Assembly (NCBI GenBank): GCA_964584315.1
Contig: CAZOZO010000001.1
Location: forward strand, 84,225-148,224
Reading direction: 5' to 3'
Source: an uncultured Oscillospiraceae bacterium
Lineage (GTDB): Bacteria; Bacillota; Clostridia; Christensenellales; Aristaeellaceae
DNA length: 64,000 bases
Shown here: positions 1 to 64,000 of the stretch, piece after piece
How the letters are laid out: every line of letters begins with the position of its first letter
Position numbering within the stretch: the stretch's first letter is position 1
Notes under the pieces: model-generated
What the model was told of the DNA's origin: nothing
Databases searched by the model: none
What the model saw: only the letters and a program-made list of their open reading frames with translations
Translations under genes and position numbers: made by a program

Positions 1-970
1 GCCAGCGGGTGATCAGGCTGGGCGGAACGGGCTGCGCGCCCACATGCATCAACCGCCACTGGCCAAGCTGGTAGTCAGAAAGCTTTACATCGCCGCGCTC
101 GATGCTGTCGAGGATGTCCTGCACCCACGGCACCAGCAGCCACACGATGGTCGCCTTCTCGTCGGATACAGCCTGAAGCACCCACTCCGGCTTGACGCCG
201 CGCAGCAGCACGGCTTTGCTGCCAGCCAGCAAACTGCCGAACCAGTGCATCTTGGCGCCGGTGTGGTACAGCGGGGGAATGCAGAGGAACACATCGTCCT
301 TGCCCTGGCTGTGGTGGTGCTGCTCGGTCAGGCAGGCGCTCACCAGCGCACTCTGGCTGTGCAAAATGGCCTTGGGGAAGCCTGTCGTGCCGGATGAGAA
401 GTAGATGGCCGCGTCATCATCCTCCAAAAGCTCCACCGCTGGCGCGGTCGTGCTGGCGTAGACAATAAAGCGCTCCATGTTGTCCGCAAAATCGGGCGTG
501 TCGTCGCCTACGTAAAAGAAGTGGCGGATATGATCCAGCCGCTTCATCACCTGTGACACGCGGCCGACGAACTCCGGCCCCAGCAACAGCACCGTCGCAT
601 CCGACAGATCAAGGCAGTAGGCGATCTCCTCGGCGGTATAGCGGAAGTTCATGGGCACGGCCAGCGCGCCGGTCTTGAGCACGCCGAAGTAAAGGGGCAG
701 CCACTCGATGCAGTTCATCAGCAAAATAGCCACCTTGTCGCCCTTTTTGACCCCGCGGGAGAGCAGCAGGTTGGCAAAACGGTTGGCGCGGCGGTCAAAC
801 TCGCGCCATGTAAGCTCGCGACGGTACTTGCCGCCGGAGGAGGACTCGATCAGGCTATATTCACGCCAGGTGACGGTATGGTCGGGCTGCAGCGCGGGGT
901 TGATCTCCACCAGCGCGACCTCGTCGGGCTTGACGCGCGCATTTTTCTCAAGCAAGTCGGTAATCACCAT
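1..970 (-). CDS. AMP-binding acyl-CoA synthetase family enzyme, N-terminal ~320 aa (3' end outside window)
   Basis: Minus-strand translation from ATG at 970 (RBS GGAGG 9 nt upstream) gives MVITDLLEKNARVKPDEVALVE...YFSSGTTGFPKAILHSQ (AMP-binding SGTTG motif)...HTGAKMHWFGSLLAGSKAVLL. Frame stays open to the window edge. Absent from the ORF track only because it runs off the window. Confidence 0.6.
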   Translation of the reverse strand, partial: MVITDLLEKNARVKPDEVALVEINPALQPDHTVTWREYSLIESSSGGKYRRELTWREFDRRANRFANLLLSRGVKKGDKVAILLMNCIEWLPLYFGVLKTGALAVPMNFRYTAEEIAYCLDLSDATVLLLGPEFVGRVSQVMKRLDHIRHFFYVGDDTPDFADNMERFIVYASTTAPAVELLEDDDAAIYFSSGTTGFPKAILHSQSALVSACLTEQHHHSQGKDDVFLCIPPLYHTGAKMHWFGSLLAGSKAVLLRGVKPEWVLQAVSDEKATIVWLLVPWVQDILDSIERGDVKLSDYQLGQWRLMHVGAQPVPPSLITRW

Positions 971-1288
971 GTCGTTTTCCTCCCCTGTGGAGCACAAAAT
1001 GAGCATTTGCCATGATTATACGGCAGGGCGGAAACGTTGTCAATGCGAGTGGGCATCGGCGGACAGGCGATACAGCGAAAGAACGGCCCGCAAAGCCGGT
1101 CGCAGGCTATTGCCCGAGTGCCGGGGCCATCACAGCGCAGCGGATGGATGTGCAGGTTGCTTCATGTTTATGCAAAATGCCGCCAAGGCCATGCCAAGGC
1201 GGCGAGAGGCGAGCGCAAGCCACAGATTGCCCAACGTAACGCGGCAGAAGCAGGATTCGACGAATATGGGCTTAGGACCAAGCATAAG

Positions 1289-1921
1289 CTATATCGCGTG
1301 CACCGCGGCAACCAGTGCCGCAGCGTCCGGCACCTTGAAAAATGTGGTGCCCATGACCAGCGTATCCGCCCCCGCATCGACTAAATGCGGCGCGTTGTCA
1401 AGGTTCACGCCGCCGTCCACCTCGATCTCGCCTGCAAAACCCATTTCGCGCAGGGCGCGTATCTTATCGTACATAGCAGGGTTGAGCGCCTGCCCGCCAA
1501 AGCCGGGCTCCACCGTCATGACCAGCACCAGGTCGAGGCTGGGCAAAATGGCCCGCAGAGTGTCCGCCGGGGTACTGGGGCGCAGCGATGCGCCCGCTCG
1601 CAGGCCCAGCGTGCGGATGCGCGCGATGGACTCGGCAAAGTGCTCCGCCTCCACATGCACGGTGATGCCGCTTGCGCCGTTTTCAGCAAAAACATCCACG
1701 TATTGCAGCGGGTCGATCAGCATCAGGTGTACATCGAAGTACATGGCCACTTCAGCCTTCATGTCCCTGAGCAACTGCGGGCCAAAGGAGATGTTGGGCA
1801 CAAAAACGCCGTCCATCACGTCGAAGTGCACATAGTCCGCGCCTGTATCCCGTATCCTGCGGGCAGCCTCGCCCATGCGCATGGTATCCGCCGCTAAAAT
1901 CGACGGGGCGATCTTACTCAT
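1289..1921 (-). CDS. rpe: ribulose-phosphate 3-epimerase
   Basis: 210 aa, MSKIAPSILAAD...HFDVMDGVFVPNISFGP...VDGGVN; a full-length Rpe fold. 8-nt overlap with upstream rsgA. Confidence 0.9.
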   Translation of the reverse strand: MSKIAPSILAADTMRMGEAARRIRDTGADYVHFDVMDGVFVPNISFGPQLLRDMKAEVAMYFDVHLMLIDPLQYVDVFAENGASGITVHVEAEHFAESIARIRTLGLRAGASLRPSTPADTLRAILPSLDLVLVMTVEPGFGGQALNPAMYDKIRALREMGFAGEIEVDGGVNLDNAPHLVDAGADTLVMGTTFFKVPDAAALVAAVHAI

Positions 1922-2804
1922 ACCGTTTCCTCCACGCTTCCTTGACTTTGGCGAGCAGCTGGTGGTAGCGCGCGACGCGCGCGGCGGACAATTCGCCCGC
2001 GCGGGCGGCCTCCAGCGCCGCGCAGCCCGGCTCGCTCAGGTGGTAGCAGGGCTGAAAGTGACACAGCCCCTCATAGGGCGCAAAATCCGGATAAAAGCTT
2101 TTGAGCTCCACTGGATCCATGCGATCCCACAGATCCAACAGACTGAAGCCCGCGGTATCAAGCACCTGAAAGCCGTTCTGCGTATACAGCTCGGCGTGGC
2201 GGGTGGTGTTTTTGCCGCGCTCGATCTTGCGGCTCATCTCGCCCGAGGCGAGCGAGAGACCCGTGATGGCGCTCAACAGCGTGCTCTTGCCCACGGCGCT
2301 CTGCCCCGCGAAGCAACAGATGCCCTCGCGCAGCACGCTTGCGAGCGCATCAAGTCCATCGCCCCGCTGCGCGCTCACGGCCAGCACAGGCGCATCCGCG
2401 TGTGCATACTCCGCGCGCAGGGTATCCGCGAGGGTTTCGTCCAAGTCGCATTTATTGACAACGATCACCGGCGCGATGCGCTGCCGCCGCGCCAGCACCA
2501 GCATGGTATCCAGCAGCAGGTAATCCGGCTCCGGCTTGGGGGCAAGCACGAACACAAGATGCCCGATGTTGGCGACCGGCGGGCGGATCAATTCATTGCC
2601 ACGGGGAAGGATAGCCTCGATCCAGCCGTGCTCCTCACCCAGGGGCGGGGTAAAGGTAATGCGGTCGCCCACCAACGGGGTGATACCCCGCTTGCGGAAT
2701 ACGCCGCGCGCCCGTAGCACATGGACACCGCCCCGCGCGTCGCGCGCATAATAGAAGCCACCCACGCCACGCACGATCACGGCCTGTTCACTCTGGGCGC
2801 TCAT
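1914..2804 (-). CDS. rsgA: ribosome small-subunit-dependent GTPase A (RsgA/YloQ/CpgA)
   Basis: 296 aa with circularly permuted GTPase motifs (VVNKCDL ... GQSAVGKSTLL) and a C-terminal Cys/His zinc knuckle (CHFQPCYHLSEPGC). Conserved position between prkC and rpe. Confidence 0.88.
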   Translation of the reverse strand: MSAQSEQAVIVRGVGGFYYARDARGGVHVLRARGVFRKRGITPLVGDRITFTPPLGEEHGWIEAILPRGNELIRPPVANIGHLVFVLAPKPEPDYLLLDTMLVLARRQRIAPVIVVNKCDLDETLADTLRAEYAHADAPVLAVSAQRGDGLDALASVLREGICCFAGQSAVGKSTLLSAITGLSLASGEMSRKIERGKNTTRHAELYTQNGFQVLDTAGFSLLDLWDRMDPVELKSFYPDFAPYEGLCHFQPCYHLSEPGCAALEAARAGELSAARVARYHQLLAKVKEAWRKRYE

Positions 2805-4687
2805 TGCAGGGTCACTTCCTGCTCCGCGATCAGCTCGCCGTTCACATACGCGCGGCAGGGGAGAGGGCCGGACAGGCTGGAGCTGACGGGGATGATGATG
2901 GCGTAGGCATCACCCGGGTTGGTCATGCCGCTGTACTGCTCGACTTCTTCGCCGTCTTCCACGAGCGTCACGCGCAGCGGTACGCTCTGGCTGCCCGCAG
3001 GCACGTCCACCGTTATTTCCGCATGGAAAGCCTTGCCCTTGATGCCGATGGTGATCGTGACCTGCGTGTCGAGCACCGCCATGGTGCCCGCCGCGGGGCT
3101 CTGCGCCAGCACCGTGCCGATGGCGTCGTCCGATACGGCCTCGCCATACTCCACCTTGCCCACGGAGAGGTTGCTCTCCTTGAGGAGTTTCAGGGCGTCG
3201 TCATAGGTCTGTTTGGACAGGTCGGGCACGAGGGTGCTGCCGCCCGATACGGTCACTTCGATCTCCTGCCCCAGCACGCAGGGGTTGCCCGCAATCGGGT
3301 TCTGGCCGATCACGGTATCGACGGCCTCTGTGGAGGGACTCTTGAACACCACCATGCTAAGGCCCATCTCCTTGAGCTTGGCGGTCGCGTCCGCACGGCT
3401 CAGGCCCATCAGATCCGGTGTGGTCAGCTGCGTGGGGCCAAGGCTCACGGTCACGACCACGCTGTCTCCCTTGCTCATGTCCGAATCGGCCTCGGGCGTT
3501 TGCGATATCACGGTGCCCGCGGGGGCTTGGTCGTGGTAGACCTCGTTCTGCTGCCAGTTGAGACCCTCGCGCTTGACCAGCGCCTGCGCCTCGGTCACGG
3601 TAAGGCCTACCAGATCGGGCGCGATGGCACTGTCGGTCACATTGCGCACGATGCTGACCACGCCGATCACCAGCGCGAAAAACACCATGACGCCGGTTGC
3701 GACGGTAAGCCCCGCAGAGATGCGCTTGCGACGCTTCAAAAGGGCCCTCATGCGCGCGGTCTGGCTGCCCGCACCCTGACGCTGCGGGGGCATGGCGGGG
3801 CGAGGCTTGACGGGCTGCTGGGGGCCGGGCATGGGTGCGCGCTCCGGCGTGGAGGTAGCGTCCTCCTTGCCCTCCTTGGCTTTCAGCAGCGCATCGGCCA
3901 TTTCGCGGGCGGACTGATAGCGCTTTTTGGGCGATTTTTCCAACGCGCGCATGAGCACCGATATCACGGCGGGCGGCACGCTGGGGTTAAAGTCGGTCAC
4001 GGGCGGCGGCGCGGCGTTGATCTGCTGCATGGCCACCGATACGGGCGTATCGCCCACGAACGGTACACGCCCGGTGAGCATCTCATAGAGCACGATACCG
4101 GTAGAGTAGATATCGCTGGTGGCTTCCACCACACTGCCGGTGGCCTGCTCGGGCGAGGAATAGTGCACCGAGCCTACCACCGTATCGCCCTTGCTGATGG
4201 TAAAAGCGTTGGTCATGCGCGCAATGCCGAAATCCGCCACCTTAATGTGGCCATCCGCATTGACGAGCACGTTCTGCGGTTTGATATCGCGGTGGATGAT
4301 GCCGTTTTCATGCGCGTGTTGCAAGGCGCTCAAAATGCGCACCGTGATCTGAATGGCCGTGTTCGTGTTGAGCTGGCCGCGCTTTTGAATGATCTCCTTC
4401 AGCGTGCTACCGCTGACATACTCCAGCACCAGATAGCGGAACTCGCCCTCCACACCCACATCCAGGAGGTTTACGATATTGTGATGCGACATAAGGCTCG
4501 CCGCCTGCGCCTCGCGCTGGAAGCGTTCGAGAAATTCCTTGTCGCTGTTGTACTCGGATTTCAGGATTTTGATGGCGACGCTGTGGCCCGTACGGATATC
4601 CACCGCGCGGTACACCAGCGACATGCCGCCCTGGCCGATGAAATCCACCAGCTTATAGCGGTCGGCAAACACCATGCCTTTCATCAT
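2801..4687 (-). CDS. prkC: Ser/Thr protein kinase with extracellular PASTA repeats (PrkC/PknB/StkP type)
   Basis: 628 aa: Hanks kinase domain (GQGGMSLVYRA...VAIK, HRDIKPQNVL, DFGIA), Pro-rich linker, one TM segment, then repeated PASTA-like modules. 4-nt overlap with rsgA and with prpC. Confidence 0.9.
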   Translation of the reverse strand: MMKGMVFADRYKLVDFIGQGGMSLVYRAVDIRTGHSVAIKILKSEYNSDKEFLERFQREAQAASLMSHHNIVNLLDVGVEGEFRYLVLEYVSGSTLKEIIQKRGQLNTNTAIQITVRILSALQHAHENGIIHRDIKPQNVLVNADGHIKVADFGIARMTNAFTISKGDTVVGSVHYSSPEQATGSVVEATSDIYSTGIVLYEMLTGRVPFVGDTPVSVAMQQINAAPPPVTDFNPSVPPAVISVLMRALEKSPKKRYQSAREMADALLKAKEGKEDATSTPERAPMPGPQQPVKPRPAMPPQRQGAGSQTARMRALLKRRKRISAGLTVATGVMVFFALVIGVVSIVRNVTDSAIAPDLVGLTVTEAQALVKREGLNWQQNEVYHDQAPAGTVISQTPEADSDMSKGDSVVVTVSLGPTQLTTPDLMGLSRADATAKLKEMGLSMVVFKSPSTEAVDTVIGQNPIAGNPCVLGQEIEVTVSGGSTLVPDLSKQTYDDALKLLKESNLSVGKVEYGEAVSDDAIGTVLAQSPAAGTMAVLDTQVTITIGIKGKAFHAEITVDVPAGSQSVPLRVTLVEDGEEVEQYSGMTNPGDAYAIIIPVSSSLSGPLPCRAYVNGELIAEQEVTLQ

Positions 4688-5394
4688 CCAGCGCTCACCT
4701 CCGTCACGCAGCCCAGCACAAGGCTCACGTTATCGTGGCCGCCGTGCGCCAGCGCCAGCTCCAGAAGCTTGTCTGCCGCGCGCTCGCCCTCCAGCGAGGC
4801 CAGCGTTTCGGCGATCTCTGCGTCCTCCAGCATGTTGTAGAGACCGTCGGAACAGATAAGCCATACGTCGCCAGTTTGCTTTTCCACACGCAAAAGATCG
4901 GGTTCGACAGCGGGGTCGGTACCCAGCGCGCGGGTAATTACACTGCGGTAGGGGTGCGTCTTGGCCATCTCCGGGGTGATCACGCGGTTGCGCACCAGTT
5001 CCGCCACAACGCTGTGATCGTCAGTGCGGCAAGCAAGCGCGCCATCGCGGAAGAGATAGGCGCGACTGTCGCCCACATGGCCGATGAGCATCTCCGTGCG
5101 GCCTTCCCACAGCATGGTGAGCGTGGTGCCCATGCCAGCCAGGGCCAACTCGTGCCGCTGCATGTCGAAAATGCGGCGGTTGGCGGCCTCGATGCTGATG
5201 CGCAGGGAGTTTTCTTCCGGCGTTTTGCCTTGCAGCACATTGCGCACCACCTGCACAGCGATGCGGCTTGCCGTTTCGCCGCCGCGGTGGCCACCCATGC
5301 CGTCGGCCACGCCATACAGGTTATGCGCCACCAGCAGTGAATCCTGATTGGAGGGGCGCACAAGCCCTTTGTGCGTCTTGGCATAAATCAGCAT
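4684..5394 (-). CDS. prpC: PP2C-family Ser/Thr phosphatase (Stp/PrpC)
   Basis: 236 aa, GVADGMGGHRGGETAS...DGLYN; PPM metal-binding motifs. Cognate partner directly upstream of prkC. Confidence 0.88.
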   Translation of the reverse strand: MLIYAKTHKGLVRPSNQDSLLVAHNLYGVADGMGGHRGGETASRIAVQVVRNVLQGKTPEENSLRISIEAANRRIFDMQRHELALAGMGTTLTMLWEGRTEMLIGHVGDSRAYLFRDGALACRTDDHSVVAELVRNRVITPEMAKTHPYRSVITRALGTDPAVEPDLLRVEKQTGDVWLICSDGLYNMLEDAEIAETLASLEGERAADKLLELALAHGGHDNVSLVLGCVTEVSAG

Positions 5395-5436
5395 GGCGAC
5401 CCTCCTTCACGATGGATTTTTGGGCTGGAAAGAACC

Positions 5437-6507
5437 TCAGGTGTTGATGATATCAGCTTTTTGAGCTTCTTTCAAGTGCTGGTTGCGAAGTTGGCCGCAC
5501 GCGCCCGCAATGTCCGCGCCCATTTCGCGGCGCACGGTGGCGGAGACATGCAACGCCTCCAGCGTATCCAGGAAGGTTTGCACCGCGCGCGGCGAGGCGG
5601 GCGCAAGACTGCGCTCGTCCACACGGTTGAGCGGGATCAGGTTGACGTGGCACTGCAGGCCGGAGACGAGGTGCGCCAGTTCCCGCGCATGAGCCGGGGT
5701 ACTGTTGAGCCCGTCGATCAGCGCGTACTCAAACACCACGCGGCGGCCCGTCTGCTTCACATACTCGCGCACGGAGGCCATCAGTTCGCCAATGGGGTAG
5801 CGGCTTGCGATGGGCATGATGCGGCGGCGGATCTCGTCGTTGGGCGCGTGCAGCGAGATGCTCAACGTGATGGGCAGCCCCTCGCCCGCAAGCTGGCGGA
5901 TGCGGGGCACGATGCCGCAAGTGCTGACCGATATGGCGCGCAGGCTGATGTTGAGCCCATCCGCATGGTTGATGAGGCGCAGGAAACGCACGACGTTCTC
6001 ATAGTTGTCCAGCGGCTCGCCGCTGCCCATGAGCACAACGTGGCTTACCTTGCCTGCTACGCCAAGGTAGCGGTTGGCCAGCAGCACCTGCGCGAGCATC
6101 TCGCCCGCGCTCAGGCTGCGAACACAGCCGTTGAGCGTGCTGGCACAGAAGGCGCAGCCCATTTTGCACCCCACCTGGGTGGAGATGCACAGGCTGTAGC
6201 CGTAGTGGTACTGCATCAGCACGCTTTCGACGATGTTGCCGTCCGCGCAGGCATTGAGGAATTTGACGGTCTTGTCCTTTTGCGAGGGGAAGCTCTGGTG
6301 CAGGCGCAGGGGCAGGTCATAGGCCTTGGCTGCAAGCGTCTCGCGCAGGGTTTTGGGCAAGTTGCTCATGTCTATGAAGCTTACGCCGCGGTGCAGCCAC
6401 GTAAAGATCTGCCTGGCACGGAAAGCGGGCTCGCCAAGCTCCGTGAGGAACGCGCCGAGCTCCGCCATGTCCATATCGAGCAGAATGGGTTTGTCCGCCA
6501 TGGTCAT
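5437..6507 (-). CDS. rlmN: 23S rRNA (adenine2503-C2)/tRNA dual-specificity radical-SAM methyltransferase RlmN
   Basis: 356 aa, radical SAM CxxxCxxC (CKMGCAFCAST), C-terminal catalytic Cys region. Conserved position downstream of rsmB. Confidence 0.88.
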   Translation of the reverse strand: MTMADKPILLDMDMAELGAFLTELGEPAFRARQIFTWLHRGVSFIDMSNLPKTLRETLAAKAYDLPLRLHQSFPSQKDKTVKFLNACADGNIVESVLMQYHYGYSLCISTQVGCKMGCAFCASTLNGCVRSLSAGEMLAQVLLANRYLGVAGKVSHVVLMGSGEPLDNYENVVRFLRLINHADGLNISLRAISVSTCGIVPRIRQLAGEGLPITLSISLHAPNDEIRRRIMPIASRYPIGELMASVREYVKQTGRRVVFEYALIDGLNSTPAHARELAHLVSGLQCHVNLIPLNRVDERSLAPASPRAVQTFLDTLEALHVSATVRREMGADIAGACGQLRNQHLKEAQKADIINT

Positions 6508-9158
6508 GCCCTCGCCTTGCGCATGCGCGCGATGAAGAACCCCTCCACCCCGTCGCGGTGCGCGAACAGCTGCAAACCGCTCTCCGTGTACTGACTGCGG
6601 ATGTCCTCGGGGTAGGTGGCGGGCAGCGGCGCGAGGCTGAACTCAGGATGCGCCGCGAGGAATGCCTGCACCTGTTGCGCGTTTTCCTCCGGCAGGATGG
6701 AACAGGTGCTGTACACCAGCGTGCCGCCGGGCTTCACATAGGCGCACAGGGTATTGAGCAGTTTCTTCTGGTTCTCCACGATGGGCTCGATGTCGGTCTC
6801 CTTCAAGCGGTACTTGAGATCCGGCTTCTCAGTGAGCACGCCCAGCCCGGTGCAGGGCGCATCCAGCAGCACACCGTCCATCATGCCGTCAAAATCGGGC
6901 TTGGGCTCGGCCGCGTCGCGGATAGAGATGCGCAGGTTTTCCAGCCGCAGGCGGCGCTGGGCGGATTCCAGCAGCAGTGCGCGCTTCTCGTGCAGCTCCC
7001 AGGCGAATACGCGGCCCGTGTTCTGCATGGTCTCGGCCATATAGCAGGCCTTGCCTCCGGGGGCCGCGCATGCATCCAGCACGCGCATGCCGGGCTTCAC
7101 CTGCATGACCTCGGCGGCCAACATGCTGCTCTGCCCCTGAATGGAGAAGTTACCGTCGCGATAGTCGTTATCCAGCGCGATCTCGCTGGCACCGCCGATC
7201 AGGTAGGCGTGCGGGGCCAGCCCGCGCCGCCACGACCATGCCTTGGTGCTGAGCAGCGCCTCAAAGGCCTCGTCGCTGAACTTCATCATATTGGGGCGCA
7301 GCACCATGTCGTGGCTCTGCCCGCGGTGCATGATGATCTGCTCCGCCAGTTCCTCGCCGTAGGTAGCGGTCAGTTTGTCGACCAGCCAAAGCGGCGCGCT
7401 GCCCATGATGTGCAGATAGTCGCGCAGGCCGTCCTCCCGCTTGGGCCAGGGAATCTCGTCCTTGCCGCGCACAAGGTTGCGCAGCACGGCGTTCAGGAAC
7501 CCTGCTGCACCCTCCATGCCCAGCGCGCGCGCAAGGTTTACACCCTCGTTGACGGCGGCACTGTCCGGCACGCGGTCGTGGAAGAGAATCTGGCAGGCGC
7601 TCAGCCGCAGGATATCGCGTTGCATCGGCTCGCTGGTGGGGTGATCCATCAGGCGATCAAGCGCGAAGTCGATCTGTATCTGCTGCTCAAGCGTGGAATA
7701 GACGATGCTGGTGGTGAGCCTGCGATCCGCGGGGGAGAGATGCGCCTTGGTGAGCCGATCTTGCAAAGCAAGAGAGGCATAGGCACCGCGCTCGTGCACG
7801 TCGCGCAGCACATCCAGCGCCACGCGGCGCGCGCCCGGCGTCAGGCCTGTGCGCTCGACAGGCTCAGCAGTATCCCGGAAGGGCTTGCGCTCACCGGCGC
7901 CAAAACTGGGCGCAGCCTTATAATCCCGGCGCTTGGTCATGCCATAACCGCCAGCGGGCCTGAAGGGGCGGCGCTCGCCATCACCGGCAGGGGTGTAAGG
8001 ACGTTGCACACCATCACCAGCGGGACTGAACGGACGACGTTCGCCGTTACCGGCGGGACTGAAATGACGGCGCTCACCGTCACCAGCGGGCCTGAGGGGG
8101 CGGCGCTCGCCATCACCGGCAGGCCTGAATGGACGGCGCTCACCATTATCGGCGGGATTGAAAGGACGACGCTCGCCATCACCAGCGGGCTTGAAGGGGC
8201 GACGTTCGCCGTTACCGGCGGGATTGAAGGGGCGACGTTCGCCGTTACCGGCGGGATTGAAAGGACGACGCTCACCGTCACCAGCAGGCCTGAATGGACG
8301 ACGTTCGCCGTTACCGGCGGGATTGAAAGGACGGCGCTCACCATCGCCAGCAGGTCTGAAGGGACGGCGCTCGCCATCGCCAGCAGGCTTGAAGGGGCGA
8401 CGTTCGCCGTTACCGGCGGGACTGTAAGGACGACGCTCACCATCGCCAGCGGGCTTGAAGGGGCGACGTTCGCCATCCCCAGCGGGCTTGAAAGGACGGC
8501 GTTCACCATCACCAGCAGGTCTGAAGGGACGGCGTTCGCCATCGCCAGCGGGCTTGTAAGGACGGCGCTCGCCGTTACCGGCAGGATTGAAAGGACGACG
8601 CTCACCATCACCAGCGGGCCTGAACGGACGACGTTCGCCGTTGCCAGCGGGACTGAATGGACGGCGCGCGCCATCGCCAGCGGGCTTGAAGGGGCGACGC
8701 TCACCATCGCCAGCGGGCTTGTAAGGACGGCGCTCGCCATCGCCAGCGGGCTTGAAGGGGCGACGTTCGCCGTTACCGGCGGGACTGTAAGGACGACGCT
8801 CACCATCGCCAGCGGGCTTGTAAGGACGGCGCTCGCCATCGTCAGCAGGTCTGAAGGGACGTCGTTCGCCATCGCCAGCGGGCTTGAAGGGGCGACGTTC
8901 GCCGCTACCAGCGGGACTGTAAGGATGTCGTTCGCCATCGCCAGCGGGCTTGTAAGGACGGCGCTCGCCATCGCCAGCGGGCTTGAAAGGCCGACGTTCA
9001 TCCGCGCCTGCGCCCCCTGCCGGTCTGCCGTAAGGCCGTTCGCCACCGTCGGCTCCGGCGGGCCGATAGGGCCGCTTCTCGCCTGCATTGTAAGGTTTAT
9101 GCCCCTGATAGCCGCCCTTGCCGTCGCGCCCGCCCCTGTGGTTGCCCTGATCGCTCAT
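6504..9158 (-). CDS. rsmB: 16S rRNA (cytosine967-C5)-methyltransferase RsmB/Sun with ~400-aa N-terminal Pro/Gly/Arg/Glu-rich tandem-repeat extension
   Basis: C-terminal ~450 aa carry a NusB-like domain (ARRVALDVLRDVHERGAYASLAL) and a SAM-MTase/NOL1-NOP2-Sun core (LDACAAPGGK, DAPCTG, TLVYSTCS). N-terminal ~400 aa are ~33 copies of PAGDGERRP[FY][KRSN]. ATG at 9158 overlaps the fmt stop as ATGA. An in-frame alternative Met near 7940 would give a canonical-length RsmB. Confidence 0.75.
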   Translation of the reverse strand: MSDQGNHRGGRDGKGGYQGHKPYNAGEKRPYRPAGADGGERPYGRPAGGAGADERRPFKPAGDGERRPYKPAGDGERHPYSPAGSGERRPFKPAGDGERRPFRPADDGERRPYKPAGDGERRPYSPAGNGERRPFKPAGDGERRPYKPAGDGERRPFKPAGDGARRPFSPAGNGERRPFRPAGDGERRPFNPAGNGERRPYKPAGDGERRPFRPAGDGERRPFKPAGDGERRPFKPAGDGERRPYSPAGNGERRPFKPAGDGERRPFRPAGDGERRPFNPAGNGERRPFRPAGDGERRPFNPAGNGERRPFNPAGNGERRPFKPAGDGERRPFNPADNGERRPFRPAGDGERRPLRPAGDGERRHFSPAGNGERRPFSPAGDGVQRPYTPAGDGERRPFRPAGGYGMTKRRDYKAAPSFGAGERKPFRDTAEPVERTGLTPGARRVALDVLRDVHERGAYASLALQDRLTKAHLSPADRRLTTSIVYSTLEQQIQIDFALDRLMDHPTSEPMQRDILRLSACQILFHDRVPDSAAVNEGVNLARALGMEGAAGFLNAVLRNLVRGKDEIPWPKREDGLRDYLHIMGSAPLWLVDKLTATYGEELAEQIIMHRGQSHDMVLRPNMMKFSDEAFEALLSTKAWSWRRGLAPHAYLIGGASEIALDNDYRDGNFSIQGQSSMLAAEVMQVKPGMRVLDACAAPGGKACYMAETMQNTGRVFAWELHEKRALLLESAQRRLRLENLRISIRDAAEPKPDFDGMMDGVLLDAPCTGLGVLTEKPDLKYRLKETDIEPIVENQKKLLNTLCAYVKPGGTLVYSTCSILPEENAQQVQAFLAAHPEFSLAPLPATYPEDIRSQYTESGLQLFAHRDGVEGFFIARMRKARA
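7950..9010 (-). repeat. ~33 tandem copies of a 36-nt unit (in-frame, encoding the 12-aa repeat PAGDGERRPF/Y-K/R/S/N) inside the rsmB 5' region
   Basis: Direct reading shows near-identical consecutive 36-mers (e.g. gggcgacgttcgccgttaccggcgggattgaag repeated back to back at ~8195-8266). Unit length is a multiple of 3, so copy-number change preserves frame. Confidence 0.85.
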
Positions 9159-10093
9159 ATCGTAACCTCATCCAGCGGTTTGCCCGCTTCAATCAAATGG
9201 CCGCGCATGTATGCGCGCGCCTCCAGGCGTTTGGCGTTTGGGGCTTGCACCTGCAAAAGCTCCAGCGCGCCGTCGAGTGTGGATATCACCAGCCCGTGCT
9301 TCTGATCCGCGTGGAGCACGAGGCCGGGCCTGTCCGCTTTGGCGGGGTGTTCCGCCGCCTGCCATACCTTGAGCGCGCCGTTGGCAGCCTGCGCATAGGC
9401 GCAGGGCCATGGATCCATCGCACGCACGCGCAGCAGGCACTGCCGGGTGGTCTCGGCAAAGTGGAGCTCGCCCATTTCCTTGGTCAGCTTGGGGTCGTAG
9501 GTCATGGCGGTCTCGTCCTGCTTTTCGCGGGGGCAATCGCCCGCGGCAAGGCGCCGGATGGTTTCCAGCAACAGGTTTGCCCCCAGATCGGCTAGCCGCG
9601 CGGTGAGGGTGCCCGCCGTATCGGCCTCGGTGATAGGTGTCGAGGCGCGCAGCAACATGTCGCCCGTGTCGATGCCCTTGTCTGTCAGCATGGTGGTAAC
9701 GCCCGTGACTGTATCGCCGGTCAGGATGGCCCACTGGATGGGCGCGGAGCCACGGTGGCGCGGCAGCAGCGAGGCGTGCACGTTCACGGTGCCCATCTTG
9801 GGCACGTCGAGCACTTCCTGGCTCAATATCTGCCCGAAAGCCGCGGTCACGCACAGGTCGGGCGCGAGCGAGATCAAGTCTTCAAGGCCATCCTTGCGGA
9901 TCTTGAGCGGCTGATATACAGGGATGCCTTGCGCAAGCGCAAGCTCTTTGACGGGGCTCATCTGCACCTTGCCGCCACGCCCCTTGGGGCGATCCGGCTG
10001 GGTGAACACGCCTGCGACCTCATACCCGGCCTCGAACAGCGCTCGAAGCGAGGGGACGGCAAAGTCCGGCGTGCCCATGAAAACGATCCTCAA
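9155..10093 (-). CDS. fmt: methionyl-tRNA formyltransferase
   Basis: 312 aa, MRIVFMGTPDFAVPSLRAL...; formyl-transferase N and C domains. 4-nt overlaps with def upstream and rsmB downstream. Confidence 0.9.
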   Translation of the reverse strand: MRIVFMGTPDFAVPSLRALFEAGYEVAGVFTQPDRPKGRGGKVQMSPVKELALAQGIPVYQPLKIRKDGLEDLISLAPDLCVTAAFGQILSQEVLDVPKMGTVNVHASLLPRHRGSAPIQWAILTGDTVTGVTTMLTDKGIDTGDMLLRASTPITEADTAGTLTARLADLGANLLLETIRRLAAGDCPREKQDETAMTYDPKLTKEMGELHFAETTRQCLLRVRAMDPWPCAYAQAANGALKVWQAAEHPAKADRPGLVLHADQKHGLVISTLDGALELLQVQAPNAKRLEARAYMRGHLIEAGKPLDEVTI

Positions 10094-10620
10094 AGGCAGG
10101 CCTCCTCTTCGGGCCTGGCTTCCGGCCCGGCGTCAGGCTCCTCCGCGCCGTCATCCGCCTGTTCATCCTCCTGGAATATCTCGTGCTCCATGATATCCAG
10201 GTACAGCACGCCGTCCAGGTGGTCGATCTCATGGCACAGCGCGCGGGCCAGAAAGCCCTCGCCGACCACTTCGATCGGGTCGCCCTTGGCATTCTGCGCC
10301 TTGACGACCACTACCATTGGGCGCTTGACAACGCCCGCGCGACCGGGCACGCTCAGGCAGCCCTCGGGGCCTTCCTGCTCGCCCTCGGCGCTGACGATGA
10401 CCGGGTTCACCAGCTCGTAAAGCTGGTCGCCCACGTCCACGACGCATACGCGCTTGAGGATGCCCACCTGCGGGGCGGCTAGCCCCGCACCGTCATTTTT
10501 GTACATGGTCTCGGACATGTCCTTGAGCAGCATCTTGAGGCGAAGGTCAAACTTCTCCACCGGTTTGCAATGTTTACGGAGCTTCTCGTCTCCGACTTCG
10601 ACGATCGTACGGGTCGCCAT
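10090..10620 (-). CDS. def: peptide deformylase
   Basis: Motifs GLAAPQVG, EGCLS, HEIDHLDG. Start set at ATG 10620 (RBS AGGAG 8 nt upstream) rather than the in-frame GTG at 10629 used by the ORF track. Confidence 0.88.
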   Translation of the reverse strand: MATRTIVEVGDEKLRKHCKPVEKFDLRLKMLLKDMSETMYKNDGAGLAAPQVGILKRVCVVDVGDQLYELVNPVIVSAEGEQEGPEGCLSVPGRAGVVKRPMVVVVKAQNAKGDPIEVVGEGFLARALCHEIDHLDGVLYLDIMEHEIFQEDEQADDGAEEPDAGPEARPEEEACL

Positions 10621-10646
10621 GTGTTTCACTCCTTGCGTAGGTTCAA

Positions 10647-12887
10647 TTATAACAGGGTGGCGGGGTTTACCTCCGCGTAGATCTGGCAGCCCGGGTCGCT
10701 CACCTGCGCAAGCTCGCCCAGCAGCGCCAAAACGGGTTGCGCGTCGATGTGTTCAAACAACTTGAGCAGTACGTGGTAGCGGTACTTGCCCCGGATGCGG
10801 GCCACGGGGGCCGCGTCGCCGCGCAGCATCAGCACGCGGCGCTTTTGCGCGGGGTGCGCCGCAAGGTAGCTCTCGAGCGTGCCGAGCAGACGGTCGTTCA
10901 TCTCCTGCGCGGCGGGTTCGCTATCGCTTTCCACCAGCAGGCGGGCGATCATCGTAAAGGGGGGGTAGAGCCCCACGCGTCTGCGGTCGAACTCCTGCGT
11001 GAAAAACGAGCGGTAGTCCTGCGCGGCGGCGGCTACGATCACGGGATGCTCCGGCTGATAGGTCTGCACCACGACTTCGCCTGTCTCGCCCGCGCGACCC
11101 GCACGGCCAGCCACCTGCGTGACCAGCTGGAAGGTGCGCTCCTGCGCGCGGTAGTCCGGCAAGTTCAGGGTCGAATCGGCCGCGACCACGCCCACCAGCG
11201 TTACATTGGGGAAATCCAGCCCTTTGGCGATCATCTGCGTACCGATGAGCGCCTGCGCCTTGCCCTCGCGAAAAGCGGTGAGCAGCCGGTAATGCGCGTC
11301 GCGTTTCTGCGTGGTGTCGATATCCATGCGGATGGTCGCCACACCCGGGTACAGGCGGTGGAGCTCCTCCTCTACCTTTTGGGTGCCCGCGCCAAAGTAA
11401 CGGATGTAGCTGCTGCCGCAGGCGGGGCAGGTCTTGGGCGGCGCCTGCGCCGTGCCGCAGAAGTGGCAACGCAGCTCGGCGGTATCCTCCCCGCCCGGCT
11501 GGTGCAGCGTCATGCTCACGTCGCACTTGTCGCACTTGACCACATAGCCGCAGCTGCGGCAGCTTACAAAGGTGTTGTAGCCGCGGCGGTTCAAAAACAG
11601 CATGGCCTGCTGCCCTCGCCCAAAGCAGGCGGCCAGCCGCTGCTGCAAATGCTGGCTGAAGATGGAGCGGTTGCCCGAGGCGAGCTCGCGGCGCATATCC
11701 ACGACGGTCACCTCCGGCAGGGGGCGGCCGTTCACGCGCGTGGGCATCTCCACAAGCGTATAATCACCACGCTTTGCCATAGCGAAACTCAAAATGCTGG
11801 GCGTGGCGCTACTCAGAAGCAGTGTGGCCCCCTCGCGGGCACAGCGGGCCATGGCTACGCGGCGCGCATCGTAGCGGGGGTGGCGGTCGCTCAGGTAGGT
11901 CTGCTCGTGCTCCTCGTCGATCACGATCAAGCCCAGGTTCTCAATCGGCGCAAACACCGCCGAGCGCGCGCCCACCACCACGCGGGCATCGCCCAGGCGG
12001 ATGCGTCGCCACTCATCGCAGCGTTCGCCGTCGGTCAACCGGCTGTGCAGTACGGCGGTGCGGGGGCCGAACCGCTCGCGAAACCACCCGACCATCTGTG
12101 GCGTGAGGGCGATCTCCGGCACGAGGATGATGGCTGCCTTGCCCATTTCCAGCGCGCGTTTGGCCAGTGCGAGGTACACCTCGGTCTTGCCGCTGCCTGT
12201 GACCCCATGCAGGAGAAACGAGCCCTTGCTGGCCTCCAGTGCGGGCAGCATGATTTGGAGGGCGGCGCGCTGTTCGGCGGTAGGTTCCGGCGCAGCGCTT
12301 GTCTCGGCGACCATATCGCCATAGGGCAGGCGAAAGACCACGCGCGTAGTCAGCCGCACAAGGCCAGCCTCCGCAAGCTTCTTGAGCGCGTCCTGCGGCG
12401 CGGCGACCAGCGCCGCAAGCTCGGCCACAGGGTGCGGTTCACCGTCGGCCAGCATCCGCAGCAGTGTGGCGCGCTTGGGCGCGCGTGTCTGCGTGGTAGC
12501 GGCGGCCAGCGCGTCGATGCTTTCGCATAGCTGTGCGACTGGCTCCTGCTTTGCCTGCACACGACCCGTGCGCATGGCGGCGGGCAGCATGAGGCGCAGG
12601 GTTTCGGCCAGCGGGCAGTGGTTCTCGGTGGCCAGCTCCCGCGCCAGCGCCATCAGCGGCGGCAGCACGGCGGCATAGCTGTCCAGCGTGCGGGTGATGG
12701 CTTTCAGGCGCTCGGGCGGCACGTCGCTGGTATCCGTCAGTTCGGCCACAACGCCGTCCACCTGCCGCCGCCCAAGCGGCACACTTACCCGAGTCCCCAC
12801 CGAAACGGCCATGCCGGGCGGTATCAGGTAGGAGAAAGGCTTTGCGACGTTCTCGTGCACCACGTCGACCACGACCTGCGCGATCAA
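10647..12887 (-). CDS. priA: primosomal protein N' (replication restart helicase PriA)
   Basis: 746 aa: N-terminal 3'-DNA-binding domain, DEAD/DEAH helicase core (GVTGSGKTEVY, DEEH), Cys-rich Zn finger (CRSCGYVVKCDKCD...CHFCG), C-terminal domain. Confidence 0.9.
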   Translation of the reverse strand: MIAQVVVDVVHENVAKPFSYLIPPGMAVSVGTRVSVPLGRRQVDGVVAELTDTSDVPPERLKAITRTLDSYAAVLPPLMALARELATENHCPLAETLRLMLPAAMRTGRVQAKQEPVAQLCESIDALAAATTQTRAPKRATLLRMLADGEPHPVAELAALVAAPQDALKKLAEAGLVRLTTRVVFRLPYGDMVAETSAAPEPTAEQRAALQIMLPALEASKGSFLLHGVTGSGKTEVYLALAKRALEMGKAAIILVPEIALTPQMVGWFRERFGPRTAVLHSRLTDGERCDEWRRIRLGDARVVVGARSAVFAPIENLGLIVIDEEHEQTYLSDRHPRYDARRVAMARCAREGATLLLSSATPSILSFAMAKRGDYTLVEMPTRVNGRPLPEVTVVDMRRELASGNRSIFSQHLQQRLAACFGRGQQAMLFLNRRGYNTFVSCRSCGYVVKCDKCDVSMTLHQPGGEDTAELRCHFCGTAQAPPKTCPACGSSYIRYFGAGTQKVEEELHRLYPGVATIRMDIDTTQKRDAHYRLLTAFREGKAQALIGTQMIAKGLDFPNVTLVGVVAADSTLNLPDYRAQERTFQLVTQVAGRAGRAGETGEVVVQTYQPEHPVIVAAAAQDYRSFFTQEFDRRRVGLYPPFTMIARLLVESDSEPAAQEMNDRLLGTLESYLAAHPAQKRRVLMLRGDAAPVARIRGKYRYHVLLKLFEHIDAQPVLALLGELAQVSDPGCQIYAEVNPATLL

Positions 12888-12914
12888 GCACTCCCTCCTT
12901 TACGATGTAGCGGC

Positions 12915-14441
12915 TCAGCGGAAATAGCGGTTGCCCGGCCTGGGTACGCGGCTCTTCTTGCCGCCGCGCCCGCCGCCGCGGTGGAACAGCCGCATCAGCA
13001 GCCGCACCAGCACGTACAGCGCCGCAAGCGGGCCAAGGATCAGGCCCAGCAGCTCCGGCGACAGGGGCGGGAAGGGGTTGGGATCGGCGTAGGTGGCGGC
13101 CTCGATCTCCTCAATGGAGAGCGGGGCATTTTCACGCCGCGCGATGGAGCGGGAGGCCACCAGCTCATAGACGATGGCACTGCCGCCGTCGGACGGGTAG
13201 TACGTCATGGTGCCGAACACCTCGCCCTGCGTGACGGGTGTGGCAAAGTTCTGGCGGGAATATTCGATCAGCACTGCTTGCTTGAGGTTGCGGGCCAGTG
13301 ACTCCACCTCGGTCTTGGTGGCCACGACGCTCACGGTGCGCGTGTCCGGCATGGGCTGGATGTCCAGCTGCAGGCGGCCGATATCCTCGTCGTCCATGGA
13401 GTAGCCGGTGGTCTCGACCACGGTGGGGTTCATCTGGTAAAGGTCTACCGGCGTCACGCTCACAAACTGCGAGAAGCCGTATTCCATCAGCTTTTTGGAG
13501 TCCATCCAGCGGCCGTTGCGCGAGGTGTAGAACACCACCGAGATCAGGCTTACGCCGTCCTTCTCCGCGGCACCCACATAACAGTAGCCCGCGCGGGCAT
13601 GGTAGCCGGTCTTGATACCGGTGGCCATCGGGTAGTAGTAGGTGTTCTCCTCATTGGGGTTCAGCCAGTTGTCGCTGTTGCCCATGATAACGCGCGACCG
13701 CTGCAAATTACTGCGCGGCAGCTTGTAGGAAAAGGTTTTGACGATGTTGCGGAACGTCTCGTTCTGCATGGCGGCGCGGGCGATTTTGGCCATATCGCGC
13801 GCGGTGGTGTAGTGCGTGTCGTCGTGCAGGCCGTTGGCATTGGCGAAGTGCGTGTTGGTGCAGCCGAGGGTTTGGGCGGTCTGGTTCATCAGATCCACAA
13901 ACGCGCCGATGCTGCCGGAGATGGTCTCCGCGATCAGGTTGGCGCCCTCGTTGCCGGAGCGCACCATCGTCGCATACAGAAGATCCTGAAAGTTGATGGT
14001 CTCGCCCACCGAGAGGGGGATGGTGGAGCTGTCGCTGGGGATGTTTGCGGCCACGCTGTCCATGGTGACGGTCGCAGTCATGTCGCCCAGCTGAAGGCCC
14101 AGCATCGTGGTCATGATCTTGGTGGTCGAGGCGGGAAACATCATCTCGTCCGCGTTCTTTTCGAAGATCACCTCACCGGTGGTGGCCTCGATCAAAATGG
14201 CGGACTTGGCGTATAGCTGATCTGCTACAAGCACGTCGGGCTTGGCGGGGTCGTATTCCGGCGCGTCGGAGGGGAGCTGCGGGGCGATGTATTTGATCTC
14301 CGGCTCGGCGTTTACATCCTCGGCGTGCGCGGCGGGCGGCGCGGGGATCAGCGCCAAAAGCACGATGGCGGCGGCGAAAGCGGCCAGCCAGCGCACAGAA
14401 GCCTTCCTCAAACCGCCACCTCCCAGTCGAAGTTGTTTCAC
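12915..14441 (-). CDS. serine-type D-alanyl-D-alanine carboxypeptidase (PBP5/DacB-like) with C-terminal membrane anchor
   Basis: 508 aa, signal peptide, SxxK (ASTTKIMT), SGN (SGNEGA) and KTG motifs; hydrophobic C-terminal tail. Confidence 0.82.
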   Translation of the reverse strand: MKQLRLGGGGLRKASVRWLAAFAAAIVLLALIPAPPAAHAEDVNAEPEIKYIAPQLPSDAPEYDPAKPDVLVADQLYAKSAILIEATTGEVIFEKNADEMMFPASTTKIMTTMLGLQLGDMTATVTMDSVAANIPSDSSTIPLSVGETINFQDLLYATMVRSGNEGANLIAETISGSIGAFVDLMNQTAQTLGCTNTHFANANGLHDDTHYTTARDMAKIARAAMQNETFRNIVKTFSYKLPRSNLQRSRVIMGNSDNWLNPNEENTYYYPMATGIKTGYHARAGYCYVGAAEKDGVSLISVVFYTSRNGRWMDSKKLMEYGFSQFVSVTPVDLYQMNPTVVETTGYSMDDEDIGRLQLDIQPMPDTRTVSVVATKTEVESLARNLKQAVLIEYSRQNFATPVTQGEVFGTMTYYPSDGGSAIVYELVASRSIARRENAPLSIEEIEAATYADPNPFPPLSPELLGLILGPLAALYVLVRLLMRLFHRGGGRGGKKSRVPRPGNRYFR

Positions 14442-14496
14442 AACTGTTTATTATAGCGCGCGCGGCGGATTTTGTCCAATCCGCCGCGCATGGTGT

Positions 14497-15890
14497 TTAT
14501 GGCCTGGTGAGCGTCAGGTTTCGCACCCAGGTTCCCTTGCGCAGCACGCGCAGGGCCAGCACGATCTTCGCGTTCATGAGCGTTTGCACGATCAGCACCG
14601 CCAGCAGCATGGAGATTTTGCCGGGCATTAGCAGCGCCATCAGGATGCAGACCGGCACGGGCACGGCCCACATGAAGCCGCTGTCCAGCAGCGAGGCGTT
14701 GCGCGTGTCGCCGCCCGCTCGAAGAACGAAGAAGCAGAACGCATACAGGAAGTTGACGGGCGCAAACAGCGCCATCACACAGCTGATGCGGGTGGCCAAC
14801 CCTTTCATGTCGACGCTCAGGTTGTAGAGGTTGGGCAGGATCAGCGCCAGAATGCAGCAAAGCGCCATACTCACCAGCCCGATGATAAATGTGAGCGTGA
14901 ACAACTTTTTACAATGGTCACGCGCCTTGTCCAGCTCGCCCGCGCCCAGCGCCGTGCCAATCAGCACCGATATGGCGGAAGAGCTGCCCATGATGATGAC
15001 CGAGGATACCTGCATGCACAGCTCCGCGATGGCCAGCGCGGGCAAGGCCGATTCATCCAACCGCGCATAGCACCAGAAGAAGATGTTCAGGCCGAAGCTG
15101 TACAAAAGCTCGTTAATGATCAGCGGCATCGCCTTGCCTGCGAGCTGTTTGCGCACGCTGCGGTCCAGCCGCAGGCACGCGCCGGGTTCGAAGCTGAAGT
15201 ACATGCGGCCCCGGAGCATCAGCACGACATAGAAGCTCATCTCAAACAGGCGCGCGATCAGCGTTCCGTAGGCCGCGCCCGCAACACCCAGGCGGGGCAT
15301 GCCAAAGTTGCCAAAGATGAGCGCATAATTGCACAGCGCGTTCACGCCCATGCTGGCGAGGCTCACCATCATGCTGGCGCGGTTTTGCCCCAGCGAGCGC
15401 AGCGAGAACACGCACGCGCTGCTGATGGCCGCCGGAAAGTAGCTGAAGCTGATCACGCGCATGTAGCTCACGCCAAGCGCGATGGTCTGTGGGTCGGTCA
15501 CGTAGATGCGCATGATGGCTTCCGGCACGCCAAAGAGGAGAGCGAAAAACACCGCTGCGTTGAGCACCGCCAGCGCCATCTGCGTCCAAAAAATGCCCAT
15601 GCATGACTTGCGGTCGCGCGCGCCATAATACTGGCTGATGAGTAGGCCGCCAGCGCCCGCCAGACCGAAGATAAAGCCGTTGAAGATCATCACCGGCCGA
15701 TTGGCGACGGTCACGGCGCTCATGGCGAGGCCCTGCACATCCAGCGCCCCCACCATCAGGTTGTCGATAACGTTGAACAGGTTGTTAACAAGCTGCTGCA
15801 CCGTCACGGGCAGCATGACGGCCAACGCCCCCTTGTAATAGCTCTTTGTGCCGAGGTAGGGGCCGATGGCCGTTCGCAGGCGCTGCATGG
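14497..15890 (-). CDS. MATE family efflux transporter
   Basis: 12-TM protein with MatE hallmarks (PVTVQQLVNNLFNVIDNLMVG...). The ORF track extends to 15978, but ATG at 15888-15890 has RBS GAGGGGA 6 nt upstream and gives a typical MATE N-terminus (MQRLRTAIGPYL). Confidence 0.8.
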
Positions 15891-16003
15891 GTGATCCCCT
15901 CTTTTCTGTTTCGGATGGCCGCGATTGCGTGCAAAAATTGCGGATATCCATCATACCGTATCTGGGAGCGGTTGGCAACCGTTTTTGCTGGATACAATGG
16001 CTT

Positions 16004-16096
16004 GCGAGTATGCCGCAGGCAAGCGGGGGCGGGCGAAAGATGAGCAGACATGCCTGCCAGGGGCGGCTGCCCGGCGCCTCAAGGGGTGGCGCTTTT
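16004..16096 (+). ncRNA. ffs: candidate small SRP RNA (ffs / 4.5S-like) or other sRNA immediately upstream of dnaX
   Basis: Sigma70-like promoter (TTGGCA 15971-15976, TACAAT 15992-15997, 15-nt spacer), then ~90 nt that fold as a long imperfect helix (GCCGCAGGCA...TGCCTGCC...GGCGGC) with apical GAAA tetraloop and AGCAG motif, ending in a GC hairpin plus TTTT (16073-16096). ffs-dnaX adjacency is conserved in Firmicutes. Sequence match to the SRP domain IV consensus is only partial. Confidence 0.25.
16073..16096 (+). terminator. short GC hairpin + T4 (ggcgcc-tcaaggggt-ggcgc-tttt)
   Basis: Perfect 5-6 bp GC stem followed by TTTT, ~60 nt upstream of the dnaX start. Would partially terminate a small upstream transcript. 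Confidence 0.4.
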
Positions 16097-16156
16097 AAGG
16101 ATTATGTTGTACAATAAGGCATCAGCGGCCCCTCATGCGGGCGGACGGAGGGCATC

Positions 16157-17803
16157 ATGGCATATCAGGCGCTTTACCGGCAATGGCGACCGGCCAGCTT
16201 TGCGCAGGTGATCGGGCAGGAGGCGGTCGTCTCGACCCTGCGCAGGCAGGTGGAGACGGGGCGCATCGCACACGCCTACCTGTTTTGCGGTTGCCGCGGC
16301 ACGGGCAAAACGACCATCGCCAAGATCATGAGCCGCGCCGTTAATTGCAAAAACCCGAACCATGGCGACCCCTGCGGCGTGTGCGACCCTTGCCGCGCCA
16401 TATTGGCGGAAAGCACGCTGGATGTGCTGGAGCTGGACGCGGCAAGCAACAACAGCGTCGATAACGTGCGCGACCTGCTCGAGCAGGTGCGCTACCCCGC
16501 GCAGGTTGGCAAGTACAAGGTTTATATTATCGACGAGGTGCACATGCTGTCCTCGGCGGCTTTCAACGCACTGCTCAAAACGCTGGAGGAGCCGCCCGCG
16601 CATGTGGTGTTCATATTAGCGACCACCGAACCGCAAAAGATACCCGCGACCATTTTGAGTCGCGTGCAGCGGTTCGATTTCGGGCGTATCCCCGCGCCGC
16701 TGATTATCACCCGCATGGAAGAGGCGCTGGCGGGGATGCAGGCAAGCGCGGAGCCGGAAGCGCTGCAGATGGTGGCGCGTGCGGCGGAGGGCGCGATGCG
16801 CGACGCGTTCAGCATTTTGGACATGTGCGTGAGCGCCGCGCCGCAGGGCGTGGTGACTGCCGCCATCGCCCGCGAGGTGCTGGGCGCGAGCGACCGTGAG
16901 TTTCTGTTCCAGTTCAGCGAACGGCTGGCCGAGGGCGACGCGTCGGGCGTGCTGCGCGGCGTGGATACGCTGATGCGCGCGGGCCGAGAGCCGCAAGTCT
17001 TTTTAAAGGAAATGACCCGCCATATCCGTGCGCTTCTGACTGTGAAAGCCGTGACCGAGGACGCCGCAACCATCCTTGAGGTGACCGACGAGGACGAGCG
17101 TCGCTACCGCGCGCAGGCGGAACAATTTACAGCGGAGCGGCTGCTGCGCGTGATGGATGGGCTGATGCGCGCCGAAAGCGAGCTGCGCTACGCCGGCGCG
17201 CCGCGCGTGGGGCTGGAGGTGGCGATGCTCAAGGCCTGCGAGGGCCAAAAGGGCGAGGATACCTCCGCGCTGCTGGAGCGCCTCGCAGAACTGGAGGCGA
17301 GGCTCATCACCCTGACCGCCGCACTGGACAGCGGCAGGTACGCCACTGCGGATGCGCCGCGTCGCAAAGCGGAGACGTCCGTGACGGAGGGAAAGGCGGA
17401 TGCGCCCGCCGCGCCGAAGGCGCAGCCTAAAGCGCCGCCCACGGGCGAGCAGGAAATTTGGTCGCAGGCGCTTGCGCTGCTGGCCAAGACAGAGCCGCCG
17501 CTTTTTGGACTGATTAAGAAGGAACGCTTCATTGGCGCGAAGGGTAGCGTGTATCAGGTGTCGGTGGGCTTCGAACGCAAAGAGTTTTCATTGGCATACC
17601 TGAACAGACAAACCAGCCGCGACAGCGTTGGCAAAGCCTTGACTGAGGTAGCGTGCAAACCCCTCTCCTTTGAAGCCGTGCTGGACGGCGATGGCGGGCA
17701 GGGGAAGGAGAGCGACCTGCGGGATGAAAACATCCGCACGCTGGCGGATACCGTGGGGCGCGACCTGTTGCAGGTGGATGAGGGCGAAGCGGACAAACCG
17801 TGA
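16157..17803 (+). CDS. dnaX: DNA polymerase III subunit gamma/tau
   Basis: 548 aa, Walker A (GCRGTGKTT), Zn module (CKNPNHGDPCGVCDPC), DEVHML, SRC motif (ATTEPQKIP). RBS GGAGGG upstream of ATG. Confidence 0.92.
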   Translation: MAYQALYRQWRPASFAQVIGQEAVVSTLRRQVETGRIAHAYLFCGCRGTGKTTIAKIMSRAVNCKNPNHGDPCGVCDPCRAILAESTLDVLELDAASNNSVDNVRDLLEQVRYPAQVGKYKVYIIDEVHMLSSAAFNALLKTLEEPPAHVVFILATTEPQKIPATILSRVQRFDFGRIPAPLIITRMEEALAGMQASAEPEALQMVARAAEGAMRDAFSILDMCVSAAPQGVVTAAIAREVLGASDREFLFQFSERLAEGDASGVLRGVDTLMRAGREPQVFLKEMTRHIRALLTVKAVTEDAATILEVTDEDERRYRAQAEQFTAERLLRVMDGLMRAESELRYAGAPRVGLEVAMLKACEGQKGEDTSALLERLAELEARLITLTAALDSGRYATADAPRRKAETSVTEGKADAPAAPKAQPKAPPTGEQEIWSQALALLAKTEPPLFGLIKKERFIGAKGSVYQVSVGFERKEFSLAYLNRQTSRDSVGKALTEVACKPLSFEAVLDGDGGQGKESDLRDENIRTLADTVGRDLLQVDEGEADKP

Positions 17804-17933
17804 CGCACGGAGTATCCTTGACTATACGGGCACCGGCAAGCTGCGGGTGTCGCGCTCAAAGGGACGGCAGCACGTTTTGACCAAATGGTTGCAATCAGAA
17901 CAGACATAACGCGTGGCGCGCCGCAGGCCGCCC

Positions 17934-18800
17934 ATGCAGGCGGAGGGTACCGTGAAACAGTCTTACTTGCAAGGGGAGCGCAGGCGCGAGGATGGGGTGC
18001 GCTACAAGCACGACCTGGGGCAGCACTTCCTGTATGATACGGCGCTGCTGCGCTCGCTGGTGCAGCGCGCAGGCGTGACCAAGGCAGACAGGGTGCTGGA
18101 GATTGGGCCTGGGGCGGGTACGCTGACCGTGTGCCTATGCGAGACGGCAGAGCGGGTGCTGGCCGTGGAGGTGGATGAGACCGTCATCCCCTTTTTGCGT
18201 GTGGCGACCGAGGGCTTCGGCAATGTGGATATCGTGCAGGGAGACATACGCAGGCTTGATCTGCACCGCATTGCGGATACGTTGGGCGAGGGCTTTCTGG
18301 TAGTGGCGAACATCCCCTACAACATCACCACGCCCATCTTCGACCTGTTTTGGGGCAGCGGCCTGCCTGTGCGGCAGATGAGCGTGATGGTGCAAAAGGA
18401 AGTGGCGCAGAAGCTGGTAGCTATGCCCGGCGACGATGCCTACGGCCTGACGAGTCTTCGCTGCCGCTACTATACGGAACCGGAGATCGTGGAATACGCG
18501 CCCGCCGAGGCGTTCACCCCACCCCCGAAGGTGGACAGCGCCTTCGTGAACCTGCCCTTCCGCAAGGCACCGATCGCGCCCGTGAGCGATGAGGCTTTGC
18601 TGTGGCGAATCGTGCGTGCCGGGTTTGGCCAGCGGCGCAAAACACTGCTTAACGCGCTTAAAGGTGTGGGGGGCGTATTGCCGGACAAGGCCCGCACGGC
18701 TTTGGAGGCACTGGGCCTTTCGCAAACGGTGCGCGGCGAGGCGTTGGCGCTGACGCAATGGATCGCGCTGGCCAACGCGTTGGCAGATGCGGGGGAATAA
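17934..18800 (+). CDS. rsmA: 16S rRNA (adenine1518/1519-N6)-dimethyltransferase RsmA/KsgA
   Basis: HDLGQHFL motif, SAM-binding VLEIGPGAGTLT, NIPYNITTP. The ORF track begins at GTG 17913. ATG 17934 places the GQHFL motif ~26 aa from the N-terminus, as in characterised KsgA. Start uncertain by +/- 20 nt. Confidence 0.85.
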   Translation: MQAEGTVKQSYLQGERRREDGVRYKHDLGQHFLYDTALLRSLVQRAGVTKADRVLEIGPGAGTLTVCLCETAERVLAVEVDETVIPFLRVATEGFGNVDIVQGDIRRLDLHRIADTLGEGFLVVANIPYNITTPIFDLFWGSGLPVRQMSVMVQKEVAQKLVAMPGDDAYGLTSLRCRYYTEPEIVEYAPAEAFTPPPKVDSAFVNLPFRKAPIAPVSDEALLWRIVRAGFGQRRKTLLNALKGVGGVLPDKARTALEALGLSQTVRGEALALTQWIALANALADAGE

Positions 18801-19610
18801 GGCGGGAACGACCCGCGTCCCTGTCGCCATAGTGCAGACGATGACCAGTGCGCGTCGGAACGACGTCGGCGGTCAAGCCCCGGTGTCATCTCCGCCCCTC
18901 GCGCAGGGTTGTGCTGGCACGCCTCAGCGGTATACCGATCAGAGATTTATACAGTCCTGCTCAACAAAGGAATAGCCCGCGAACCTGATATGCGCGGATG
19001 GATGGGCTGCCACTGCTGGGGCTCGCTGAGAGAAACTGCAATGGGTTGCTCTTTACATCATGACCGCGCCTTCCTCCATCTTTGAACAGAAAGAGGATGG
19101 GCAACCGCGGGACAGCGCAGCTGAATATCACATAGGAAAGAAGTAAACCGCGCATGCCATTCTATGGACGACCCGCCCGCGCCTGTCGCCCGCTCACGCC
19201 CGCAATGTCATGCGATGGGGGACGTGGCGGGTTTTTCGATGCCAGTAAAATTCGCAGGATTTCAATGACGGACTTGCAACTTGCCTTTTTGGGGTATTCA
19301 AGGCGAGGTAACTGCCAGTGCGGCGGTCAAAGGCGAGAATACCCTCTGGATACAAAATATGTGGAGATGGAACGCTTTCAATAGAACTTCAGCGCTTAAA
19401 ACGCGCCGAAAAGGCCGCGGTAAATACAAAAACAAAACAATCTTGTGAAAGCAAAAACAAATTTGAAAGTTCGGCAGGATTTTTGAAGTACTCGTAGAAA
19501 TATGTGAATTAGGGCGAAATTGTGCCATTTCGTCTGCGCACATCCTTCCCGCGGCATCAAACCGCTTGATGGCATACGAGACCCAAAACTACTCCAAGGA
19601 GGAAACCAAC

Positions 19611-21185
19611 ATGAGTCTGGACCTGTCTTACCTGGGCATCATCGAATCCAAGGCCGTTTACCGTAACCTCCCCGTCGGCCCGCTGACCGAGTTTGCGCTT
19701 GCGCGTGGCGAGGGCAAGCTGAGCAATACCGGCGCGCTCGTCGTGATGACCGGTAAATACACTGGCCGTTCGCCCGAGGATCGCTTTGTGGTGGACGAAC
19801 CCTCCATCCATGACGAGATCGCCTGGGGCAAGGTGAACGTCCCCATCAGCATTGAGAAGTTCGACAACCTCTACCGCAAGGCGATCGCCTATTTGCAGAA
19901 CCGCGACGTGTTTGTGTTCGACGGCTTTGCGGGCGCCGACCCCAAATACCGCATCGGCGTGCGCGTGGTGAACGAGCTGGCCAGCCAGAACATGTTCATT
20001 CATCAGATGCTGCTCCGTCCGACCGAGGAGGAGCTTGCAACCTATAAGCCCGACTTCAACATCATCGCCGTGCCCGGCCTCAAGGCGATCCCCGAACTGG
20101 ACGGCGTGCGCAGCGAAGCCGCCATCATCGTCAGCTTCGAGCGCAAGATCGTGCTGGTGATCGGCAGCCAGTATGCCGGCGAAATCAAGAAGAGCGTTTT
20201 CAGCATCATGAACTACCTGCTGCCCAAGCAGGGCATCTTCTCGATGCACTGCTCCGCCAACGTGGGCAAGGACGGCGACAGCGCCATCTTCTTCGGCCTC
20301 TCCGGCACGGGCAAGACCACCCTCTCCGCGGACCCCAACCGTAAGCTCATCGGCGACGACGAACACGGCTGGAGCGACGAAGGCGTGTTCAACATCGAGG
20401 GCGGCTGCTATGCCAAGTGCATCAACCTGTCCAAGGAACATGAGCCGGAGATCTACGGCGCGATCAAGTTTGGCGCGCTGGTGGAGAACGTGACCATGGA
20501 TCCCGACACCCGCGAGTTCGACTTTACCGACGAGAGCGTGACCGAGAACACCCGCGTGGGCTACCCCGTTGATTTCATCAGCAACGCGGAGCTCACCGGC
20601 CAGGCCCCCACGCCCAAGACCGTCATCTTCCTGACGGCGGACGCGTTCGGCGTGCTGCCCCCCGTGAGCAAGCTGGGCCGTGAGGCCGCCATGTACCACT
20701 ATGTGAGCGGCTATACCGCCCGTCTGGCCGGTACCGAGCGCGGCATCACCGAGCCGCAGGCGACCTTCAGCACCTGCTTCGGCGCGCCCTTCCTGCCCCT
20801 GCCCGCCAGCAAGTATGCCGAACTGCTGGGCAAGTATGTTGATAAGAGCGGCGCGAACGTGTACCTGGTCAACACCGGCTGGTCCGGCGGCCCTGCGGGC
20901 AACGGCGGTAGCCGCATGAAGCTGCCCCTCACCCGCGCGATGGTGACCGCGTGCCTCAACGGCGAGCTGGAGAAGAGCGAGTTCGTGCTCGACCCCAACT
21001 TCAACGTGCTGGTGCCCACCACCTGCCCCGGCGTGCCCGCCGATGTGCTCGCCCCCCGCAACACCTGGGCGGACAAGGCCGCGTATGACGCCGCCGCCAA
21101 GAAGCTGGCCGGTATGTTCCGCAAGAACTTCGAGAAGTACACCAACATGGACCAGAAGATCGTCGACGCTGGCCCCAAGGCGTAA
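19611..21185 (+). CDS. pckA: phosphoenolpyruvate carboxykinase (ATP)
   Basis: Kinase-1a [17 protein letters not shown] signature region. ATG 19611 preceded by AGGAGG; the ORF track's upstream ATG 19566 lacks an RBS. Confidence 0.92.
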
Positions 21186-21206
21186 GTCCGAAGTGCAATG
21201 CCAAAA

Positions 21207-21240
21207 CCGCCGCCCGACCCTTACGGGTCGGGCGGCTTTT
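21207..21240. terminator. bidirectional rho-independent terminator between convergent pckA and ABC exporter genes
   Basis: aaaa-ccgccgcccgaccc-ttac-gggtcgggcggc-tttt: perfect 12-bp GC-rich stem, 4-nt loop, flanked by A4/T4. Confidence 0.85.
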
Positions 21241-21437
21241 CAGTTGCGTTAAAGGGATGTGGAATGCAGGCGGCGCGGAGTGCAGGCTGGTTTCCTTCCC
21301 TGCCAACAGCAGGGACATGGGTCTACTGCGCGAACGTGCGCCATTCGTTTGTGCATCGGTCACTGCTGGTTCTACCGAACAAACATCCGCGCTTTCGCTT
21401 GTAGTACGAAAGAGCGGATGCTGTACATTGTGTTGTC

Positions 21438-23651
21438 TCAATATACGTTTGTGGCGCTGGCAGCCTCGGTGCTCTCCAGCAGTTGCCGCGAAGCAAGTTC
21501 GTAAAACGCGCCGCGTTGGCCAAGCAGTTCCTCGAACGTGCCGCTCTCCACGATACGTCCGCCATCCAGCACGATGATGCGGTCACACTCGCGAATGGTG
21601 GATAGTCGGTGCGCGATCACCACGCGGGTGCATTTGAGGGCGGCCAGCGAATCTGCCACCTGCTTTTGGGTGATGTTGTCCAGCGCGCTGGTGGCTTCGT
21701 CCAGCATCAGGATGCGCGGCTTGGCTGCCAGCGCGCGCGCGATCATCAGCCGCTGGCGCTGCCCGCCGGATAGGCCGCCCCCGCCTTCAGTGATCACCGT
21801 GTACATGCCCATGGGCATGTCCGAAATATCCTGATCCAGCCCCGACAGGCGTGCGATCTCCCACGCATCCGATAGGGTGAGCGCGGGATTCGCGATGGCG
21901 ATGTTGGAGAAGATATCGCCCGCGAACAGCTTGCCGTTCTGGATCACCACGCCGATGCGGCGGCGCAGCGAGCGCAGGTCGATACGGCTCAGGTCGATGT
22001 TGTCGTAATAGATGGCGCCTTTGCGCGGGTTTTCAAAACCCATCATCAGTCGCATGAGCGTGGATTTGCCGCAGCCTGTGCGCCCCACGATGGCTACATA
22101 CTCGTGCGGCTTGATCTTGAGGCTCACGTCGCTGAGCAAGTCGGGGCCGTTTTCGTCATAGCGGAAGCTCACATGGCTTAGCTCGATCGCACCGCTCACG
22201 TTATCCAGCACGGTTTTGCCCTCGTCGGTCTCCGGCACGGCCGCGAGGATGGGTTCGGCCATTTCCAGCTGGGGCTTGACGCTGGCGAACGTGGTGGTCA
22301 GGGTGGTGAGCGACAGGAGCGCCGCGCCGATCATCCCGTACGATACGCTGAAGGCCATGTAGTCGCTTACCGACACCTTGTTTTGCACCGCGATGTAATA
22401 AAACGCCAGCGTGCCCACCAGCGTGAGCGCCATGTTGGTCACGCTCACATAGCGCAGGATGCGCGGGGGCGCATAGGTCATCTTTGCCTGCTTCTGGTAG
22501 AGCTCCGCCCACTTGGCGAAGCCGCGCTTCTCCGAGCCGGTCAGCTTGATCTTCTGGATGCCGGAGAACAGTGCAAACACGAGACCGCCCAGCTTGGCGC
22601 CCACGGCCATGGAGGCACGCTCATGCTTGAGACCGGCCCACGCGGCCAGCATGTTCAGCAGCACCTGTGCCAGCACCAGAAGCATCGCAGGCCCTACCAG
22701 TGCGCCTGCGAACGAGCCGATCTGGAACAGGTAGATGAGCGAGAGGATTGCCGAGAGCAGTGTCCCCGTAACGGCGTTCACCAGCTGGTCGCACAGGTTG
22801 CTGAGGGCGGCCAGGCGGCTGGCCAGCTCGCCGCTGCTGTACTGCTTGAAGAAGGTGGCGGGCAGCAGCAGCATACGCGCCATGGCTGCCGGCTCCACCG
22901 CCAGCTGGATGCGTGTGGTGATGCGCCTTGACAGAAAGTTGCGCGTGGTGGATAGCATGGCCGTGCCGATGGCGAAAGCCACGAGCATGCCCAGCGTGGG
23001 CAACAGATAGCTTTGGTTGCCGGAGGGGATGACCGTGCCAAACAACAGGCGGTTTACAGCGGGGGTAAGCAGACCAAACAGCGTCACCAGCAGCGAAACG
23101 CCCGTATACAGCGCCATGTCGCCCGCAGAAAGCGCCGCAGCCATATATTTGAGCAAATCGCCAATGCCCATGCGCGATGCGGGGAACGGGCGATAGAAGC
23201 AATACGCATCGTCGTCCATCAGCTCGGCGCGGGCACGGGTCACACGCTGGCGTTCGCCGGTGAAGGGGTCGATGTATTCGTAGCCCGAGAAGGGCAGCGG
23301 GAGCAGCGCGATCACCTCGCCGCTCTTGAGCGAGCCCAGCATGGGACCGATGGCGTCGCGATACCACGCGCCTGTCAGGCGCACACGGCGCTTCATCACA
23401 CCGGTGGGGCGCAGGGCGAAGTCGAGGTAGGCGTCCAAGTCCTCGGCGGTGTCGGGCACCGTGGTCAGCGGGATGAGGAAATAGCGGAGCACCTCGTCTA
23501 CCGCGTTTTTGACGCGCTGGCGGTCGTTTTGGAACCGTTCGCCAAAACGGTCGCCCATGATGACGGACGCCAGGCTGCAAAACGCCATGTCGAAGCGGTC
23601 GCGATCTTTGCGCATCCGCTCGCGCAGCTGTTCGTCAAACCAATGGCTCAT
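21438..23651 (-). CDS. bacteriocin-type ABC exporter (permease+ATPase) with N-terminal degenerate C39-like domain (CLD)
   Basis: 737 aa: ~165-aa cytoplasmic N-domain whose C-terminal half resembles papain-like C39 (GEVIALLP...YIDPFTGERQRV...AYCFYRPFP) but lacks the oxyanion Gln and catalytic His; 6-TM exporter domain; NBD with GRTGCGKST, LSGGQRQR, LMLDEATSALD, IAHRLST. Confidence 0.85.
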   Translation of the reverse strand: MSHWFDEQLRERMRKDRDRFDMAFCSLASVIMGDRFGERFQNDRQRVKNAVDEVLRYFLIPLTTVPDTAEDLDAYLDFALRPTGVMKRRVRLTGAWYRDAIGPMLGSLKSGEVIALLPLPFSGYEYIDPFTGERQRVTRARAELMDDDAYCFYRPFPASRMGIGDLLKYMAAALSAGDMALYTGVSLLVTLFGLLTPAVNRLLFGTVIPSGNQSYLLPTLGMLVAFAIGTAMLSTTRNFLSRRITTRIQLAVEPAAMARMLLLPATFFKQYSSGELASRLAALSNLCDQLVNAVTGTLLSAILSLIYLFQIGSFAGALVGPAMLLVLAQVLLNMLAAWAGLKHERASMAVGAKLGGLVFALFSGIQKIKLTGSEKRGFAKWAELYQKQAKMTYAPPRILRYVSVTNMALTLVGTLAFYYIAVQNKVSVSDYMAFSVSYGMIGAALLSLTTLTTTFASVKPQLEMAEPILAAVPETDEGKTVLDNVSGAIELSHVSFRYDENGPDLLSDVSLKIKPHEYVAIVGRTGCGKSTLMRLMMGFENPRKGAIYYDNIDLSRIDLRSLRRRIGVVIQNGKLFAGDIFSNIAIANPALTLSDAWEIARLSGLDQDISDMPMGMYTVITEGGGGLSGGQRQRLMIARALAAKPRILMLDEATSALDNITQKQVADSLAALKCTRVVIAHRLSTIRECDRIIVLDGGRIVESGTFEELLGQRGAFYELASRQLLESTEAASATNVY

Positions 23652-23665
23652 ATTCGCGCACCCCC

Positions 23666-25816
23666 TCAGTTCATGGAGACGAGCTTCTGATACAACCCGT
23701 CTGCCTCGGCAAAGAGTTGCGCGTGCGTGCCGCGCTGCACCACGTTTCCGTGGTCGAGCACCAGTATCTCGTCGCAGTCGCGGATGGTCGAAAGCCGGTG
23801 TGCGATGATCACGCAGGTAATGCCGCGGTCGCAGATCGCCTTGACCAACTCCGCCTCGGTCTTGGCATCCAAGGCGCTTGTAGCCTCGTCCAGAATGGCG
23901 ATGGTGGGGTCGAGCGCGAGGGCGCGGGCGATGTCGATGCGCTGGCGCTCGCCGCCGGAATAGTTTTTGCCACCCTCGGCCAGCATGGCGCGGTAACCGC
24001 CCTCGCGGGAGAGGATCATGTGGTCGATCTGCGCGTCGTGCGCGGCCAGGATCATCTCAAAATCGGCGATGGTGTCGTCCCACATCTTGATGTTGGCGGC
24101 GATGGTATCTTCAAACAGCGTCACGTCCTGATCGACCACCGCGACCGAGCCAGTGAACACCTCATGCTCGATCTGCTCGATGGCTTGGCCATCGAACAGG
24201 ATCTCGCCGCTCCAAGGCTTGTACAGGCCGCTGAGCAGCTTGGCGACGGTCGATTTACCGCAGCCGCTCGCGCCCACCAGCGCCACGCGCTGGCCGGTTT
24301 TCAGCGACAGGGAGAAATCTTTGATCAGCGGTGCGGCCAACGGGTTGTAGCCGAAGGTCACGTTCTTGATCTCCACATTGCCGCTCAGCTTGCGGTAGGT
24401 GCGGGTATCATCGTCCGGCGAGGCGGCGGGGAAGAGGTCGGGCTGGTAGTCCATCACGTCCTGCACACGCTCCATGGTGGCGCGCAGCAAGCCCATCTCC
24501 TCGCGCAGGCTACGCAGGGTATCCACCGGCCCCATGAAAGCGGCCAGAAAGCCCTGGAACGCGAACAGCATGCCTACCGTGAACGACCCGCCCATGATGA
24601 GCGCCGCGCCCACGCACAACACAAACACGCCGGAGAGCGAGCCCATCAACGCCGCGAGGCTGCCAAGGTACCCGTCCAGCCGCGCGCTTTTGACCGATGC
24701 GGCGTTTACGCCCGCGTGGTAGCCGGCCCATTTTTGGAAGTAACCCTCCTCTGCGCCGGAGGACTTGATGGTCTCGATCATCTCCACGCCGCTGAGCGTG
24801 GTGGCCTGAAGCTTGCCGGAGAGCATCATGGTGGCCCGCGTCAGGTTGAGGCGCTTTTTGGCCACATAGCCGGAAATCAGCAGGTTCAGCGCTGCGCAGG
24901 CAAGGCCGATCAGCGTGAGGGGGATGCTGTAGCCCAGCATGACCGTAAGGTAAAACACCAGCATGGCCATATCCAGCACCAGCGGCGCGAGGCGCTCGAA
25001 AACCGTGGCCGCGATGCCCTCGTTGGCCTGCTGGCGCATGGCGATATCGCCCGCCAGCCGCGCCGAAAAGAAGCGGATAGGCAGCCGCAGCACCTGCCAC
25101 ATGAACGATCCGCTGGCGATGATGGCGAACTTGCCGGAAATTTTCAGGTTGTAGTTTTGCGAGATGGCAGCGACCACCGTTTGCATCACGATAAAGGCGG
25201 AAAACAGGTAGACGAAGGGCATGAGCCACTCCGGCCGCGCGCCGGTCAACAGGCTGTCTAAAAAAACGCGGCTGAACAGCGGCGCCACCACGCCCAGCGC
25301 CGAGGTGAGCAGGCTCACCAGCAGCACAAAGGCGATCAGTCCCGCGGAGCCCTTGAGCCGCTGACGCACAAAGCCCAGCACGCTTGGGCGCCTGCCCTCG
25401 CGCACAAAGGCCTCGGTGGGCTCAAACACAAGCGCAACGCCCGTGTAGGCGTTGTCGAACTCCGTGAGGGGCACCTGTTCCAGCCCGGTGGCGGGGTTGT
25501 TGATGATGGCTTTGCCACGGCGGAAGCCGCACAGCACCACGAAATGGTTGAAGTTCCAATGGATGATACACGGCATGGGCGCCGTGCGCAACTCCTGCGG
25601 CTCCAGCCGGTAGCCTGCGGCCTTGAGCCCGTAGCGCCGCGCTGCGGCCACAATGCTCTTGGCGCTGCTGCCGTCGCGGCTCACGCCGCAATCCTCGCGC
25701 ACGGTCTCCAGCGGCAGCCATTTGCCAAAGTGGGCAAGCACCATGGAGAGGCTTGCCGCGCCGCATTCCACGGCCTCCTGCTGTAAAATGGTGGGGGTGA
25801 GCACGACCTTGCTCAT
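23666..25816 (-). CDS. peptidase-containing ABC transporter (PCAT): C39 bacteriocin-processing peptidase + permease + ATPase
   Basis: 716 aa. N-terminal C39 domain with an intact catalytic set: Q..ECGAASLSMVL (Gln/Cys), NHFVVL (His), INNPATG. 6-TM domain. NBD with GASGCGKST, YSGGERQR, ILDEATSALD, IAHRLST. Confidence 0.88.
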   Translation of the reverse strand: MSKVVLTPTILQQEAVECGAASLSMVLAHFGKWLPLETVREDCGVSRDGSSAKSIVAAARRYGLKAAGYRLEPQELRTAPMPCIIHWNFNHFVVLCGFRRGKAIINNPATGLEQVPLTEFDNAYTGVALVFEPTEAFVREGRRPSVLGFVRQRLKGSAGLIAFVLLVSLLTSALGVVAPLFSRVFLDSLLTGARPEWLMPFVYLFSAFIVMQTVVAAISQNYNLKISGKFAIIASGSFMWQVLRLPIRFFSARLAGDIAMRQQANEGIAATVFERLAPLVLDMAMLVFYLTVMLGYSIPLTLIGLACAALNLLISGYVAKKRLNLTRATMMLSGKLQATTLSGVEMIETIKSSGAEEGYFQKWAGYHAGVNAASVKSARLDGYLGSLAALMGSLSGVFVLCVGAALIMGGSFTVGMLFAFQGFLAAFMGPVDTLRSLREEMGLLRATMERVQDVMDYQPDLFPAASPDDDTRTYRKLSGNVEIKNVTFGYNPLAAPLIKDFSLSLKTGQRVALVGASGCGKSTVAKLLSGLYKPWSGEILFDGQAIEQIEHEVFTGSVAVVDQDVTLFEDTIAANIKMWDDTIADFEMILAAHDAQIDHMILSREGGYRAMLAEGGKNYSGGERQRIDIARALALDPTIAILDEATSALDAKTEAELVKAICDRGITCVIIAHRLSTIRDCDEILVLDHGNVVQRGTHAQLFAEADGLYQKLVSMN

Positions 25817-25824
25817 ACGCCCGC

Positions 25825-26013
25825 TTACCCGAAAATGAGACCGACGAGGTTCACATCGGTCATGGAGAGGAACACGACCATGGCGACCATCGCCAGCGCC
25901 ACAGCGCCCAGCGCCAGCCAGATGCCGGTGGGCACCACCTTGATGGTATCGTTGAGCTGATCCGGTGAGGTGACGCGCTCAATGGCACTCTTGCGGAAAA
26001 GTTCCTGATTCAT
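25825..26013 (-). CDS. 62-aa membrane-anchored microprotein resembling only the N-terminus of HlyD-family bacteriocin secretion adaptors
   Basis: MNQELFRKSAIERVTSPDQLNDTIKVVPTGIWLALGAVALAMVAMVVFL...GLIFG*: cytoplasmic LFRxxAxE...SP(D/E)QLD motif plus one TM helix, then a stop. RBS AGGAG 9 nt upstream; first gene of the operon, 9 nt before the PCAT start. Confidence 0.55.
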   Translation of the reverse strand: MNQELFRKSAIERVTSPDQLNDTIKVVPTGIWLALGAVALAMVAMVVFLSMTDVNLVGLIFG

Positions 26014-26087
26014 AGGTCATGCTCCTTACGCGGCCTCTGAGCGCCGCGTGTTATTCGCTTGTGGAACCGTCCTTACACCGTTTGACC

Positions 26088-26116
26088 CATTATATACCGC
26101 CGCGTTTGGCCGGTCA
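26088..26116 (-). promoter_or_regulatory. sigma70-type promoter for the microprotein-PCAT-ABC operon
   Basis: Minus strand: TTGACC (26111-26116) - 17 nt - TATAAT (26088-26093). ~65-nt leader containing a 7-bp hairpin (acgcggc...gccgcgt) just 5' of the RBS. Confidence 0.6.
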
Positions 26117-26250
26117 AGGAAAACTCAAGCCAATTCTCATGCTATTCTCATCAAACCATTAATCGTCTCTCAAGCATCTCATCAAGAAGCGTGTTATTCT
26201 ATGCACGTAAACAAGCCAACCACCCAAGAGACATAAGGAGGAACCCTACG

Positions 26251-26544
26251 ATGGATACCAACCGGCAGCGCGATAACGGCTTCTTCAGCAAAATGTACCG
26301 CACCCGTTTCAGGGCCAGCAAGAACGGACAAACGGTCGTAAACCTCTCGCTTCTCTTCTCGCTGATCGCCCTGCTCAGCGCCCCCTGGCTGGTGATCCTG
26401 GGCCTGATCGCCGCCCTGCTGATGGGCTACCGCTTCTCCATGGAGAAGGATGGGCTGGGCTTTGAGCAGAGCTTCGACGATGTGGTGCGCAACGCCGCGG
26501 GCAACGTAAAGCACGCTGTGGAGAGCTTCACCGAACAGCACTGA
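26251..26544 (+). CDS. small membrane protein, DUF4342-like (paralog A)
   Basis: 97 aa from ATG 26251 (RBS AAGGAGG). YRTRFRASKNGQTVVNLSLLFSLIALLSAPWLVILGLIAALLMGYRF: charged N-segment, K-x-G, then one long hydrophobic helix. Family assignment from memory of the DUF4342 pattern, not a search. Confidence 0.6.
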   Translation: MDTNRQRDNGFFSKMYRTRFRASKNGQTVVNLSLLFSLIALLSAPWLVILGLIAALLMGYRFSMEKDGLGFEQSFDDVVRNAAGNVKHAVESFTEQH

Positions 26545-26631
26545 CCCCCGCGCCGGACGGCGCGACAACCATACTGCGGCACAGCGCCGCACACCCCACC
26601 AAAACCACATTATGATAGGGAGGATCCACTT

Positions 26632-26973
26632 ATGGAAAACAACACTGCGAACAACAACGGCAAGACCGGTTTCTTCAGCCTTCTGTACCGCACCCGCCTG
26701 GTCATCACCAAGGGCGATACCACCATCCTGAACCTCTCGGTGCTCTTCAGCGTGATCTCGCTGCTGTGCGCGCCCTGGCTGGTCGTGATCGGCGCGATCA
26801 TCGCGCTGGTGCTGGGCTACCGCTTTGCCATCGAGCGTAACGCCGCCGCCTTTGATAAGGACTTTGAGCATGTCGTGAAGGACGCGGCCAGCAACGTCAA
26901 GAGCGCCGTGGAGAACGTGACCGGCGCGCACCATGACGCTGGCAACGGCAGTGATACCGGCGCCCAGATGTAA
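26632..26973 (+). CDS. small membrane protein, DUF4342-like (paralog B, tandem duplicate)
   Basis: 113 aa, RBS GGGAGG; ~50% identical to paralog A over the core (YRTRLVITKGDTTILNLSVLFSVISLLCAPWLVVIGAIIALVLGYRF). Gly/Asp/His-rich C-tail. Confidence 0.6.
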   Translation: MENNTANNNGKTGFFSLLYRTRLVITKGDTTILNLSVLFSVISLLCAPWLVVIGAIIALVLGYRFAIERNAAAFDKDFEHVVKDAASNVKSAVENVTGAHHDAGNGSDTGAQM

Positions 26974-27025
26974 GGCGAAACCAATGAAAACGATTGCTTC
27001 CGGCAGGTTTGCGACTGACGGAAGA

Positions 27026-27065
27026 CCACACAAGAACAGGGAGCCTGACCCGTGAGGGACAGGCT
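27026..27065. terminator. hairpin terminator candidate between convergent genes
   Basis: cagggagcctg-acccgtgaggga-caggctccctg (11-bp perfect stem) followed by gcTTTg; T-rich on the other strand as well. Confidence 0.45.
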
Positions 27066-27181
27066 CCCTGGCTTTGCGCATACCAAAGAATGTAACGGTT
27101 GTGAGCGAATGCTTGCGCAGCAGAGAGGACGGGTGGTCATCACGCAGAATGACGCGCACCGTTTTGCCGCCCTGCCTGTGC

Positions 27182-27610
27182 TCAAGGCCGGTGTTCGATA
27201 TCCTTGTTGCGGTACAGCACGTCGTGCCGCGCGGTAAAACCCTGCTTCTCCCAAAAAGCGTTACCCTTGTCATTGGTGGCGAACACCAACAGCGCGGCCT
27301 TGCCCACGCCCTCGCTTGCCAGCGCCTCCATGGCGCGGGTAAGCAGCGTTTCGCCCACGCCCCTACGGCGGTGCGACTCGGCCACGGCCATGTGGTAGAG
27401 ATAGGCGCGCCGTCCGTCGTGGCCGCTGAGGATAGAGCCGATCAACGCGCCGTTTTCCTCGGCGACAAAGCAGGTTTCCGGGTTGCGGCGCAGGTAGCGG
27501 GCGATGCCCTCGCGGCTGTCGTCCACAGGGTTCAGGCCCATGCCTGCGGTGCTTTGCCACAGGGCGGATACACGGTCAAAATCCTCGATGGTCATCAGGC
27601 GGATATCCAT
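27182..27610 (-). CDS. GNAT family N-acetyltransferase
   Basis: 142 aa, acetyl-CoA binding motif A (RRRGVGETLL...A) in a typical GNAT fold-length protein. Confidence 0.85.
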   Translation of the reverse strand: MDIRLMTIEDFDRVSALWQSTAGMGLNPVDDSREGIARYLRRNPETCFVAEENGALIGSILSGHDGRRAYLYHMAVAESHRRRGVGETLLTRAMEALASEGVGKAALLVFATNDKGNAFWEKQGFTARHDVLYRNKDIEHRP

Positions 27611-27643
27611 ATGCGCACTTCCAGTCGGGTGATTTAGGGGGGT

Positions 27644-28309
27644 TCAGGCGCCCTGCGCCGGCGGGCCGCTTCGCGGGCGGATGCGCGGGAAATTCCACCG
27701 GAAGTGAGACGCCAGCCCGCGGATGAGCACCGTGACCGCCGCGGACACCACCGTGGCAAGCTGTACGTTCATCGCGTCCCGCGTCAGCAGGTACACGCAC
27801 GCGCCGATGAGCGATGCCACCGCGTAGATGTGCTTGACCAGCACGGCGGGTGTCTCGCTTGCCAGCACATCGCGCATGATGCCCCCGCCCGTGCCGGTCA
27901 AAAGCGCAACAAACAGCATCAAAAACACATTGCCGTTTGGGTAGGCCCGGATGGCAGTATCCACGCCGATGGCGGTGAACACGCCCAGCCCCACCGCGTC
28001 GCAGTAGAGCAGCACCCTTTTATAGCGGTTTACCGCCGCCTCGGACGGCTGGCGACGGAAAAAGTACAATACGCCAAAAAACAGCGTGCTGGTGGCGATG
28101 GCGATCAGCGCGAAGGTAGGGTCGCGGAACATCTGCGGCGGGTAGATGCCCAGCACGATATCGCGCAGGCAACCGCCGCCCACGGCCGTGGTCAGGCCCA
28201 AAATGTTCACGCCAAACAGGTCCATGCCCTTGCGGATAGCGACCATCGCGCCGGAGATGGCAAACGCGACGATGCCAAGATACTCGATCGGCAAAAACGG
28301 ATCGATCAT
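27644..28309 (-). CDS. TRIC/UPF0126 (YadS/YicG-type, Gly_transporter domain) trimeric cation-channel family membrane protein
   Basis: Start at ATG 28309 (RBS GGGAGAGGGAG): MIDPFLPIEYLGIVAFAISGAMVAIRKGMDLFGVNILGLTTAVGGGCLRDIVLG...; two repeated 3-TM units with GGG motifs. The ORF track's 5' extension to 28618 has no RBS and is judged non-coding. Confidence 0.75.
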   Translation of the reverse strand: MIDPFLPIEYLGIVAFAISGAMVAIRKGMDLFGVNILGLTTAVGGGCLRDIVLGIYPPQMFRDPTFALIAIATSTLFFGVLYFFRRQPSEAAVNRYKRVLLYCDAVGLGVFTAIGVDTAIRAYPNGNVFLMLFVALLTGTGGGIMRDVLASETPAVLVKHIYAVASLIGACVYLLTRDAMNVQLATVVSAAVTVLIRGLASHFRWNFPRIRPRSGPPAQGA

Positions 28310-28655
28310 AGACTCCCTCTCCCTGCGCTGAAATCGTGCCCATGATACCATCTGCGCGGGATGTGCGCAAGGGGTTTTCGATGGCGCGGCAACATCGCGG
28401 GCGATGCCAGCGCGGATGGGTATCGCTTGAAAGGCTTGAGCCGCCTCACTGATAAAACCATCACATTTGAACGGGAGAAAAGTTTGATGCAAGTTATGCT
28501 TGGAAGGGTGGAAAACGATGGGAAAGAGGGAACGCCGCGGAAACGCCCGGCATGGCGTATCTGCACCGTATCGTGGGCATGCGGCAGTGCGACCCGCTTC
28601 TGCAAAGCATTGCGACAATGAACGTTATGGTGCATATCAAACCAGAAGGTGGGGA

Positions 28656-28683
28656 TTGACAAGAAGACGCAACGCAATATAAT
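28656..28683 (+). promoter_or_regulatory. sigma70 promoter of fabT (TTGACA-16-TATAAT) with overlapping FabT-box-like half-site
   Basis: TTGACA 28656-28661, TATAAT 28678-28683. Immediately downstream, AGTTTGACTAACGAATCAGAT, whose first 9 nt match the streptococcal FabT operator half-site AGTTTGACT. Confidence 0.6.
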
Positions 28684-28726
28684 TAGTTTGACTAACGAAT
28701 CAGATTGCGACGGGGGAGCGTGCACG

Positions 28727-29236
28727 ATGGACGAGTTCAGCCGCGAGCTAAACCAACTGCTGGTTTGCACATACCGCGATGTGGGCAAGCTGGAGGAGGG
28801 TATGCTCCACACGCTGGGCGGCAGCGAGGTATCCATCGGCGAACTGCACTTGATGGAGGCCATCGGCGAGTGCAAGGACAAGGGCGTGCTCGTTTGCGAG
28901 CTGGCACAGCGCATGGAGCTCACGCCCCCCACCGTGACCGTCGCCATCAACAAGCTTGCTCAGAAGGGCTATGTGGTCAAAACCAAATCGACGCTGGACA
29001 AGCGAAGCGTGATCGTTACCCTGACGCGCGCAGGCAAGCGCGTCAACGCCGCGCATCGCTATTTTCATGAGCAGATGGTGCGCAATATCGAAAAATTGCT
29101 CTCCGCGTCCGAGCGCGAGGGTATGCTGCGCGGGATGCAGACGCTCAACGTGTTTATCAAAAACGCGCTTGGCGACGTAGCGCGCCGCGAGCCGGAAGGG
29201 GCCGCGCAGCCCACACCACAAGCCGAAGGAATGTGA
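28727..29236 (+). CDS. fabT: MarR-family transcriptional repressor of fatty-acid synthesis (FabT-like)
   Basis: 169 aa from ATG 28727 (RBS GGGGAG), winged-helix MarR fold, directly upstream of fabH-acpP-fabK as in Streptococcus/Lactococcus. The ORF track's GTG 28649 would overlap the promoter. Confidence 0.75.
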   Translation: MDEFSRELNQLLVCTYRDVGKLEEGMLHTLGGSEVSIGELHLMEAIGECKDKGVLVCELAQRMELTPPTVTVAINKLAQKGYVVKTKSTLDKRSVIVTLTRAGKRVNAAHRYFHEQMVRNIEKLLSASEREGMLRGMQTLNVFIKNALGDVARREPEGAAQPTPQAEGM

Positions 29237-29243
29237 ATTGATT

Positions 29244-30194
29244 ATGAAGATAGTCGCCTTTGGGCACGCGCTGCCCAAGCGCAGCGTGACCAATGAGGAG
29301 CTGACCCACTTCCTCGATACCACGGATGAGTGGATCCGCGACCATACGGGCATTGAGAGCCGCCGCATCCTGAGCGGCAAAGAGACATTAAGCGGGCTTG
29401 GGGCCAAGGCATCCAAGATGGCGCTGGCCCGTGCGGGCGTTACCGCCAAGGAGATCGACTTTATCCTCTGCTCCACCACCTGCGGGGAGATGACGTTTCC
29501 CGCCACGGCATGCCTGATTCAGGAGCGGCTGGGGGCGACCTGCCCCGCATTGGACCTGAACGCCGGCTGCACGGGCTTCCTGTACGCCCTGCAAATGGCG
29601 GATGCGCTGATTGCGAGCGGCAAAGCCCACCGCGTGCTGGTCGTGTGCGCGGAGCAGATCTCCCGCCTCGCGGACTGGACGGATCGCAGCACCTGCGTGC
29701 TGTTTGGCGACGCGGCGGGCGCGGCGGTGTGCGAGGCGGGCGAGGGGCTCAAGGCCATCCGCCTGACCGCGCGCGGCAATGCCGATCTGCTGTACGGCTG
29801 GCCGGACAGCGGCAACAGCCCCTTCGTCGAGAACCATGTATCTGCGCAGCCCCTGTTCATGAACGGGCAGGAGGTTTTCAAATTCGCGGTCACACACAGC
29901 AGCCGTGACATTGAGGCCGTGCTGGCCGATACGGGCCTTACAGCCGCGCAGGTCGACCACTTTGTGCTCCATCAGGCCAACCGCCGCATCCTGGACGCGG
30001 CGCGCGCACGCCTGAAGCAGCCCGCGGAAAAGTTTCCCGTGAACATCACCACGCATGGGAACACCTCCTCCGCGTGCATACCCGTGCTCCTGTCCGAAAT
30101 GGCGGAGGACGGAAGCCTCCAAAAGGGGCAAACGCTTGTGCTCAGCGCGTTCGGCGCAGGGCTCACCACAGGGGCAGCGGTGCTGCAATACTAA
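29244..30194 (+). CDS. fabH: 3-oxoacyl-ACP synthase III
   Basis: Catalytic Cys in GCTGFLYAL, His/Asn region (HQAN, GNTSSA). Start ATG 29244 (MKIVAF); the track's TTG 29238 is 2 codons upstream. Confidence 0.9.
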   Translation: MKIVAFGHALPKRSVTNEELTHFLDTTDEWIRDHTGIESRRILSGKETLSGLGAKASKMALARAGVTAKEIDFILCSTTCGEMTFPATACLIQERLGATCPALDLNAGCTGFLYALQMADALIASGKAHRVLVVCAEQISRLADWTDRSTCVLFGDAAGAAVCEAGEGLKAIRLTARGNADLLYGWPDSGNSPFVENHVSAQPLFMNGQEVFKFAVTHSSRDIEAVLADTGLTAAQVDHFVLHQANRRILDAARARLKQPAEKFPVNITTHGNTSSACIPVLLSEMAEDGSLQKGQTLVLSAFGAGLTTGAAVLQY

Positions 30195-30212
30195 ATTTGG
30201 GAGGAAATCAAC

Positions 30213-30437
30213 ATGTCTACTTTTGAAACCATCGCCAAGCTGGTGGCCGAAGCCAAGGATCTGGATGTTGCCGCCGTCAAGCCCGAGATGACCTTTGCCG
30301 ACCTGGGCCTGGACAGCCTGGATGTGGCCGAGCTGGTCATGAACATGGAAGACGAGCTGAACGTGACCATCGAGATCAGCCCCCTGCTCAAGACTGTGCA
30401 GGATGTGGTCAACCTCGTGGAAGAGCAGAAGAAATAA
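30213..30437 (+). CDS. acpP: acyl carrier protein
   Basis: 74 aa, phosphopantetheine attachment DSLD motif (LGLDSLDVAELV). Confidence 0.92.
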   Translation: MSTFETIAKLVAEAKDLDVAAVKPEMTFADLGLDSLDVAELVMNMEDELNVTIEISPLLKTVQDVVNLVEEQKK

Positions 30438-31384
30438 TGATTGCGTCTGTGCTTTGCGAGGCGCTGGGCCTGCAATACCCCATTTTTCAGGGCGGCATGG
30501 CGTGGGTGAGCGAAGCAAACCTGGCCGCCGCCGTATCCAACGCCGGTGGGCTGGGCATCATTTCAGCCATGAACCTGAACGCGGATTATTTGCGGGGCCA
30601 GATCCGCAAATGCCGCGAACTGACCGACAAGCCCTTTGGCGTGAACGTGATGCTCATGTCCCCCCATGTGAAGGAAGTGGCGCAGGTGTGCGCCGAGGAG
30701 AAACCCGCCGTTGTGACTACCGGAGCGGGTCTGCCCAACGCCTACATGAAGGATTGGCTCGCCGCGGGCATCAAGGTGATCCCCGTGGTGCCCTCCATCG
30801 CGGTGGCCAAGCTGGTGGAGCGCGCGGGCGCGTTCGCGGTGATCGCCGAGGGTGGCGAGAGCGGCGGTCATGTGGGCGACATCAGCACCATGGCGCTGGT
30901 GCCGCAGATCGTCGACGCAGTCAACATCCCCGTACTGGCAGCTGGCGGCATTGCGGATGGACGCGGCGTAGCGGCCGCGTACATGCTGGGTGCGGTAGGC
31001 GTGCAATGCGGTACGGTGTTCCTGTGTGCCGATGAGTGCACCGTGCACGACACCTACAAGCAAAAGGTGGTCGCCGCCAAGGATATCGACACGGTGGTCA
31101 CGGGCAAGCGCCTCGGGCATGCCGTACGCAGCCTGCGCAGCCCCTTCACCCGCCGCTATATCGAAAAGGAATATGACCCCCAGACATCCGGCGACGAGCT
31201 GGAAGCCCTCGGCGTGGGCGCACTGCGCAAAGCGGCGGTGGAGGGCGATGTGGAGAACGGCTGCTTCCTCGCGGGGCAGGCGGCTGCGCTGGTCAAGGCC
31301 GTAAGGCCTGCTACGGAGATCATCCAAGGGATGTTCGCCGAGGCGGAAACGCTGCTCAAGGGGGCTGCGCAATGGGTAAAATAG
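30437..31384 (+). CDS. fabK: FMN-dependent enoyl-ACP reductase II (nitronate monooxygenase fold)
   Basis: 315 aa, YPIFQGGMAWV...GGLGII...AGGIADGRG; position between acpP and fabD identical to the S. pneumoniae fab cluster. 1-nt overlap with the acpP stop (TAATG). Confidence 0.85.
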   Translation: MIASVLCEALGLQYPIFQGGMAWVSEANLAAAVSNAGGLGIISAMNLNADYLRGQIRKCRELTDKPFGVNVMLMSPHVKEVAQVCAEEKPAVVTTGAGLPNAYMKDWLAAGIKVIPVVPSIAVAKLVERAGAFAVIAEGGESGGHVGDISTMALVPQIVDAVNIPVLAAGGIADGRGVAAAYMLGAVGVQCGTVFLCADECTVHDTYKQKVVAAKDIDTVVTGKRLGHAVRSLRSPFTRRYIEKEYDPQTSGDELEALGVGALRKAAVEGDVENGCFLAGQAAALVKAVRPATEIIQGMFAEAETLLKGAAQWVK

Positions 31385-32298
31385 CCTTTGTGTTTGCCGG
31401 GCAGGGCGCGCAGTACGCGGGCATGGGCAAGAGCCTGTACGAGGGCTCACCCGCCGCAAGGGCGGCCCTGGACGAGGCCGAGAGCCTGCGCCCGGGCCTC
31501 CTTGACCTGTGCTTTTCAGGCGACAGGGACGCGCTGAGCCAGACGCGCAACACCCAGCCCTGCCTGATGGCTGTGGACTATGCCTGCGCCGCCGCTTTGA
31601 TGGAAGCGGGCGTCAGGCCGGACGGGCTGGCGGGCTTCTCGCTGGGCGAGATCGCCGCGCTGCCGGTCAGCGGGCTCCTGCGCTTTACCGATGCGTTCCG
31701 ACTGGTGCTGATGCGTGCAGAGCTGATGCAGGCCTGCGCGGAGCAAAACCCCGGCGGCATGGTGGCCGTGCTGAAGCTTGCCGACGAGGTGGTGGAGGCG
31801 CTGTGCGCTGCGCACGGGGCTTACGCCGTCAACTACAACTGCCCCGGTCAGGTCGTTTGCGCGATGCTGACAGACAAGATCCCAGCGTTCAGCGATGCCG
31901 TCAAGGCGACGGGTGGACGGGCGCTACCCCTCGCGGTGGGCGGCGGGTTCCATAGCCCCTACATGCACGAGGCTGCCGTGGGCCTCAAGGACTACGCAGA
32001 AACGCTCACCTTCCAAAAGCCTGCAATGCCTCTCTACGCCGATGCGACCTGTGAGCCCTACACGCAAGGCGAGGCCGCGAGCCTGCTGGGCAGGCAGGTG
32101 GAGAGCCCCGTGCGCTTTACCGAGCTGGTGCGGCGCATGCAGGCGGACGGATATACCGACTTTGTCGAGGTGGGCGCGGGCAAGACCCTTGCGGGACTCA
32201 TCGGCAAGATCGGCGGCGCGGCGCGCATCGCAGGCGTGGAGGACGCAGACACCCTCGCGGCTACCGTGGCACTGCTGAAGGAGGAGAACCCATGCTGA
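31372..32298 (+). CDS. fabD: malonyl-CoA:ACP transacylase
   Basis: 308 aa, FVFAGQGAQY..., active-site GFSLGE. Confidence 0.9.
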   Translation: MGKIAFVFAGQGAQYAGMGKSLYEGSPAARAALDEAESLRPGLLDLCFSGDRDALSQTRNTQPCLMAVDYACAAALMEAGVRPDGLAGFSLGEIAALPVSGLLRFTDAFRLVLMRAELMQACAEQNPGGMVAVLKLADEVVEALCAAHGAYAVNYNCPGQVVCAMLTDKIPAFSDAVKATGGRALPLAVGGGFHSPYMHEAAVGLKDYAETLTFQKPAMPLYADATCEPYTQGEAASLLGRQVESPVRFTELVRRMQADGYTDFVEVGAGKTLAGLIGKIGGAARIAGVEDADTLAATVALLKEENPC

Positions 32299-33032
32299 AC
32301 GGGAAAACGGCACTGGTGACCGGCGGCAGCCGAGGCATCGGCCGCGCCATCTGCCTCGCGCTGGCGGCGCAAGGCGCATCCATCGCGCTGGTGTATGCGG
32401 GTAACGAAGTTGCTGCGGCGGAAACGGCGGAACAAGTAAGTGCGCTCGGCGTGGCCGTGAAGGCATACCGCTGCGACGTGGCAGATTTTGCCGCCACCGA
32501 GGCACTGGTCAAGGACGTGACCGCGGATTTCGGCGGCATCGACCTGCTCATCAACAACGCTGGCGCGACGCGCGACAAGCTGGTCATGCGCATGACCGAG
32601 GCGGATTTTGACGACATCATCGCCGTCGATCTGAAAGGCGCGTTCAACCTGATCCGCCACACCAGCGCGGCGTTCATTAAAAAGCGCGGCGGGCGAATCG
32701 TCAACATCACCTCGGACGCGGGCCTGATGGGCAACCCCGGCCAGGCGAACTATGCCTCGGCCAAGGCGGGTCTTATCGGATTGACTAAGACCGTCGCCAA
32801 GGAACTGGGGGGCAGAGGCATCACCTGCAACGCGGTGGCCCCGGGCTTTATCCGCACGGACATGACCGCCGCGATGAACGCGCAGGTTCTGGAGAGCGCG
32901 GAGCAATACATTCCTCTCAAACGCCTTGGCGAGCCGGAGGACGTGGCCCAGTTGGTCGCGTTCCTGTGCGGCGACGGGGCGGGCTATATCACCGGTCAGG
33001 TTCTGCAGGTGGACGGCGGCCTCCGCATGTGA
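32292..33032 (+). CDS. fabG: 3-oxoacyl-ACP reductase (SDR)
   Basis: 246 aa, TGGSRGIGRAI, NNAG, YxxxK (YASAKAG). Confidence 0.9.
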   Translation: MLNGKTALVTGGSRGIGRAICLALAAQGASIALVYAGNEVAAAETAEQVSALGVAVKAYRCDVADFAATEALVKDVTADFGGIDLLINNAGATRDKLVMRMTEADFDDIIAVDLKGAFNLIRHTSAAFIKKRGGRIVNITSDAGLMGNPGQANYASAKAGLIGLTKTVAKELGGRGITCNAVAPGFIRTDMTAAMNAQVLESAEQYIPLKRLGEPEDVAQLVAFLCGDGAGYITGQVLQVDGGLRM

Positions 33033-33242
33033 TATCATAACCACGACACGGCGCGTACAGGGCGCGGGCATGTTCATAGGGGGAAAGGGCCGGAAAGCCA
33101 AGTGCACAAGGCGTTTGCGGAAATCGCACGCCGCGGGGCAGGCGACCTGGAGCCGTACCTCCCATGACGGGCAGCCGCGCCACGGCGCGTAGGTCGTACA
33201 TTATTTGTCCTTATCGGTATCACATGCAGGGAGGGTTTCATC

Positions 33243-34483
33243 ATGAACCGAGTCGTCATCACAGGGTTGGGCGTCATATCGCCCGTGGGCCTGAACATAC
33301 CAGACTTCTGGGCGTCGCTTACCGAGGGCAGGTGCGGCATCGCACCCATCCAAGGCTTCGACGCATCCGGCATGAAAGTGAAGGTCGCGGCGGAGGTCAA
33401 GGGGTTTGACCCCACCGTTTACGGCATCGATAAAGGCACGGCGCGCAAGCTGGATCCATTCACCCAGTACGCGCTGGCCGCCGCCACGCAGGCAATGGCC
33501 CAAAGCGGCCTCAAAGCGGGCGAAAACGTGGAAGGCGAGCGCCTGGGTGTGTACATCGGCTCGGGCATCGGCGGCATGCAGACCTATGTGACCGAGACGC
33601 GCAAAAGCATCGAGCGTGGGCCGGAGAAGGTTTCGCCCCACTTCATCCCGATGATGATCGCCAACATGGCCTCCGGCCAGGTGGCCATCGCCCACGGCGC
33701 GGAGGGCCCGTGCCTGCCGGTCATGACGGCCTGCGCCACCTCCACCAACGCGATCGGCGAGGCGTTCCATGCCATCAAGGCGGGGTATGCGGACGCGATC
33801 ATCGCGGGGGGCAGCGAGGCGGCCATCTGCCCGCTGGCCATCGGCGGGTTCACCAACTGCATGGCCCTGTCCACGCAGGAGGATCCCCTGCTCGCCTGCC
33901 TGCCGTTTGACAAGCGGCGCAGCGGTTTTGTGATGGGCGAGGGCGCGGGCGTGCTGGTGCTGGAGAGCGAGGAGCACGCCAGGGCACGCGGCGCGACCAT
34001 TCTGGCGGAGGTGTGCGGCTACGGCAACACCTGCGACGCCTACCATGTGACCGCCCCCAGCCCCGAGGCCGAGGCCAGCGCGCGCGCCATCAAAATCGCG
34101 CTGAAAGAAGCCGACTATCAGGCCAGCGACCGTGTGTATGTGAATGCCCACGGCACGAGCACCGCGCTCAACGACGTGAGCGAGACAGTGGCCATCAAGA
34201 AGGCGTTGGGCGATGAGGCGGCGCACCGCGCGCTGGTCTCCTCCACCAAGAGCATGACGGGGCATATGCTGGGCGCAGCGGGCGCCGTAGAGTGCATCGC
34301 GGCAGTGCTGGCGCTGCGCGAGGGCGTTATCCCACCCACCATCGGCCTGACCGACCCCGATCCGGAATGCGACCTTGACTATGTACCGCTTACCGCGCGC
34401 AAGGCGCAGTGTGACCTCGCGCTCAGCATATCGCTTGGCTTCGGCGGCCATAACGGCTGCGTGGCGCTGCGGAGGGTAGAAGC

Positions 34484-34487
<4 letters not shown>
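33243..34487 (+). CDS. fabF: 3-oxoacyl-ACP synthase II
   Basis: 414 aa, active-site Cys (TACATS), His-His (NAHGTST ... GHMLGAAG). Confidence 0.9.
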
Positions 34488-34918
<431 letters not shown>

Positions 34919-34933
34919 TAAAGGGACGGTCAC

Positions 34934-35365
34934 ATGAACAGGGATGAGATCAAAGCGTTTTTACCACACCGTGAACCCATGCTGCTGGTGGACGAGATGA
35001 CGCTGGATGGCGACGCGGCCGTTGGCAGCTACACCGTGCGCGGGGACGAATGGTTTTTACAGGGGCATTTTCCAGGCAACCCTGTGGTGCCCGGCGTGGT
35101 GCTCTGCGAGATGATGGGCCAAAGCTGCGCTATCCTGCTGGGCGACCAGCTGATCGGCAAAACGCCGTTTTTCACGGGGATGAACAAGGTCAAGTTCCGC
35201 CGCTCCGCGCGGCCGGGCGATCGGCTCACGCTGCAAGCCCGCATCACGCGCAAGAACGGCCCCTTCTTCTTTACCGAGGGACAGACGTTGGTGGACGGGC
35301 AACTGATCGCGCAGGGAGAGTTTTCCTTCGCGCTGCTTAGCAACAACCAGGCTGTCGAAACCTGA
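34934..35365 (+). CDS. fabZ: 3-hydroxyacyl-ACP dehydratase
   Basis: 143 aa, hotdog fold, HFPGNPVVPGVVLCE. Confidence 0.9.
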   Translation: MNRDEIKAFLPHREPMLLVDEMTLDGDAAVGSYTVRGDEWFLQGHFPGNPVVPGVVLCEMMGQSCAILLGDQLIGKTPFFTGMNKVKFRRSARPGDRLTLQARITRKNGPFFFTEGQTLVDGQLIAQGEFSFALLSNNQAVET

Positions 35366-35516
35366 CGCTTTTTCCGATGGACGGGTCGGGAGGACGCACC
35401 TGCGCCCTCCCCGCGTCTATCCGGCGACCCAAGCACAACGCGCGCCGCGGGGCGGGCGGGTACCGGGCGGCAGCCCGGCCGCCGGATGCCGCGCGCGCGG
35501 CGACCAAGGAGGCCCT

Positions 35517-36854
35517 ATGTTCTCCAAGATCCTGATTGCCAACCGTGGCGAGATTGCCATCCGCGTGATCCGCGCCTGCAAGGAGATGGGCGTGGCGACC
35601 GTCGCCGTGTTTTCGGAGGCGGACAAGAACGCGTTGCACGTTTCCCTCGCGGACGAGAGCTACTGCATCGGCCCGGCGCCTACCGCAAAGAGTTACCTGA
35701 ACATGTCGGCGATCATCACGGTTGCCAAGGGGTGCGGCGTGCAGGCCATCCATCCCGGTTATGGGCTGCTTTCCGAAAACGCGACGTTCGCGGCCCTGTG
35801 CGAGCAAAACGGCATCCGCTTCATCGGCGCGCCGTGCGAAGTGATGGAGAAGATGGGCGACAAGGACGCGGCGCGGCGCACAATGCGCGCGGCGGGCGTG
35901 CCGGTCATCCCCGGATGCGATCTGGTGCCTACCGTGGAGGATGCGCTGCGCGAGGCTGAGGGGATCGGCTACCCGCTGCTGCTCAAGGCTCGCGCGGGCG
36001 GCGGCGGCCGCGGCATCCGGCGCGTCAACGCGCGCGACGAGCTGGCGCCCGCCTTTTTGAGCGCGAGCGCCGAGGCGCAAAGCGCCTTTGGCGACGGCGC
36101 GCTGTACATGGAAAAGCTGCTGGAAAACGTGAAGCATATCGAGATGCAGCTGCTCTGTGACAAACACGGCAACGTGCTGTGCCTGGGCGAGCGCGACTGC
36201 TCCATGCAGCGCAAGAACCAGAAGATTTTGGAGGAGAGCCCCGCAGTATGCGTATCGCCGGAACTGCGGGAGAAGCTGACCGACGCCACCGTGCGGGCGG
36301 CCAAGACCGTAGGCTACATCGGCGCGGGCACCATCGAGTACCTGCTTACCGCGGACGGGCAATTCTACTTCATGGAGATGAACACCCGCCTGCAGGTGGA
36401 GCACCCCGTAACCGAGATGGTGACGGGCGTGGACTTGGTGAAGTGGCAGATCCGCATTGAGAATGGGCAGGAGCTGACCGTGAAGCAGGAGGATGTGCGC
36501 GTCGAAAGCCACGCCATCGAATGCCGCATCAACGCAGAGGACACGGCGCACAACTTCAGGCCCAGCTGCGGCACCATCAGCCTGCTGCATGTGCCCGGCG
36601 GCCCGTGGGTGCGCTTTGACACCGCGCTCTATCAGGGCTACACCATCCCCCCGTTTTACGACAGCATGATCGCCAAGCTGATCGTGTGCGCCCGTACCCG
36701 TGCCGAAGCCATCCGCAAGATGCAGGCAGCCCTGTGCGAGATGGTGGTGGAGGGTGTGGAGCACAACGCGGCCATGCACATTGACCTGCTGGGCGAGCCC
36801 GCCTTCGTGGAGGGCACCTATACGACCGACTACCTCTCAAAGCGAAACCAGTAG
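35517..36854 (+). CDS. accC: acetyl-CoA carboxylase biotin carboxylase subunit
   Basis: 445 aa, ATP-grasp (GGGGRGIR, EMNTRLQVEHPVTE). Confidence 0.92.
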   Translation: MFSKILIANRGEIAIRVIRACKEMGVATVAVFSEADKNALHVSLADESYCIGPAPTAKSYLNMSAIITVAKGCGVQAIHPGYGLLSENATFAALCEQNGIRFIGAPCEVMEKMGDKDAARRTMRAAGVPVIPGCDLVPTVEDALREAEGIGYPLLLKARAGGGGRGIRRVNARDELAPAFLSASAEAQSAFGDGALYMEKLLENVKHIEMQLLCDKHGNVLCLGERDCSMQRKNQKILEESPAVCVSPELREKLTDATVRAAKTVGYIGAGTIEYLLTADGQFYFMEMNTRLQVEHPVTEMVTGVDLVKWQIRIENGQELTVKQEDVRVESHAIECRINAEDTAHNFRPSCGTISLLHVPGGPWVRFDTALYQGYTIPPFYDSMIAKLIVCARTRAEAIRKMQAALCEMVVEGVEHNAAMHIDLLGEPAFVEGTYTTDYLSKRNQ

Positions 36855-36861
36855 GAGCTGA

Positions 36862-37737
36862 ATGCGTTTGATCAGCAAGGAACTGTTCAAGAAGCCCAAC
36901 AACCGGCTGGAGGGCGAACAGGAGCACCCCGTTGCCGCCGCCGCGCCGGAGGCCGACATCAGAATGGCTGAGTGCCAGGAGTGCAAGGCACAGGCAGTGG
37001 CCGCGCAGTTGCCCGCGATGGACTATGTGTGCCCGCGCTGCGGCGCGCAATATTCTATCAGCGCGCGCGAGCGTGTGCTTTGGCTGACGGATGAAGGCAG
37101 CTTTCAGGAACTGGACGCGGGCCTTGTGCCAATGGATCGCCTGCGCTTTCCCGCTTATGCGGAAAAACTCAAGCGTGCCCAGCAGGACAGCGGCGAGCCG
37201 GAGGGCGTGGTCACGGGTGTGGCGACCATCGGCGGCCAGCCCTGCGCGATTTTCTCGATGAACCCGATGTTCATCATGGGTTCGATGGGCGCGGTGGTGG
37301 GGGAGAAGATCACCCGCCTGTTCGAGTACGCAGCGGAGCAGGGCCTGCCTGTCGTGGGCTACACCGTGAGCGGTGGGGCGCGCATTCAGGAGGGCATGTT
37401 CAGCCTGATGCAGATGGCCAAGACCAGCGGCGCGGTGCTGCGGCACAGCGAAGCGGGGCTGCTCTATGTGGCGGTGCTCACCAACCCGACTACCGGCGGC
37501 GTGGTGGCTTCCTTCGCGATGGAGGCGGACGTGATCCTGGCCGAGCCCAAAGCCCTGATTGGCTTTGCAGGCCCGCGCGTGATCGAGCAGACCATGCGCC
37601 AGAAGTTGCCTGAGGGCTTCCAGCGCGCGGAGTTTTTGCTGAAAAAAGGCTTTATCGACCGCATCGTGGAGCGCGGCGCGCAAAAGCGTGAGCTCACGCT
37701 GCTGCTGCAAATGCACCATAGGGAGGGTTGCCTGTGA
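36862..37737 (+). CDS. accD: acetyl-CoA carboxylase carboxyltransferase beta subunit
   Basis: 291 aa, N-terminal C4 zinc ribbon (CQECKAQ...CPRCGAQ), CT domain. Confidence 0.9.
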   Translation: MRLISKELFKKPNNRLEGEQEHPVAAAAPEADIRMAECQECKAQAVAAQLPAMDYVCPRCGAQYSISARERVLWLTDEGSFQELDAGLVPMDRLRFPAYAEKLKRAQQDSGEPEGVVTGVATIGGQPCAIFSMNPMFIMGSMGAVVGEKITRLFEYAAEQGLPVVGYTVSGGARIQEGMFSLMQMAKTSGAVLRHSEAGLLYVAVLTNPTTGGVVASFAMEADVILAEPKALIGFAGPRVIEQTMRQKLPEGFQRAEFLLKKGFIDRIVERGAQKRELTLLLQMHHREGCL

Positions 37738-38519
37738 CCACGGCATACGAGCGGGTGCAGGCCGCCCGCCAGAAGGGCCGCCCCACGGCCATGTACTATA
37801 TCCAGCGAGTGTTTGACGATTTTTTGGAGATGCACGGCGACCGCCGGTTTGCGGACGACGCGGCCATCGTGGCGGGCGTGGCGACGCTGGGCGGCCTGCC
37901 GGTCACGGTGGTAGGGATTGAGAAGGGTGTTTTGACCGAGGAGAAGATCGCGCGCAACTTTGGCTCCGCACACCCTGAAGGCTACCGCAAGGCTTTGCGC
38001 CTGATGAAACAGGCGGAGAAGTTCGGCCGCCCTGTAGTGTGCCTGATCGACACCTCCGGCGCATTTTGCGGCATCGGCGCGGAGGAGCGCGGGCAGGGGC
38101 TCGCCATCGCAGAAAACCTGATGGCGATGATGGGGCTCAAGGTGCCGGTCGTCTCGCTGGTGATCGGCGAGGGCGGCAGCGGCGGCGCGCTGGCGCTGGG
38201 CGTGGCTGACCGGGTGTGGATGTTGGAGAACGCCGTGTACTCGGTCATATCGCCCGAAGGCGCGGCCAGCATCGTGTGGAAGGACGCAGCCAAGGCCGCC
38301 GATGCCAGCGAGGCGCTCAAGCTGACCGCTGCCGATCTGTTGGGCTTTGGCATGGTGGAGCGCGTGTTCCCCGAGGAGAACGGCGATTTTGAGCGCCTGT
38401 GCGACACGTTGCGCACGGCGCTGGCCGATGAACTGAAAGCGCTTTCAGCCTTGCCTGTGGGCGAGCTGACCGAGCGCCGGTACCAGAAATTCCGCAGGAT
38501 CGGAGGTGACGGGGCATGA
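37728..38519 (+). CDS. accA: acetyl-CoA carboxylase carboxyltransferase alpha subunit
   Basis: 263 aa, RPVVCLIDTSGAFCG, GEGGSGGALALG. Confidence 0.9.
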   Translation: MPVTTAYERVQAARQKGRPTAMYYIQRVFDDFLEMHGDRRFADDAAIVAGVATLGGLPVTVVGIEKGVLTEEKIARNFGSAHPEGYRKALRLMKQAEKFGRPVVCLIDTSGAFCGIGAEERGQGLAIAENLMAMMGLKVPVVSLVIGEGGSGGALALGVADRVWMLENAVYSVISPEGAASIVWKDAAKAADASEALKLTAADLLGFGMVERVFPEENGDFERLCDTLRTALADELKALSALPVGELTERRYQKFRRIGGDGA

Positions 38520-39412
38520 TCGCGATCATGGTGGACAGTGCAGCGGGCATCAGCAGGCAGGAAGCAGAGCAGCTGGGCGCGCATTACGTGCCCATGACCT
38601 ATACCGTGGATCGCCAGCAGTTCGTTGAGCACTACATCGGCGAAAACGGTCAGTTTGAGCCCTTTATCGAGCGACCGGACGTGGAGCGCCGCACCAGCCA
38701 GACGACCACGGTGGCCTTTGTGGCGGCTTTTGAGCACCAGCTGGCCAAGGGGCGGCAGGTGCTGTGTATCACCATCTCCTCGCGCCTGTCCGGCACCTAT
38801 GCAAACGCCGTGATGGCCGCCAAAGAGGTGAACGAGGACGAGATCAAGGTGCTGGACAGCCGCAACTGCGCGGGCGGCATCTACTTTTTGATCCAGCACG
38901 CACAGGAACTGATCGCCCAGGGGTTGAGCCTGTGCGAGGTGGTGGAGCGGCTGGCGGCGGATCGCAAACGCATCCACAACGTGTTTACCGTAAACGACAT
39001 GACCAACCTTCGCAAGAGCGGCAGGCTGGGCGTGGTGCGCCTGAGCGTGAGCACCATTTTGAACCTGCGGCCCATACTGCGGCTGGAAAACGGCTCCGTT
39101 TTCAGCCAGAGCGTGGCGCGCGGCAACCACGAGCAGCTGCGGATGCTGGCGGAGAGCGTACCGCTTGGCACGCGCTTCGTGGTGGTGCACAGCCGCGAGA
39201 ACAACCCGCAGCTGCCCGCGCTGCAGGAGATGTTGGTGAGCCGCCTTGGCGAAGGGCTGGAGCTGCGCATCGTTAGCCTGGGCCCGGTGCTGGCCATCCA
39301 CCTGGGGCTCACGTACCTTGGCGTGTGCTGGATGGACGAGCAGGCGGAATCCGACGCCCCCGCCGGCGCTGGTACGCCCTGCGGTGCGCCCGCCATGCCA
39401 GAGGAACCGTGA
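38516..39412 (+). CDS. DegV-family fatty-acid-binding protein (FakB-like)
   Basis: 298 aa, DegV/EDD fold (IAIMVDSAAGIS...TISSRLSGTYANA). ATGA overlap with accA, last gene of the fab/acc operon. Confidence 0.85.
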   Translation: MIAIMVDSAAGISRQEAEQLGAHYVPMTYTVDRQQFVEHYIGENGQFEPFIERPDVERRTSQTTTVAFVAAFEHQLAKGRQVLCITISSRLSGTYANAVMAAKEVNEDEIKVLDSRNCAGGIYFLIQHAQELIAQGLSLCEVVERLAADRKRIHNVFTVNDMTNLRKSGRLGVVRLSVSTILNLRPILRLENGSVFSQSVARGNHEQLRMLAESVPLGTRFVVVHSRENNPQLPALQEMLVSRLGEGLELRIVSLGPVLAIHLGLTYLGVCWMDEQAESDAPAGAGTPCGAPAMPEEP

Positions 39413-39789
39413 TGCTATTGGGCATCCACCATGTAGCGCTGTGGGTGAGCGACCTTGCCAAAGCAAAAGCGTTCTATGTGGACGCACTGGGCTTTGCAAT
39501 CGAGAGCGAGCATGTGCGGCCGGAGCGGGGCGACACCATTCTGAACCTGCGCATGGGGGAAATGCGGCTGGAGCTGTTCGGCGGCACGGGGCACCCGTCG
39601 CGCGCAAGCTGGCCTGAGGCGTTGGGCCTGAGGCACCTTGCGTTTCGCGTGGCGGATGTGGACGCAGCGGTCAAAGCGCTGGCTGCAAAGGGCATCGAGG
39701 CCGAGCCGGTGCGCGCGGACACGTTCACGGGCGAGCGCATGACCTTCGTGCTTGACCCAGACGGGCAACCCATCGAACTGCACGAGTAG
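39412..39789 (+). CDS. VOC (glyoxalase/bleomycin-resistance/dioxygenase) family protein
   Basis: 125 aa from ATG 39412 (overlaps the degV stop, TGATG): MLLGIHHVALWVSDLAKAKAFY...; paired beta-alpha-beta-beta-beta modules. The track's 5' extension (39325) lies inside degV. Confidence 0.75.
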   Translation: MLLGIHHVALWVSDLAKAKAFYVDALGFAIESEHVRPERGDTILNLRMGEMRLELFGGTGHPSRASWPEALGLRHLAFRVADVDAAVKALAAKGIEAEPVRADTFTGERMTFVLDPDGQPIELHE

Positions 39790-39799
39790 CAAAATGACC

Positions 39800-39848
39800 G
39801 AGATTCACCACGACGCGCGTTGGAAGGGGTTTCCCTTCCGACGCGCGG
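39800..39848 (+). terminator. GC-rich hairpin + T5 downstream of the VOC gene (operon terminator candidate)
   Basis: cgacgcgcg-ttggaaggggtttcccttcc-gacgcgcgg-ttttt; nested inverted repeats (ggaaggg/cccttcc and cgcgcg/cgcgcg) followed by TTTTT. Confidence 0.5.
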
Positions 39849-40345
39849 TTTTTGCTGTGTATACTGGAGCTGCTGATCTTTCGGCGGTATGCAGGATGCA
39901 TGGACACGATGATTGCAACAGGTGATTGCAGACGTCAAAGCGACGCAACCGCAAGTTCACCCCAGCGTTTGAGAACGAGGGGTTTTACTTGCTAGCGCCA
40001 AGCAGCCAATCATATCCTCTTGAACCATTTTGGGCGACCTCTCACACTTCCCATTGCGGCAATCTCCCGTATGCGCTATACTGCTACCAACACTACATCT
40101 TGATAGCCATTGTTTGCAGACATGGACGACCTCGCTTGGCCACATATCAATAGGGCGGCGTTCTTGCGTAATACTGCGCAATGAAGCCAAAGCAACAAAT
40201 CACTGGGCCTGCTATTATTTTCGTCCGTTGCGCAGCAGCGCGATGGTGCTCGCATTCCCTCTCCCGTCCCTGTTCCTGCTTGACCCTTTCCATGCTTGAA
40301 CCGCCGCCCGCCACGCCGTGACCGACTTGCAGGAGGGTAAAAAGG

Positions 40346-41374
40346 ATGTTACAGACCGTAACGCGCAGGATTCTCACCTTGGTCGTACTGCTGATGCTGG
40401 TATGCACGGGCACTGCCTTCGCGTTTGAAACGGAACAGGTGACCGGCATCGACTTTGGCGAGTATGGACAACAGGCCTATGCGTATCTCCAATACATCGA
40501 CAGCAACCTGCCGGATCGCGACTGTGTGAGCGGCGAAAACACCGCCGAGGCGCAGGAATGGATCATCGCTGAATTGGAAGCCGCAGGGTACGCGGAAGAT
40601 CAGATCGCGGTGGAGGACTTCTCGTTTGAGGATGAGGAGGGCGACGATTATACCTCGCAGAACATCATCGCAACGCTGCCGGGGCAGTCGGAGCGCCAGA
40701 TCATCGTAGGGGCGCATTACGACGGCGAGGGCGCGGGGGATAACGGCTCCGGCACCGCTCTGTTGCTGGATACGGCGTGCCGCCTCGTCCGGGGGGAAGC
40801 GCCGCCGCATACGGTGGTGTTCATCTTCTTCGGGGCGGAGGAGAACGACGGCGATGGCTCCGCCGCCTATGCCGAGGGCATGACGGACGAAGAGGTCGCA
40901 AACACGGATTTCATGATCAACATGGACTCGGTGATCTGCGGCGATTTTTGCTACCTGCACGGCGGCGTGGCTGATTTCAAGCACGAGCGCGTCACAGGGC
41001 TCAATGCCTTTGAACAGGTCTACGCGATCGGTCAGAGGCTGGGCCTTGGCCTCCACCTGAACCCGTGGACGTTTGACGACCCGGCGCCGGGTTTTGATGT
41101 GCCTGATTATCCGTCCCCCTCGGTGGGTGACTGGAGCGACCACATCTCCTTTGCGGAGCGCGGCATCGAGTATGTCTACATCGAGGCGAGCAACTGGGAG
41201 ATACCCGGCCCCGACCGCCAGTATGATGGGGACAGCGAGACAGCCGATGCGGGCCGGATCATGCATACCGATGATGATACCCTGCCCAGAATCGAGGAGC
41301 TGTTCCCGGGCCGCGCACTCTACCACTTGCAGGTGTTCTCCCTGCTGATCAATACCGTGCTGACGGAGATATGA
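40346..41374 (+). CDS. secreted M28-family zinc aminopeptidase
   Basis: 342 aa, signal peptide, HYDGEGAGDNGSGTALLL (M28 His/Asp metal ligands), EENDG (Glu-Glu). Confidence 0.8.
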   Translation: MLQTVTRRILTLVVLLMLVCTGTAFAFETEQVTGIDFGEYGQQAYAYLQYIDSNLPDRDCVSGENTAEAQEWIIAELEAAGYAEDQIAVEDFSFEDEEGDDYTSQNIIATLPGQSERQIIVGAHYDGEGAGDNGSGTALLLDTACRLVRGEAPPHTVVFIFFGAEENDGDGSAAYAEGMTDEEVANTDFMINMDSVICGDFCYLHGGVADFKHERVTGLNAFEQVYAIGQRLGLGLHLNPWTFDDPAPGFDVPDYPSPSVGDWSDHISFAERGIEYVYIEASNWEIPGPDRQYDGDSETADAGRIMHTDDDTLPRIEELFPGRALYHLQVFSLLINTVLTEI

Positions 41375-41431
41375 CCGCTTGGGGGTCGCAAAAGCCCTTG
41401 CGGAGCAAGAACCCGCTGCGCCAAGCTCAAA

Positions 41432-41469
41432 CCAGAGCGAGACCTGCCGATCGGCAGGCCCCGCTCTGG
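41432..41469. terminator. bidirectional hairpin between convergent M28 peptidase and hybrid kinase genes
   Basis: ccagagcg-agacctgccgatcggcaggcc-ccgctctgg: 8-bp outer stem with an inner 6-bp palindrome (cctgcc gatc ggcagg); weak T tracts on both sides. Confidence 0.5.
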
Positions 41470-41502
41470 TATGTGCATCATATTGGCCCGGGGCTTGGCA
41501 TT

Positions 41503-44500
41503 TCAGGGTTTTCGGTTTGCCAGCGCATCTATCTCCCGCATGGCTTGGCTCAAAAGCGACTGGAACCGCTCATGCTCCTCGTGCACAACATCTGTATCGC
41601 TTGCCTGCAACGCTTTTTGCAGCCTTTCGGCACACACGGCAAGTTGCATGGCCCCAATGCTGCCGGAGCTGCTCTTGACCTTGTGCACGGTCTGCGCAGC
41701 CTGGACAAAATCATTCGCGTCGATCTGCGCTTGCAACTGCTCTCCTGTCTGTCGGTTCTCGCTCAGGTACGCCTGCAATATCGCCACGTAAAGGCTCTCG
41801 TCGATGCCAAGCTGCCGCATCGCCCGTGCGCTGTCCACCACGGGCGCATTGTCCTGCGACGCAGCCAGCGGAGCGTCCGCCGGGCCGGCCGTTTCAGCGG
41901 CTTCCATTTTTCCGGAAGGCCTGTCCACAGCCGCTGCCGGCGGCGGCTCGACCGCTGCTGCGGGGGTCGGGTTGCTCTCGCGACAGGGCTTCCCTTTCAG
42001 CGCCTCCAGAATGGTGCGGATGAAGGCCTCGGGTTCAAACGGCTTGCTCACGTAATAGTCGATACCGTGGCTCTTGCACTTCTCCTCCACGCCCACCACC
42101 GCGTCCGCAGTCATCGCGATGATGGGGATGCTTTGATCTGTTTGGCGGATCAGGTCGGTCGCCGTGTATCCGTCCATCACCGGCATATGGATGTCCATGA
42201 GGATCAGGTCGATCGACTCGCGGTGGGCGCTGAAAAAATCATAGCCCTCCTGTCCGTTGCCCGCCATGGAGATGACAAAGCCCGCCGAGGATAAAATGCT
42301 CTGCGCGATAAACTGATTGGTCTTGTTGTCCTCAACCAGCAGGATGTGGTAGGGGCAGGGCGCCACAGGGGCTTCCTCCACAGCCTCGGCATTTCCTTTT
42401 CGGGGCGGGTCGATGCGGAACAGTTCCACGATGCCGTTATACAGCGTGGAGGGAACGATGGGCTTGGTGAAGCCGAAATCGATGCCGCAGGCGGCGATAT
42501 TCTCCAGCAGATCCTCGCGCGTCATGGGCACCATGAGCATACACTTGGCGCTGCGCGGGAAGTACATGGCTTTGCGGATCCGCTCCAGAAAGGCGATACC
42601 GCCGTCCTGCGGGGTCAGGTAATCCACGATCAACAAATTGTATGGCGCATCGCTCTCGAGCGCCGCTTTGCGCATGATCTGCACAGCCTGTGCCTCGTCT
42701 GCGGTAACACGGTGCTCGATGCCGAACGCTTTCAGATAATCGCCCAGCGTGTTGCGGGAGTTTTCGCTGGCGTCCAGCACCAAGGCGCGTACCGTGCGGA
42801 AGCAATCCGCCGCCATTTTTTGCGAATCAAACGGCATCTGGTTGGGGTCGGCTTCCAGCGATAGCCGCACCGTGAAGACGGAGCCCTTGCCAAGCTCGCT
42901 CTGCACATCGATCTGGCCGCCCATCAGCTCCGTCAGGCTCTTGACAATCGACAGGCCAAGCCCTGTGCCGCCAAACCGGCGGCTGATGCTCGAATCGCCC
43001 TGGTCGAAGGGCACGAACAGCCGCTTGGTCTGCTCCTCACCCATACCGATGCCCGTATCCTGCACGCTGAACGTGACGACGTATTTGAGATCGCTCCGGC
43101 TTTGCGAGTTTATCGTGAGCGTGACGCTGCCGCGCTCGGTAAACTTGACCGCATTGTTCACAAGGTTGAGCAGCACCTGCTCAATGCGCGTGGGATCGCC
43201 CATGAAGAGCGTTGGCATGTCAGGCGCTTTGCGGATGAAAAACTCGATCTCCTTCTCCTCCACTTTAACGGAGATGATGTTGGTGATGCGTTGCAACAGC
43301 TTGTCCAGATCGAAGGAGATCCTTTCGATCTCGATCTTGCCCGATTCGATCTTGGAAAAATCAAGGATGTCGTTGATGATGCTGAGCATGTTGCGCGCGG
43401 ATTGATTCAGCTTTTCCAGATAGTTGCCCTGCGTGGCGGTCAGCCCCGTTTTTTTGATCAGGTAGGCCATGCCCATGATGGCGCTCAGCGGCGTGCGTAT
43501 CTCGTGGGACATGCGCGCTAAAAACAGCGATTTGACCTGATTGGCCTGTTCCGCCTCGGTTTTGGCCGCGCTGGCTTCCTCCTGCGCCTTTTTTCGGCGC
43601 GCGACCTCCTTACGCAAGCGCAGTATCCAGTAAAGCGACACCGTCCACACCAGCGCAACAAGCCCGCCGACGATCAACAGCGTCTGGATCAGCGCGGAGT
43701 AGTCCGTATCTGCCTGAATGGATATCCATTTGTTGCTGATGGCGATGCGTTCTTCCTGCTTTATACTGCCCAGCGCCTTGTTAAGGATGCCCACCAGCAC
43801 CGGCCAATCGCTACGCACAGCGAAGTACAGCTGCTGCGGCTGCTGCGAGCTGATGGTGATATAGCGCAGGTTGGTGATGCCATACTTTTTGATCAGGTAG
43901 CTGGAGGTGCTCAGGTTGCCCACAAAGGCGATCTCGGTGCCGTCCGATACGGCCTGCAGCGCCTCCTCCACGGTGGTGTACAGGGCCAGCGATATGGTTG
44001 GGTAGTCCATTAGGAAGCTGTGGTGCGAGCTATTCACCTGCACGGCCACGCGCCTGCCCTTAAGATCGTCGAATGATTTGATCTGCCTGGTGTTTTCATT
44101 GATGAAAATGACCCGCTGGAAGGTGTAATACCCTTGTGAGAACAGGAAGTACTTCTCCCGCTCTGCCGTTTTGGCCACGCAGGGCAGCACATCCAGCTGC
44201 CTGCCTACGGCCTTCTCGTATGCCTGCGTCCAGGTCAGCCCTTTTGCCACTGTCATTTGGAGGCCTGTCGCCTTGGCGATCAGCGCGATATAATCCGCCG
44301 CGATACCCTTGTAGATACCGTCGGTGTCGAAGAACTCATACGGGATGAACGCAGGGTCGACACCCAGACGGATCTCCGGGTGCGCGGCCATGAAGTCCAG
44401 TTCCTCCTGCGACCAGACGATGCCGCCGGATGCCCTCGCTGCGGGCGCTGTGCCAAGGGAGAGGCACAGCAGGCACAGAAGGAGCAGCAGAAAGCGTGCG

Positions 44501-44532
44501 CATTCCGTTCCTTTCGTCCTCATGATCATCAC
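41503..44532 (-). CDS. hybrid sensor histidine kinase: signal peptide, two tandem periplasmic SBP_bac_3-like ligand-binding domains, TM, HisKA/HATPase_c, two REC domains, C-terminal Hpt
   Basis: 1009 aa. HisKA H-box (MSHEIRTPLSAIMGM), HATPase G-boxes (DTGIGM, GGTGLGLSIV), REC Asp (LIVDY..., LMDIHMPVMDG), Hpt helix bundle at the C-terminus (HKVKSSSGSIGA). Confidence 0.85.
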   Translation of the reverse strand: MMIMRTKGTECARFLLLLLCLLCLSLGTAPAARASGGIVWSQEELDFMAAHPEIRLGVDPAFIPYEFFDTDGIYKGIAADYIALIAKATGLQMTVAKGLTWTQAYEKAVGRQLDVLPCVAKTAEREKYFLFSQGYYTFQRVIFINENTRQIKSFDDLKGRRVAVQVNSSHHSFLMDYPTISLALYTTVEEALQAVSDGTEIAFVGNLSTSSYLIKKYGITNLRYITISSQQPQQLYFAVRSDWPVLVGILNKALGSIKQEERIAISNKWISIQADTDYSALIQTLLIVGGLVALVWTVSLYWILRLRKEVARRKKAQEEASAAKTEAEQANQVKSLFLARMSHEIRTPLSAIMGMAYLIKKTGLTATQGNYLEKLNQSARNMLSIINDILDFSKIESGKIEIERISFDLDKLLQRITNIISVKVEEKEIEFFIRKAPDMPTLFMGDPTRIEQVLLNLVNNAVKFTERGSVTLTINSQSRSDLKYVVTFSVQDTGIGMGEEQTKRLFVPFDQGDSSISRRFGGTGLGLSIVKSLTELMGGQIDVQSELGKGSVFTVRLSLEADPNQMPFDSQKMAADCFRTVRALVLDASENSRNTLGDYLKAFGIEHRVTADEAQAVQIMRKAALESDAPYNLLIVDYLTPQDGGIAFLERIRKAMYFPRSAKCMLMVPMTREDLLENIAACGIDFGFTKPIVPSTLYNGIVELFRIDPPRKGNAEAVEEAPVAPCPYHILLVEDNKTNQFIAQSILSSAGFVISMAGNGQEGYDFFSAHRESIDLILMDIHMPVMDGYTATDLIRQTDQSIPIIAMTADAVVGVEEKCKSHGIDYYVSKPFEPEAFIRTILEALKGKPCRESNPTPAAAVEPPPAAAVDRPSGKMEAAETAGPADAPLAASQDNAPVVDSARAMRQLGIDESLYVAILQAYLSENRQTGEQLQAQIDANDFVQAAQTVHKVKSSSGSIGAMQLAVCAERLQKALQASDTDVVHEEHERFQSLLSQAMREIDALANRKP

Positions 44533-44534
44533 CC

Positions 44535-45605
44535 CTATGCCAGCGGCATAAAGCGTTCGGCAATGGCCCTGATCTCCGCCTCGATCTGGAAGAACGCATC
44601 CACCAGCTCCGGGTCGAAGTGCTTGCCGCGCTCGCCGCCAATGATGTCAAGCGCCGTCTCGTGGCTGAAGGCGGGTTTGTATACGCGCTGGCTGACCAGC
44701 GCATCGTACACGTCGATGATGGCCATCAGCCTGCCTGCCAGCGGGATCGCCTTGCCCACGAGCCTGGCAGGGTAGCCGCTGCCGTCGAATTTCTCATGAT
44801 GCGTGCCCACGATCTCCAGCGCCGTGCAGATGAAGGAGAGCTGCGTGCCCTCGTGCCCAGCCAGCCGCAGGGCCTCTACGCCGTAGGTGGTGTGTTTTTT
44901 CATGATCTCGAACTCTTCCGGCGTCAGCTTGCCCGGCTTGAGCAGGATATGATCCGGGATGCCAACCTTGCCGATATCGTGCAGCGGCGCGGTGCTGAAA
45001 AGCTCGCTGATGTAGGCGTCGGTCAGCATGGTGCTGTAGGGTTCCATGCCGCGCAGGTGCTCGCACATGGCCTTCATCATCCACTGGGTGCGGCGGGTGT
45101 GGTTGCTGGATTCGATATCCCGCACCTCCAGCAGCCCCACCAAAGCCTGTATGGTCACGTCACGGGTCAGGTTCAGCTCGCGCGTGCGCTCCTGCACAGC
45201 GTTTTCCAGGATCACGTTGTGCTGCTCCAGCGCCTTCTGCGTTCTCTTGAGGCTGCTGTGCAGCTCGATGCGCTTGAGCAGGGAGCGCAGGTTCAGCGGT
45301 TTGCGGATGTAATCCACTGCGCCCAGCTCAAGACCCTTGATCTCGTTGTCGATCTCGTCATAATTGGTCAGGATCAGGGTGGCGATGCCGTGGTAGCGCG
45401 GGTCGTCGCGGATGGCGGCCAACACCTCAAAGCCGTTCATGCGCGGCATGTTGATATCCAGAATCATGATATCGATGTCATTTTCGCGCGCAAGCACCTC
45501 CATCGCCTCCACCCCGTCGGCGGCGGTGCGCAGGTCGTAATCCTTGAGCATGTTGCGCAGCATCATCGAATCCGTCATGGAATCGTCGACGATCAACAGT
45601 TTCAT
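44535..45605 (-). CDS. response regulator with HD-GYP c-di-GMP phosphodiesterase output domain (RpfG-like)
   Basis: 356 aa, REC (LIVDDS...ILDINMP) plus HD-GYP (HDIGK ... HHEKFDGSGYP). 3-nt spacing to the kinase gene. Confidence 0.85.
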   Translation of the reverse strand: MKLLIVDDSMTDSMMLRNMLKDYDLRTAADGVEAMEVLARENDIDIMILDINMPRMNGFEVLAAIRDDPRYHGIATLILTNYDEIDNEIKGLELGAVDYIRKPLNLRSLLKRIELHSSLKRTQKALEQHNVILENAVQERTRELNLTRDVTIQALVGLLEVRDIESSNHTRRTQWMMKAMCEHLRGMEPYSTMLTDAYISELFSTAPLHDIGKVGIPDHILLKPGKLTPEEFEIMKKHTTYGVEALRLAGHEGTQLSFICTALEIVGTHHEKFDGSGYPARLVGKAIPLAGRLMAIIDVYDALVSQRVYKPAFSHETALDIIGGERGKHFDPELVDAFFQIEAEIRAIAERFMPLA

Positions 45606-45644
45606 CCAATGTCACCCTGCCTTCATCATCTGGTTTACGGTGCG

Positions 45645-46967
45645 TCAATCGTTGTGCAGGATACGGTTTCCCTCCGTTTCAATCATCGCCAGAAAGGCTT
45701 CCGTGGTCAGTTCGCCGGTCATCACCCGGTGCAGCCCGGGGGCGTAGTAATCGTCCTTGACCACCTGCCACGCGGGCACGGGCACATCCACGCTGGGGTT
45801 CTGGAAGCCCTCGATGAACTTGATATAGGATGGATAGGCGCGGAATGCATCAACGGCGGACATATCGCCGCGGATGGGCGTTCGGAAGGGATAGTAGGCA
45901 TCGTGTTCCGGGCTGTATTCGCCAAGTAAAATCTGTCCCTGCGCCTTGGGGGAGATCAGGTAGCGGATTAGGTCGAGTGCCTGCGCACGCAAGGACTCGT
46001 CCAAACCCGCGGGCACGGCCAGCATCATGGGACCTACCTCCGCGCAAAGGCCGATATCCTTGAGCGAGATGACCCCCACCTCAAAGGGCTCCCCGTTTTT
46101 CTGGATGTCCGTGACACCCCAAATGCCCTGGATCTCAAAGGCGACCTGCTGGTTGCGGAAGTGATCCATCACCTCCACGCCGGTATCCGTAAGCCAGGTC
46201 GGCTGTGCGTGCGCGCCCAGAACGTTCTTGTAGAAATCGATCGCTGAACGGCTTGCCTCGCTGTTGATGGTAACAGTGGCGCCGTCTTTGCTCACCAGCG
46301 AGCCGCCAAAGCCGTAGATGCACTGGTTCACCATCCACGAGATGTCGTTGCCCTCCGCGCCGACCAGTCCGAAACCCTTGGCGCCTGTGTTGGCTTCCAC
46401 CTGTGCCATGGCGCGCACCAGCGCATCACGGCTTTTGATGGACGAGGCATCGACGCCCGCCTGTGAAAGCAGCGACTCGTTGTACAGCAGGCACATCGCG
46501 TGCCCCAGCCACGGGATGCCGTAGGTCGCGCTGCCCACGCCCCCCAGCGCCCACACCTGCGGATAAAAGGCCGCACGCTCCGCCTCGAATGCCGCGTCAA
46601 GATCCAGCAGCGCACCCTTCATGCCAAAGTACTTTACATACCGATAAGGAAGAACGCAGACGAGCGGTGCGCCGCTGTCCAGCAGCGCCTCGATGGCGTG
46701 CAGATCCTCATCGCCGCCCACCATGGTGACGGGGGCGACGCTACCCGCGTTGTAGGCATCCACGATCTTCTGGATGGCTTCGCCCCGGCCGGTGTAAGCC
46801 GCCCATGTAATGCGCAGCGATAGCCCTGCAGGGACGGCCTGCGCCGCGTCGGCACGCGGGGTGGATGCTGTTGTTTGGGCTGGCAGCTCAGGCTTTTGCG
46901 CACAGCCAAACAGGCTGAAAACCAACACGGCGGCCATCAGCAGAAGCCAGATTCTTTTCCCAATCAT
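45645..46967 (-). CDS. family-1 extracellular solute-binding lipoprotein (ABC-type SBP fold) encoded inside the signalling operon
   Basis: 440 aa, lipobox LFGC, SBP_bac_1-like sequence; no adjacent ABC permease/ATPase genes. Confidence 0.75.
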   Translation of the reverse strand: MIGKRIWLLLMAAVLVFSLFGCAQKPELPAQTTASTPRADAAQAVPAGLSLRITWAAYTGRGEAIQKIVDAYNAGSVAPVTMVGGDEDLHAIEALLDSGAPLVCVLPYRYVKYFGMKGALLDLDAAFEAERAAFYPQVWALGGVGSATYGIPWLGHAMCLLYNESLLSQAGVDASSIKSRDALVRAMAQVEANTGAKGFGLVGAEGNDISWMVNQCIYGFGGSLVSKDGATVTINSEASRSAIDFYKNVLGAHAQPTWLTDTGVEVMDHFRNQQVAFEIQGIWGVTDIQKNGEPFEVGVISLKDIGLCAEVGPMMLAVPAGLDESLRAQALDLIRYLISPKAQGQILLGEYSPEHDAYYPFRTPIRGDMSAVDAFRAYPSYIKFIEGFQNPSVDVPVPAWQVVKDDYYAPGLHRVMTGELTTEAFLAMIETEGNRILHND

Positions 46968-47297
46968 CCCTAAACCTCCAACGGTGAGCTTTCACGGTCG
47001 GTCGGGTGAGAAACTTTATTCATAATTGCTTTTAAGTACGTGATCTTTAGCCTTATCATACAACAAATACGCGAGAATGGCAATCAATTCCTGATGCCGC
47101 ATGAGGCGGCACCCCTTTATGAGGCTGATTTTGCACTTGTGCGAGAAAGGGTGCGCGTGCGAGACTGGCGCTTTGGATGGCGCGCACCGCAAAAAAACGC
47201 AGGCATTGCCGGGTTGCATCGGCAAAGCCTGCGAATGATCCAGTGAAAAGGGATGACCGGAGAGCTGGCGGATGCCGGAAAACCAACCGCACAGGGC

Positions 47298-48647
47298 TCA
47301 GGCCGATACGACCCGGTTGCGCCCCATGTTTTTGGCGCTGTACATCGCGTCGTCTGCCGTATTGATAAGCTGCTGGATGTCGTTGATATCTTTATTCGGG
47401 TACGTCGCGGTACCCAAGCTGACGGTCACTTTCACTTCCTGGTCGTTCCATTTCAAAATCGAGTCGCCCACCATGATGCGGATTCGCTCCGCAATCATCT
47501 GCGAATCGTGCTGGTTGGCTCCGGGCAGCACGCACAGGAATTCCTCTCCGCCATAGCGTATCAGCACATCGCCTTCCCGAATCGCGCCGTTGATGGTTTT
47601 GGTGATGGATACGATGATCTTGTCGCCGACGATGTGCCCGTAGGTATCGTTGACCACCTTGAAGTGGTCGATATCCAGCATGATGAGCGATAAAGAAGCG
47701 CCGGAACGGATCGAACGGCTGAACTCCTCCTGGATGCGGCTGTATCCAAACCTGCGGTTATAGATGCCCGTGAGCGAATCCAGCGCAGCCAGCCGCTGCA
47801 TCTGCTGGTGTGTGATGGCGTTGTTGAAGGCCATGGACAGGATCGGGGCACAGGCGGTGAGCATGTCGAGCGCGTCGCAGGAGAACGGCGTGATGCTCGC
47901 CAGAATGATGACCCCCAGCAGCACCTGCTTGTAGATGATGGGTTCAATGATCAACGACTGCGGGCGGTAATCCACCACCAAGCCGTCCATCACGATATCA
48001 GTGGGGTACTGCACGATGTAGCGTTCATGGGTTTTCATGGTATGCAGCACAAGCGCGTTGGTCTCCAGCAGTTTTTCGTTTTTCATGGCAAGCGTGGCCA
48101 CGGCTGTAAACTCGCCGCTGTTTTCGATCAGGATCGCCCCGCCGCTGGTGTGCGTATTCTCGATCAGGCTTTGCAGCGTGCTGTTTGCGAGCACCTCCAG
48201 CTCCAGATGCGAAGTGAGCATCTCGGAAAACTGCTGCAGGCTGCTCTGCGCCTTCAATACGCCAGACAGCGTCGTGATCAGGCGGTTGAACGATTCCGCG
48301 CTTTCGCCCAGCTCATCCTCCGAATCCACCTCGATGCGGCAGGTTTCAGGCGTGCACGTGTCACAGCCTTGCTCATGCCCCATGGCGGAGAGGATGCCCT
48401 CCACGTGCTTCATTTTGGAAGACAGCTGCTTGATGCGCGTGCCTACGGTCTTGCGCGCCAGCGCGATGTTCATGACGGCCAGCAGGATGCCCGCCCCGAT
48501 GCACGCGCCAAAGAACGCGGGCTGGAATACGATGCTGCCGGGGACCTTGAACAGTGCAACAAAAAACGGAAAAAGCACGCCAACAAAAACGCCGAGCAGG
48601 ATCATGAATATGGCCAGATCGGTAAAAATTTTCTTGGTAAGCCGCAT
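47298..48647 (-). CDS. membrane-anchored GAF-GGDEF diguanylate cyclase
   Basis: 449 aa, two N-terminal TM helices, HAMP-like linker, GAF-like region, GGDEF domain with intact GGEEF active site and RxxD-type I-site context. Confidence 0.85.
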   Translation of the reverse strand: MRLTKKIFTDLAIFMILLGVFVGVLFPFFVALFKVPGSIVFQPAFFGACIGAGILLAVMNIALARKTVGTRIKQLSSKMKHVEGILSAMGHEQGCDTCTPETCRIEVDSEDELGESAESFNRLITTLSGVLKAQSSLQQFSEMLTSHLELEVLANSTLQSLIENTHTSGGAILIENSGEFTAVATLAMKNEKLLETNALVLHTMKTHERYIVQYPTDIVMDGLVVDYRPQSLIIEPIIYKQVLLGVIILASITPFSCDALDMLTACAPILSMAFNNAITHQQMQRLAALDSLTGIYNRRFGYSRIQEEFSRSIRSGASLSLIMLDIDHFKVVNDTYGHIVGDKIIVSITKTINGAIREGDVLIRYGGEEFLCVLPGANQHDSQMIAERIRIMVGDSILKWNDQEVKVTVSLGTATYPNKDINDIQQLINTADDAMYSAKNMGRNRVVSA

Positions 48648-48809
48648 ATCTGTACCCCTTATTTTCTTTCGGCGCCGGCAATGGGTGGCTTTCCGTACCT
48701 GTCGCCGGATGCATAATAGCTATCATTTTAGACATATTCACCACTCTGTCAATAGACAAGACATGAGGTTTGTGGCTCAAAGTGCAGGCCGGCGCGCGAC
48801 CGATGCCTA

Positions 48810-48838
48810 TTTACAGAAGTCAACTCCCTTTATATAAT
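48810..48838 (+). promoter_or_regulatory. sigma70 promoter of the exopolysaccharide operon (TTTACA-17-TATAAT), divergent from the DGC operon
   Basis: TTTACA 48810-48815, TATAAT 48833-48838; ~60 nt to the GTG start with AGGAGG RBS. Confidence 0.6.
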
Positions 48839-48902
48839 GAAACGGAGGGGGATATGGCCCCGCGTGTGATCGTTGCCCAAATGTTTTTACAGGAGGCACC
48901 CT

Positions 48903-51900
48903 GTGCGCAAAGTCATAGGCGGTTTTCTTGCCATCATACTGCTGCTGGCGGGCATGCTTTGGGTCACCAAGGCATATTTCTTCTCCATCGGCTATTCGCA
49001 GCCGCTGGTCGTCAGCAGCCAGGGCGTGTCCTACACCGCCAAGGTGGAGGGCAAGGATTTTTATGTGCTGGACGCGGGCGGGCAGTGGAAAAAAACATTC
49101 CTCGCCGGTGTGGATATCGGCCTTGGCGCACCTGGATCGTTCCCGGGCGAGTTTGCCATCGGGTATGAGACCTATTTCGACTGGTTCACGCAGATCGGCG
49201 ATCTGGGCTCGAACGTCATCCGCGTGTACACGCCGCAGTCGCCTGCTTTCTACCACGCACTGTACGAGTATAACCGCGTTGCGGCCACTCCGCTGTATTT
49301 GATGCAGGGCGTGTATATGGATGAGAGCGACGTGGCGCAGTACGGCGACGTGTTCGACCCCCGCTCCATCACCATTGCGGATATGCGGCAGGATATCGTG
49401 GACTGCGTGAACATGCTGCACGGCAACGCAGTGATCGGCGCCAAGCCGGGAAAGGCTTCGGGCGTATATCAGTATGACGTCTCCAAGTATGTGATCGGCT
49501 GGATACTGGGCATCGAGTGCGAGGCGTATCTGGTGGATGGCACCAACAAGGCGCACCCCGAGATGACCAGCTTTCAGGGGCGCTTCGTCTATACCGAGAA
49601 TGCCTCGCCCTTTGAGGTCTTCATCGCGCAGATGAAGGAGCTGGCCATTGCCTACGAGACCGATCAATACCGGATGCAGCGGCCCGTGGCGTTCAGCAAC
49701 TGGGTTACTACCGACCCCCTGAAGCACGTAAACGAGCCCTACGAGACGGAGGACAGCGCCACCATTGATGTGGAGCATATCAAGTCGATGCCTGCCTTTG
49801 CGCCGGGCTTCTTTGCCTCCTACCACGTGTACCCCTACTATCCCGATTTTCTCAACTTCCCCAGCGGCGACCCGGCGGTGGACGCGGATCCGTATTACGC
49901 CTATGTGCGCTCGCTGGTGGATTTCCATGCTGTGCCCGTGCTCATCTCCGAGTTTGGCCTGCCCACCTCCCGTGGGGTAACGCACATCAACCATCTGAGC
50001 GGCCTCAACCAGGGCGGCAACAGCGAGCAGCAGCAGGCGCAGGGGCTTACGAAGATGCTGGACGACATCCACCGTGCCGGTTGCATCGGCGGCATCGTGT
50101 TTGCCTGGCATGACGAGTGGTTCAAAACCTCGTGGAACACCATGGACTTTGATGACAGCTCCGCTCGCCCCAAATGGCTCAATGTACAGTCCAGCGAGGA
50201 GAACTTTGGCCTTGTGCGCTTCTCCGCCTTCCCGTCCATCCAGATCGACGGCGACGATGCGGACTGGGCTGGTGCCAAGGCTGTGGGCGATAGCGACGCC
50301 TTGAAAGCGAACTGGGATGAGGCCTACCTCTACCTGCGGCTTGCCACGGACGATTTTGAAAACCAGACCTACTATGTGCCCATCGACACCATCGCAGACG
50401 AGGGCAACGAAGGCTATGAGGGCGCATCTTTTGCCCGCGCGGCCGATTTTGTGCTGGTGCTGGATGGCAGGCAGGACACGCGCCTGCTGGTCGACCCGTA
50501 CTATAACCCAAACTATAGACTCTACGGACGGGATACCTTCCCCAAAGAGGCGCTTGCGGACTTCACGGTCAAGGGCAGCGGTAAGTTCATCATGGTGCAG
50601 CAGGTCATCAGCAACCGGCTCCTCATGCCCAAGACCGGCCAAATCGTGCCCGTTCAGCTGTGGGATACCGGCAAAATGCGCTACGGCGTCTCCAACCCTG
50701 AGAGCCCCGCCTTTGATTCCATGGCCGATTTTTGCGCGGGGGATGGGTTCGTGGAGATACGCATCCCGTGGCTGTTGCTGAATTTCGCGGATCCGTCCTC
50801 CGGCAAGATTCTGACCGACCTGCACAAGGAGGGGCCGTTCAGCTTTGAGCGCATCCAGAGCATTTACCTGGGCGTGGGCGAGGCTGACGAATCAGCGGCC
50901 GTCTCCATGGCGCCCTACACGCTGCCCGCATGGGGTGCATTCCCCTACCAGCAGCGGCTGAAGCTGGCTTACTACGCGCTGGAGAAGGTTTTCCCGAAAT
51001 ACGCCACCTACCCGATCAGCGCGGGCGACCCGCTGGCGGAGGCGCTGCGCCTGCGCGACACGCGCCTTTTGTACGTGCGCATCGACCGTCAGATCCGCAA
51101 CACAGATCTGATCACGTTCTTCCTGGCCGTGTCGCTGCTGATGGCGCTGTACCTCTATATCCTGCTGCTGGCTATCAACCTGAACCTGAACCGCATCTTC
51201 AGGCGTCAGGAACGCGAGCGTGTCTACCTGCTGTCGTTGCTTGCATTGCCGGAAAAGAAGCTGCGCCGCAAGCTGCACATGCATTACCTGTGCACGGCCA
51301 GAGGTGCGGAGCTGCTGTGCCGCATCCTGACGGACGAATGCCCGTGGGGAAGCGATACGGCGCTTATCGAGGTGCTGCGCACAGGGCGTTACTTCGCCTG
51401 GATGAAACGTAGCCTTGCCTCGCGGGACATGATGCTGCGTATCCTGATCATCCGCCTGACGGGCCTTTTGCGCATCCGCAGTTTTGAAACGCAGATCATC
51501 CCTCTGATGCGGGCGCAGCGCGATAACCTGAACCTGCAATACGCGGGTTTTCTGGCGCTGTCGATGATGGGCAACCGCGACAGCATCGTCAAGCTCTGCG
51601 GCGACCCGGCCTTTACCAAGTCGCTCTCCTACCGCAGCCTGAAGGAGATCTTCAGCGTGTACACGGGAGACAAGCGATTTTTGTACGAGAAGCTGCTGCT
51701 CTCGCCGGATGTGTACATCCGCCGCATCGTGATCAAAAACATCGGCGAGGAAGGCTTCCGCGAATATGCCCAGGCGCTGATCCCCATGCTGGAGAGCCGG
51801 GACGACAACATGCTGTGCGACGTGATCCGCGCGCTGGGGCAGCTGCGCTGCACCGCCGCCGGAGAGCGGATCGCGATGTACATGCGCAGCGAGAACTGGA

Positions 51901-52151
51901 CGCTGCGCAACGCGGTGGTGGTGGCCCTGGCCGCCATCGATGCGGAGGCCTACCGCCCCCTGCTGATGGAGGGTCTCAAAGACAAAGAGTGGTGGGTGCG
52001 CTACAACAGCGCGCGGGAGCTGTGTGCCAACGTACCGCTGGAATCGCTGGCAGCAGCCATCCCCACGCTGAACGACCGGTTCGCGGCCGAGATACTGCGC
52101 TTCGCCATCGATGAGGCGCGCATGATGGGCAAGGGGGTGGCTAGGGTATGA
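48903..52151 (+). CDS. two-pass membrane protein: extracellular clan GH-A-like (TIM-barrel) glycoside-hydrolase fold + beta-sandwich region, second TM, cytoplasmic HEAT/PBS-lyase-type repeat domain
   Basis: Start GTG 48903 (RBS AGGAGG, 6-nt spacer); the track's TTG 48873 lacks an RBS. N-terminal TM (VIGGFLAIILLLAGMLWV); candidate acid/base NEP (HVNEPYE) and nucleophile ExG (LISEFGLP) ~80 aa apart; second TM (LITFFLAVSLLMALYLYILLLAI); C-terminal ~300 aa of HEAT-like repeats (VIRALGQL...AVVVALAAID...WWVRYNSAREL). 4-nt overlap with the GT2 gene. Confidence 0.7.
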   Translation: MRKVIGGFLAIILLLAGMLWVTKAYFFSIGYSQPLVVSSQGVSYTAKVEGKDFYVLDAGGQWKKTFLAGVDIGLGAPGSFPGEFAIGYETYFDWFTQIGDLGSNVIRVYTPQSPAFYHALYEYNRVAATPLYLMQGVYMDESDVAQYGDVFDPRSITIADMRQDIVDCVNMLHGNAVIGAKPGKASGVYQYDVSKYVIGWILGIECEAYLVDGTNKAHPEMTSFQGRFVYTENASPFEVFIAQMKELAIAYETDQYRMQRPVAFSNWVTTDPLKHVNEPYETEDSATIDVEHIKSMPAFAPGFFASYHVYPYYPDFLNFPSGDPAVDADPYYAYVRSLVDFHAVPVLISEFGLPTSRGVTHINHLSGLNQGGNSEQQQAQGLTKMLDDIHRAGCIGGIVFAWHDEWFKTSWNTMDFDDSSARPKWLNVQSSEENFGLVRFSAFPSIQIDGDDADWAGAKAVGDSDALKANWDEAYLYLRLATDDFENQTYYVPIDTIADEGNEGYEGASFARAADFVLVLDGRQDTRLLVDPYYNPNYRLYGRDTFPKEALADFTVKGSGKFIMVQQVISNRLLMPKTGQIVPVQLWDTGKMRYGVSNPESPAFDSMADFCAGDGFVEIRIPWLLLNFADPSSGKILTDLHKEGPFSFERIQSIYLGVGEADESAAVSMAPYTLPAWGAFPYQQRLKLAYYALEKVFPKYATYPISAGDPLAEALRLRDTRLLYVRIDRQIRNTDLITFFLAVSLLMALYLYILLLAINLNLNRIFRRQERERVYLLSLLALPEKKLRRKLHMHYLCTARGAELLCRILTDECPWGSDTALIEVLRTGRYFAWMKRSLASRDMMLRILIIRLTGLLRIRSFETQIIPLMRAQRDNLNLQYAGFLALSMMGNRDSIVKLCGDPAFTKSLSYRSLKEIFSVYTGDKRFLYEKLLLSPDVYIRRIVIKNIGEEGFREYAQALIPMLESRDDNMLCDVIRALGQLRCTAAGERIAMYMRSENWTLRNAVVVALAAIDAEAYRPLLMEGLKDKEWWVRYNSARELCANVPLESLAAAIPTLNDRFAAEILRFAIDEARMMGKGVARV

Positions 52152-53560
52152 GGAACGTGATCTACGCGGTGTTGATGGTCATCAACAGCCTTTCGCTGGC
52201 GTACATGATCGGCATCACGATCACGTACTTCCTGCAGCTGCTCTACTCCGGCAAGGCCCTCAACGAATATGTCAAGTACCTGCGCTTTTCGGATTACCGC
52301 CGCTACATCGATTCGGCCAACATGATCCCCGTTTCGCTGATCGTGCCCGCCTACAACGAGGAAGCGACGGTGACCGAAACGGTCAAAAACCTGCTCAAGC
52401 TCAACTACCCGGAGTATGAGATCATCGTGGTGAACGACGGCTCCAAGGACGGCACGCTGCCGCTGTTGATCGAGAAATTCAGCATGGTGCCCATCGAGCA
52501 GCCGTTCAAAAAATCGGTGGAAGCCAAACCCATCCGCGCGGTGTACCGCACGCCGCTGCATGCCAACCTGATGGTCGTGGACAAGGAAAACGGCGGCAAG
52601 GCGGACGCGCTGAACGCGGGCATCAACTTTTCCCGCTACCCGGTGGTGGTGTCGATGGATGCGGACTCGGTACTGGAGAAAGAAGCGCTGGTGCGCATCG
52701 TGTCGCCCTTTTTGCAGGACAACACGGTGGTTGCGGTGGGGGGCGTGGTGCGCATCGCCAACGGCTGCGTGATCGAAGATGGCGAGATCAAGGAGATTCG
52801 CCTGCCGCGCACAGCGCTGGGCAAACTGCAAACGGTGGAGTACTTGCGCTCGTTTTTCACGGGGCGCATCGGGGCCGCGTCCATGGGCATGCTGCTGATC
52901 ATCTCCGGCGCATTCGGCGCCTTCCGCAAGGATGCGGTCATCTCGGTGGGCGGCTACACCACGCACTGCATCGGCGAGGATATGGAGCTGGTGGTCAAGC
53001 TGCACCGCGGCCTGCGCAATGCGGGCAAGCCGTACAAGATCGACTTTCTGCCGGACCCCATCTGCTGGACGCAGCCGCCCGAAAACCTGCGCGACCTGTA
53101 CAAGCAGCGCAAGCGCTGGCAGATCGGCCTAATCAACGTGCTGATGCGCCACAAAGACATGGCTTTCAACGCCAAGTACGGCAAAGCCGGGCTTTTGATG
53201 CTGCCCTATTATTGGATCTTCGAGTTTATCGGCCCCATCTTTGAAACGATGGGTTATTTCGTGATACCGCTGTCGTGGTGGCTGGGTATCATCAGCTGGA
53301 AATTCACATTGCTGTTCTTCCTGCTGGTGGTGATGGTAGGGCTGATCCTGTCGCTGGGCGCGATATTGCAAGAGAGTTATGCCATGCGCAAGTTCCCCAA
53401 AATGAGCCAGATACTGACGCTGGCCGCCTACGCGCTGGTAGACAACTTCGGCTTTCGGCAGTTCAACACCGTGATCCGTTTCATCGGCTGCATCAAATAC
53501 CGCAGCGGTAAGAGTACGTGGGGCTCCATGAAGCGTGAAAAGTTCGTATCCAAAAAATGA
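52148..53560 (+). CDS. processive family-2 glycosyltransferase (PgaC/IcaA/NodC/chitin-synthase-like beta-glycan synthase)
   Basis: 470 aa, N- and C-terminal TM bundles, GT-A core with VNDGSKDGT, DADSVL, and the processivity motif QRKRWQIG (QxxRW). No PilZ domain. Confidence 0.82.
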   Translation: MRNVIYAVLMVINSLSLAYMIGITITYFLQLLYSGKALNEYVKYLRFSDYRRYIDSANMIPVSLIVPAYNEEATVTETVKNLLKLNYPEYEIIVVNDGSKDGTLPLLIEKFSMVPIEQPFKKSVEAKPIRAVYRTPLHANLMVVDKENGGKADALNAGINFSRYPVVVSMDADSVLEKEALVRIVSPFLQDNTVVAVGGVVRIANGCVIEDGEIKEIRLPRTALGKLQTVEYLRSFFTGRIGAASMGMLLIISGAFGAFRKDAVISVGGYTTHCIGEDMELVVKLHRGLRNAGKPYKIDFLPDPICWTQPPENLRDLYKQRKRWQIGLINVLMRHKDMAFNAKYGKAGLLMLPYYWIFEFIGPIFETMGYFVIPLSWWLGIISWKFTLLFFLLVVMVGLILSLGAILQESYAMRKFPKMSQILTLAAYALVDNFGFRQFNTVIRFIGCIKYRSGKSTWGSMKREKFVSKK

Positions 53561-53713
53561 CCCCGCGACGCGCAGCGGGCAGTTGCGCATCCGTTGCGGA
53601 CAGAGGCGGACGAGAGCATGGCCGCTCGCCCCATCATTCATTGGCCATAGCGGGCCGCGCAGTGCAGGCGTTCGACCGCACGCCACCCGCGCATGAGAAT
53701 TTGGGAGGTGTAT

Positions 53714-54847
53714 GTGCGCTTGAAGCCATATCATCGGCGGTTTCGGGGCAAGGCAATGCTAATGGCGGCCATTTTGCTGACCGTCTCCGGTTGCGTGGCG
53801 CCGGTTATGGGCTTCACACTGCCAACGGCACGCGCGGAGGGCAGGTTGCTCACCGGCGTGTATGTGTTTGACGGCAGCAGGGCCAAGTACCGCGACGGCG
53901 ATGCGGACAGCATCGACCAGATGTTCTATTCCTTCGCCCTCATCCGCCGCGGGCGGGTGAGCGTAGCCCACTGGAAAAATTTCAAAAAGTTTCAGGCGTA
54001 CATCCAAAAGCATCCGCACATCACGCCCATCTTATCGGTGGGCGGGTGGGGTGCGGACGGGTTTTCGCAGGCGGCCGCCACGGCGGAGGGTCGTGAGGCG
54101 TTTGCCGCGGATGTGCTGCAGGTGATGCAGCAGCATGGTTTTTTGGGTGTGGATATCGACTGGGAATATCCGGGTTCCTCTGTCGCGGGCATCCACAGCA
54201 GCCCCGATGACCGGGAGAACTACACCCTGCTGCTCAAGACGCTGCGCGAAGGGCTGGACGCCTTGACCGCCGCTGACGGAGTGCCGCGCAGGCTGTGCGT
54301 GGCATTGAGCGGTTCGCCCGATATGGCGGCAAGCTTGGATTGCGTAGCGATCGGCACGGTTGTGGATCAGGTCAACCTGATGACTTATGACTTGCAGCAG
54401 CCAGACACTGCCTCGCACCACAGCGCGCTGTTTGCATCGCACCCGGACGCGCTCTCGGCGGCGGCCTGTGTGCAGGCCTACATACGAGCGGGTATCCCCG
54501 CGGGCAAGCTCATGCTGGGTGTGGCGTTCTACGGCCACCGCTGGGCAACGAAGGCCGAAGCGCCGCTCTACCGCCCGGCGACCCAAAAGGACACGCTGCC
54601 TTACGCCGCCATCGCCAAGCTGATCCGCAAAACGCCAGATGCGGTGCGCTATGACGAAGTGGCGCAGGCACCGTACTTTTTTGACGGAAAAACCTTCATC
54701 AGCTATGATGATCAGCGGTCGATCGCGCAAAAAGGGCTTTATGCCGGTGAGCAGCACCTGATGGGGCTGTTCGCGTGGGAATATGGCTCGCTGGCGGACG
54801 GGGAACTCGTGGCGGCGATGGGGGATGCGGGGGAGCAGGAGCCGTAG
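53714..54847 (+). CDS. GH18-family glycoside hydrolase lipoprotein (chitinase / endo-beta-N-acetylglucosaminidase-like)
   Basis: Start GTG 53714 (RBS GGGAGG): lipobox LLTVSGC. GH18 catalytic DxxDxDxE motif (GVDIDWEYP), SVGGW, MTYDL. The track's ATG 53693 is 7 codons upstream and overlaps the RBS. Confidence 0.82.
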   Translation: MRLKPYHRRFRGKAMLMAAILLTVSGCVAPVMGFTLPTARAEGRLLTGVYVFDGSRAKYRDGDADSIDQMFYSFALIRRGRVSVAHWKNFKKFQAYIQKHPHITPILSVGGWGADGFSQAAATAEGREAFAADVLQVMQQHGFLGVDIDWEYPGSSVAGIHSSPDDRENYTLLLKTLREGLDALTAADGVPRRLCVALSGSPDMAASLDCVAIGTVVDQVNLMTYDLQQPDTASHHSALFASHPDALSAAACVQAYIRAGIPAGKLMLGVAFYGHRWATKAEAPLYRPATQKDTLPYAAIAKLIRKTPDAVRYDEVAQAPYFFDGKTFISYDDQRSIAQKGLYAGEQHLMGLFAWEYGSLADGELVAAMGDAGEQEP

Positions 54848-55048
54848 AGCATATTTGACCCATGATGATCGATAAAACGCAAGTTGCGCCGCAACGGTAT
54901 GTGCGGCGCAACTTGCGTTTTGACGTTTACGGAATTACGTGCGGTTTGGCCCGGCCGTTTGCCTTATCCCCGGCAACTTCAGGCGGCGATATGCGTAGGG
55001 CAAAGCGTCAACAAGGAAAAGTCACAGGAAACGGCGTAGGGTGACCGT

Positions 55049-57070
55049 TCACGCATTCTTCGGGGGTTCATCCGGGGTCGTGGGCGGCTGGGCTGCTTCC
55101 TGCCCCTGCATGGCCTGCATGATGGATTCTTTGATGCCCTTGACGCGGGCATCCTCTGCCTTGGGCTCCTGATCGAAGGTCACGCCCAGCTTTTCGCTCA
55201 CAAGCAGGTTCAGCAGCATTTCAAATGCATTGACGGAGCTGTTCTTGCCGTCCCCGCCGCCCATACTGAGCACCGTTTTGGGCACGACGTCGACTTTCGA
55301 AGCTGCGATGGCGGAGGTGAACTTGGTCATCACGTCCTGCACGACCTGATACTGCGGGCCGCCGTATGCCTTGACCTGTTCCTCAATGGCAATGGCGCGG
55401 CCGATGCCCACGCGGGCTTCCTTCTCGGCCTCGGCCTCGGCAATGGTTTTGATTTTGGCCGCTTCCTGCAGCGAGCGCTGATATTCGGCCTTACCCACGT
55501 TGCTCTGTACCTGAATGTTGATATCGGATTCCGTCAGCACTGTCTGCTGCAACGCTTTGGACTCGGCTTCACGCAGCTCTTTTTCCTTGCCGGCTGCTTT
55601 TTCCTGCTGGGAATAAGTCTCGATGCGCTCGATGGCGATCTGCCGCTCGCGCAGCTGGGTCAGGATGATCTCGATCTTGTTGTCGTTCTCGGAGGCCGCG
55701 GGCGTGCCGATGAGCACTTCCTCCAGCTCCAGATTGTAGTGTTCGAACTTTGCCTTCATCTCGCTGGAGGAGACACGCTGGATCTCATTTCGATCCTGAA
55801 TGAGCTGGATCAGCGTCTTGGTCTGGCCGATGTTCTTGAAGTACGCGGACACCATGGGGTCAAGGGTTTGGTCTACCAGCATCTTGACATCGCCAAAGCG
55901 CTGGATGACCAGCGGGGCCTTTTTGTAGTCGATGTGCATGACCACCGAGAGCGGCAGGGATGGCTCAAAGGCATCCTTGGTGATCAGGCTGACTTCCGTC
56001 AGGTTTTCGTCAAATTTGTGGTAGCCGGTCTGGTTGCTGATCCACTTGAGGATGATGTTTGTGGTGGGCACGCGGATGATCTTGCCCGCATAGGTGTTGA
56101 AGGCGTACTTGCCGGGCATGAGCGGCTCTCCCCACACGCCGCGGAACCCCTTTTCCACCAGCTCGCCGTGCTTATAATCCGCGCCGGTGGAATCGATCCC
56201 CTTAGGGCCGATGTAGGACACGACCACGCCCACATACCCGACCTCGATCAGCGTTTTTTCGATCAGTTCCACGGTCGCGAAAAAGCGGTTGATGAAGTAG
56301 GTGCCCTCGACCAGCACCTGATACTGCCTGCCGCGGAAACCGCCTGCCAGCAGAAATTTCTCGGGATCCTGAAAGTTGTTATGGTAGATGCGTGCATCGG
56401 CTGGGTCGTCGCCCACGGCGGGGGCGATGATATCGTCGCGGGTGAGAGAAAGGCCGTCGTGAACCGTCACGATGCCCACCTTGTCATCCGTGCCCTTGAT
56501 CACCACCGGGGTAAAGCCGTTCCGCTCTTTCAGGAGAGCCGCCATGCTGGTGATGGTGGATTCTTCGGCGCTGGTGCCCATCGGCAGGTAATAGATCCTC
56601 TCTTGGGTGATGATGATGAACTGCGCAAGGTTGAACGCATACGTGCCCTCACGGATGATGCCGCGCTGCGGACCGCGCTGCCCATCGTTGAGCAGAAAGC
56701 CGCGCGCATCCTGAAAGTTATTGCTCTCCGGAATCACCTTGCCCAGCGTCTGGATCGGCTCCAGTGGCTTGCCATCCCGGGCGAACACATAGGCGATCTG
56801 CCCCTGCGGCACCGTGACCAGCGGGCAGATGTGCACCTTGTACATCAAAGGCGTCAGAAAATGGACGCCGCCGCGGATGACCTGCGGCTGATATCCGGCT
56901 TCCTTTTTCAGCGCGATAATCTGCATGTTCAGGGAGCCCTTCAGGGACCACCATTTTTCAATGATCGCAATCTTGTTGTTGGGGATCACGCGCAACCCCA
57001 GCAGCCACAACAGCAGGGCACAGTCCACCACGATCGCAAGCGGCATCAGGATCGATTGCAGGAAGACCAT
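55049..57070 (-). CDS. flotillin (FloT/YuaG/YqiK-like SPFH-domain protein)
   Basis: 673 aa from ATG 57070 (RBS GAGGTG): N-terminal TM, SPFH/band-7 domain (QVIRGGVHFLTPL...), long coiled coil with EA-repeats (IAEAEAEKEARVG...), C-terminal FloT-like tail. The track's 205-codon 5' extension has no coding signature. Confidence 0.75.
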   Translation of the reverse strand: MVFLQSILMPLAIVVDCALLLWLLGLRVIPNNKIAIIEKWWSLKGSLNMQIIALKKEAGYQPQVIRGGVHFLTPLMYKVHICPLVTVPQGQIAYVFARDGKPLEPIQTLGKVIPESNNFQDARGFLLNDGQRGPQRGIIREGTYAFNLAQFIIITQERIYYLPMGTSAEESTITSMAALLKERNGFTPVVIKGTDDKVGIVTVHDGLSLTRDDIIAPAVGDDPADARIYHNNFQDPEKFLLAGGFRGRQYQVLVEGTYFINRFFATVELIEKTLIEVGYVGVVVSYIGPKGIDSTGADYKHGELVEKGFRGVWGEPLMPGKYAFNTYAGKIIRVPTTNIILKWISNQTGYHKFDENLTEVSLITKDAFEPSLPLSVVMHIDYKKAPLVIQRFGDVKMLVDQTLDPMVSAYFKNIGQTKTLIQLIQDRNEIQRVSSSEMKAKFEHYNLELEEVLIGTPAASENDNKIEIILTQLRERQIAIERIETYSQQEKAAGKEKELREAESKALQQTVLTESDINIQVQSNVGKAEYQRSLQEAAKIKTIAEAEAEKEARVGIGRAIAIEEQVKAYGGPQYQVVQDVMTKFTSAIAASKVDVVPKTVLSMGGGDGKNSSVNAFEMLLNLLVSEKLGVTFDQEPKAEDARVKGIKESIMQAMQGQEAAQPPTTPDEPPKNA

Positions 57071-57456
57071 CGAATCCACCTCATTTCGGATTTGCAGGAA
57101 CGGTTGGTTATGAATATCCGATCTGTATCGCGCATTTTCGTTTTTGTTTGCGATGCGGACTGTTCTTGTATCATACCACTTTGAGGGGCCAAAGTATACG
57201 GAGCGCGTCAAACGGCGCAGGTTTATTTTTCCTGTCGGATGTATGGAACACTGCCGTCCGTCAAAAACGGTAAAGCGATCACTCGGAACGAAACGAGCAG
57301 GACATTCAATTCCGTAGCACCTCGACGCAAACAGACCCTGACATGGAAGATGGCATTGCACGGACGCTACCCGGGCTTTGAAGCACAGAACGCAATGCAG
57401 CGCCAAGGAAGCCAACGCTACGGAAGCGTCATTAAGGAACCCTCGACCGGCAGCCC

Positions 57457-58257
57457 CTAGCTGCTCGCGCTCTGGTAGTGCTTCAGACCCAACTTGAAAA
57501 GCCTGCTCGTGAACCACAGCCACAAAAACGGCCCCACGATGCCCCACACCGCCTGCAGCGGATCCATCCGCTTGAGGATGAACAGCGCGGGGAAATTGGT
57601 GATCAGAAAGATAGGCAGCGCGAACGAGCCCACCAGCTGTATGGCGCGGCTGTAAATGCCCATGGGCATGTTGTTGAAATCCCACGAGCTGTCCACCAAC
57701 CCCGCGAGCGCGTGAGTACGGATCAGCCGAAAGGCCAGTATCTGCGGCAGCAGGAACATTGCATACGCCATCATCGTGCCCAGCGCCAGATAGCCGAGGT
57801 ACCCCAGCACATCCAGCACGCTCACCGTCATGGCCATGCCGGAAAGCCCCACCGCGATGGGGGCGATGCCCAGCAGCACATCCACGGTGAACAGGGCCAT
57901 ATCGCTGCGCTTGAGGGTCAGGATGAACTGGAGCGATACGGGCTTGACCAGTAGCAGGTCGAGCTCGCCTGTCTGCACCTGCCGCCCGATGTCGAACAGG
58001 TTCATCATATACAGACCCGCGTAGGGGCCGGTCGCCACCATGTACGTGCCGAAGAACACCAGCACCTCATTAGGCGTAAGACCGTTGATGGGCACGCCCG
58101 TCTGGAAGATCACAATCATGTAGAGGATCTTAGACAGGAAACACCCCAGTTCCATCGCGATACCGGTGTAAAAGTTGGTGCGGTACTCCATCTGGCTCAT
58201 CAGGCTGTTGCGGATGAGCATGCCCCACAAAACCAGATACTTTTTGACACTCGCCAT
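57457..58257 (-). CDS. ABC-2 family transporter permease
   Basis: 267 aa from ATG 58257 (MASVKKYLVLWGML...), 6 predicted TM helices. Confidence 0.7.
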   Translation of the reverse strand: MASVKKYLVLWGMLIRNSLMSQMEYRTNFYTGIAMELGCFLSKILYMIVIFQTGVPINGLTPNEVLVFFGTYMVATGPYAGLYMMNLFDIGRQVQTGELDLLLVKPVSLQFILTLKRSDMALFTVDVLLGIAPIAVGLSGMAMTVSVLDVLGYLGYLALGTMMAYAMFLLPQILAFRLIRTHALAGLVDSSWDFNNMPMGIYSRAIQLVGSFALPIFLITNFPALFILKRMDPLQAVWGIVGPFLWLWFTSRLFKLGLKHYQSASS

Positions 58258-58261
58258 TCGC

Positions 58262-59071
58262 TCAGCCCCCCGCCGCCAGAAATTTGCGCGAACCCAGATT
58301 CCACAACCAACGGCTGAACCCAATCAACAGGCCGATCCAGCACAGTTGCGCCGCGTAGCCCAGGAACACCGCAGGGCCGGATACCGCGCCCAGCAGCACG
58401 TCCACGGGGAACCCCACGGCATAGGAGAAGGGCAGGTATTTGAGCACTTGGCTGACCGTGGCCCCAAAAATCTCCAGCGGGAAAATGCCGCCGCTGAGTA
58501 CGACGATCACCATGCGCACGGCCTCGAACAGGAAGCCGATCTCGGACAGCCAGAACGCCCACATGCCCACGCAAAAGAAAATCAGGAAATTGAGCACGAT
58601 CGCGCCCAGCACCGCGGGCAGAAACAGCAGCACACCGCCAACGTTCACGGGCGATGCCTGAAAGGCAAACCCGACGCCTGCCAGTGCAAGCGCGAGCAGG
58701 CTCAGGCCGCCAACAAGCGCCCCCAGCTTTTGTCCCAGAAAATTGCTCAGGCGGTAGGGCAGGTAATGGATGGGGCGCACGATGTATTTACTCAGCCCGC
58801 CGTTTTTGATATCCTCGTTGATGTCGTATTCAAAGCCGGTGCGCAGCAGCCGCCACAGGATGGCAGCAGTAACGGAATAAGCGAGCATCTGCGCGTAGTT
58901 GCGGCCGTACAGCTCCGCCTTGCCCGCACCGCCGTACAGCGCCTGCCACATGAACACCTGAATGAAGATGGGGAATGCGGCGCTTGCGACCCCCAGCCAG
59001 AAATCTGCGCGGTAGGCAATGGCCTCCTTGAGGCCCAAACCCAGCGAGTGCAGGTATTTGCGGATGGTCAT
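58262..59071 (-). CDS. ABC-2 family transporter permease
   Basis: 270 aa from ATG 59071 (RBS GGAGAGGAA; MTIRKYLHSLGLGLKEAIAYRADFWLGV...), 6 TM helices. The track's upstream extension overlaps the ATPase gene. Confidence 0.7.
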   Translation of the reverse strand: MTIRKYLHSLGLGLKEAIAYRADFWLGVASAAFPIFIQVFMWQALYGGAGKAELYGRNYAQMLAYSVTAAILWRLLRTGFEYDINEDIKNGGLSKYIVRPIHYLPYRLSNFLGQKLGALVGGLSLLALALAGVGFAFQASPVNVGGVLLFLPAVLGAIVLNFLIFFCVGMWAFWLSEIGFLFEAVRMVIVVLSGGIFPLEIFGATVSQVLKYLPFSYAVGFPVDVLLGAVSGPAVFLGYAAQLCWIGLLIGFSRWLWNLGSRKFLAAGG

Positions 59072-60054
59072 TGTCCGTTCCTCTCCGTATACAGCCGCGC
59101 GATGCCCTCCTCCACCGGGATGTCCCCGATGTTGAAATCCGTCACGGGCAGGGTTTCCAGCATCCTTTGCGATACCTGGCGCACCTGGTCGCGTGGCACC
59201 TCGATCACGGCCTGCAAGCCCTCGCGCCCGCATGGCGTGCCAAAGCGGCTCAGGTCCATCTGCGCGGCTTCCTCAGTCTCAAAGGTGATCTGGATGCGCT
59301 TGTGGTCGCCAAACAGGCCGTTGATCTTCTTCAGCTCGCCGTCGTAGGCGATGGTTCCGTCCGCGATCACGATGGTGCGGCGGCACAGGTCTTCGATATC
59401 GCTGATGGAATGGCTGGTGAGCAGCACGGTGGTCTGCCGCTCGCGGTTATACTCGCGTAAAAACGCGCGGATGCGCTTTTGGGAGATGATATCCAGCCCG
59501 ATGGTCGGCTCGTCCAGAAACATCACTTCCGGCTGGTGCAATAGCGAGGCGATCAGCTCCATCTTCATGCGCTCACCCAGCGACAACCGCCGTACCTGCA
59601 CACCCAGCTGCTCCCTTACGTCCAAAAGCTCCACCAGCTTGCCCAGCGTTCTGCGGTACTGGGCTTCGTCCAGCTCGTAAATGTGGCGGTTGAGCGAGAA
59701 GGATTCCACAGCGGGCAGATCCCACCACAGCTGGCTCTTTTGCCCCATGACGATGGCAAAGCGCATCTTGAAGCCCTTCTTGCGCTCCCACGGCACATAG
59801 CCCATGACCGTGGCCTCGCCGGAGGTGGGGTAGAGGATGCCGGAGAGCATCTTGAGCGTGGTGGTCTTGCCGGCACCGTTGGGGCCCAGGAAGCCCACCA
59901 TCTCCCCCTTTTCCAGCGATAGGTCAATGCCGCGCACGGCCTCCTTGCAAAGCTTTTCACGGTGGAAAAGGCTCCGCAGCGAGGCTTTCATGCCTTCTTC
60001 CTTTTTTGTGTACTCAAACGTTTTCTTAAGCGCCCGCACTTCGATCAATGCCAT
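59068..60054 (-). CDS. ABC transporter ATP-binding protein
   Basis: 328 aa, GPNGAGKTT, LSLGERMKMEL, MFLDEPTIGLD, H-loop TSHSI. ATGA overlap with the downstream permease gene. Confidence 0.88.
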   Translation of the reverse strand: MALIEVRALKKTFEYTKKEEGMKASLRSLFHREKLCKEAVRGIDLSLEKGEMVGFLGPNGAGKTTTLKMLSGILYPTSGEATVMGYVPWERKKGFKMRFAIVMGQKSQLWWDLPAVESFSLNRHIYELDEAQYRRTLGKLVELLDVREQLGVQVRRLSLGERMKMELIASLLHQPEVMFLDEPTIGLDIISQKRIRAFLREYNRERQTTVLLTSHSISDIEDLCRRTIVIADGTIAYDGELKKINGLFGDHKRIQITFETEEAAQMDLSRFGTPCGREGLQAVIEVPRDQVRQVSQRMLETLPVTDFNIGDIPVEEGIARLYTERNGQ

Positions 60055-60351
60055 TGGTCATACCGCCTATGCTGTGATCTCGTTGTGTGTCAATCGCCAT
60101 TATAAACGGGCTTGCAACGTTTGTATATGGTAAAACGGGCGAATTTTGGCAACATCAAACTGAGGAGGATTGAATAACTCTGTTACACGCCGGGTATGAT
60201 TCGCGGCGCCGGGGTGGCGTTGCGGCTGTATTCCCTCGATCGTTCACCAAGCGTTCACGGAGCTGTGTTCGCGTTCTCCTGCGACGGCACAAAGCATGCA
60301 GTGTGCCACGCCACAAGGTAAAGAAATGATTTTCCGGCTTGGCGACTAGCC

Positions 60352-60380
60352 TTGCCGTTTTGCCACGCGCGCGGTATAAT
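60352..60380 (+). promoter_or_regulatory. sigma70 promoter (TTGCCG-17-TATAAT) upstream of the LRR protein gene
   Basis: TTGCCG 60352-60357, TATAAT 60375-60380; ~80-nt leader, RBS GGGAGG before ATG 60462. Confidence 0.55.
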
Positions 60381-60461
60381 GGGCACAGCATCGCCGCCCA
60401 AGCTGCGGCACGCCCCTTCCGGATATCGGGCATTCTCCAATGAGATAGGGAGGTAACCCTT

Positions 60462-61349
60462 ATGTGGCTACGGATCAAGGCCCGCCAAGCGGTATGCCTG
60501 CTTCTGGTTTTCCTGTGCTGCCTGCCTGCCGCGGCCTTCGCGCAAGCGGAGTCGTCCACGCTCTGCGGCGTGCCGGTGCCAGCGGGCGCGACTGCCATCG
60601 ACCTTGGCGAAGCCAAGATGGGCAGCTTCAATGCCTTCATGGATGAGCTGGCGCAGTTTCCGACCCTTACGCAGGTCGATATGTACAACAGCCGCGTGAA
60701 CAGGGAACAGATGGCCACGCTGACCGAGCGCTTCCCGAACATCCGCTTCGGCTGGACTCTGCGCTTTGGCAAATGGCGTGTGCGCACCGACGTAACGGCC
60801 TTCTCCACCCACAACAGCACCCACTCGCAGGCCTACACCACGCAGGTGTTCGAGGTGCTCAAATATTGCCGCGACCTGCGCGCGCTTGACCTGGGGCACA
60901 ACATGGTCAACGACATCAGCTTCCTGACCGAACTCAAGCATTTGAAGATACTCATCCTCGCGGACAACAGCGTGGTGGATATCTCGCCGCTTGCGCAGCT
61001 TAAGGAGCTGGAGTATGTGGAGATGTTCCGCAACCACATCACCGATCTGTCGCCACTGGCGGAGCTGCCCAACCTGATCGATCTGAACATGTGCCGCAAC
61101 TTTGACATCAAGGACGCGTCCGCGCTGCTCAAGTGCGAAAAACTCGAGCGCGTGTGGCTGTCCTACTGTGGCATTGACGATGCGCAGCAGGCAACGCTGA
61201 GGGCGGCGCTGCCAAACGCGGAGTTCAACTTTACGGTGTTCTCGTCTACGTATGGCGGCTGGCGTGAGCACCATCGGTATTTCGATGTGGTTGAAATGTT
61301 CCGCACGCGGGTGTATCAGCCGTGGACGCCCGTGGATGGAGCTGTGTAA
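60462..61349 (+). CDS. secreted leucine-rich-repeat (internalin-like LRR) protein
   Basis: 295 aa, signal peptide (LLVFLCCLPAAAFAQA), ~6 LRR units (LRALDLGHNMVNDISFL / LKHLKILILADNSVVDISPL / LKELEYVEMFRNHITDLSPL...). Confidence 0.75.
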   Translation: MWLRIKARQAVCLLLVFLCCLPAAAFAQAESSTLCGVPVPAGATAIDLGEAKMGSFNAFMDELAQFPTLTQVDMYNSRVNREQMATLTERFPNIRFGWTLRFGKWRVRTDVTAFSTHNSTHSQAYTTQVFEVLKYCRDLRALDLGHNMVNDISFLTELKHLKILILADNSVVDISPLAQLKELEYVEMFRNHITDLSPLAELPNLIDLNMCRNFDIKDASALLKCEKLERVWLSYCGIDDAQQATLRAALPNAEFNFTVFSSTYGGWREHHRYFDVVEMFRTRVYQPWTPVDGAV

Positions 61350-61351
61350 CG

Positions 61352-63628
61352 ATGAAGGGAAACAGACTGATTTTCCGCGGCGGGCTGTCCGTATCGTCGC
61401 GTCGCCTGCCAAACGCCGAGGGAACCATTCGGGCAGCGAGCCTGCCTGCGCACCTTTTGTGCGCGGTGCTCGTGTGCCTGTGCTTTGCGTTGCCCGTGCC
61501 CGCGTCGGCGGAAGCCGCCACGCCCGCACCCACGGTAGCTGCCGCCGAAAGCGCCGCTTACCGAACGCTGGCAAAGGGCGCGAGCGGCGCGGATGTGCTG
61601 CGCCTCAAGCAGCGCATGCAGGAGTTGGGCTTCTTCAATGCGGATGCCACGTTGACCGATACTTACAACAGCACCATGGAATACAAGGTGAAGCAGTACC
61701 AGAACGCACTGGGCGTGAAGGCGACAGGCATTGCCACGCCGGAGCTTCAGGCGGTGCTTTTCAGCCAAAACGGCGGACTGCCTTCGCCGACGCCCGTGCC
61801 AACGCAGGAGATCGTGACCATCGACGGCGTATCGTACCGCACGCTGGCCAAGGGCGCGAGTGGAGCGGATGTGCTGCGCCTCAAACAGCGCATGCAGGAG
61901 CTTGGCTTCTTCGCGCCGGACGCCACCCTGACCGACAGCTACAACAGCACCATGGAGTATAAGGTCAAGAAATACCAAAACGCGCTGGGCATCAAGGCCA
62001 CAGGTGTTGCTACGCCGGAGTTGCAGGCATTGATCTTCGGTGAGGATGGCGGGCTGCCGGTCATTGTACAGGCCGCGACGGCCACGCCAACCGCCGCGCC
62101 GACGGCGATGCCGACGCCCACGGAGGCACCCACTGCGGTACCTACGCCGACAGTCGCGTCCACGTCGCAGCCTCCCCAGGTCGATGCGACCGGGGGAGAG
62201 ACAGGCTACCGAACCCTGCAAACAGGCATGAGCGGTGCGGATGTGCTGCGCCTCAAGCAGCGGATGCAGCAGTTTGGGTTTTTCGCGCCGGACGCGACCC
62301 TGACCGACGCCTACAACAGCACCATGGAATACAAGGTGAAGCAATACCAGCAACAGATGGGCGTGAAGGTGACGGGCATCGCCACGCCCGCATTCCAGAT
62401 CACTGCCTACGGCGAAGGCGGCGGGTTGCCCGCGTCTACGCCCACACCAGCTCCTTCGCCCGATACGGTCGAGATCGACGGGGTGGCTTACCGCACGCTC
62501 AAGCTGCGCATGTCCGGCGAGGATGTACAGCGTTTTAAGCAACGGCTCAAGGAGCTGGGCTACTTCCCGCAGAATGCGGAGATCACCGGCGATTACAACA
62601 GCACCATGGAATACAAGGTAAAGCAATACCAGGACGACCTGGGGCAGAAGGCGACAGGCATCGCTACGCCCGAGCTGCAAGCGCTGGCGTTCGGCGATTA
62701 CGGCGGCCTGCCCAAGCCCGTGCCGCCAGTATTGCCGCTCTTGCCGCCGCTCACGGAGGAAGGCTTCTTGCCCAATCAGGCGGAGGAGTTCGTCTACGAG
62801 GATTCCCAAGCAGGGCAGTGGGTTTATATCTCCGGAACGCTGCGGGTGCAGATCGTGCGCTACACCCGCGAGGGCCACAGCCCCCTCGTCTGGTACGAGA
62901 CAGATATCCGTTTTACGGGTGCGGAGGCTTTCCAGCGGTTTGACGCGCTGGAGAAATATAAGGGCAAGTTCAACACCGAGTATCCACACCTGATCGCCGC
63001 GCGCAACAACCTGGTGTTGGCCTTCAATGACGATTTTTACGGCATCCGAAGCCACCGCAGGCAAAAGCAGGGCGTGATCATCCGCGACGGCGCGCTGGTC
63101 GTGGACGACCCGTACCGCAAGAACGTGGTCAATTATATGCCGCCGCTGGACATTCTCGCCTTTTTTCAGGACGGCAGCATGAAGGCGTTCTACGGCAACG
63201 AGTACACCGCGGAGCAGCTGCTCGCCATGGGCGTGCGTGACACGCTCAGCTTTGGGCCTGTGCTGCTCCGAGATGGCGAGCTGGGCCAGCAGGTGGCGGA
63301 TGGCAAGTTCTCCAGCGACGAGCCGCGCTGCGCGCTGGGCATGGTCGCGCCCAAACACTACCTGCTGATGACGGTGGAAGGCCGCCATGCCGGCAGCGAC
63401 GGCGCGGGGCTGGGCTGGATCGCCGCGCGTATGAAGGAACTGGGCGTGCGCGAGGCTGTGAACCTGGACGGCGGCAATACGACGGCGCTTGTGTTCCGCG
63501 GGCAACTGCTCAATAAGATCGGCACACTCAATGGCAAGATGGTGGTGTTGCGCGGCGTGCGCTCGGTTTCCAGCGTCATGGGCATCGGCCGCAACATCAC
63601 AGCCATACCGTCGGACGACGGAGAATGA
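61352..63628 (+). CDS. secreted protein with four PG_binding_1 peptidoglycan-binding repeats and a C-terminal phosphodiester-glycosidase (NAGPA/DUF2233-like) domain
   Basis: Start ATG 61352 (MKGNRLIF...), signal peptide; 4 x ~85-aa repeats (YRTLAKGASGADVLRLKQRMQELGFF...YNSTMEYKVKQYQ...ATGIATPELQA) separated by Pro/Thr linkers; C-terminal domain with NLDGGNTTAL motif. Confidence 0.75.
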   Translation: MKGNRLIFRGGLSVSSRRLPNAEGTIRAASLPAHLLCAVLVCLCFALPVPASAEAATPAPTVAAAESAAYRTLAKGASGADVLRLKQRMQELGFFNADATLTDTYNSTMEYKVKQYQNALGVKATGIATPELQAVLFSQNGGLPSPTPVPTQEIVTIDGVSYRTLAKGASGADVLRLKQRMQELGFFAPDATLTDSYNSTMEYKVKKYQNALGIKATGVATPELQALIFGEDGGLPVIVQAATATPTAAPTAMPTPTEAPTAVPTPTVASTSQPPQVDATGGETGYRTLQTGMSGADVLRLKQRMQQFGFFAPDATLTDAYNSTMEYKVKQYQQQMGVKVTGIATPAFQITAYGEGGGLPASTPTPAPSPDTVEIDGVAYRTLKLRMSGEDVQRFKQRLKELGYFPQNAEITGDYNSTMEYKVKQYQDDLGQKATGIATPELQALAFGDYGGLPKPVPPVLPLLPPLTEEGFLPNQAEEFVYEDSQAGQWVYISGTLRVQIVRYTREGHSPLVWYETDIRFTGAEAFQRFDALEKYKGKFNTEYPHLIAARNNLVLAFNDDFYGIRSHRRQKQGVIIRDGALVVDDPYRKNVVNYMPPLDILAFFQDGSMKAFYGNEYTAEQLLAMGVRDTLSFGPVLLRDGELGQQVADGKFSSDEPRCALGMVAPKHYLLMTVEGRHAGSDGAGLGWIAARMKELGVREAVNLDGGNTTALVFRGQLLNKIGTLNGKMVVLRGVRSVSSVMGIGRNITAIPSDDGE

Positions 63629-63630
63629 TC

Positions 63631-63665
63631 AACGCCGAAGCAAACTGTTAACACATCGGCGTTGC
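63631..63665 (+). terminator. hairpin terminator candidate after the PG-binding protein gene
   Basis: caacgccga-agcaaactgttaacaca-tcggcgttg: 9-bp perfect stem; moderately T-rich tail. Confidence 0.45.
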
Positions 63666-63896
63666 AGGGGCTTTGACCGCTGGCTTTACCTTTCAAGCTT
63701 GACACAGCCACGCCGTGCCTTTACTTGCGCAAAGGAATAGCAGACAGGACCAGGCGATTGATCATGAGCGTAACAGCTCGAATCACATGACATGCCGCCC
63801 ATGTGCTCCGGAGGGCATTGTGGGAAAGCAAGCCCCGCCGCACTGAAATGCGACGGGGCCTTTGCCTGGCTTTGTAAAGCTGCTGTACGTACTGTT

Positions 63897-64000
63897 TGCT
63901 TACAGCACGACCTCTGCCCGTCCGGCGCTCACGGTCATGCGCCGTACCTGCGCGCCATCGTAGACGACCAGCGTGAAGCCGCGATGCGCGCCCTCCACCC
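63897..64000 (-). CDS. 3' end of an unidentified minus-strand gene (34 codons visible)
   Basis: Open frame running off the window, ...VEGAHRGFTLVVYDGAQVRRMTVSAGRAEVVL*, preceded downstream by a GC hairpin (63827-63858). Confidence 0.3.

Follow-up and report, generated by a model that had tools for sequence, protein, structure and literature searches.

The window, a stretch of 64,000 nucleotides, carries three genes on its forward strand which encode an X-HEAT fusion protein (gene 1), a membrane GT2 synthase (gene 2) and a GH18 lipoprotein (gene 3). These lie divergently from four signalling genes on the reverse strand, with the features positioned as follows:

41503–44532, reverse strand: hybrid histidine kinase with an SBP_bac_3 sensor and Hpt (Pfam)
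44535–45605, reverse strand: REC-HD-GYP phosphodiesterase-type response regulator (Pfam)
45645–46967, reverse strand: SBP_bac_1 protein (Pfam)
47298–48647, reverse strand: membrane GAF-GGDEF diguanylate cyclase (PF00990, E 3.7e-46, plus GAF)
48810–48838, forward strand: predicted sigma-70-type promoter of the cassette, TTTACA-17-TATAAT (11/12 in a consensus scan; consensus match only)
48903–52151, forward strand: gene 1, X-HEAT fusion protein, 1082 aa (open reading frame and start codon, homologues, AF2 model)
48993–51017, forward strand: X domain, residues 31–705, with a (beta/alpha)8 barrel at about 60–420 and a beta-sandwich at about 438–686
49515–49517, forward strand: candidate catalytic Glu E205 of X
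49950–49952, forward strand: candidate catalytic Glu E350 of X
51120–51176, forward strand: second transmembrane helix of gene 1, residues 740–758, between extracellular X and cytoplasmic HEAT (hydropathy, model)
51240–52127, forward strand: cytoplasmic HEAT (PBS-type) repeat domain of gene 1 (PF13646, E 2.5e-13)
52148–53560, forward strand: gene 2, membrane GT2 synthase, 470 aa (Pfam GT2 families, motifs)
53714–54847, forward strand: gene 3, GH18 lipoprotein, clade-specific accessory gene (PF00704; start and ribosome-binding site as read)

The longest open reading frame of gene 1 opens at a TTG at 48873 and would give 1092 aa. The start is likely to be the GTG at 48903, which has AGGAGG just 5' of the codon, giving a protein of 1082 aa, the length of the closest homologues in Ca. 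Limiplasma/Christensenellales (at most 85% identity). The protein is laid out as a first transmembrane helix, an extracellular clan GH-A TIM barrel with a beta-sandwich (together termed X), a second transmembrane helix and cytoplasmic HEAT repeats. A hydropathy scan placed hydrophobic segments at residues 4–22 and 740–758, the latter followed directly by the basic stretch RIFRRQERER, and in the AF2 model (pLDDT 86.3) a long helix at 736–779 covers the second segment. A profile of the HEAT domain matched alphaRep/HEAT structures in the PDB with E-values down to 8e-41. In most genomes HEAT is a single-TM gene of its own, encoding about 350–390 aa, and elsewhere it is fused to GT2.

Gene 2 encodes the motifs D171-A-D173, G276-E-D278, Q320-RKR-W324 (QRKRW at 53105–53119) and a C-terminal WGSMKR, with hydrophobic segments at the N-terminus and C-terminal to QxxRW. 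It matched PF13641 (E 1.9e-26), and its best NCBIfam hit was PgaC_IcaA (TIGR03937; 174.2 bits, E 4e-51, with an equivalog cut-off of 422.3), ahead of an XrtG-associated glycosyltransferase (129 bits) and the cellulose synthase CelA (43 bits). Identity to PgaC of Escherichia coli was 31% over 277 aa, and matches in the PDB included BcsA and HAS. The Q[RK]xRW motif was present in 63/65 cassette GT2s. For the model of a homologue in which HEAT and GT2 are fused, the best Foldseek matches were hyaluronan synthase (TM 0.56–0.63 on the target), BcsA and chitin synthase. The QxxRW motif, the C-terminal TM helices and this modelled fold support the assignment of GT2 to the membrane-embedded processive type.

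Gene 3 has no possible start before 53693, and the most likely one is the GTG at 53714 with GGGAGG 5' of the codon. The product matched PF00704 (E 3e-61; 208 bits with a cut-off of 29.6) and, in the PDB, chitinase ChiW (1.5e-102) and a GH18 N-acetylglucosaminidase (5e-58). It contains a lipobox (VSGC, Cys27) and the catalytic D147-I-D149-W-E151, with the first Asp of the DxxDxDxE motif replaced by Leu (FLGVDIDWE). A preliminary description of this DNA had proposed a 1082-aa membrane protein with a GH-A-like barrel and HEAT repeats, a GT2 with the QxxRW processivity motif and a GH18 lipoprotein with DIDWE, and all three identifications are borne out by the domain matches, hydropathy and modelled folds given above. 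It had also described the three genes as translationally coupled. Genes 1 and 2 do overlap (by ATGA), but gene 3 begins 133–153 nt after the GT2 stop and is not coupled in this way.

The predicted fold of X agrees with clan GH-A, being a (beta/alpha)8 barrel with a putative acid/base Glu at the end of strand 4 and a putative nucleophile Glu at the end of strand 7. The candidate pair E205 and E350 is kept in 87% of X domains. The Asn that precedes the acid/base Glu in GH-A enzymes (the NE motif) is missing, with position 204 occupied by Ile in 65, Leu in 14, Val in 12 and Pro in 12 of 113 sequences, so the catalysis of X may be atypical. Sequence searches placed X in no existing GH family: it had no Pfam match at E<=10 and no NCBIfam match, and a 33-sequence profile found no GH in the PDB at E<=10. 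A fold search with the model gave GH157 as the closest fold, with the GH72 and GH17 beta-1,3-glucan transglycosylases also among the best matches. GH157 is a family of endo-beta-1,3-glucanases (PMC10229575, PMC10637969), to which X has no detectable sequence relationship and from which it differs in the Ile before the putative acid/base, its membrane anchor and its synthase-linked gene. Likewise, X has no sequence similarity to the GH17 and GH72 domains of the NdvB-type GH17-GT2 cyclic beta-glucan synthases and the fungal Gas/Gel enzymes; compared with NdvB, it is coupled to HEAT instead of being fused straight to GT2, and lies outside the membrane. Several operons contain two or three X paralogues, some of which lack the catalytic Glu pair.

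The spread of X was gauged with two X peptide motifs against the GTDB species-representative genomes, where at least 596 stretches matched. The three modules share operons across Bacillota. Within 80 loci, a GT2 gene lay at most 8 kb from X in 66/80 and both HEAT and GT2 in 53/80, with X, HEAT and GT2 in one tight operon in 46–47/80. In 32/80 the X gene had no recognised partner clustered tightly with it, some of these loci being cut by contig ends and some belonging to the XrtG type, where the GT2 is of another subtype. The layouts found were three separate genes, X-HEAT fusions (the window, L002 and L012) and HEAT-GT2 fusions (L007, L010 and some 70 proteins with lengths near 965 aa), the last predicted as one body (pTM 0.75). 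A Deinococcus plasmid also carries the cassette in the same order with overlapping genes. No functional study of it was found in the literature, and X, HEAT and GT2 make up a polysaccharide-synthase cassette that is widespread in Gram-positive bacteria but unstudied. The trio suggested at first, with GH18 as the third member, is not what the neighbourhood comparison recovered: the conserved unit is X, HEAT and GT2, and the GH18 gene is a local add-on. GH18 was seen only in the window, L004/L005 (83% identity) and L092 (70%), being absent from L093 (62%) and found in 0/80 GTDB loci. At 70–85% identity it lies directly 3' of GT2, with a gap of 48 nt in L092. A sister clade has GH16 in its place, in Christensenellaceae loci with the same divergent histidine kinase, HD-GYP and SBP operon, the GH16 gene being the first gene.

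The cassette promoter is divergent from a promoter-like site of the GGDEF gene (TTGACA-16-TAAAAT, 48752–48725), both found by the consensus scan, in agreement with the preliminary description of a sigma70 promoter divergent from a GGDEF gene. The cyclase has an intact GGEEF motif and RxxD I-site. What had been called a c-di-GMP operon does include this gene, but the unit consists of four genes (GAF-GGDEF, SBP_bac_1, REC-HD-GYP and hybrid histidine kinase). The last three are also divergent beside the cassette in Ca. Limiplasma (L004–L006), with L004 (83% identity) lacking the GAF-GGDEF gene at this site, and are likewise divergent beside a split cassette in distant Christensenellaceae (L001, L008 and L015). 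Between these two clades the X domains are only about 44% identical, and both have the histidine kinase, REC-HD-GYP and SBP operon next to the cassette. GGDEF or HD-GYP genes were found inside 22/80 cassette operons, at a density of 5.3 genes per 100 kb inside the operons versus 2.3 outside, and the gene directly upstream of HEAT encoded REC, REC-GGDEF-REC or GGDEF-HD-GYP in 16/45. About 40% of loci had no nearby GGDEF or HD-GYP gene. With these counts and the recurrence of the operon in a distant clade, the link to c-di-GMP is stronger than was initially proposed. Searches of Pfam and NCBIfam detected no c-di-GMP receptor domain of the known types (such as PilZ, I-site GGDEF or MshEN) in genes 1–3, nor was a motif or domain for c-di-GMP binding recognised in HEAT or GT2. 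In some relatives, weak and possibly degenerate GGDEF-REC proteins were found directly upstream of HEAT-GT2.

Taken together, the locus rather probably codes for a machine for synthase-dependent exopolysaccharide production whose type has yet to be studied. GT2 would polymerize a sugar nucleotide at the inner membrane face and pass the chain across the membrane through a channel of its own. It is suspected that the X, HEAT and GT2 proteins form a physical complex in which HEAT, tethered by one TM helix, would regulate the synthase or serve as its docking subunit on the cytoplasmic side, receiving input from receiver-domain and c-di-GMP-turnover proteins. X, at the outer membrane face, may act on the nascent chain as a retaining GH-A-type glycosidase or transglycosylase which catches the chain as it emerges, to trim, release or transfer it. 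In the genome of the window, X and HEAT are combined in one two-pass protein. c-di-GMP probably sets the output and may do so by activating synthesis; it would be made by the divergent GAF-GGDEF protein and broken down by the REC-HD-GYP protein under control of the kinase. More tentatively, X, HEAT and GT2 could represent a distinct, widespread class of Gram-positive exopolysaccharide systems, with HEAT as a new type of regulatory subunit, X as the founder of a new family and a polymer that varies by lineage. If so, a HEAT solenoid would directly couple receiver-domain and c-di-GMP signalling proteins to a glycan synthase, X would be a new glycoside hydrolase/transglycosylase family processing the chain at the channel exit, and the swap of GH18 and GH16 accessory genes would mark lineage-specific polymers.

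That GT2 is a non-processive transferase, e.g., of the polyprenyl-phosphate glycosyltransferase type, in a coincidental neighbourhood is extremely improbable: many non-processive GT2 families gave weak N-terminal matches, but DAD, GED, QRKRW and the C-terminal TM helices are all present, the BcsA alignment spans residues 57–426, the homologue fold is nearest to hyaluronan, cellulose and chitin synthases, and the gene context and fusions recur across hundreds of genomes. For the product itself the hints conflict: the window has GH18 but the sister clade GH16, X has a fold like that of GH157, and GT2 resembles PgaC. The GlcNAc- or chitin-like product of the preliminary description was overstated, as it was derived from the accessory GH18 gene alone; the presence of GH18 speaks for a product with beta-1,4-GlcNAc in this lineage without showing it, and GlcNAc is only one option. 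A beta-glucan (e.g., beta-1,3 or mixed-linkage) or other GlcNAc-free polymer, with GH18 being an unrelated neighbour for scavenging of chitin, chitooligosaccharides or glycans, is somewhat unlikely. It would agree with the GH157, GH72 and GH17 fold matches of X, the GH16 gene heading the Christensenellaceae loci, the lack of GH18 in 80/80 other loci and the gap of about 150 nt before the GH18 gene. However, GT2 scores far higher against PgaC/IcaA than CelA, GH18 stays directly after GT2 in the close relatives, and fold neighbours of 18% identity cannot fix the specificity of X.

The resemblance of GT2 to PgaC/IcaA would also fit PNAG (poly-beta-1,6-GlcNAc) synthesis of the Pga/Ica type with atypical accessory proteins, but this is quite improbable. 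GH18 enzymes cut beta-1,4 linkages and not the beta-1,6 linkage made by PgaC (CAZy). The 174 bits are far under the equivalog cut-off, and the window has no PgaD/IcaD-like small subunit, CE4 deacetylase, GH153 or GH20. In Listeria the PgaC-like GT2 PssC is also most like IcaA, and the authors of that study deemed the product unpredictable from this (PMC4125290). It is also unlikely, if less so, that the locus serves to build or remodel a glycan attached to the cell wall (secondary wall polymer, spore or sheath polysaccharide) instead of a secreted biofilm matrix, with X as a transglycosylase grafting the chain to the wall, much like the remodelling of beta-glucan by fungal Gas/Gel (GH72) enzymes. 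This reading is favoured by the anchoring of X at the outer membrane face in organisms without an outer membrane, by the X paralogues with and without the Glu pair and by a Clostridium perfringens cassette of matching sizes and annotations that adjoins cotH (PMC2879425). Against it, no wall-anchoring or LCP-type gene lies within the window and an association with c-di-GMP is typical of matrix polysaccharides, while hydrolase and transglycosylase activities of X are not separable in silico.

The preliminary description had found the locus to fit no pga/ica, bcs, pel or pss set, and comparison with the known systems agrees. PgaCD of E. coli and IcaAD of staphylococci, the nearest family to GT2 by sequence, likewise have a small synthase embedded in the membrane, with TM helices at both termini and a need for a membrane partner. 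The E. coli PNAG synthase is activated by c-di-GMP. Neither PgaD/IcaD nor a CE4 de-N-acetylase (PgaB/IcaB) was found among the window neighbours or in the loci of relatives; the cassette lacks a porin, pairs the synthase with a HEAT-repeat protein and a GH-A-like ectodomain, and has WGx[IM][KR]R as the C-terminal motif of GT2, where PgaC has RWVSPDRG. With BcsA-BcsB and BcsZ it shares the logic of a processive GT2, a single-TM extracytoplasmic partner by the channel, a glycosidase dedicated to the system and control by c-di-GMP, here probable, and BcsA was among both the sequence matches of GT2 and the fold matches of the HEAT-GT2 homologue. However, neither PilZ nor BcsB (PF03170) matched genes 1–3 in Pfam or NCBIfam, and the ectodomain is a predicted TIM barrel which keeps catalytic Glu residues, so that X may serve as both partner and glycosidase.

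Among Gram-positive exopolysaccharide systems, Listeria pssA–E/pssZ and Bacillus subtilis ydaJKLMN likewise pair a GT2 resembling IcaA with an accessory hydrolase (GH8, PssZ/YdaJ), and both depend on c-di-GMP (PMC4125290, PMC5422440, PMC13274460). Their receptor is the degenerate-GGDEF I-site protein PssE/YdaK, and PssD has been called a BcsB orthologue (PMC4125290), whereas the cassette has HEAT and X and no BcsB domain. A primer-based scan for the Pss/Yda accessory subunits gave random matches only, and no B. subtilis cluster was among ten family representatives checked by name from the best 150. No C. perfringens protein was among the best 120 matches of a Clostridium X query. By size and annotation, on which the match rests, the split cassette resembles CP4_0466-0468 of the necrotic-enteritis-associated locus NELoc-2 of C. 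perfringens, which encode, in that order, a hypothetical protein of 685 aa, a HEAT-repeat protein of 377 aa and a GT2 of 466 aa annotated as "chitin synthase", and to which that paper assigns no function (PMC2879425).

ORF analysis of the interval revealed three genes, all on one strand, behind a promoter close to consensus:

48810–48838: promoter of the cassette, TTTACA-17-TATAAT, near-consensus match
48903–52151 (+): gene 1, fusion of an extracellular domain (X) with HEAT repeats
52148–53560 (+): gene 2, GT2 synthase
53714–54847 (+): gene 3, GH18 protein

The ORF of gene 1 opens at a TTG (48873), and reading of the sequence pointed to an alternative GTG at 48903, which is preceded by an AGGAGG box and yields a protein of 1082 aa, just as long as its closest homologues. 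Hydropathy placed transmembrane segments at residues 4–22 and 740–758, with basic residues preceding the first and following the second, which puts the middle part of approximately 700 residues outside the cell and the C-terminal part inside. This C-terminal part consists of HEAT repeats of the PBS type (PF13646, E 2.5e-13; alphaRep matches in the PDB). An antisense ORF of 672 aa within gene 1 (48807–50825, −) was rejected as a gene, being probably a by-product of the approximately 60% G+C content.

The X domain had no sequence match in Pfam, NCBIfam or the PDB, even with a profile of 33 sequences or at E ≤ 10, and a profile search of PDB sequences for a glycoside hydrolase relative returned only HEAT and alphaRep matches. 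The AlphaFold2 model of gene 1 (mean pLDDT 86.3) showed a regular (beta/alpha)8 barrel at approximately residues 60–420, followed by a beta-rich domain at approximately 438–686. In this model E205 follows strand 4 and E350 lies in strand 7 (motif ISEFG), the positions at which clan GH-A enzymes have their acid/base and nucleophile. GH-A enzymes normally carry an Asn directly before the acid/base Glu; in the X family the residue before the putative acid/base E205 is Ile, Leu or Val. The pair is retained in 98 of 113 X-family domains and missing from approximately 13% of them overall, so that some X paralogues may act as binders without catalytic activity.

Gene 2 overlaps gene 1 through an ATGA and encodes a 470-aa GT2 with the motifs DAD, GED and QRKRW and with hydrophobic helices flanking the catalytic domain on both sides; as read from the sequence, this motif set and topology match those of processive membrane synthases. 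It is nearest to PgaC/IcaA (31% identity), scoring 174 bits against a family cut-off of 422, with an XrtG-associated glycosyltransferase as the second-best NCBIfam match. The AlphaFold2 model of a homologue with HEAT fused to GT2 (pLDDT 80, pTM 0.75) was closest in fold to hyaluronan synthase, BcsA and chitin synthase. The C-terminal tail of gene 2 had no match in the PDB when queried alone, and a likeness to the WGTR-type motif that hyaluronan and chitin synthases carry is not claimed here.

Homologues of gene 1 were of two kinds: full-length proteins that include HEAT, from Ca. Limiplasma, Christensenellales and other groups, and a much larger set of approximately 700–730 aa covering X alone, for which ‘family 2 glycosyl transferase’ and ‘hypothetical’ are the usual names. 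In the split form (loci L001, L003, L008 and L009) the X gene is followed by a single-TM HEAT protein of approximately 350–390 aa and then by a GT2 of approximately 470 aa. In other genomes the N-terminus of GT2 carries a fused HEAT and X lies downstream (L007 and L010), and this HEAT-GT2 form also occurs in some 70 proteins of approximately 965 aa. The gene order and the fusions in both directions link X, HEAT and GT2 as three modules of one cassette. A scan with two X peptide motifs against a collection holding one genome per GTDB species matched at least 600 stretches, with 596 confirmed as relatives among the matches listed, and neighbourhoods were counted in the best 80 loci of these at least 596 relatives. 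A GT2 lay within 8 kb of X in 66 of the 80 and both HEAT and GT2 in 53, with the tight operon around X including GT2 in 47 and HEAT in 46. An exhaustive HMMER search returned 1603 clusters at 50% identity (E ≤ 1e-3). The cassette spans hundreds of species, its hosts including Clostridium, Paenibacillus, Lysinibacillus, Geobacillus, Desulfosporosinus, Acetobacterium, Ruminococcaceae, Lachnospiraceae, Christensenellales (Christensenellaceae among them) and Acholeplasma-like bacteria.

A number of individual loci should also be noted. On plasmid pRadio2 of Deinococcus radiophilus (L215, 6521–11555), overlapping genes in the order X|HEAT|GT2 encode an X protein of 808 aa, annotated ‘tetratricopeptide repeat protein’, a HEAT-repeat protein of 390 aa and a glycosyltransferase of 479 aa, which places the cassette also outside Bacillota and on a plasmid. 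Seven Ruminococcaceae/Oscillospiraceae operons (L026, L032, L037, L059, L068, L074 and L087) have the layout HD-GYP (approximately 740 aa)|X (approximately 1015 aa)|HEAT|GT2|X|X, with three X paralogues each. In some Lachnospiraceae X lies within an XrtG/PTPS-type locus with a different GT2 subtype; one example (L031, 3800–11974) includes a PF10131 membrane protein and a PF01242 PTPS, and its GT2 lacks the C-terminal WGx[IM][KR]R motif present in 55 of 65 cassette GT2s. In a Christensenellales relative of 62% identity (L093), a second polysaccharide-type cluster (26–8676, −) diverges from the X-HEAT gene and encodes a CE4 protein (1117 aa), a chitin-synthase-like GT2 (685 aa) and proteins of 724 and 336 aa without Pfam matches; the 724-aa protein was considered as an X paralogue and rejected, as it was not X-like on comparison.

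Gene 3 encodes a GH18 protein that contains DIDWE and carries a lipoprotein signal (VSGC), and its best solved relatives in the PDB are chitinase ChiW and a GH18 N-acetylglucosaminidase. Its earliest possible start is 53693 and its probable start a GTG at 53714, i.e., 133–153 nt past gene 2, so the translational coupling proposed for it in the preliminary description does not hold. A GH18 directly follows GT2 in the window, in two Ca. Limiplasma loci (L004 and L005, 83% identity) and in one further relative (L092, 70%); it is absent from L093 and from all 80 GTDB loci examined. The GH18 therefore stands outside the conserved unit, and the recurring trio is X, HEAT and GT2 instead of the GH-A/HEAT, GT2 and GH18 set that had been suggested. 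In the Christensenellaceae split-cassette loci, which have the same divergent histidine kinase/REC-HD-GYP/solute-binding protein operon, a GH16 gene comes first instead of GH18. Separately, a 1124-aa protein of Mucilaginibacter xinganensis (P0190) carries a weak GH18-like domain (107–396) with NLDFD replacing DxDxE, a CE4 deacetylase (487–587) and a GT2 (763–1046) in one chain; here a GH18-type domain and a PgaC-like synthase have been fused independently.

Divergent from the cassette promoter, a second predicted promoter would serve a membrane GAF-GGDEF cyclase, its GGEEF and RxxD motifs both intact; past the cyclase lie genes for a solute-binding protein, a response regulator of REC-HD-GYP type and a hybrid histidine kinase. 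The three genes with the domains first assigned to them, and the divergent promoter near a GGDEF cyclase, were thus borne out by Pfam, motifs, the AlphaFold2 barrel and the promoter scan. The kinase/REC-HD-GYP/solute-binding protein operon also adjoins the cassette both in closely related genomes and in Christensenellaceae, a distant clade; the GAF-GGDEF gene is not at the corresponding position in the 83%-identity relative. Among the best 80 loci, a GGDEF or HD-GYP gene was located within 8 kb of X in 33 and within the tight operon in 22, with a density of 5.3 per 100 kb inside operons against 2.3 outside. Recurrent layouts, checked with Pfam, were X|GGDEF(-REC)|HEAT|GT2, X|REC|HEAT|GT2 and ODP-GGDEF-REC|HEAT-GT2|X, together with REC-GGDEF-REC|HEAT|GT2|X|REC in Bacilli and HD-GYP|X|HEAT|GT2|X|X in Ruminococcaceae. 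Of 45 operons, 16 had a REC, REC-GGDEF-REC or GGDEF-HD-GYP gene immediately upstream of HEAT and 28 had X there. Rfam detected no c-di-GMP riboswitch or other RNA element upstream of the cassette, the leader of which is just approximately 60 nt long, and gave zero matches at gathering thresholds over the whole window (1–64000). Pfam and NCBIfam searches found no known c-di-GMP receptor domain in genes 1–3.

The locus probably encodes synthase-dependent exopolysaccharide machinery. It differs from Pga/Ica in that its GT2 scores below the family cut-off and PgaD/IcaD and CE4 are missing, and from Bcs in having neither PilZ nor BcsB. By system logic, its nearest Gram-positive analogues are Listeria Pss and B. 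subtilis Yda. Published work treats PssD as orthologous to BcsB (PMC4125290), whereas X carries no BcsB domain. For comparison with YdaN/YdaL, a 16-mer from the ydaN primers (PMC13274460, Table S2) was scanned over metagenome contigs, and the second primer was missing from all 120 loci matched, as were homologues of X, GT2 and HEAT. Ten family representatives of approximately 700 aa, taken from the top 150 and looked up by name, were uncharacterized proteins only, and a literature search on HEAT and GT2 with c-di-GMP or biofilm in clostridia found no functional study. The sole trace of the cassette found in the literature is C. perfringens NELoc-2, whose gene list runs, with no functional data, from a hypothetical protein (685 aa) through a HEAT protein (377 aa) to a ‘chitin synthase’ GT2 (466 aa) (PMC2879425); the resemblance to the split cassette is by sizes and annotation only. 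A query with the C. celatum X recovered many Clostridium species, with no C. perfringens among the best 120 matches listed. The proposal of a candidate undescribed, c-di-GMP-associated exopolysaccharide system is upheld; overall, the preliminary description was largely right in observation and partly right in interpretation.

In the proposed mechanism GT2 would polymerize and export a glycan, and HEAT, tethered at the inner face, would be the subunit on which REC and c-di-GMP-turnover proteins dock or through which they regulate it, a role that may be comparable to that of PilZ in BcsA, PgaD, PelD and PssE. X, tethered at the outer face, would take the emerging chain and trim, release or transfer it, possibly uniting the roles that other systems divide between BcsB-like partners and dedicated glycosidases. 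In the window, the divergent cyclase would supply c-di-GMP and the kinase-controlled HD-GYP protein would remove it.

As to the product, the GH18 of the window lineage favours a beta-1,4-GlcNAc-containing chain, in line with the chitin-like polymer first proposed. The main alternative is a beta-glucan, as suggested by the GH16 of the sister lineage and by the X fold, which resembles GH157, or another GlcNAc-free polymer. Similarity of the PgaC/IcaA type does not predict the sugar, as seen with Listeria PssC (PMC4125290). A GlcNAc-containing product in the window lineage is put forward tentatively, at somewhat under even chances, and the chitin-like reading is unproven.

The interest of the cassette lies in the size of the family, in X, with no sequence match in Pfam, NCBIfam or solved structures, and in the signalling partners that recur beside the HEAT gene. 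To our knowledge, little has been learned about the polysaccharides that form the matrix of anaerobic Gram-positive bacteria from the gut and the environment, and the c-di-GMP targets identified so far in Bacillota are few. If the model is true, it would add a new synthase-dependent system, a new glycoside hydrolase family and a new kind of regulatory subunit, and would offer a testable path by which a sensor kinase and c-di-GMP lead to matrix production in such bacteria. The annotation-matched cassette of C. perfringens sits in a locus associated with necrotic enteritis.

Three further features were observed in the window. Convergent with the GH18 gene is a gene (55049–57685, −) for an 878-aa protein with an SPFH/Band 7 domain (residues 480–687) and no other Pfam match. 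An ABC-2-type transporter set of two PF06182 permease genes and one ATPase gene lies at 57457–60054 (−). A few kb from the cassette, a 768-aa protein (61322–63628, +) with four PG_binding_1 repeats and a NAGPA phosphodiester-glycosidase domain is possibly a wall-glycan-processing enzyme.

Follow-up and report, generated by a model that had tools for sequence, protein, structure and literature searches.

To our knowledge, the machineries that build biofilm polysaccharides in Gram-positive bacteria are poorly known beyond the Ica, Eps and Pel systems and the clostridial and listerial cellulose-like systems, and every characterised synthase-dependent system (BcsZ, CcsZ, PslG, PelA, PgaB, AlgL) relies on a hydrolase or a lyase. 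In the Pga system, PgaC and PgaD constitute the synthase, and PgaB combines a CE4 deacetylase with a GH153 domain. The GH5 enzyme CcsZ belongs to the ccsABZHI system of Clostridioides difficile (PMC7710045). The NELoc-2 locus of Clostridium perfringens, associated with necrotic-enteritis strains, carries, in this order, CP4_0466 (a hypothetical protein of 685 aa), CP4_0467 (a HEAT-repeat protein of 377 aa) and CP4_0468 (a 466-aa GT2 'chitin synthase') (Lepp et al. 2010, PMC2879425). Here we analysed a 64-kb stretch of DNA, hereafter the window, in which a single gene joins two normally separate synthase partners, an enzyme-like domain on the outside and a HEAT scaffold on the inside. We consider it fairly likely that the fused protein unites two of the three components of a conserved, synthase-dependent exopolysaccharide module found in Firmicutes.

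The fused gene (48903..52151, +) encodes 1082 aa and lies in an open reading frame at 48873..52151 (+); its likely start is the GTG at 48903, with an AGGAGG ribosome-binding site 7 nt upstream. As pattern matches only, a sigma-70-like promoter (TTTACA-17-TATAAT, 11 of 12 consensus positions) precedes the gene at 48810..48838 (+), and a divergent promoter-like site faces the neighbouring GGDEF gene at 48752-48725 (-). An Rfam search of the whole 64-kb window found no c-di-GMP riboswitch or other upstream RNA element. More than 50 homologues of equal length and architecture (36-85% identity) are present in independent assemblies, which excludes a chance or assembly artefact, and the peptides quoted in the initial annotation (HVNEPYE, LISEFGLP, VIRALGQL, AVVVALAAID and WWVRYNSAREL) are all found in the translation. 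That annotation had read the protein as a signal-anchor, an ectodomain, a second transmembrane helix and a HEAT domain, a layout borne out by a Kyte-Doolittle scan, an AlphaFold2 model and the HEAT_2 profile. The scan detects exactly two hydrophobic segments, at about residues 4-22 and 736-762. In the full-length model (pLDDT 86.4), residues 2-21 form a helix, 35-700 a folded ectodomain, 736-779 a long helix and 784-1075 an all-alpha solenoid; the ectodomain of ~710 aa thus lies between the two hydrophobic helices, and the HEAT solenoid of ~300 aa comes after the second. The N-terminal Arg-Lys favours an N-in orientation of the first helix (TM1 or signal-anchor, residues 2-21, 48906..48965, +), as delimited by the hydrophobicity scan and the model. 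The second (TM2, residues 736-762, 51108..51188, +), the counterpart of the N-terminal transmembrane helix of stand-alone HEAT proteins, appears in scan and model alike, which disposes of a layout lacking it. The label 'bitopic' is loose wording, since there are two transmembrane helices in an N-in/C-in arrangement.

The model of the ectodomain (pLDDT 92.5) shows eight beta-alpha units, i.e. the (beta/alpha)8 TIM barrel typical of clan GH-A, at residues about 60-440 (49080..50222, +), followed by an extracellular beta-sandwich region (residues 441-700, 50223..51002, +) that terminates in the family's C-terminal helix '..QQRLKLAYYALEKVF'. At the sequence level, the ectodomain matched no PDB chain, even with the family profile at E<=10, and Pfam and NCBIfam searches of the fused protein (E<=1) returned nothing except HEAT. 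Linking the protein to solved structures by the single sequence, the full profile or a barrel-only profile gave HEAT matches or nothing, and this route was abandoned. Public databases name the ectodomain protein 'family 2 glycosyl transferase' or hypothetical.

Two invariant glutamates stand at the ends of barrel strands in positions suited to catalysis, as placed by strand order in the model and motif analogy, not by 3D superposition. E205 (codon 49515..49517, +), in the motif 'WILGIE', directly follows strand 197-204 and closes strand 4, the canonical position of the acid/base that we predict it to be; E350 (codon 49950..49952, +), in 'LISEFG', follows strand 346-351, closes strand 7 and is the predicted nucleophile. 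The strand-4 segment 'VIGWILGIE' parallels 'VVMWSIANE' of E. coli GUS, and E350 was aligned with the nucleophile E504 of the GUS motif 'ITEYG' at a very low hhalign probability of 0.9%. Of the standard family members, 83 of 85 retain E205 and 82 of 83 retain E350, and these members and the window protein also keep R107, H308, Y310 and W402; read from sequence, the six residues would make up a full GH5-like catalytic constellation. The initial annotation had proposed instead an NEP...ExG pair. Its ExG half, E350, stands as an invariant residue at the end of strand 7, but the sole NEP of the protein (residues 277-279) falls in the loop that follows strand 5; its E278 (codon 49734..49736, +), although shared by at least 90% of homologues, is therefore not the canonical acid/base.

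In nearly all GH-A families, an Asn immediately precedes the acid/base Glu. Across the present family, position 204 is Ile, Leu, Val or Pro and never Asn, and the replacement of Asn by Ile/Leu/Val makes atypical or absent catalysis possible. The ectodomain could then be a catalytically silent, BcsB-like subunit that guides the chain or binds carbohydrate, taking the polymer from the GT2 channel, its conserved glutamates binding sugar without catalysis. The missing Asn fits this idea, as do the beta-sandwich after the barrel and the loss of E205 and/or E350 in about 14 of 33 'long' paralogues, which makes a non-catalytic, chain-guiding role possible for the fold; in the fused form, the large extracytoplasmic domain with a C-terminal transmembrane helix beside a GT2 also recalls BcsB. 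However, all six residues are retained in the window protein and in standard members, the BcsB family profile gave no match in the fused protein (Pfam and NCBIfam, E<=1), and the C-terminal transmembrane helix is missing from most family members, and we regard a silent ectodomain as quite improbable. A somewhat less remote, albeit still unlikely, alternative is that the ectodomain works mainly by transglycosylation or cross-linking, in the manner of fungal GH72 Gas/Gel or GH17 enzymes, the nascent polymer being remodelled or grafted onto the cell wall rather than trimmed and the HEAT domain still serving as synthase partner. Sequence and fold do not separate hydrolysis from transglycosylation; yet the best structural match of the ectodomain is a hydrolase, the GH157 endo-glucanase, in line with the enzymes of the characterised systems listed above.

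The C-terminal domain is a HEAT/PBS-lyase-type repeat solenoid. This cytoplasmic alpha-solenoid (residues 784-1075, 51252..52127, +) contains about 20 helices and matches HEAT_2 (PF13646) above the cut-off (E 2.4e-13), AlphaRep/HEAT structures by sequence (1.6e-17) and, by Foldseek, alphaRep (4e-8). HEAT solenoids are protein-interaction scaffolds. A search for a family-wide non-repeat nucleotide-binding motif within the domain found only generic PBS-HEAT repeat positions conserved, and family-wide residue conservation gave no sign of c-di-GMP binding. A HEAT-only database search for HEAT::GT2 fusions recovered just 15 matches, mostly fragments, generic HEAT words filling the candidate list.

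The next gene (52148-53560, +), whose start overlaps the stop of the fused gene by 4 nt via ATGA, encodes a processive GT2 synthase with DAD171, ED277 and QRKRW320 motifs, flanking transmembrane segments and matches to Pfam GT2 families, thus carrying the D, D, D, QxxRW signature of the processive membrane GT2s of synthase-dependent exopolysaccharide systems. Its closest curated model is that of PgaC/IcaA (TIGR03937, 4e-51), at 174 bits, i.e. far below the cut-off of 422 bits, and it also matches Chitin_synth_2. Further downstream lies a GH18 chitinase-type lipoprotein gene (53714..54847, +; LTVSGC lipobox, DIDWE catalytic motif), which a 70%-identical relative carries at the equivalent place. 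Such a neighbour favours a beta-1,4 over a beta-1,6 product; it may also be incidental, because, besides the window, only L084 among the four fused relatives with inspected neighbourhoods has a GH18 gene next to the module. A 104-aa open reading frame between the two genes (53557-53871) was rejected as a spurious, Arg/Gly/Ala-rich frame.

On the other side, the fused gene is flanked by a divergently transcribed membrane GAF-GGDEF diguanylate cyclase (47298..48647, -; GGEEF active site, RxxD I-site), an SBP_bac_1 solute-binding protein belonging to the conserved upstream signalling block (45645..46967, -), a REC-HD-GYP response regulator and putative c-di-GMP phosphodiesterase (44535..45605, -; HD 208-209, GYP 277-279; syntenic in L002 and L005), and an SBP_bac_3-HisKA-HATPase-REC-Hpt hybrid histidine kinase (41503..44532, -) that is syntenic with the module in Christensenellaceae genomes. 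Diguanylate cyclase genes flank every fused relative inspected, and 37 of 83 loci encode GGDEF/REC proteins, some of them within the operon, as in L038. Domain searches found no PilZ, GIL or MshEN domain in the fused protein or its neighbours in the window, and the longer GT2 found in L001 and neighbouring proteins likewise showed neither PilZ nor another receptor domain. The Romboutsia mixed-linkage glucan synthase RiGT2 carries PilZ and was ruled out as a member of the same system.

The architecture seen in the window is derived: it arose by fusion of two neighbouring genes that most lineages still keep apart. In most Firmicutes, the ectodomain protein (ECTO) and a single-pass TM-HEAT protein are encoded by separate genes; in L002, a 731-aa ECTO, a 369-aa TM-HEAT and the GT2 are encoded by three genes in a row, with the same upstream block of histidine kinase, REC-HD-GYP and solute-binding protein. 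Because the stand-alone HEAT protein has a single, N-out transmembrane helix, the fusion in the window is topologically seamless. A second ECTO::HEAT fusion, P0125 from a Clostridium-like lineage, is probably independent of it; its parts share 68% (ECTO) and 49% (HEAT) identity with the unfused proteins of Clostridium folliculivorans (L049) and only 41% and 24% with the window protein. The family has at least 596 species-level genome matches and 1594 clusters at 50% identity, spread over Clostridia, Bacilli and Acholeplasma/Izemoplasma-type Mollicutes. At least six family representatives, among them P0328 and P0336, are ECTO::CE4-deacetylase fusions, and one such member sits in a GT2-TPR-ECTO::CE4 operon. 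The 1117-aa deacetylase that adjoins the module in L083 proved not to be an ECTO::CE4 protein.

Among 82 ECTO loci, 53 contain the HEAT gene and 56 a GT2 orthologue, and each of the 53 HEAT-bearing loci has HEAT immediately before the GT2 orthologue and in the same orientation; a divergent Anoxybacillus locus still keeps the order HEAT-GT2-ECTO. An accessory-subunit gene and, with ECTO in the cluster, one for a candidate polymer-modifying enzyme are thus co-encoded with the GT2, as in other exopolysaccharide systems. About 30 ECTO loci have neither HEAT nor a GT2 orthologue within their flanks, and a Lachnospiraceae subset lies in a different, exosortase/PTPS-related context. Conserved synteny is strong support for the tie in function that the initial annotation had drawn with the overlapping GT2 and with c-di-GMP enzymes, whereas the annotation's idea of a single polypeptide as the fundamental coupling device is not borne out, ECTO and HEAT genes being separate in most lineages. 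The signalling genes around the module (GAF-GGDEF, REC-HD-GYP, hybrid histidine kinase, solute-binding protein) and the scaffold nature of HEAT solenoids could also point to a GT2-independent transmembrane sensor, in which binding or cleavage of an environmental glycan by the outside domain would be relayed by HEAT to the c-di-GMP or two-component neighbours. However, HEAT is associated with the GT2 in all 53 HEAT-bearing loci, whereas the signalling genes vary, and a transmembrane relay is impossible in most genomes because ECTO and HEAT are separate proteins there, making such a sensor very improbable.

In the synthase module that we favour, the first component, ECTO, would be a glycosidase or transglycosidase of clan GH-A located outside the cytoplasm, with a beta-sandwich, and held at the membrane by its N-terminal anchor; the second, TM-HEAT, a single-pass membrane protein with its solenoid in the cytoplasm; and the third, from the overlapping next gene, a processive PgaC/IcaA/chitin-synthase-like GT2 that would polymerise and translocate a beta-linked GlcNAc-type polymer. 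TM-HEAT would dock on the GT2, its helix at the synthase transmembrane bundle and its solenoid at the cytosolic GT domain, a physical contact suggested by gene order only, and would act as an obligate accessory or regulatory subunit, as does PgaD, IcaD or the BcsB anchor. The fusion would tether the outside enzyme at the polymer exit, where E205 (acid/base) and E350 (nucleophile) may cut or transglycosylate the nascent chain, and output would probably be under c-di-GMP made by the neighbouring GAF-GGDEF protein and degraded by the REC-HD-GYP protein. On this reading, the module would be a so far uncharacterised three-part synthase, probably linked to c-di-GMP, for a GlcNAc-type exopolysaccharide. 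The fused form, from a Christensenellales/Limiplasma-like gut bacterium, serves as a Rosetta stone that places the outside enzyme, the HEAT scaffold and the GT2 in one machine, and suggests that an unstudied machine for biofilm polysaccharide is widespread in Gram-positive bacteria. Several questions can be tested directly as a result: whether ECTO represents a new GH family and the HEAT protein a new type of accessory subunit for synthases, what polymer is made, and what the look-alike locus does in the C. perfringens strains associated with necrotic enteritis. More speculatively, and as a set that we doubt will hold in full, ECTO, TM-HEAT and GT2 might form an unrecognised Firmicutes-wide chitin-/PNAG-like pathway, ECTO might found a new clan GH-A CAZy family with an Asn-less centre adapted to 2-acetamido sugars, HEAT might be a new synthase activator passing c-di-GMP or cyclase input to the GT2, for instance by docking the diguanylate cyclase, and the NELoc-2 module might contribute to colonisation in necrotic enteritis.

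Among known systems, PgaABCD/IcaADBC resembles the module in its processive GT2 (PgaC/IcaA being the best curated match), a small-TM accessory partner encoded beside the synthase, an extracytoplasmic TIM-barrel glycosidase, here a putative one, dedicated to the polymer and a c-di-GMP context, and the ECTO::CE4 relatives and the GT2-TPR-ECTO::CE4 operon follow the PgaC/PgaA/PgaB logic. By contrast, the partner here is a 350-aa HEAT protein rather than the 2-TM PgaD/IcaD, the putative hydrolase is of clan GH-A with a GH157-like fold rather than GH153, there is no outer-membrane porin, and the CE4 domain Polysacc_deac_1, part of a PgaB-type protein, is absent from the fused protein and the whole 64-kb window. 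The endo-beta-1,3-glucanase LaGH157 (PDB 9fz9/9g5g) is only 18% identical to the ectodomain, short of the significant sequence similarity expected of a GH157 member; ECTO also departs from LaGH157 and from clan GH-A generally (GH2, GH5, GH72, GH17) in having (I/L/V)E in place of NE and in being membrane-anchored and tied to a synthase operon. BcsZ (GH8), CcsZ (GH5), PslG (GH39) and PelA are, as ECTO is predicted to be, extracytoplasmic glycosidases encoded beside a GT2 synthase, CcsZ and PslG also within clan GH-A, but none has a cytoplasmic HEAT subunit as fusion partner or companion, and their sequence families differ. BcsB and Listeria PssD are, like ECTO, large membrane-anchored extracytoplasmic partners of a GT2, built of CBD/flavodoxin-like repeats rather than a GH-A barrel. 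YdaN of B. subtilis (ydaJKLMN), which we took as a candidate homologue for its similar length and 'glycosyltransferase' naming, may presumably be BcsB-like, as is its listerial counterpart PssD, whereas ECTO has no BcsB match, and this candidate was set aside. CP4_0466 was not among the best 120 matches of a Clostridium ECTO query, and the NELoc-2 genes, unfused and equally uncharacterised in function, were compared by description only: in order, sizes and annotations, CP4_0466-0468 correspond to an unfused ECTO-HEAT-GT2 module.

The fused gene lies in an ORF on the + strand (48873..52151), with a probable GTG start at 48903 and AGGAGG seven bases upstream, and its 1082-residue product contains all the peptides quoted in the initial annotation. 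A Kyte-Doolittle scan of the whole protein detected exactly two hydrophobic segments, at about residues 4-22 and 736-762. In the full-length AlphaFold2 model (pLDDT 86.4), residues 2-21 are helical, 35-700 fold as the ectodomain, 709-733 form a juxtamembrane helix and 736-779 a long TM helix, and 784-1075 make up an all-alpha solenoid of ~20 helices, which Foldseek matched to alphaRep proteins. The second helix found by both approaches confirms the two-TM topology that had been read from the sequence. HEAT_2 (992-1060, 2.4e-13) is the only Pfam match in the protein, an NCBIfam search returned nothing meaningful, and the PDB sequence matches are limited to designed alphaRep/HEAT proteins. Its length and architecture recur, at 36-85% identity, in over 50 database proteins, whose source assemblies are those of Christensenellales, 'Candidatus Limiplasma' and other Eubacteriales, demonstrating that the gene is real and that the fusion did not result from misassembly. 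Its stop codon is overlapped, via ATGA, by a GT2 gene (52148-53560) bearing the motifs DAD, ED and QRKRW.

The window architecture is a fusion of genes that are separate elsewhere. On a 3.7-Mb Christensenellaceae chromosome (L002), the gene for a 731-aa ectodomain protein (ECTO) precedes a separate 369-aa gene, with GT2 next in order. The 369-aa protein is composed of a single N-out TM and a cytoplasmic HEAT domain (TM-HEAT), and the module is preceded, as in the window, by a hybrid kinase / REC-HD-GYP / SBP block. Since ECTO ends and TM-HEAT begins outside the cell, the two can be fused without topological change. ECTO::HEAT fusions represent 6 of the best 150 family representatives. In one fusion, P0125, the ECTO half shares 68% and the HEAT half 49% identity with the unfused counterparts in Clostridium folliculivorans (L049), whereas their identity to the window protein is only 41% and 24%; this closer relationship to L049 suggests that the fusion probably arose more than once. 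ECTO and HEAT are unfused in most genomes, which does not support the 'coupling device' initially imagined and contradicts the reading of the window protein as a transmembrane sensor independent of GT2, which we regard as highly improbable.

To define the module, 82 ECTO-containing loci were searched by profile HMMs and tblastn. An orthologue of the window GT2 (>=35% identity) is present in 56 of them, and a TM-HEAT gene or domain in 53. In every HEAT-bearing locus (53/53), HEAT lies immediately upstream of GT2 and is co-directional with it, which backs the functional link to GT2 first proposed. HEAT is therefore the invariant partner of GT2, and ECTO the third member. The position of ECTO is variable (ECTO-HEAT-GT2, HEAT-GT2-ECTO or ECTO-x-HEAT-GT2), and a divergent Anoxybacillus locus follows the order Hpt-GGDEF-REC / HEAT / GT2 / ECTO.

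The ectodomain was modelled with AlphaFold2 using 70 homologues (residues 23-735; mean pLDDT 92.5, pTM 0.92), with Foldseek in agreement (8e-14). Placing DSSP strands on the family alignment assigned eight beta-alpha units, in line with the glycoside-hydrolase-like extracellular fold first proposed: b1 (67-72), b2 (105-108, including the invariant R107), b3 (132-138), b4 (197-204, followed by the invariant E205), b5 (262-267, including N266 and W267), b6 (305-308, 'SYHVY', with H308 and Y310), b7 (346-351, 'LISEFG', including the invariant E350) and b8 (396-399, followed by W402 and D404-E405). In this model, these residues form a GH5/GH2-type catalytic constellation. The predicted fold and strand-7 glutamate are those of clan GH-A; E350 is thus the predicted nucleophile, as had been proposed. 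The acid/base had been placed in the NEP motif, but E278 sits in a loop past strand 5, and the strand-4 residue E205 is probably the candidate acid/base. 'VIGWILGIE' of ECTO parallels 'VVMWSIANE' of E. coli GUS (acid/base E413) motif for motif, and hhalign paired 'PVLISEFG' with 'PIIITEYG' (nucleophile E504), with very low probability. The acid/base glutamate is normally preceded by Asn; throughout the ECTO family this residue is replaced by Ile, Leu or Val, so that the 'NE' motif of clan GH-A is absent. Sequence does not place ECTO in GH157, and no solved relative of the barrel was detectable by sequence, even with a barrel-only family profile (E<=10). Faint Pfam echoes were obtained for some members, to GH113 (9/33) and to GH5, GH53 and GH72 (one each). 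That ECTO acts as a GH72-like transglycosylase is unlikely, although conceivable. Among standard ECTO copies, E205 is kept in 83/85 and E350 in 82/83, while one or both are lost in some 'long' paralogues; a catalytically silent, BcsB-like guide appears less likely still.

The ECTO family comprises 1594 clusters at 50% identity (E<=1e-3), or 596 at E<=1e-30, and a genome scan yielded at least 596 confirmed species-level matches. The matches listed come from Clostridia, Bacilli (Paenibacillus, Lysinibacillus, Geobacillus, Anoxybacillus and Priestia) and Acholeplasma/Izemoplasma-type Mollicutes. Most members are 700-730 aa long, with an N-terminal anchor only and a C-terminal end '...YHERLKxSYYI...', and lack the second TM and HEAT. 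NCBI and UniRef widely label stand-alone members 'family 2 glycosyl transferase' (P0085, P0088, P0101, P0109, P0121-P0124 and others); they hold no GT2 domain, and the label was probably transferred from the neighbouring gene. Bacillaceae members reach ~1060-1090 aa (L071-L074, L076, L077, L080, L081, L056, L061, L068, L079), with a ~370-aa N-terminal extension to which Pfam gave no match. Two or three paralogues occur in many Oscillospiraceae and Ruminococcus loci. Arrays of this type (L014, L021, L022, L035, L041, L042, L047, L048, L050, L051, L057, L065, L069, L075, L078) consist of an N-terminally extended ECTO paralogue (~1000 aa), HEAT, GT2 and a 740-aa ECTO, with a third ECTO of ~705 aa in most. 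Loss of the catalytic glutamates is frequent in the long paralogue, and the arrays suggest a hetero-oligomeric extracellular assembly including a pseudo-enzyme. A Lachnospiraceae subset devoid of HEAT (L019, L026, L032, L034, L046, L070) neighbours a PTPS_related membrane protein (PF10131), PTPS and a distant GT2 (~25% identity), with an exosortase-like protein in L034. This setting is an XrtG-type context, and the ECTO family therefore serves more than one polysaccharide system.

Several observations bear on the polymer. The best curated match of GT2 is PgaC/IcaA (TIGR03937, 4e-51, well below cut-off); chitin-synthase and NodC models are also hit, and among solved structures it comes no closer than BcsA (2.5e-7) and hyaluronan synthase. 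Downstream of GT2, a GH18 lipoprotein (53714-54847, +; LTVSGC, intact DIDWE) closely resembles true chitinases (5gzu, 1.5e-102) and is found at the equivalent place in a 70%-identical relative. Its probable start is GTG 53714 (GGGAGG upstream) rather than ATG 53693; an overlapping 104-aa ORF (53557-53871) is GC-rich and spurious. ECTO::CE4-deacetylase fusions account for at least six family representatives, from several lineages (P0328, P0336, P0345, P0283, P0383, P0339). The L086/L087 operon (L086 3940-12069), GT2 (504 aa) - TPR protein (514 aa) - ECTO::CE4 (1083 aa) - 605-aa unknown, repeats the PgaC / PgaA(TPR) / PgaB(CE4+hydrolase) logic from non-orthologous parts. Taken together, the PgaC/IcaA-like GT2, GH18 and the ECTO::CE4 proteins point to an N-acetylhexosamine polymer, and GH18 would favour a beta-1,4 (chitin-like) over a beta-1,6 linkage. 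Directly upstream of unfused ECTO in two Christensenellaceae loci (L002 6846-7799; L008 4619-5581), a GH16 / SKN1-KRE6-like lipoprotein gene takes the position of the window GGDEF gene, a possible hint that these genomes make a beta-glucan instead of a GlcNAc polymer. A Christensenellales genome carries, beside the fused module, a divergent second EPS-like set (L083 26-8676, -) encoding a Polysacc_deac_1 protein (1117 aa), a chitin-synthase-like GT2 (685 aa) and two unknowns (724 and 336 aa).

Control of the module by c-di-GMP is plausible. The window encodes a divergent GAF-GGDEF protein with GGEEF and an RxxD I-site, and a REC-HD-GYP protein with both HD and GYP motifs. GGDEF/REC proteins occur in 37/83 loci, sometimes between ECTO and HEAT, and DGC genes flank each fused relative examined. 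No riboswitch was found in the window, and no PilZ-like receptor in the window protein, its neighbours or the longer L001 GT2. Residues conserved across the whole HEAT family (W999, R1002, D1027, W1030, V1032, R1033, D1058) are generic repeat positions only. The block at 41503-46967 (-), encoding an SBP_bac_3-HisKA-HATPase-REC-Hpt hybrid histidine kinase, REC-HD-GYP and SBP_bac_1, resembles a signalling unit devoted to the EPS genes; it is syntenic, at 56-69% identity, with the stretch that precedes the unfused module on the Christensenellaceae chromosomes L002 and L005. On the other strand, right after the EPS genes (55049-57685, -), an 878-aa protein matches only an SPFH/Band 7 domain (residues 480-687) and is otherwise unannotated.

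We moderately favour a three-part machine, in which GT2 would synthesise and export a GlcNAc-type chain, TM-HEAT would be its obligate accessory subunit, and ECTO its cognate extracellular glycosidase or transglycosidase, which the fusion in the window lineage would hold at the channel exit. The initial interpretation stands for fold, topology, nucleophile and GT2 link, and falls for the acid/base and the coupling device. The only possible trace of the module found in the literature is the C. perfringens NELoc-2 gene table, in which a hypothetical protein (685 aa), a HEAT-repeat protein (377 aa) and a 'chitin synthase' GT2 (466 aa) appear in this order, for necrotic-enteritis strains and without functional work (PMC2879425); the likeness to ECTO-HEAT-GT2 concerns gene order, sizes and annotations only. 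The module would represent a widespread, previously uncharacterised three-part EPS synthase, of which the fused gene is the most informative form. It would work like a synthase-dependent EPS machine, outside the Pga, Ica, Bcs, Pel and Pss families: its GT2 scores under the PgaC cut-off, its putative hydrolase belongs to none of GH153, GH8 and GH39, and it lacks BcsB. TM-HEAT is proposed to be alike in function to PgaD, IcaD and the BcsB anchor, but is unrelated to them in sequence, and the proposed role of ECTO resembles that of BcsZ, CcsZ, PslG and the C-terminal domain of PgaB. Unlike in those families, the partner of the synthase is a HEAT protein.
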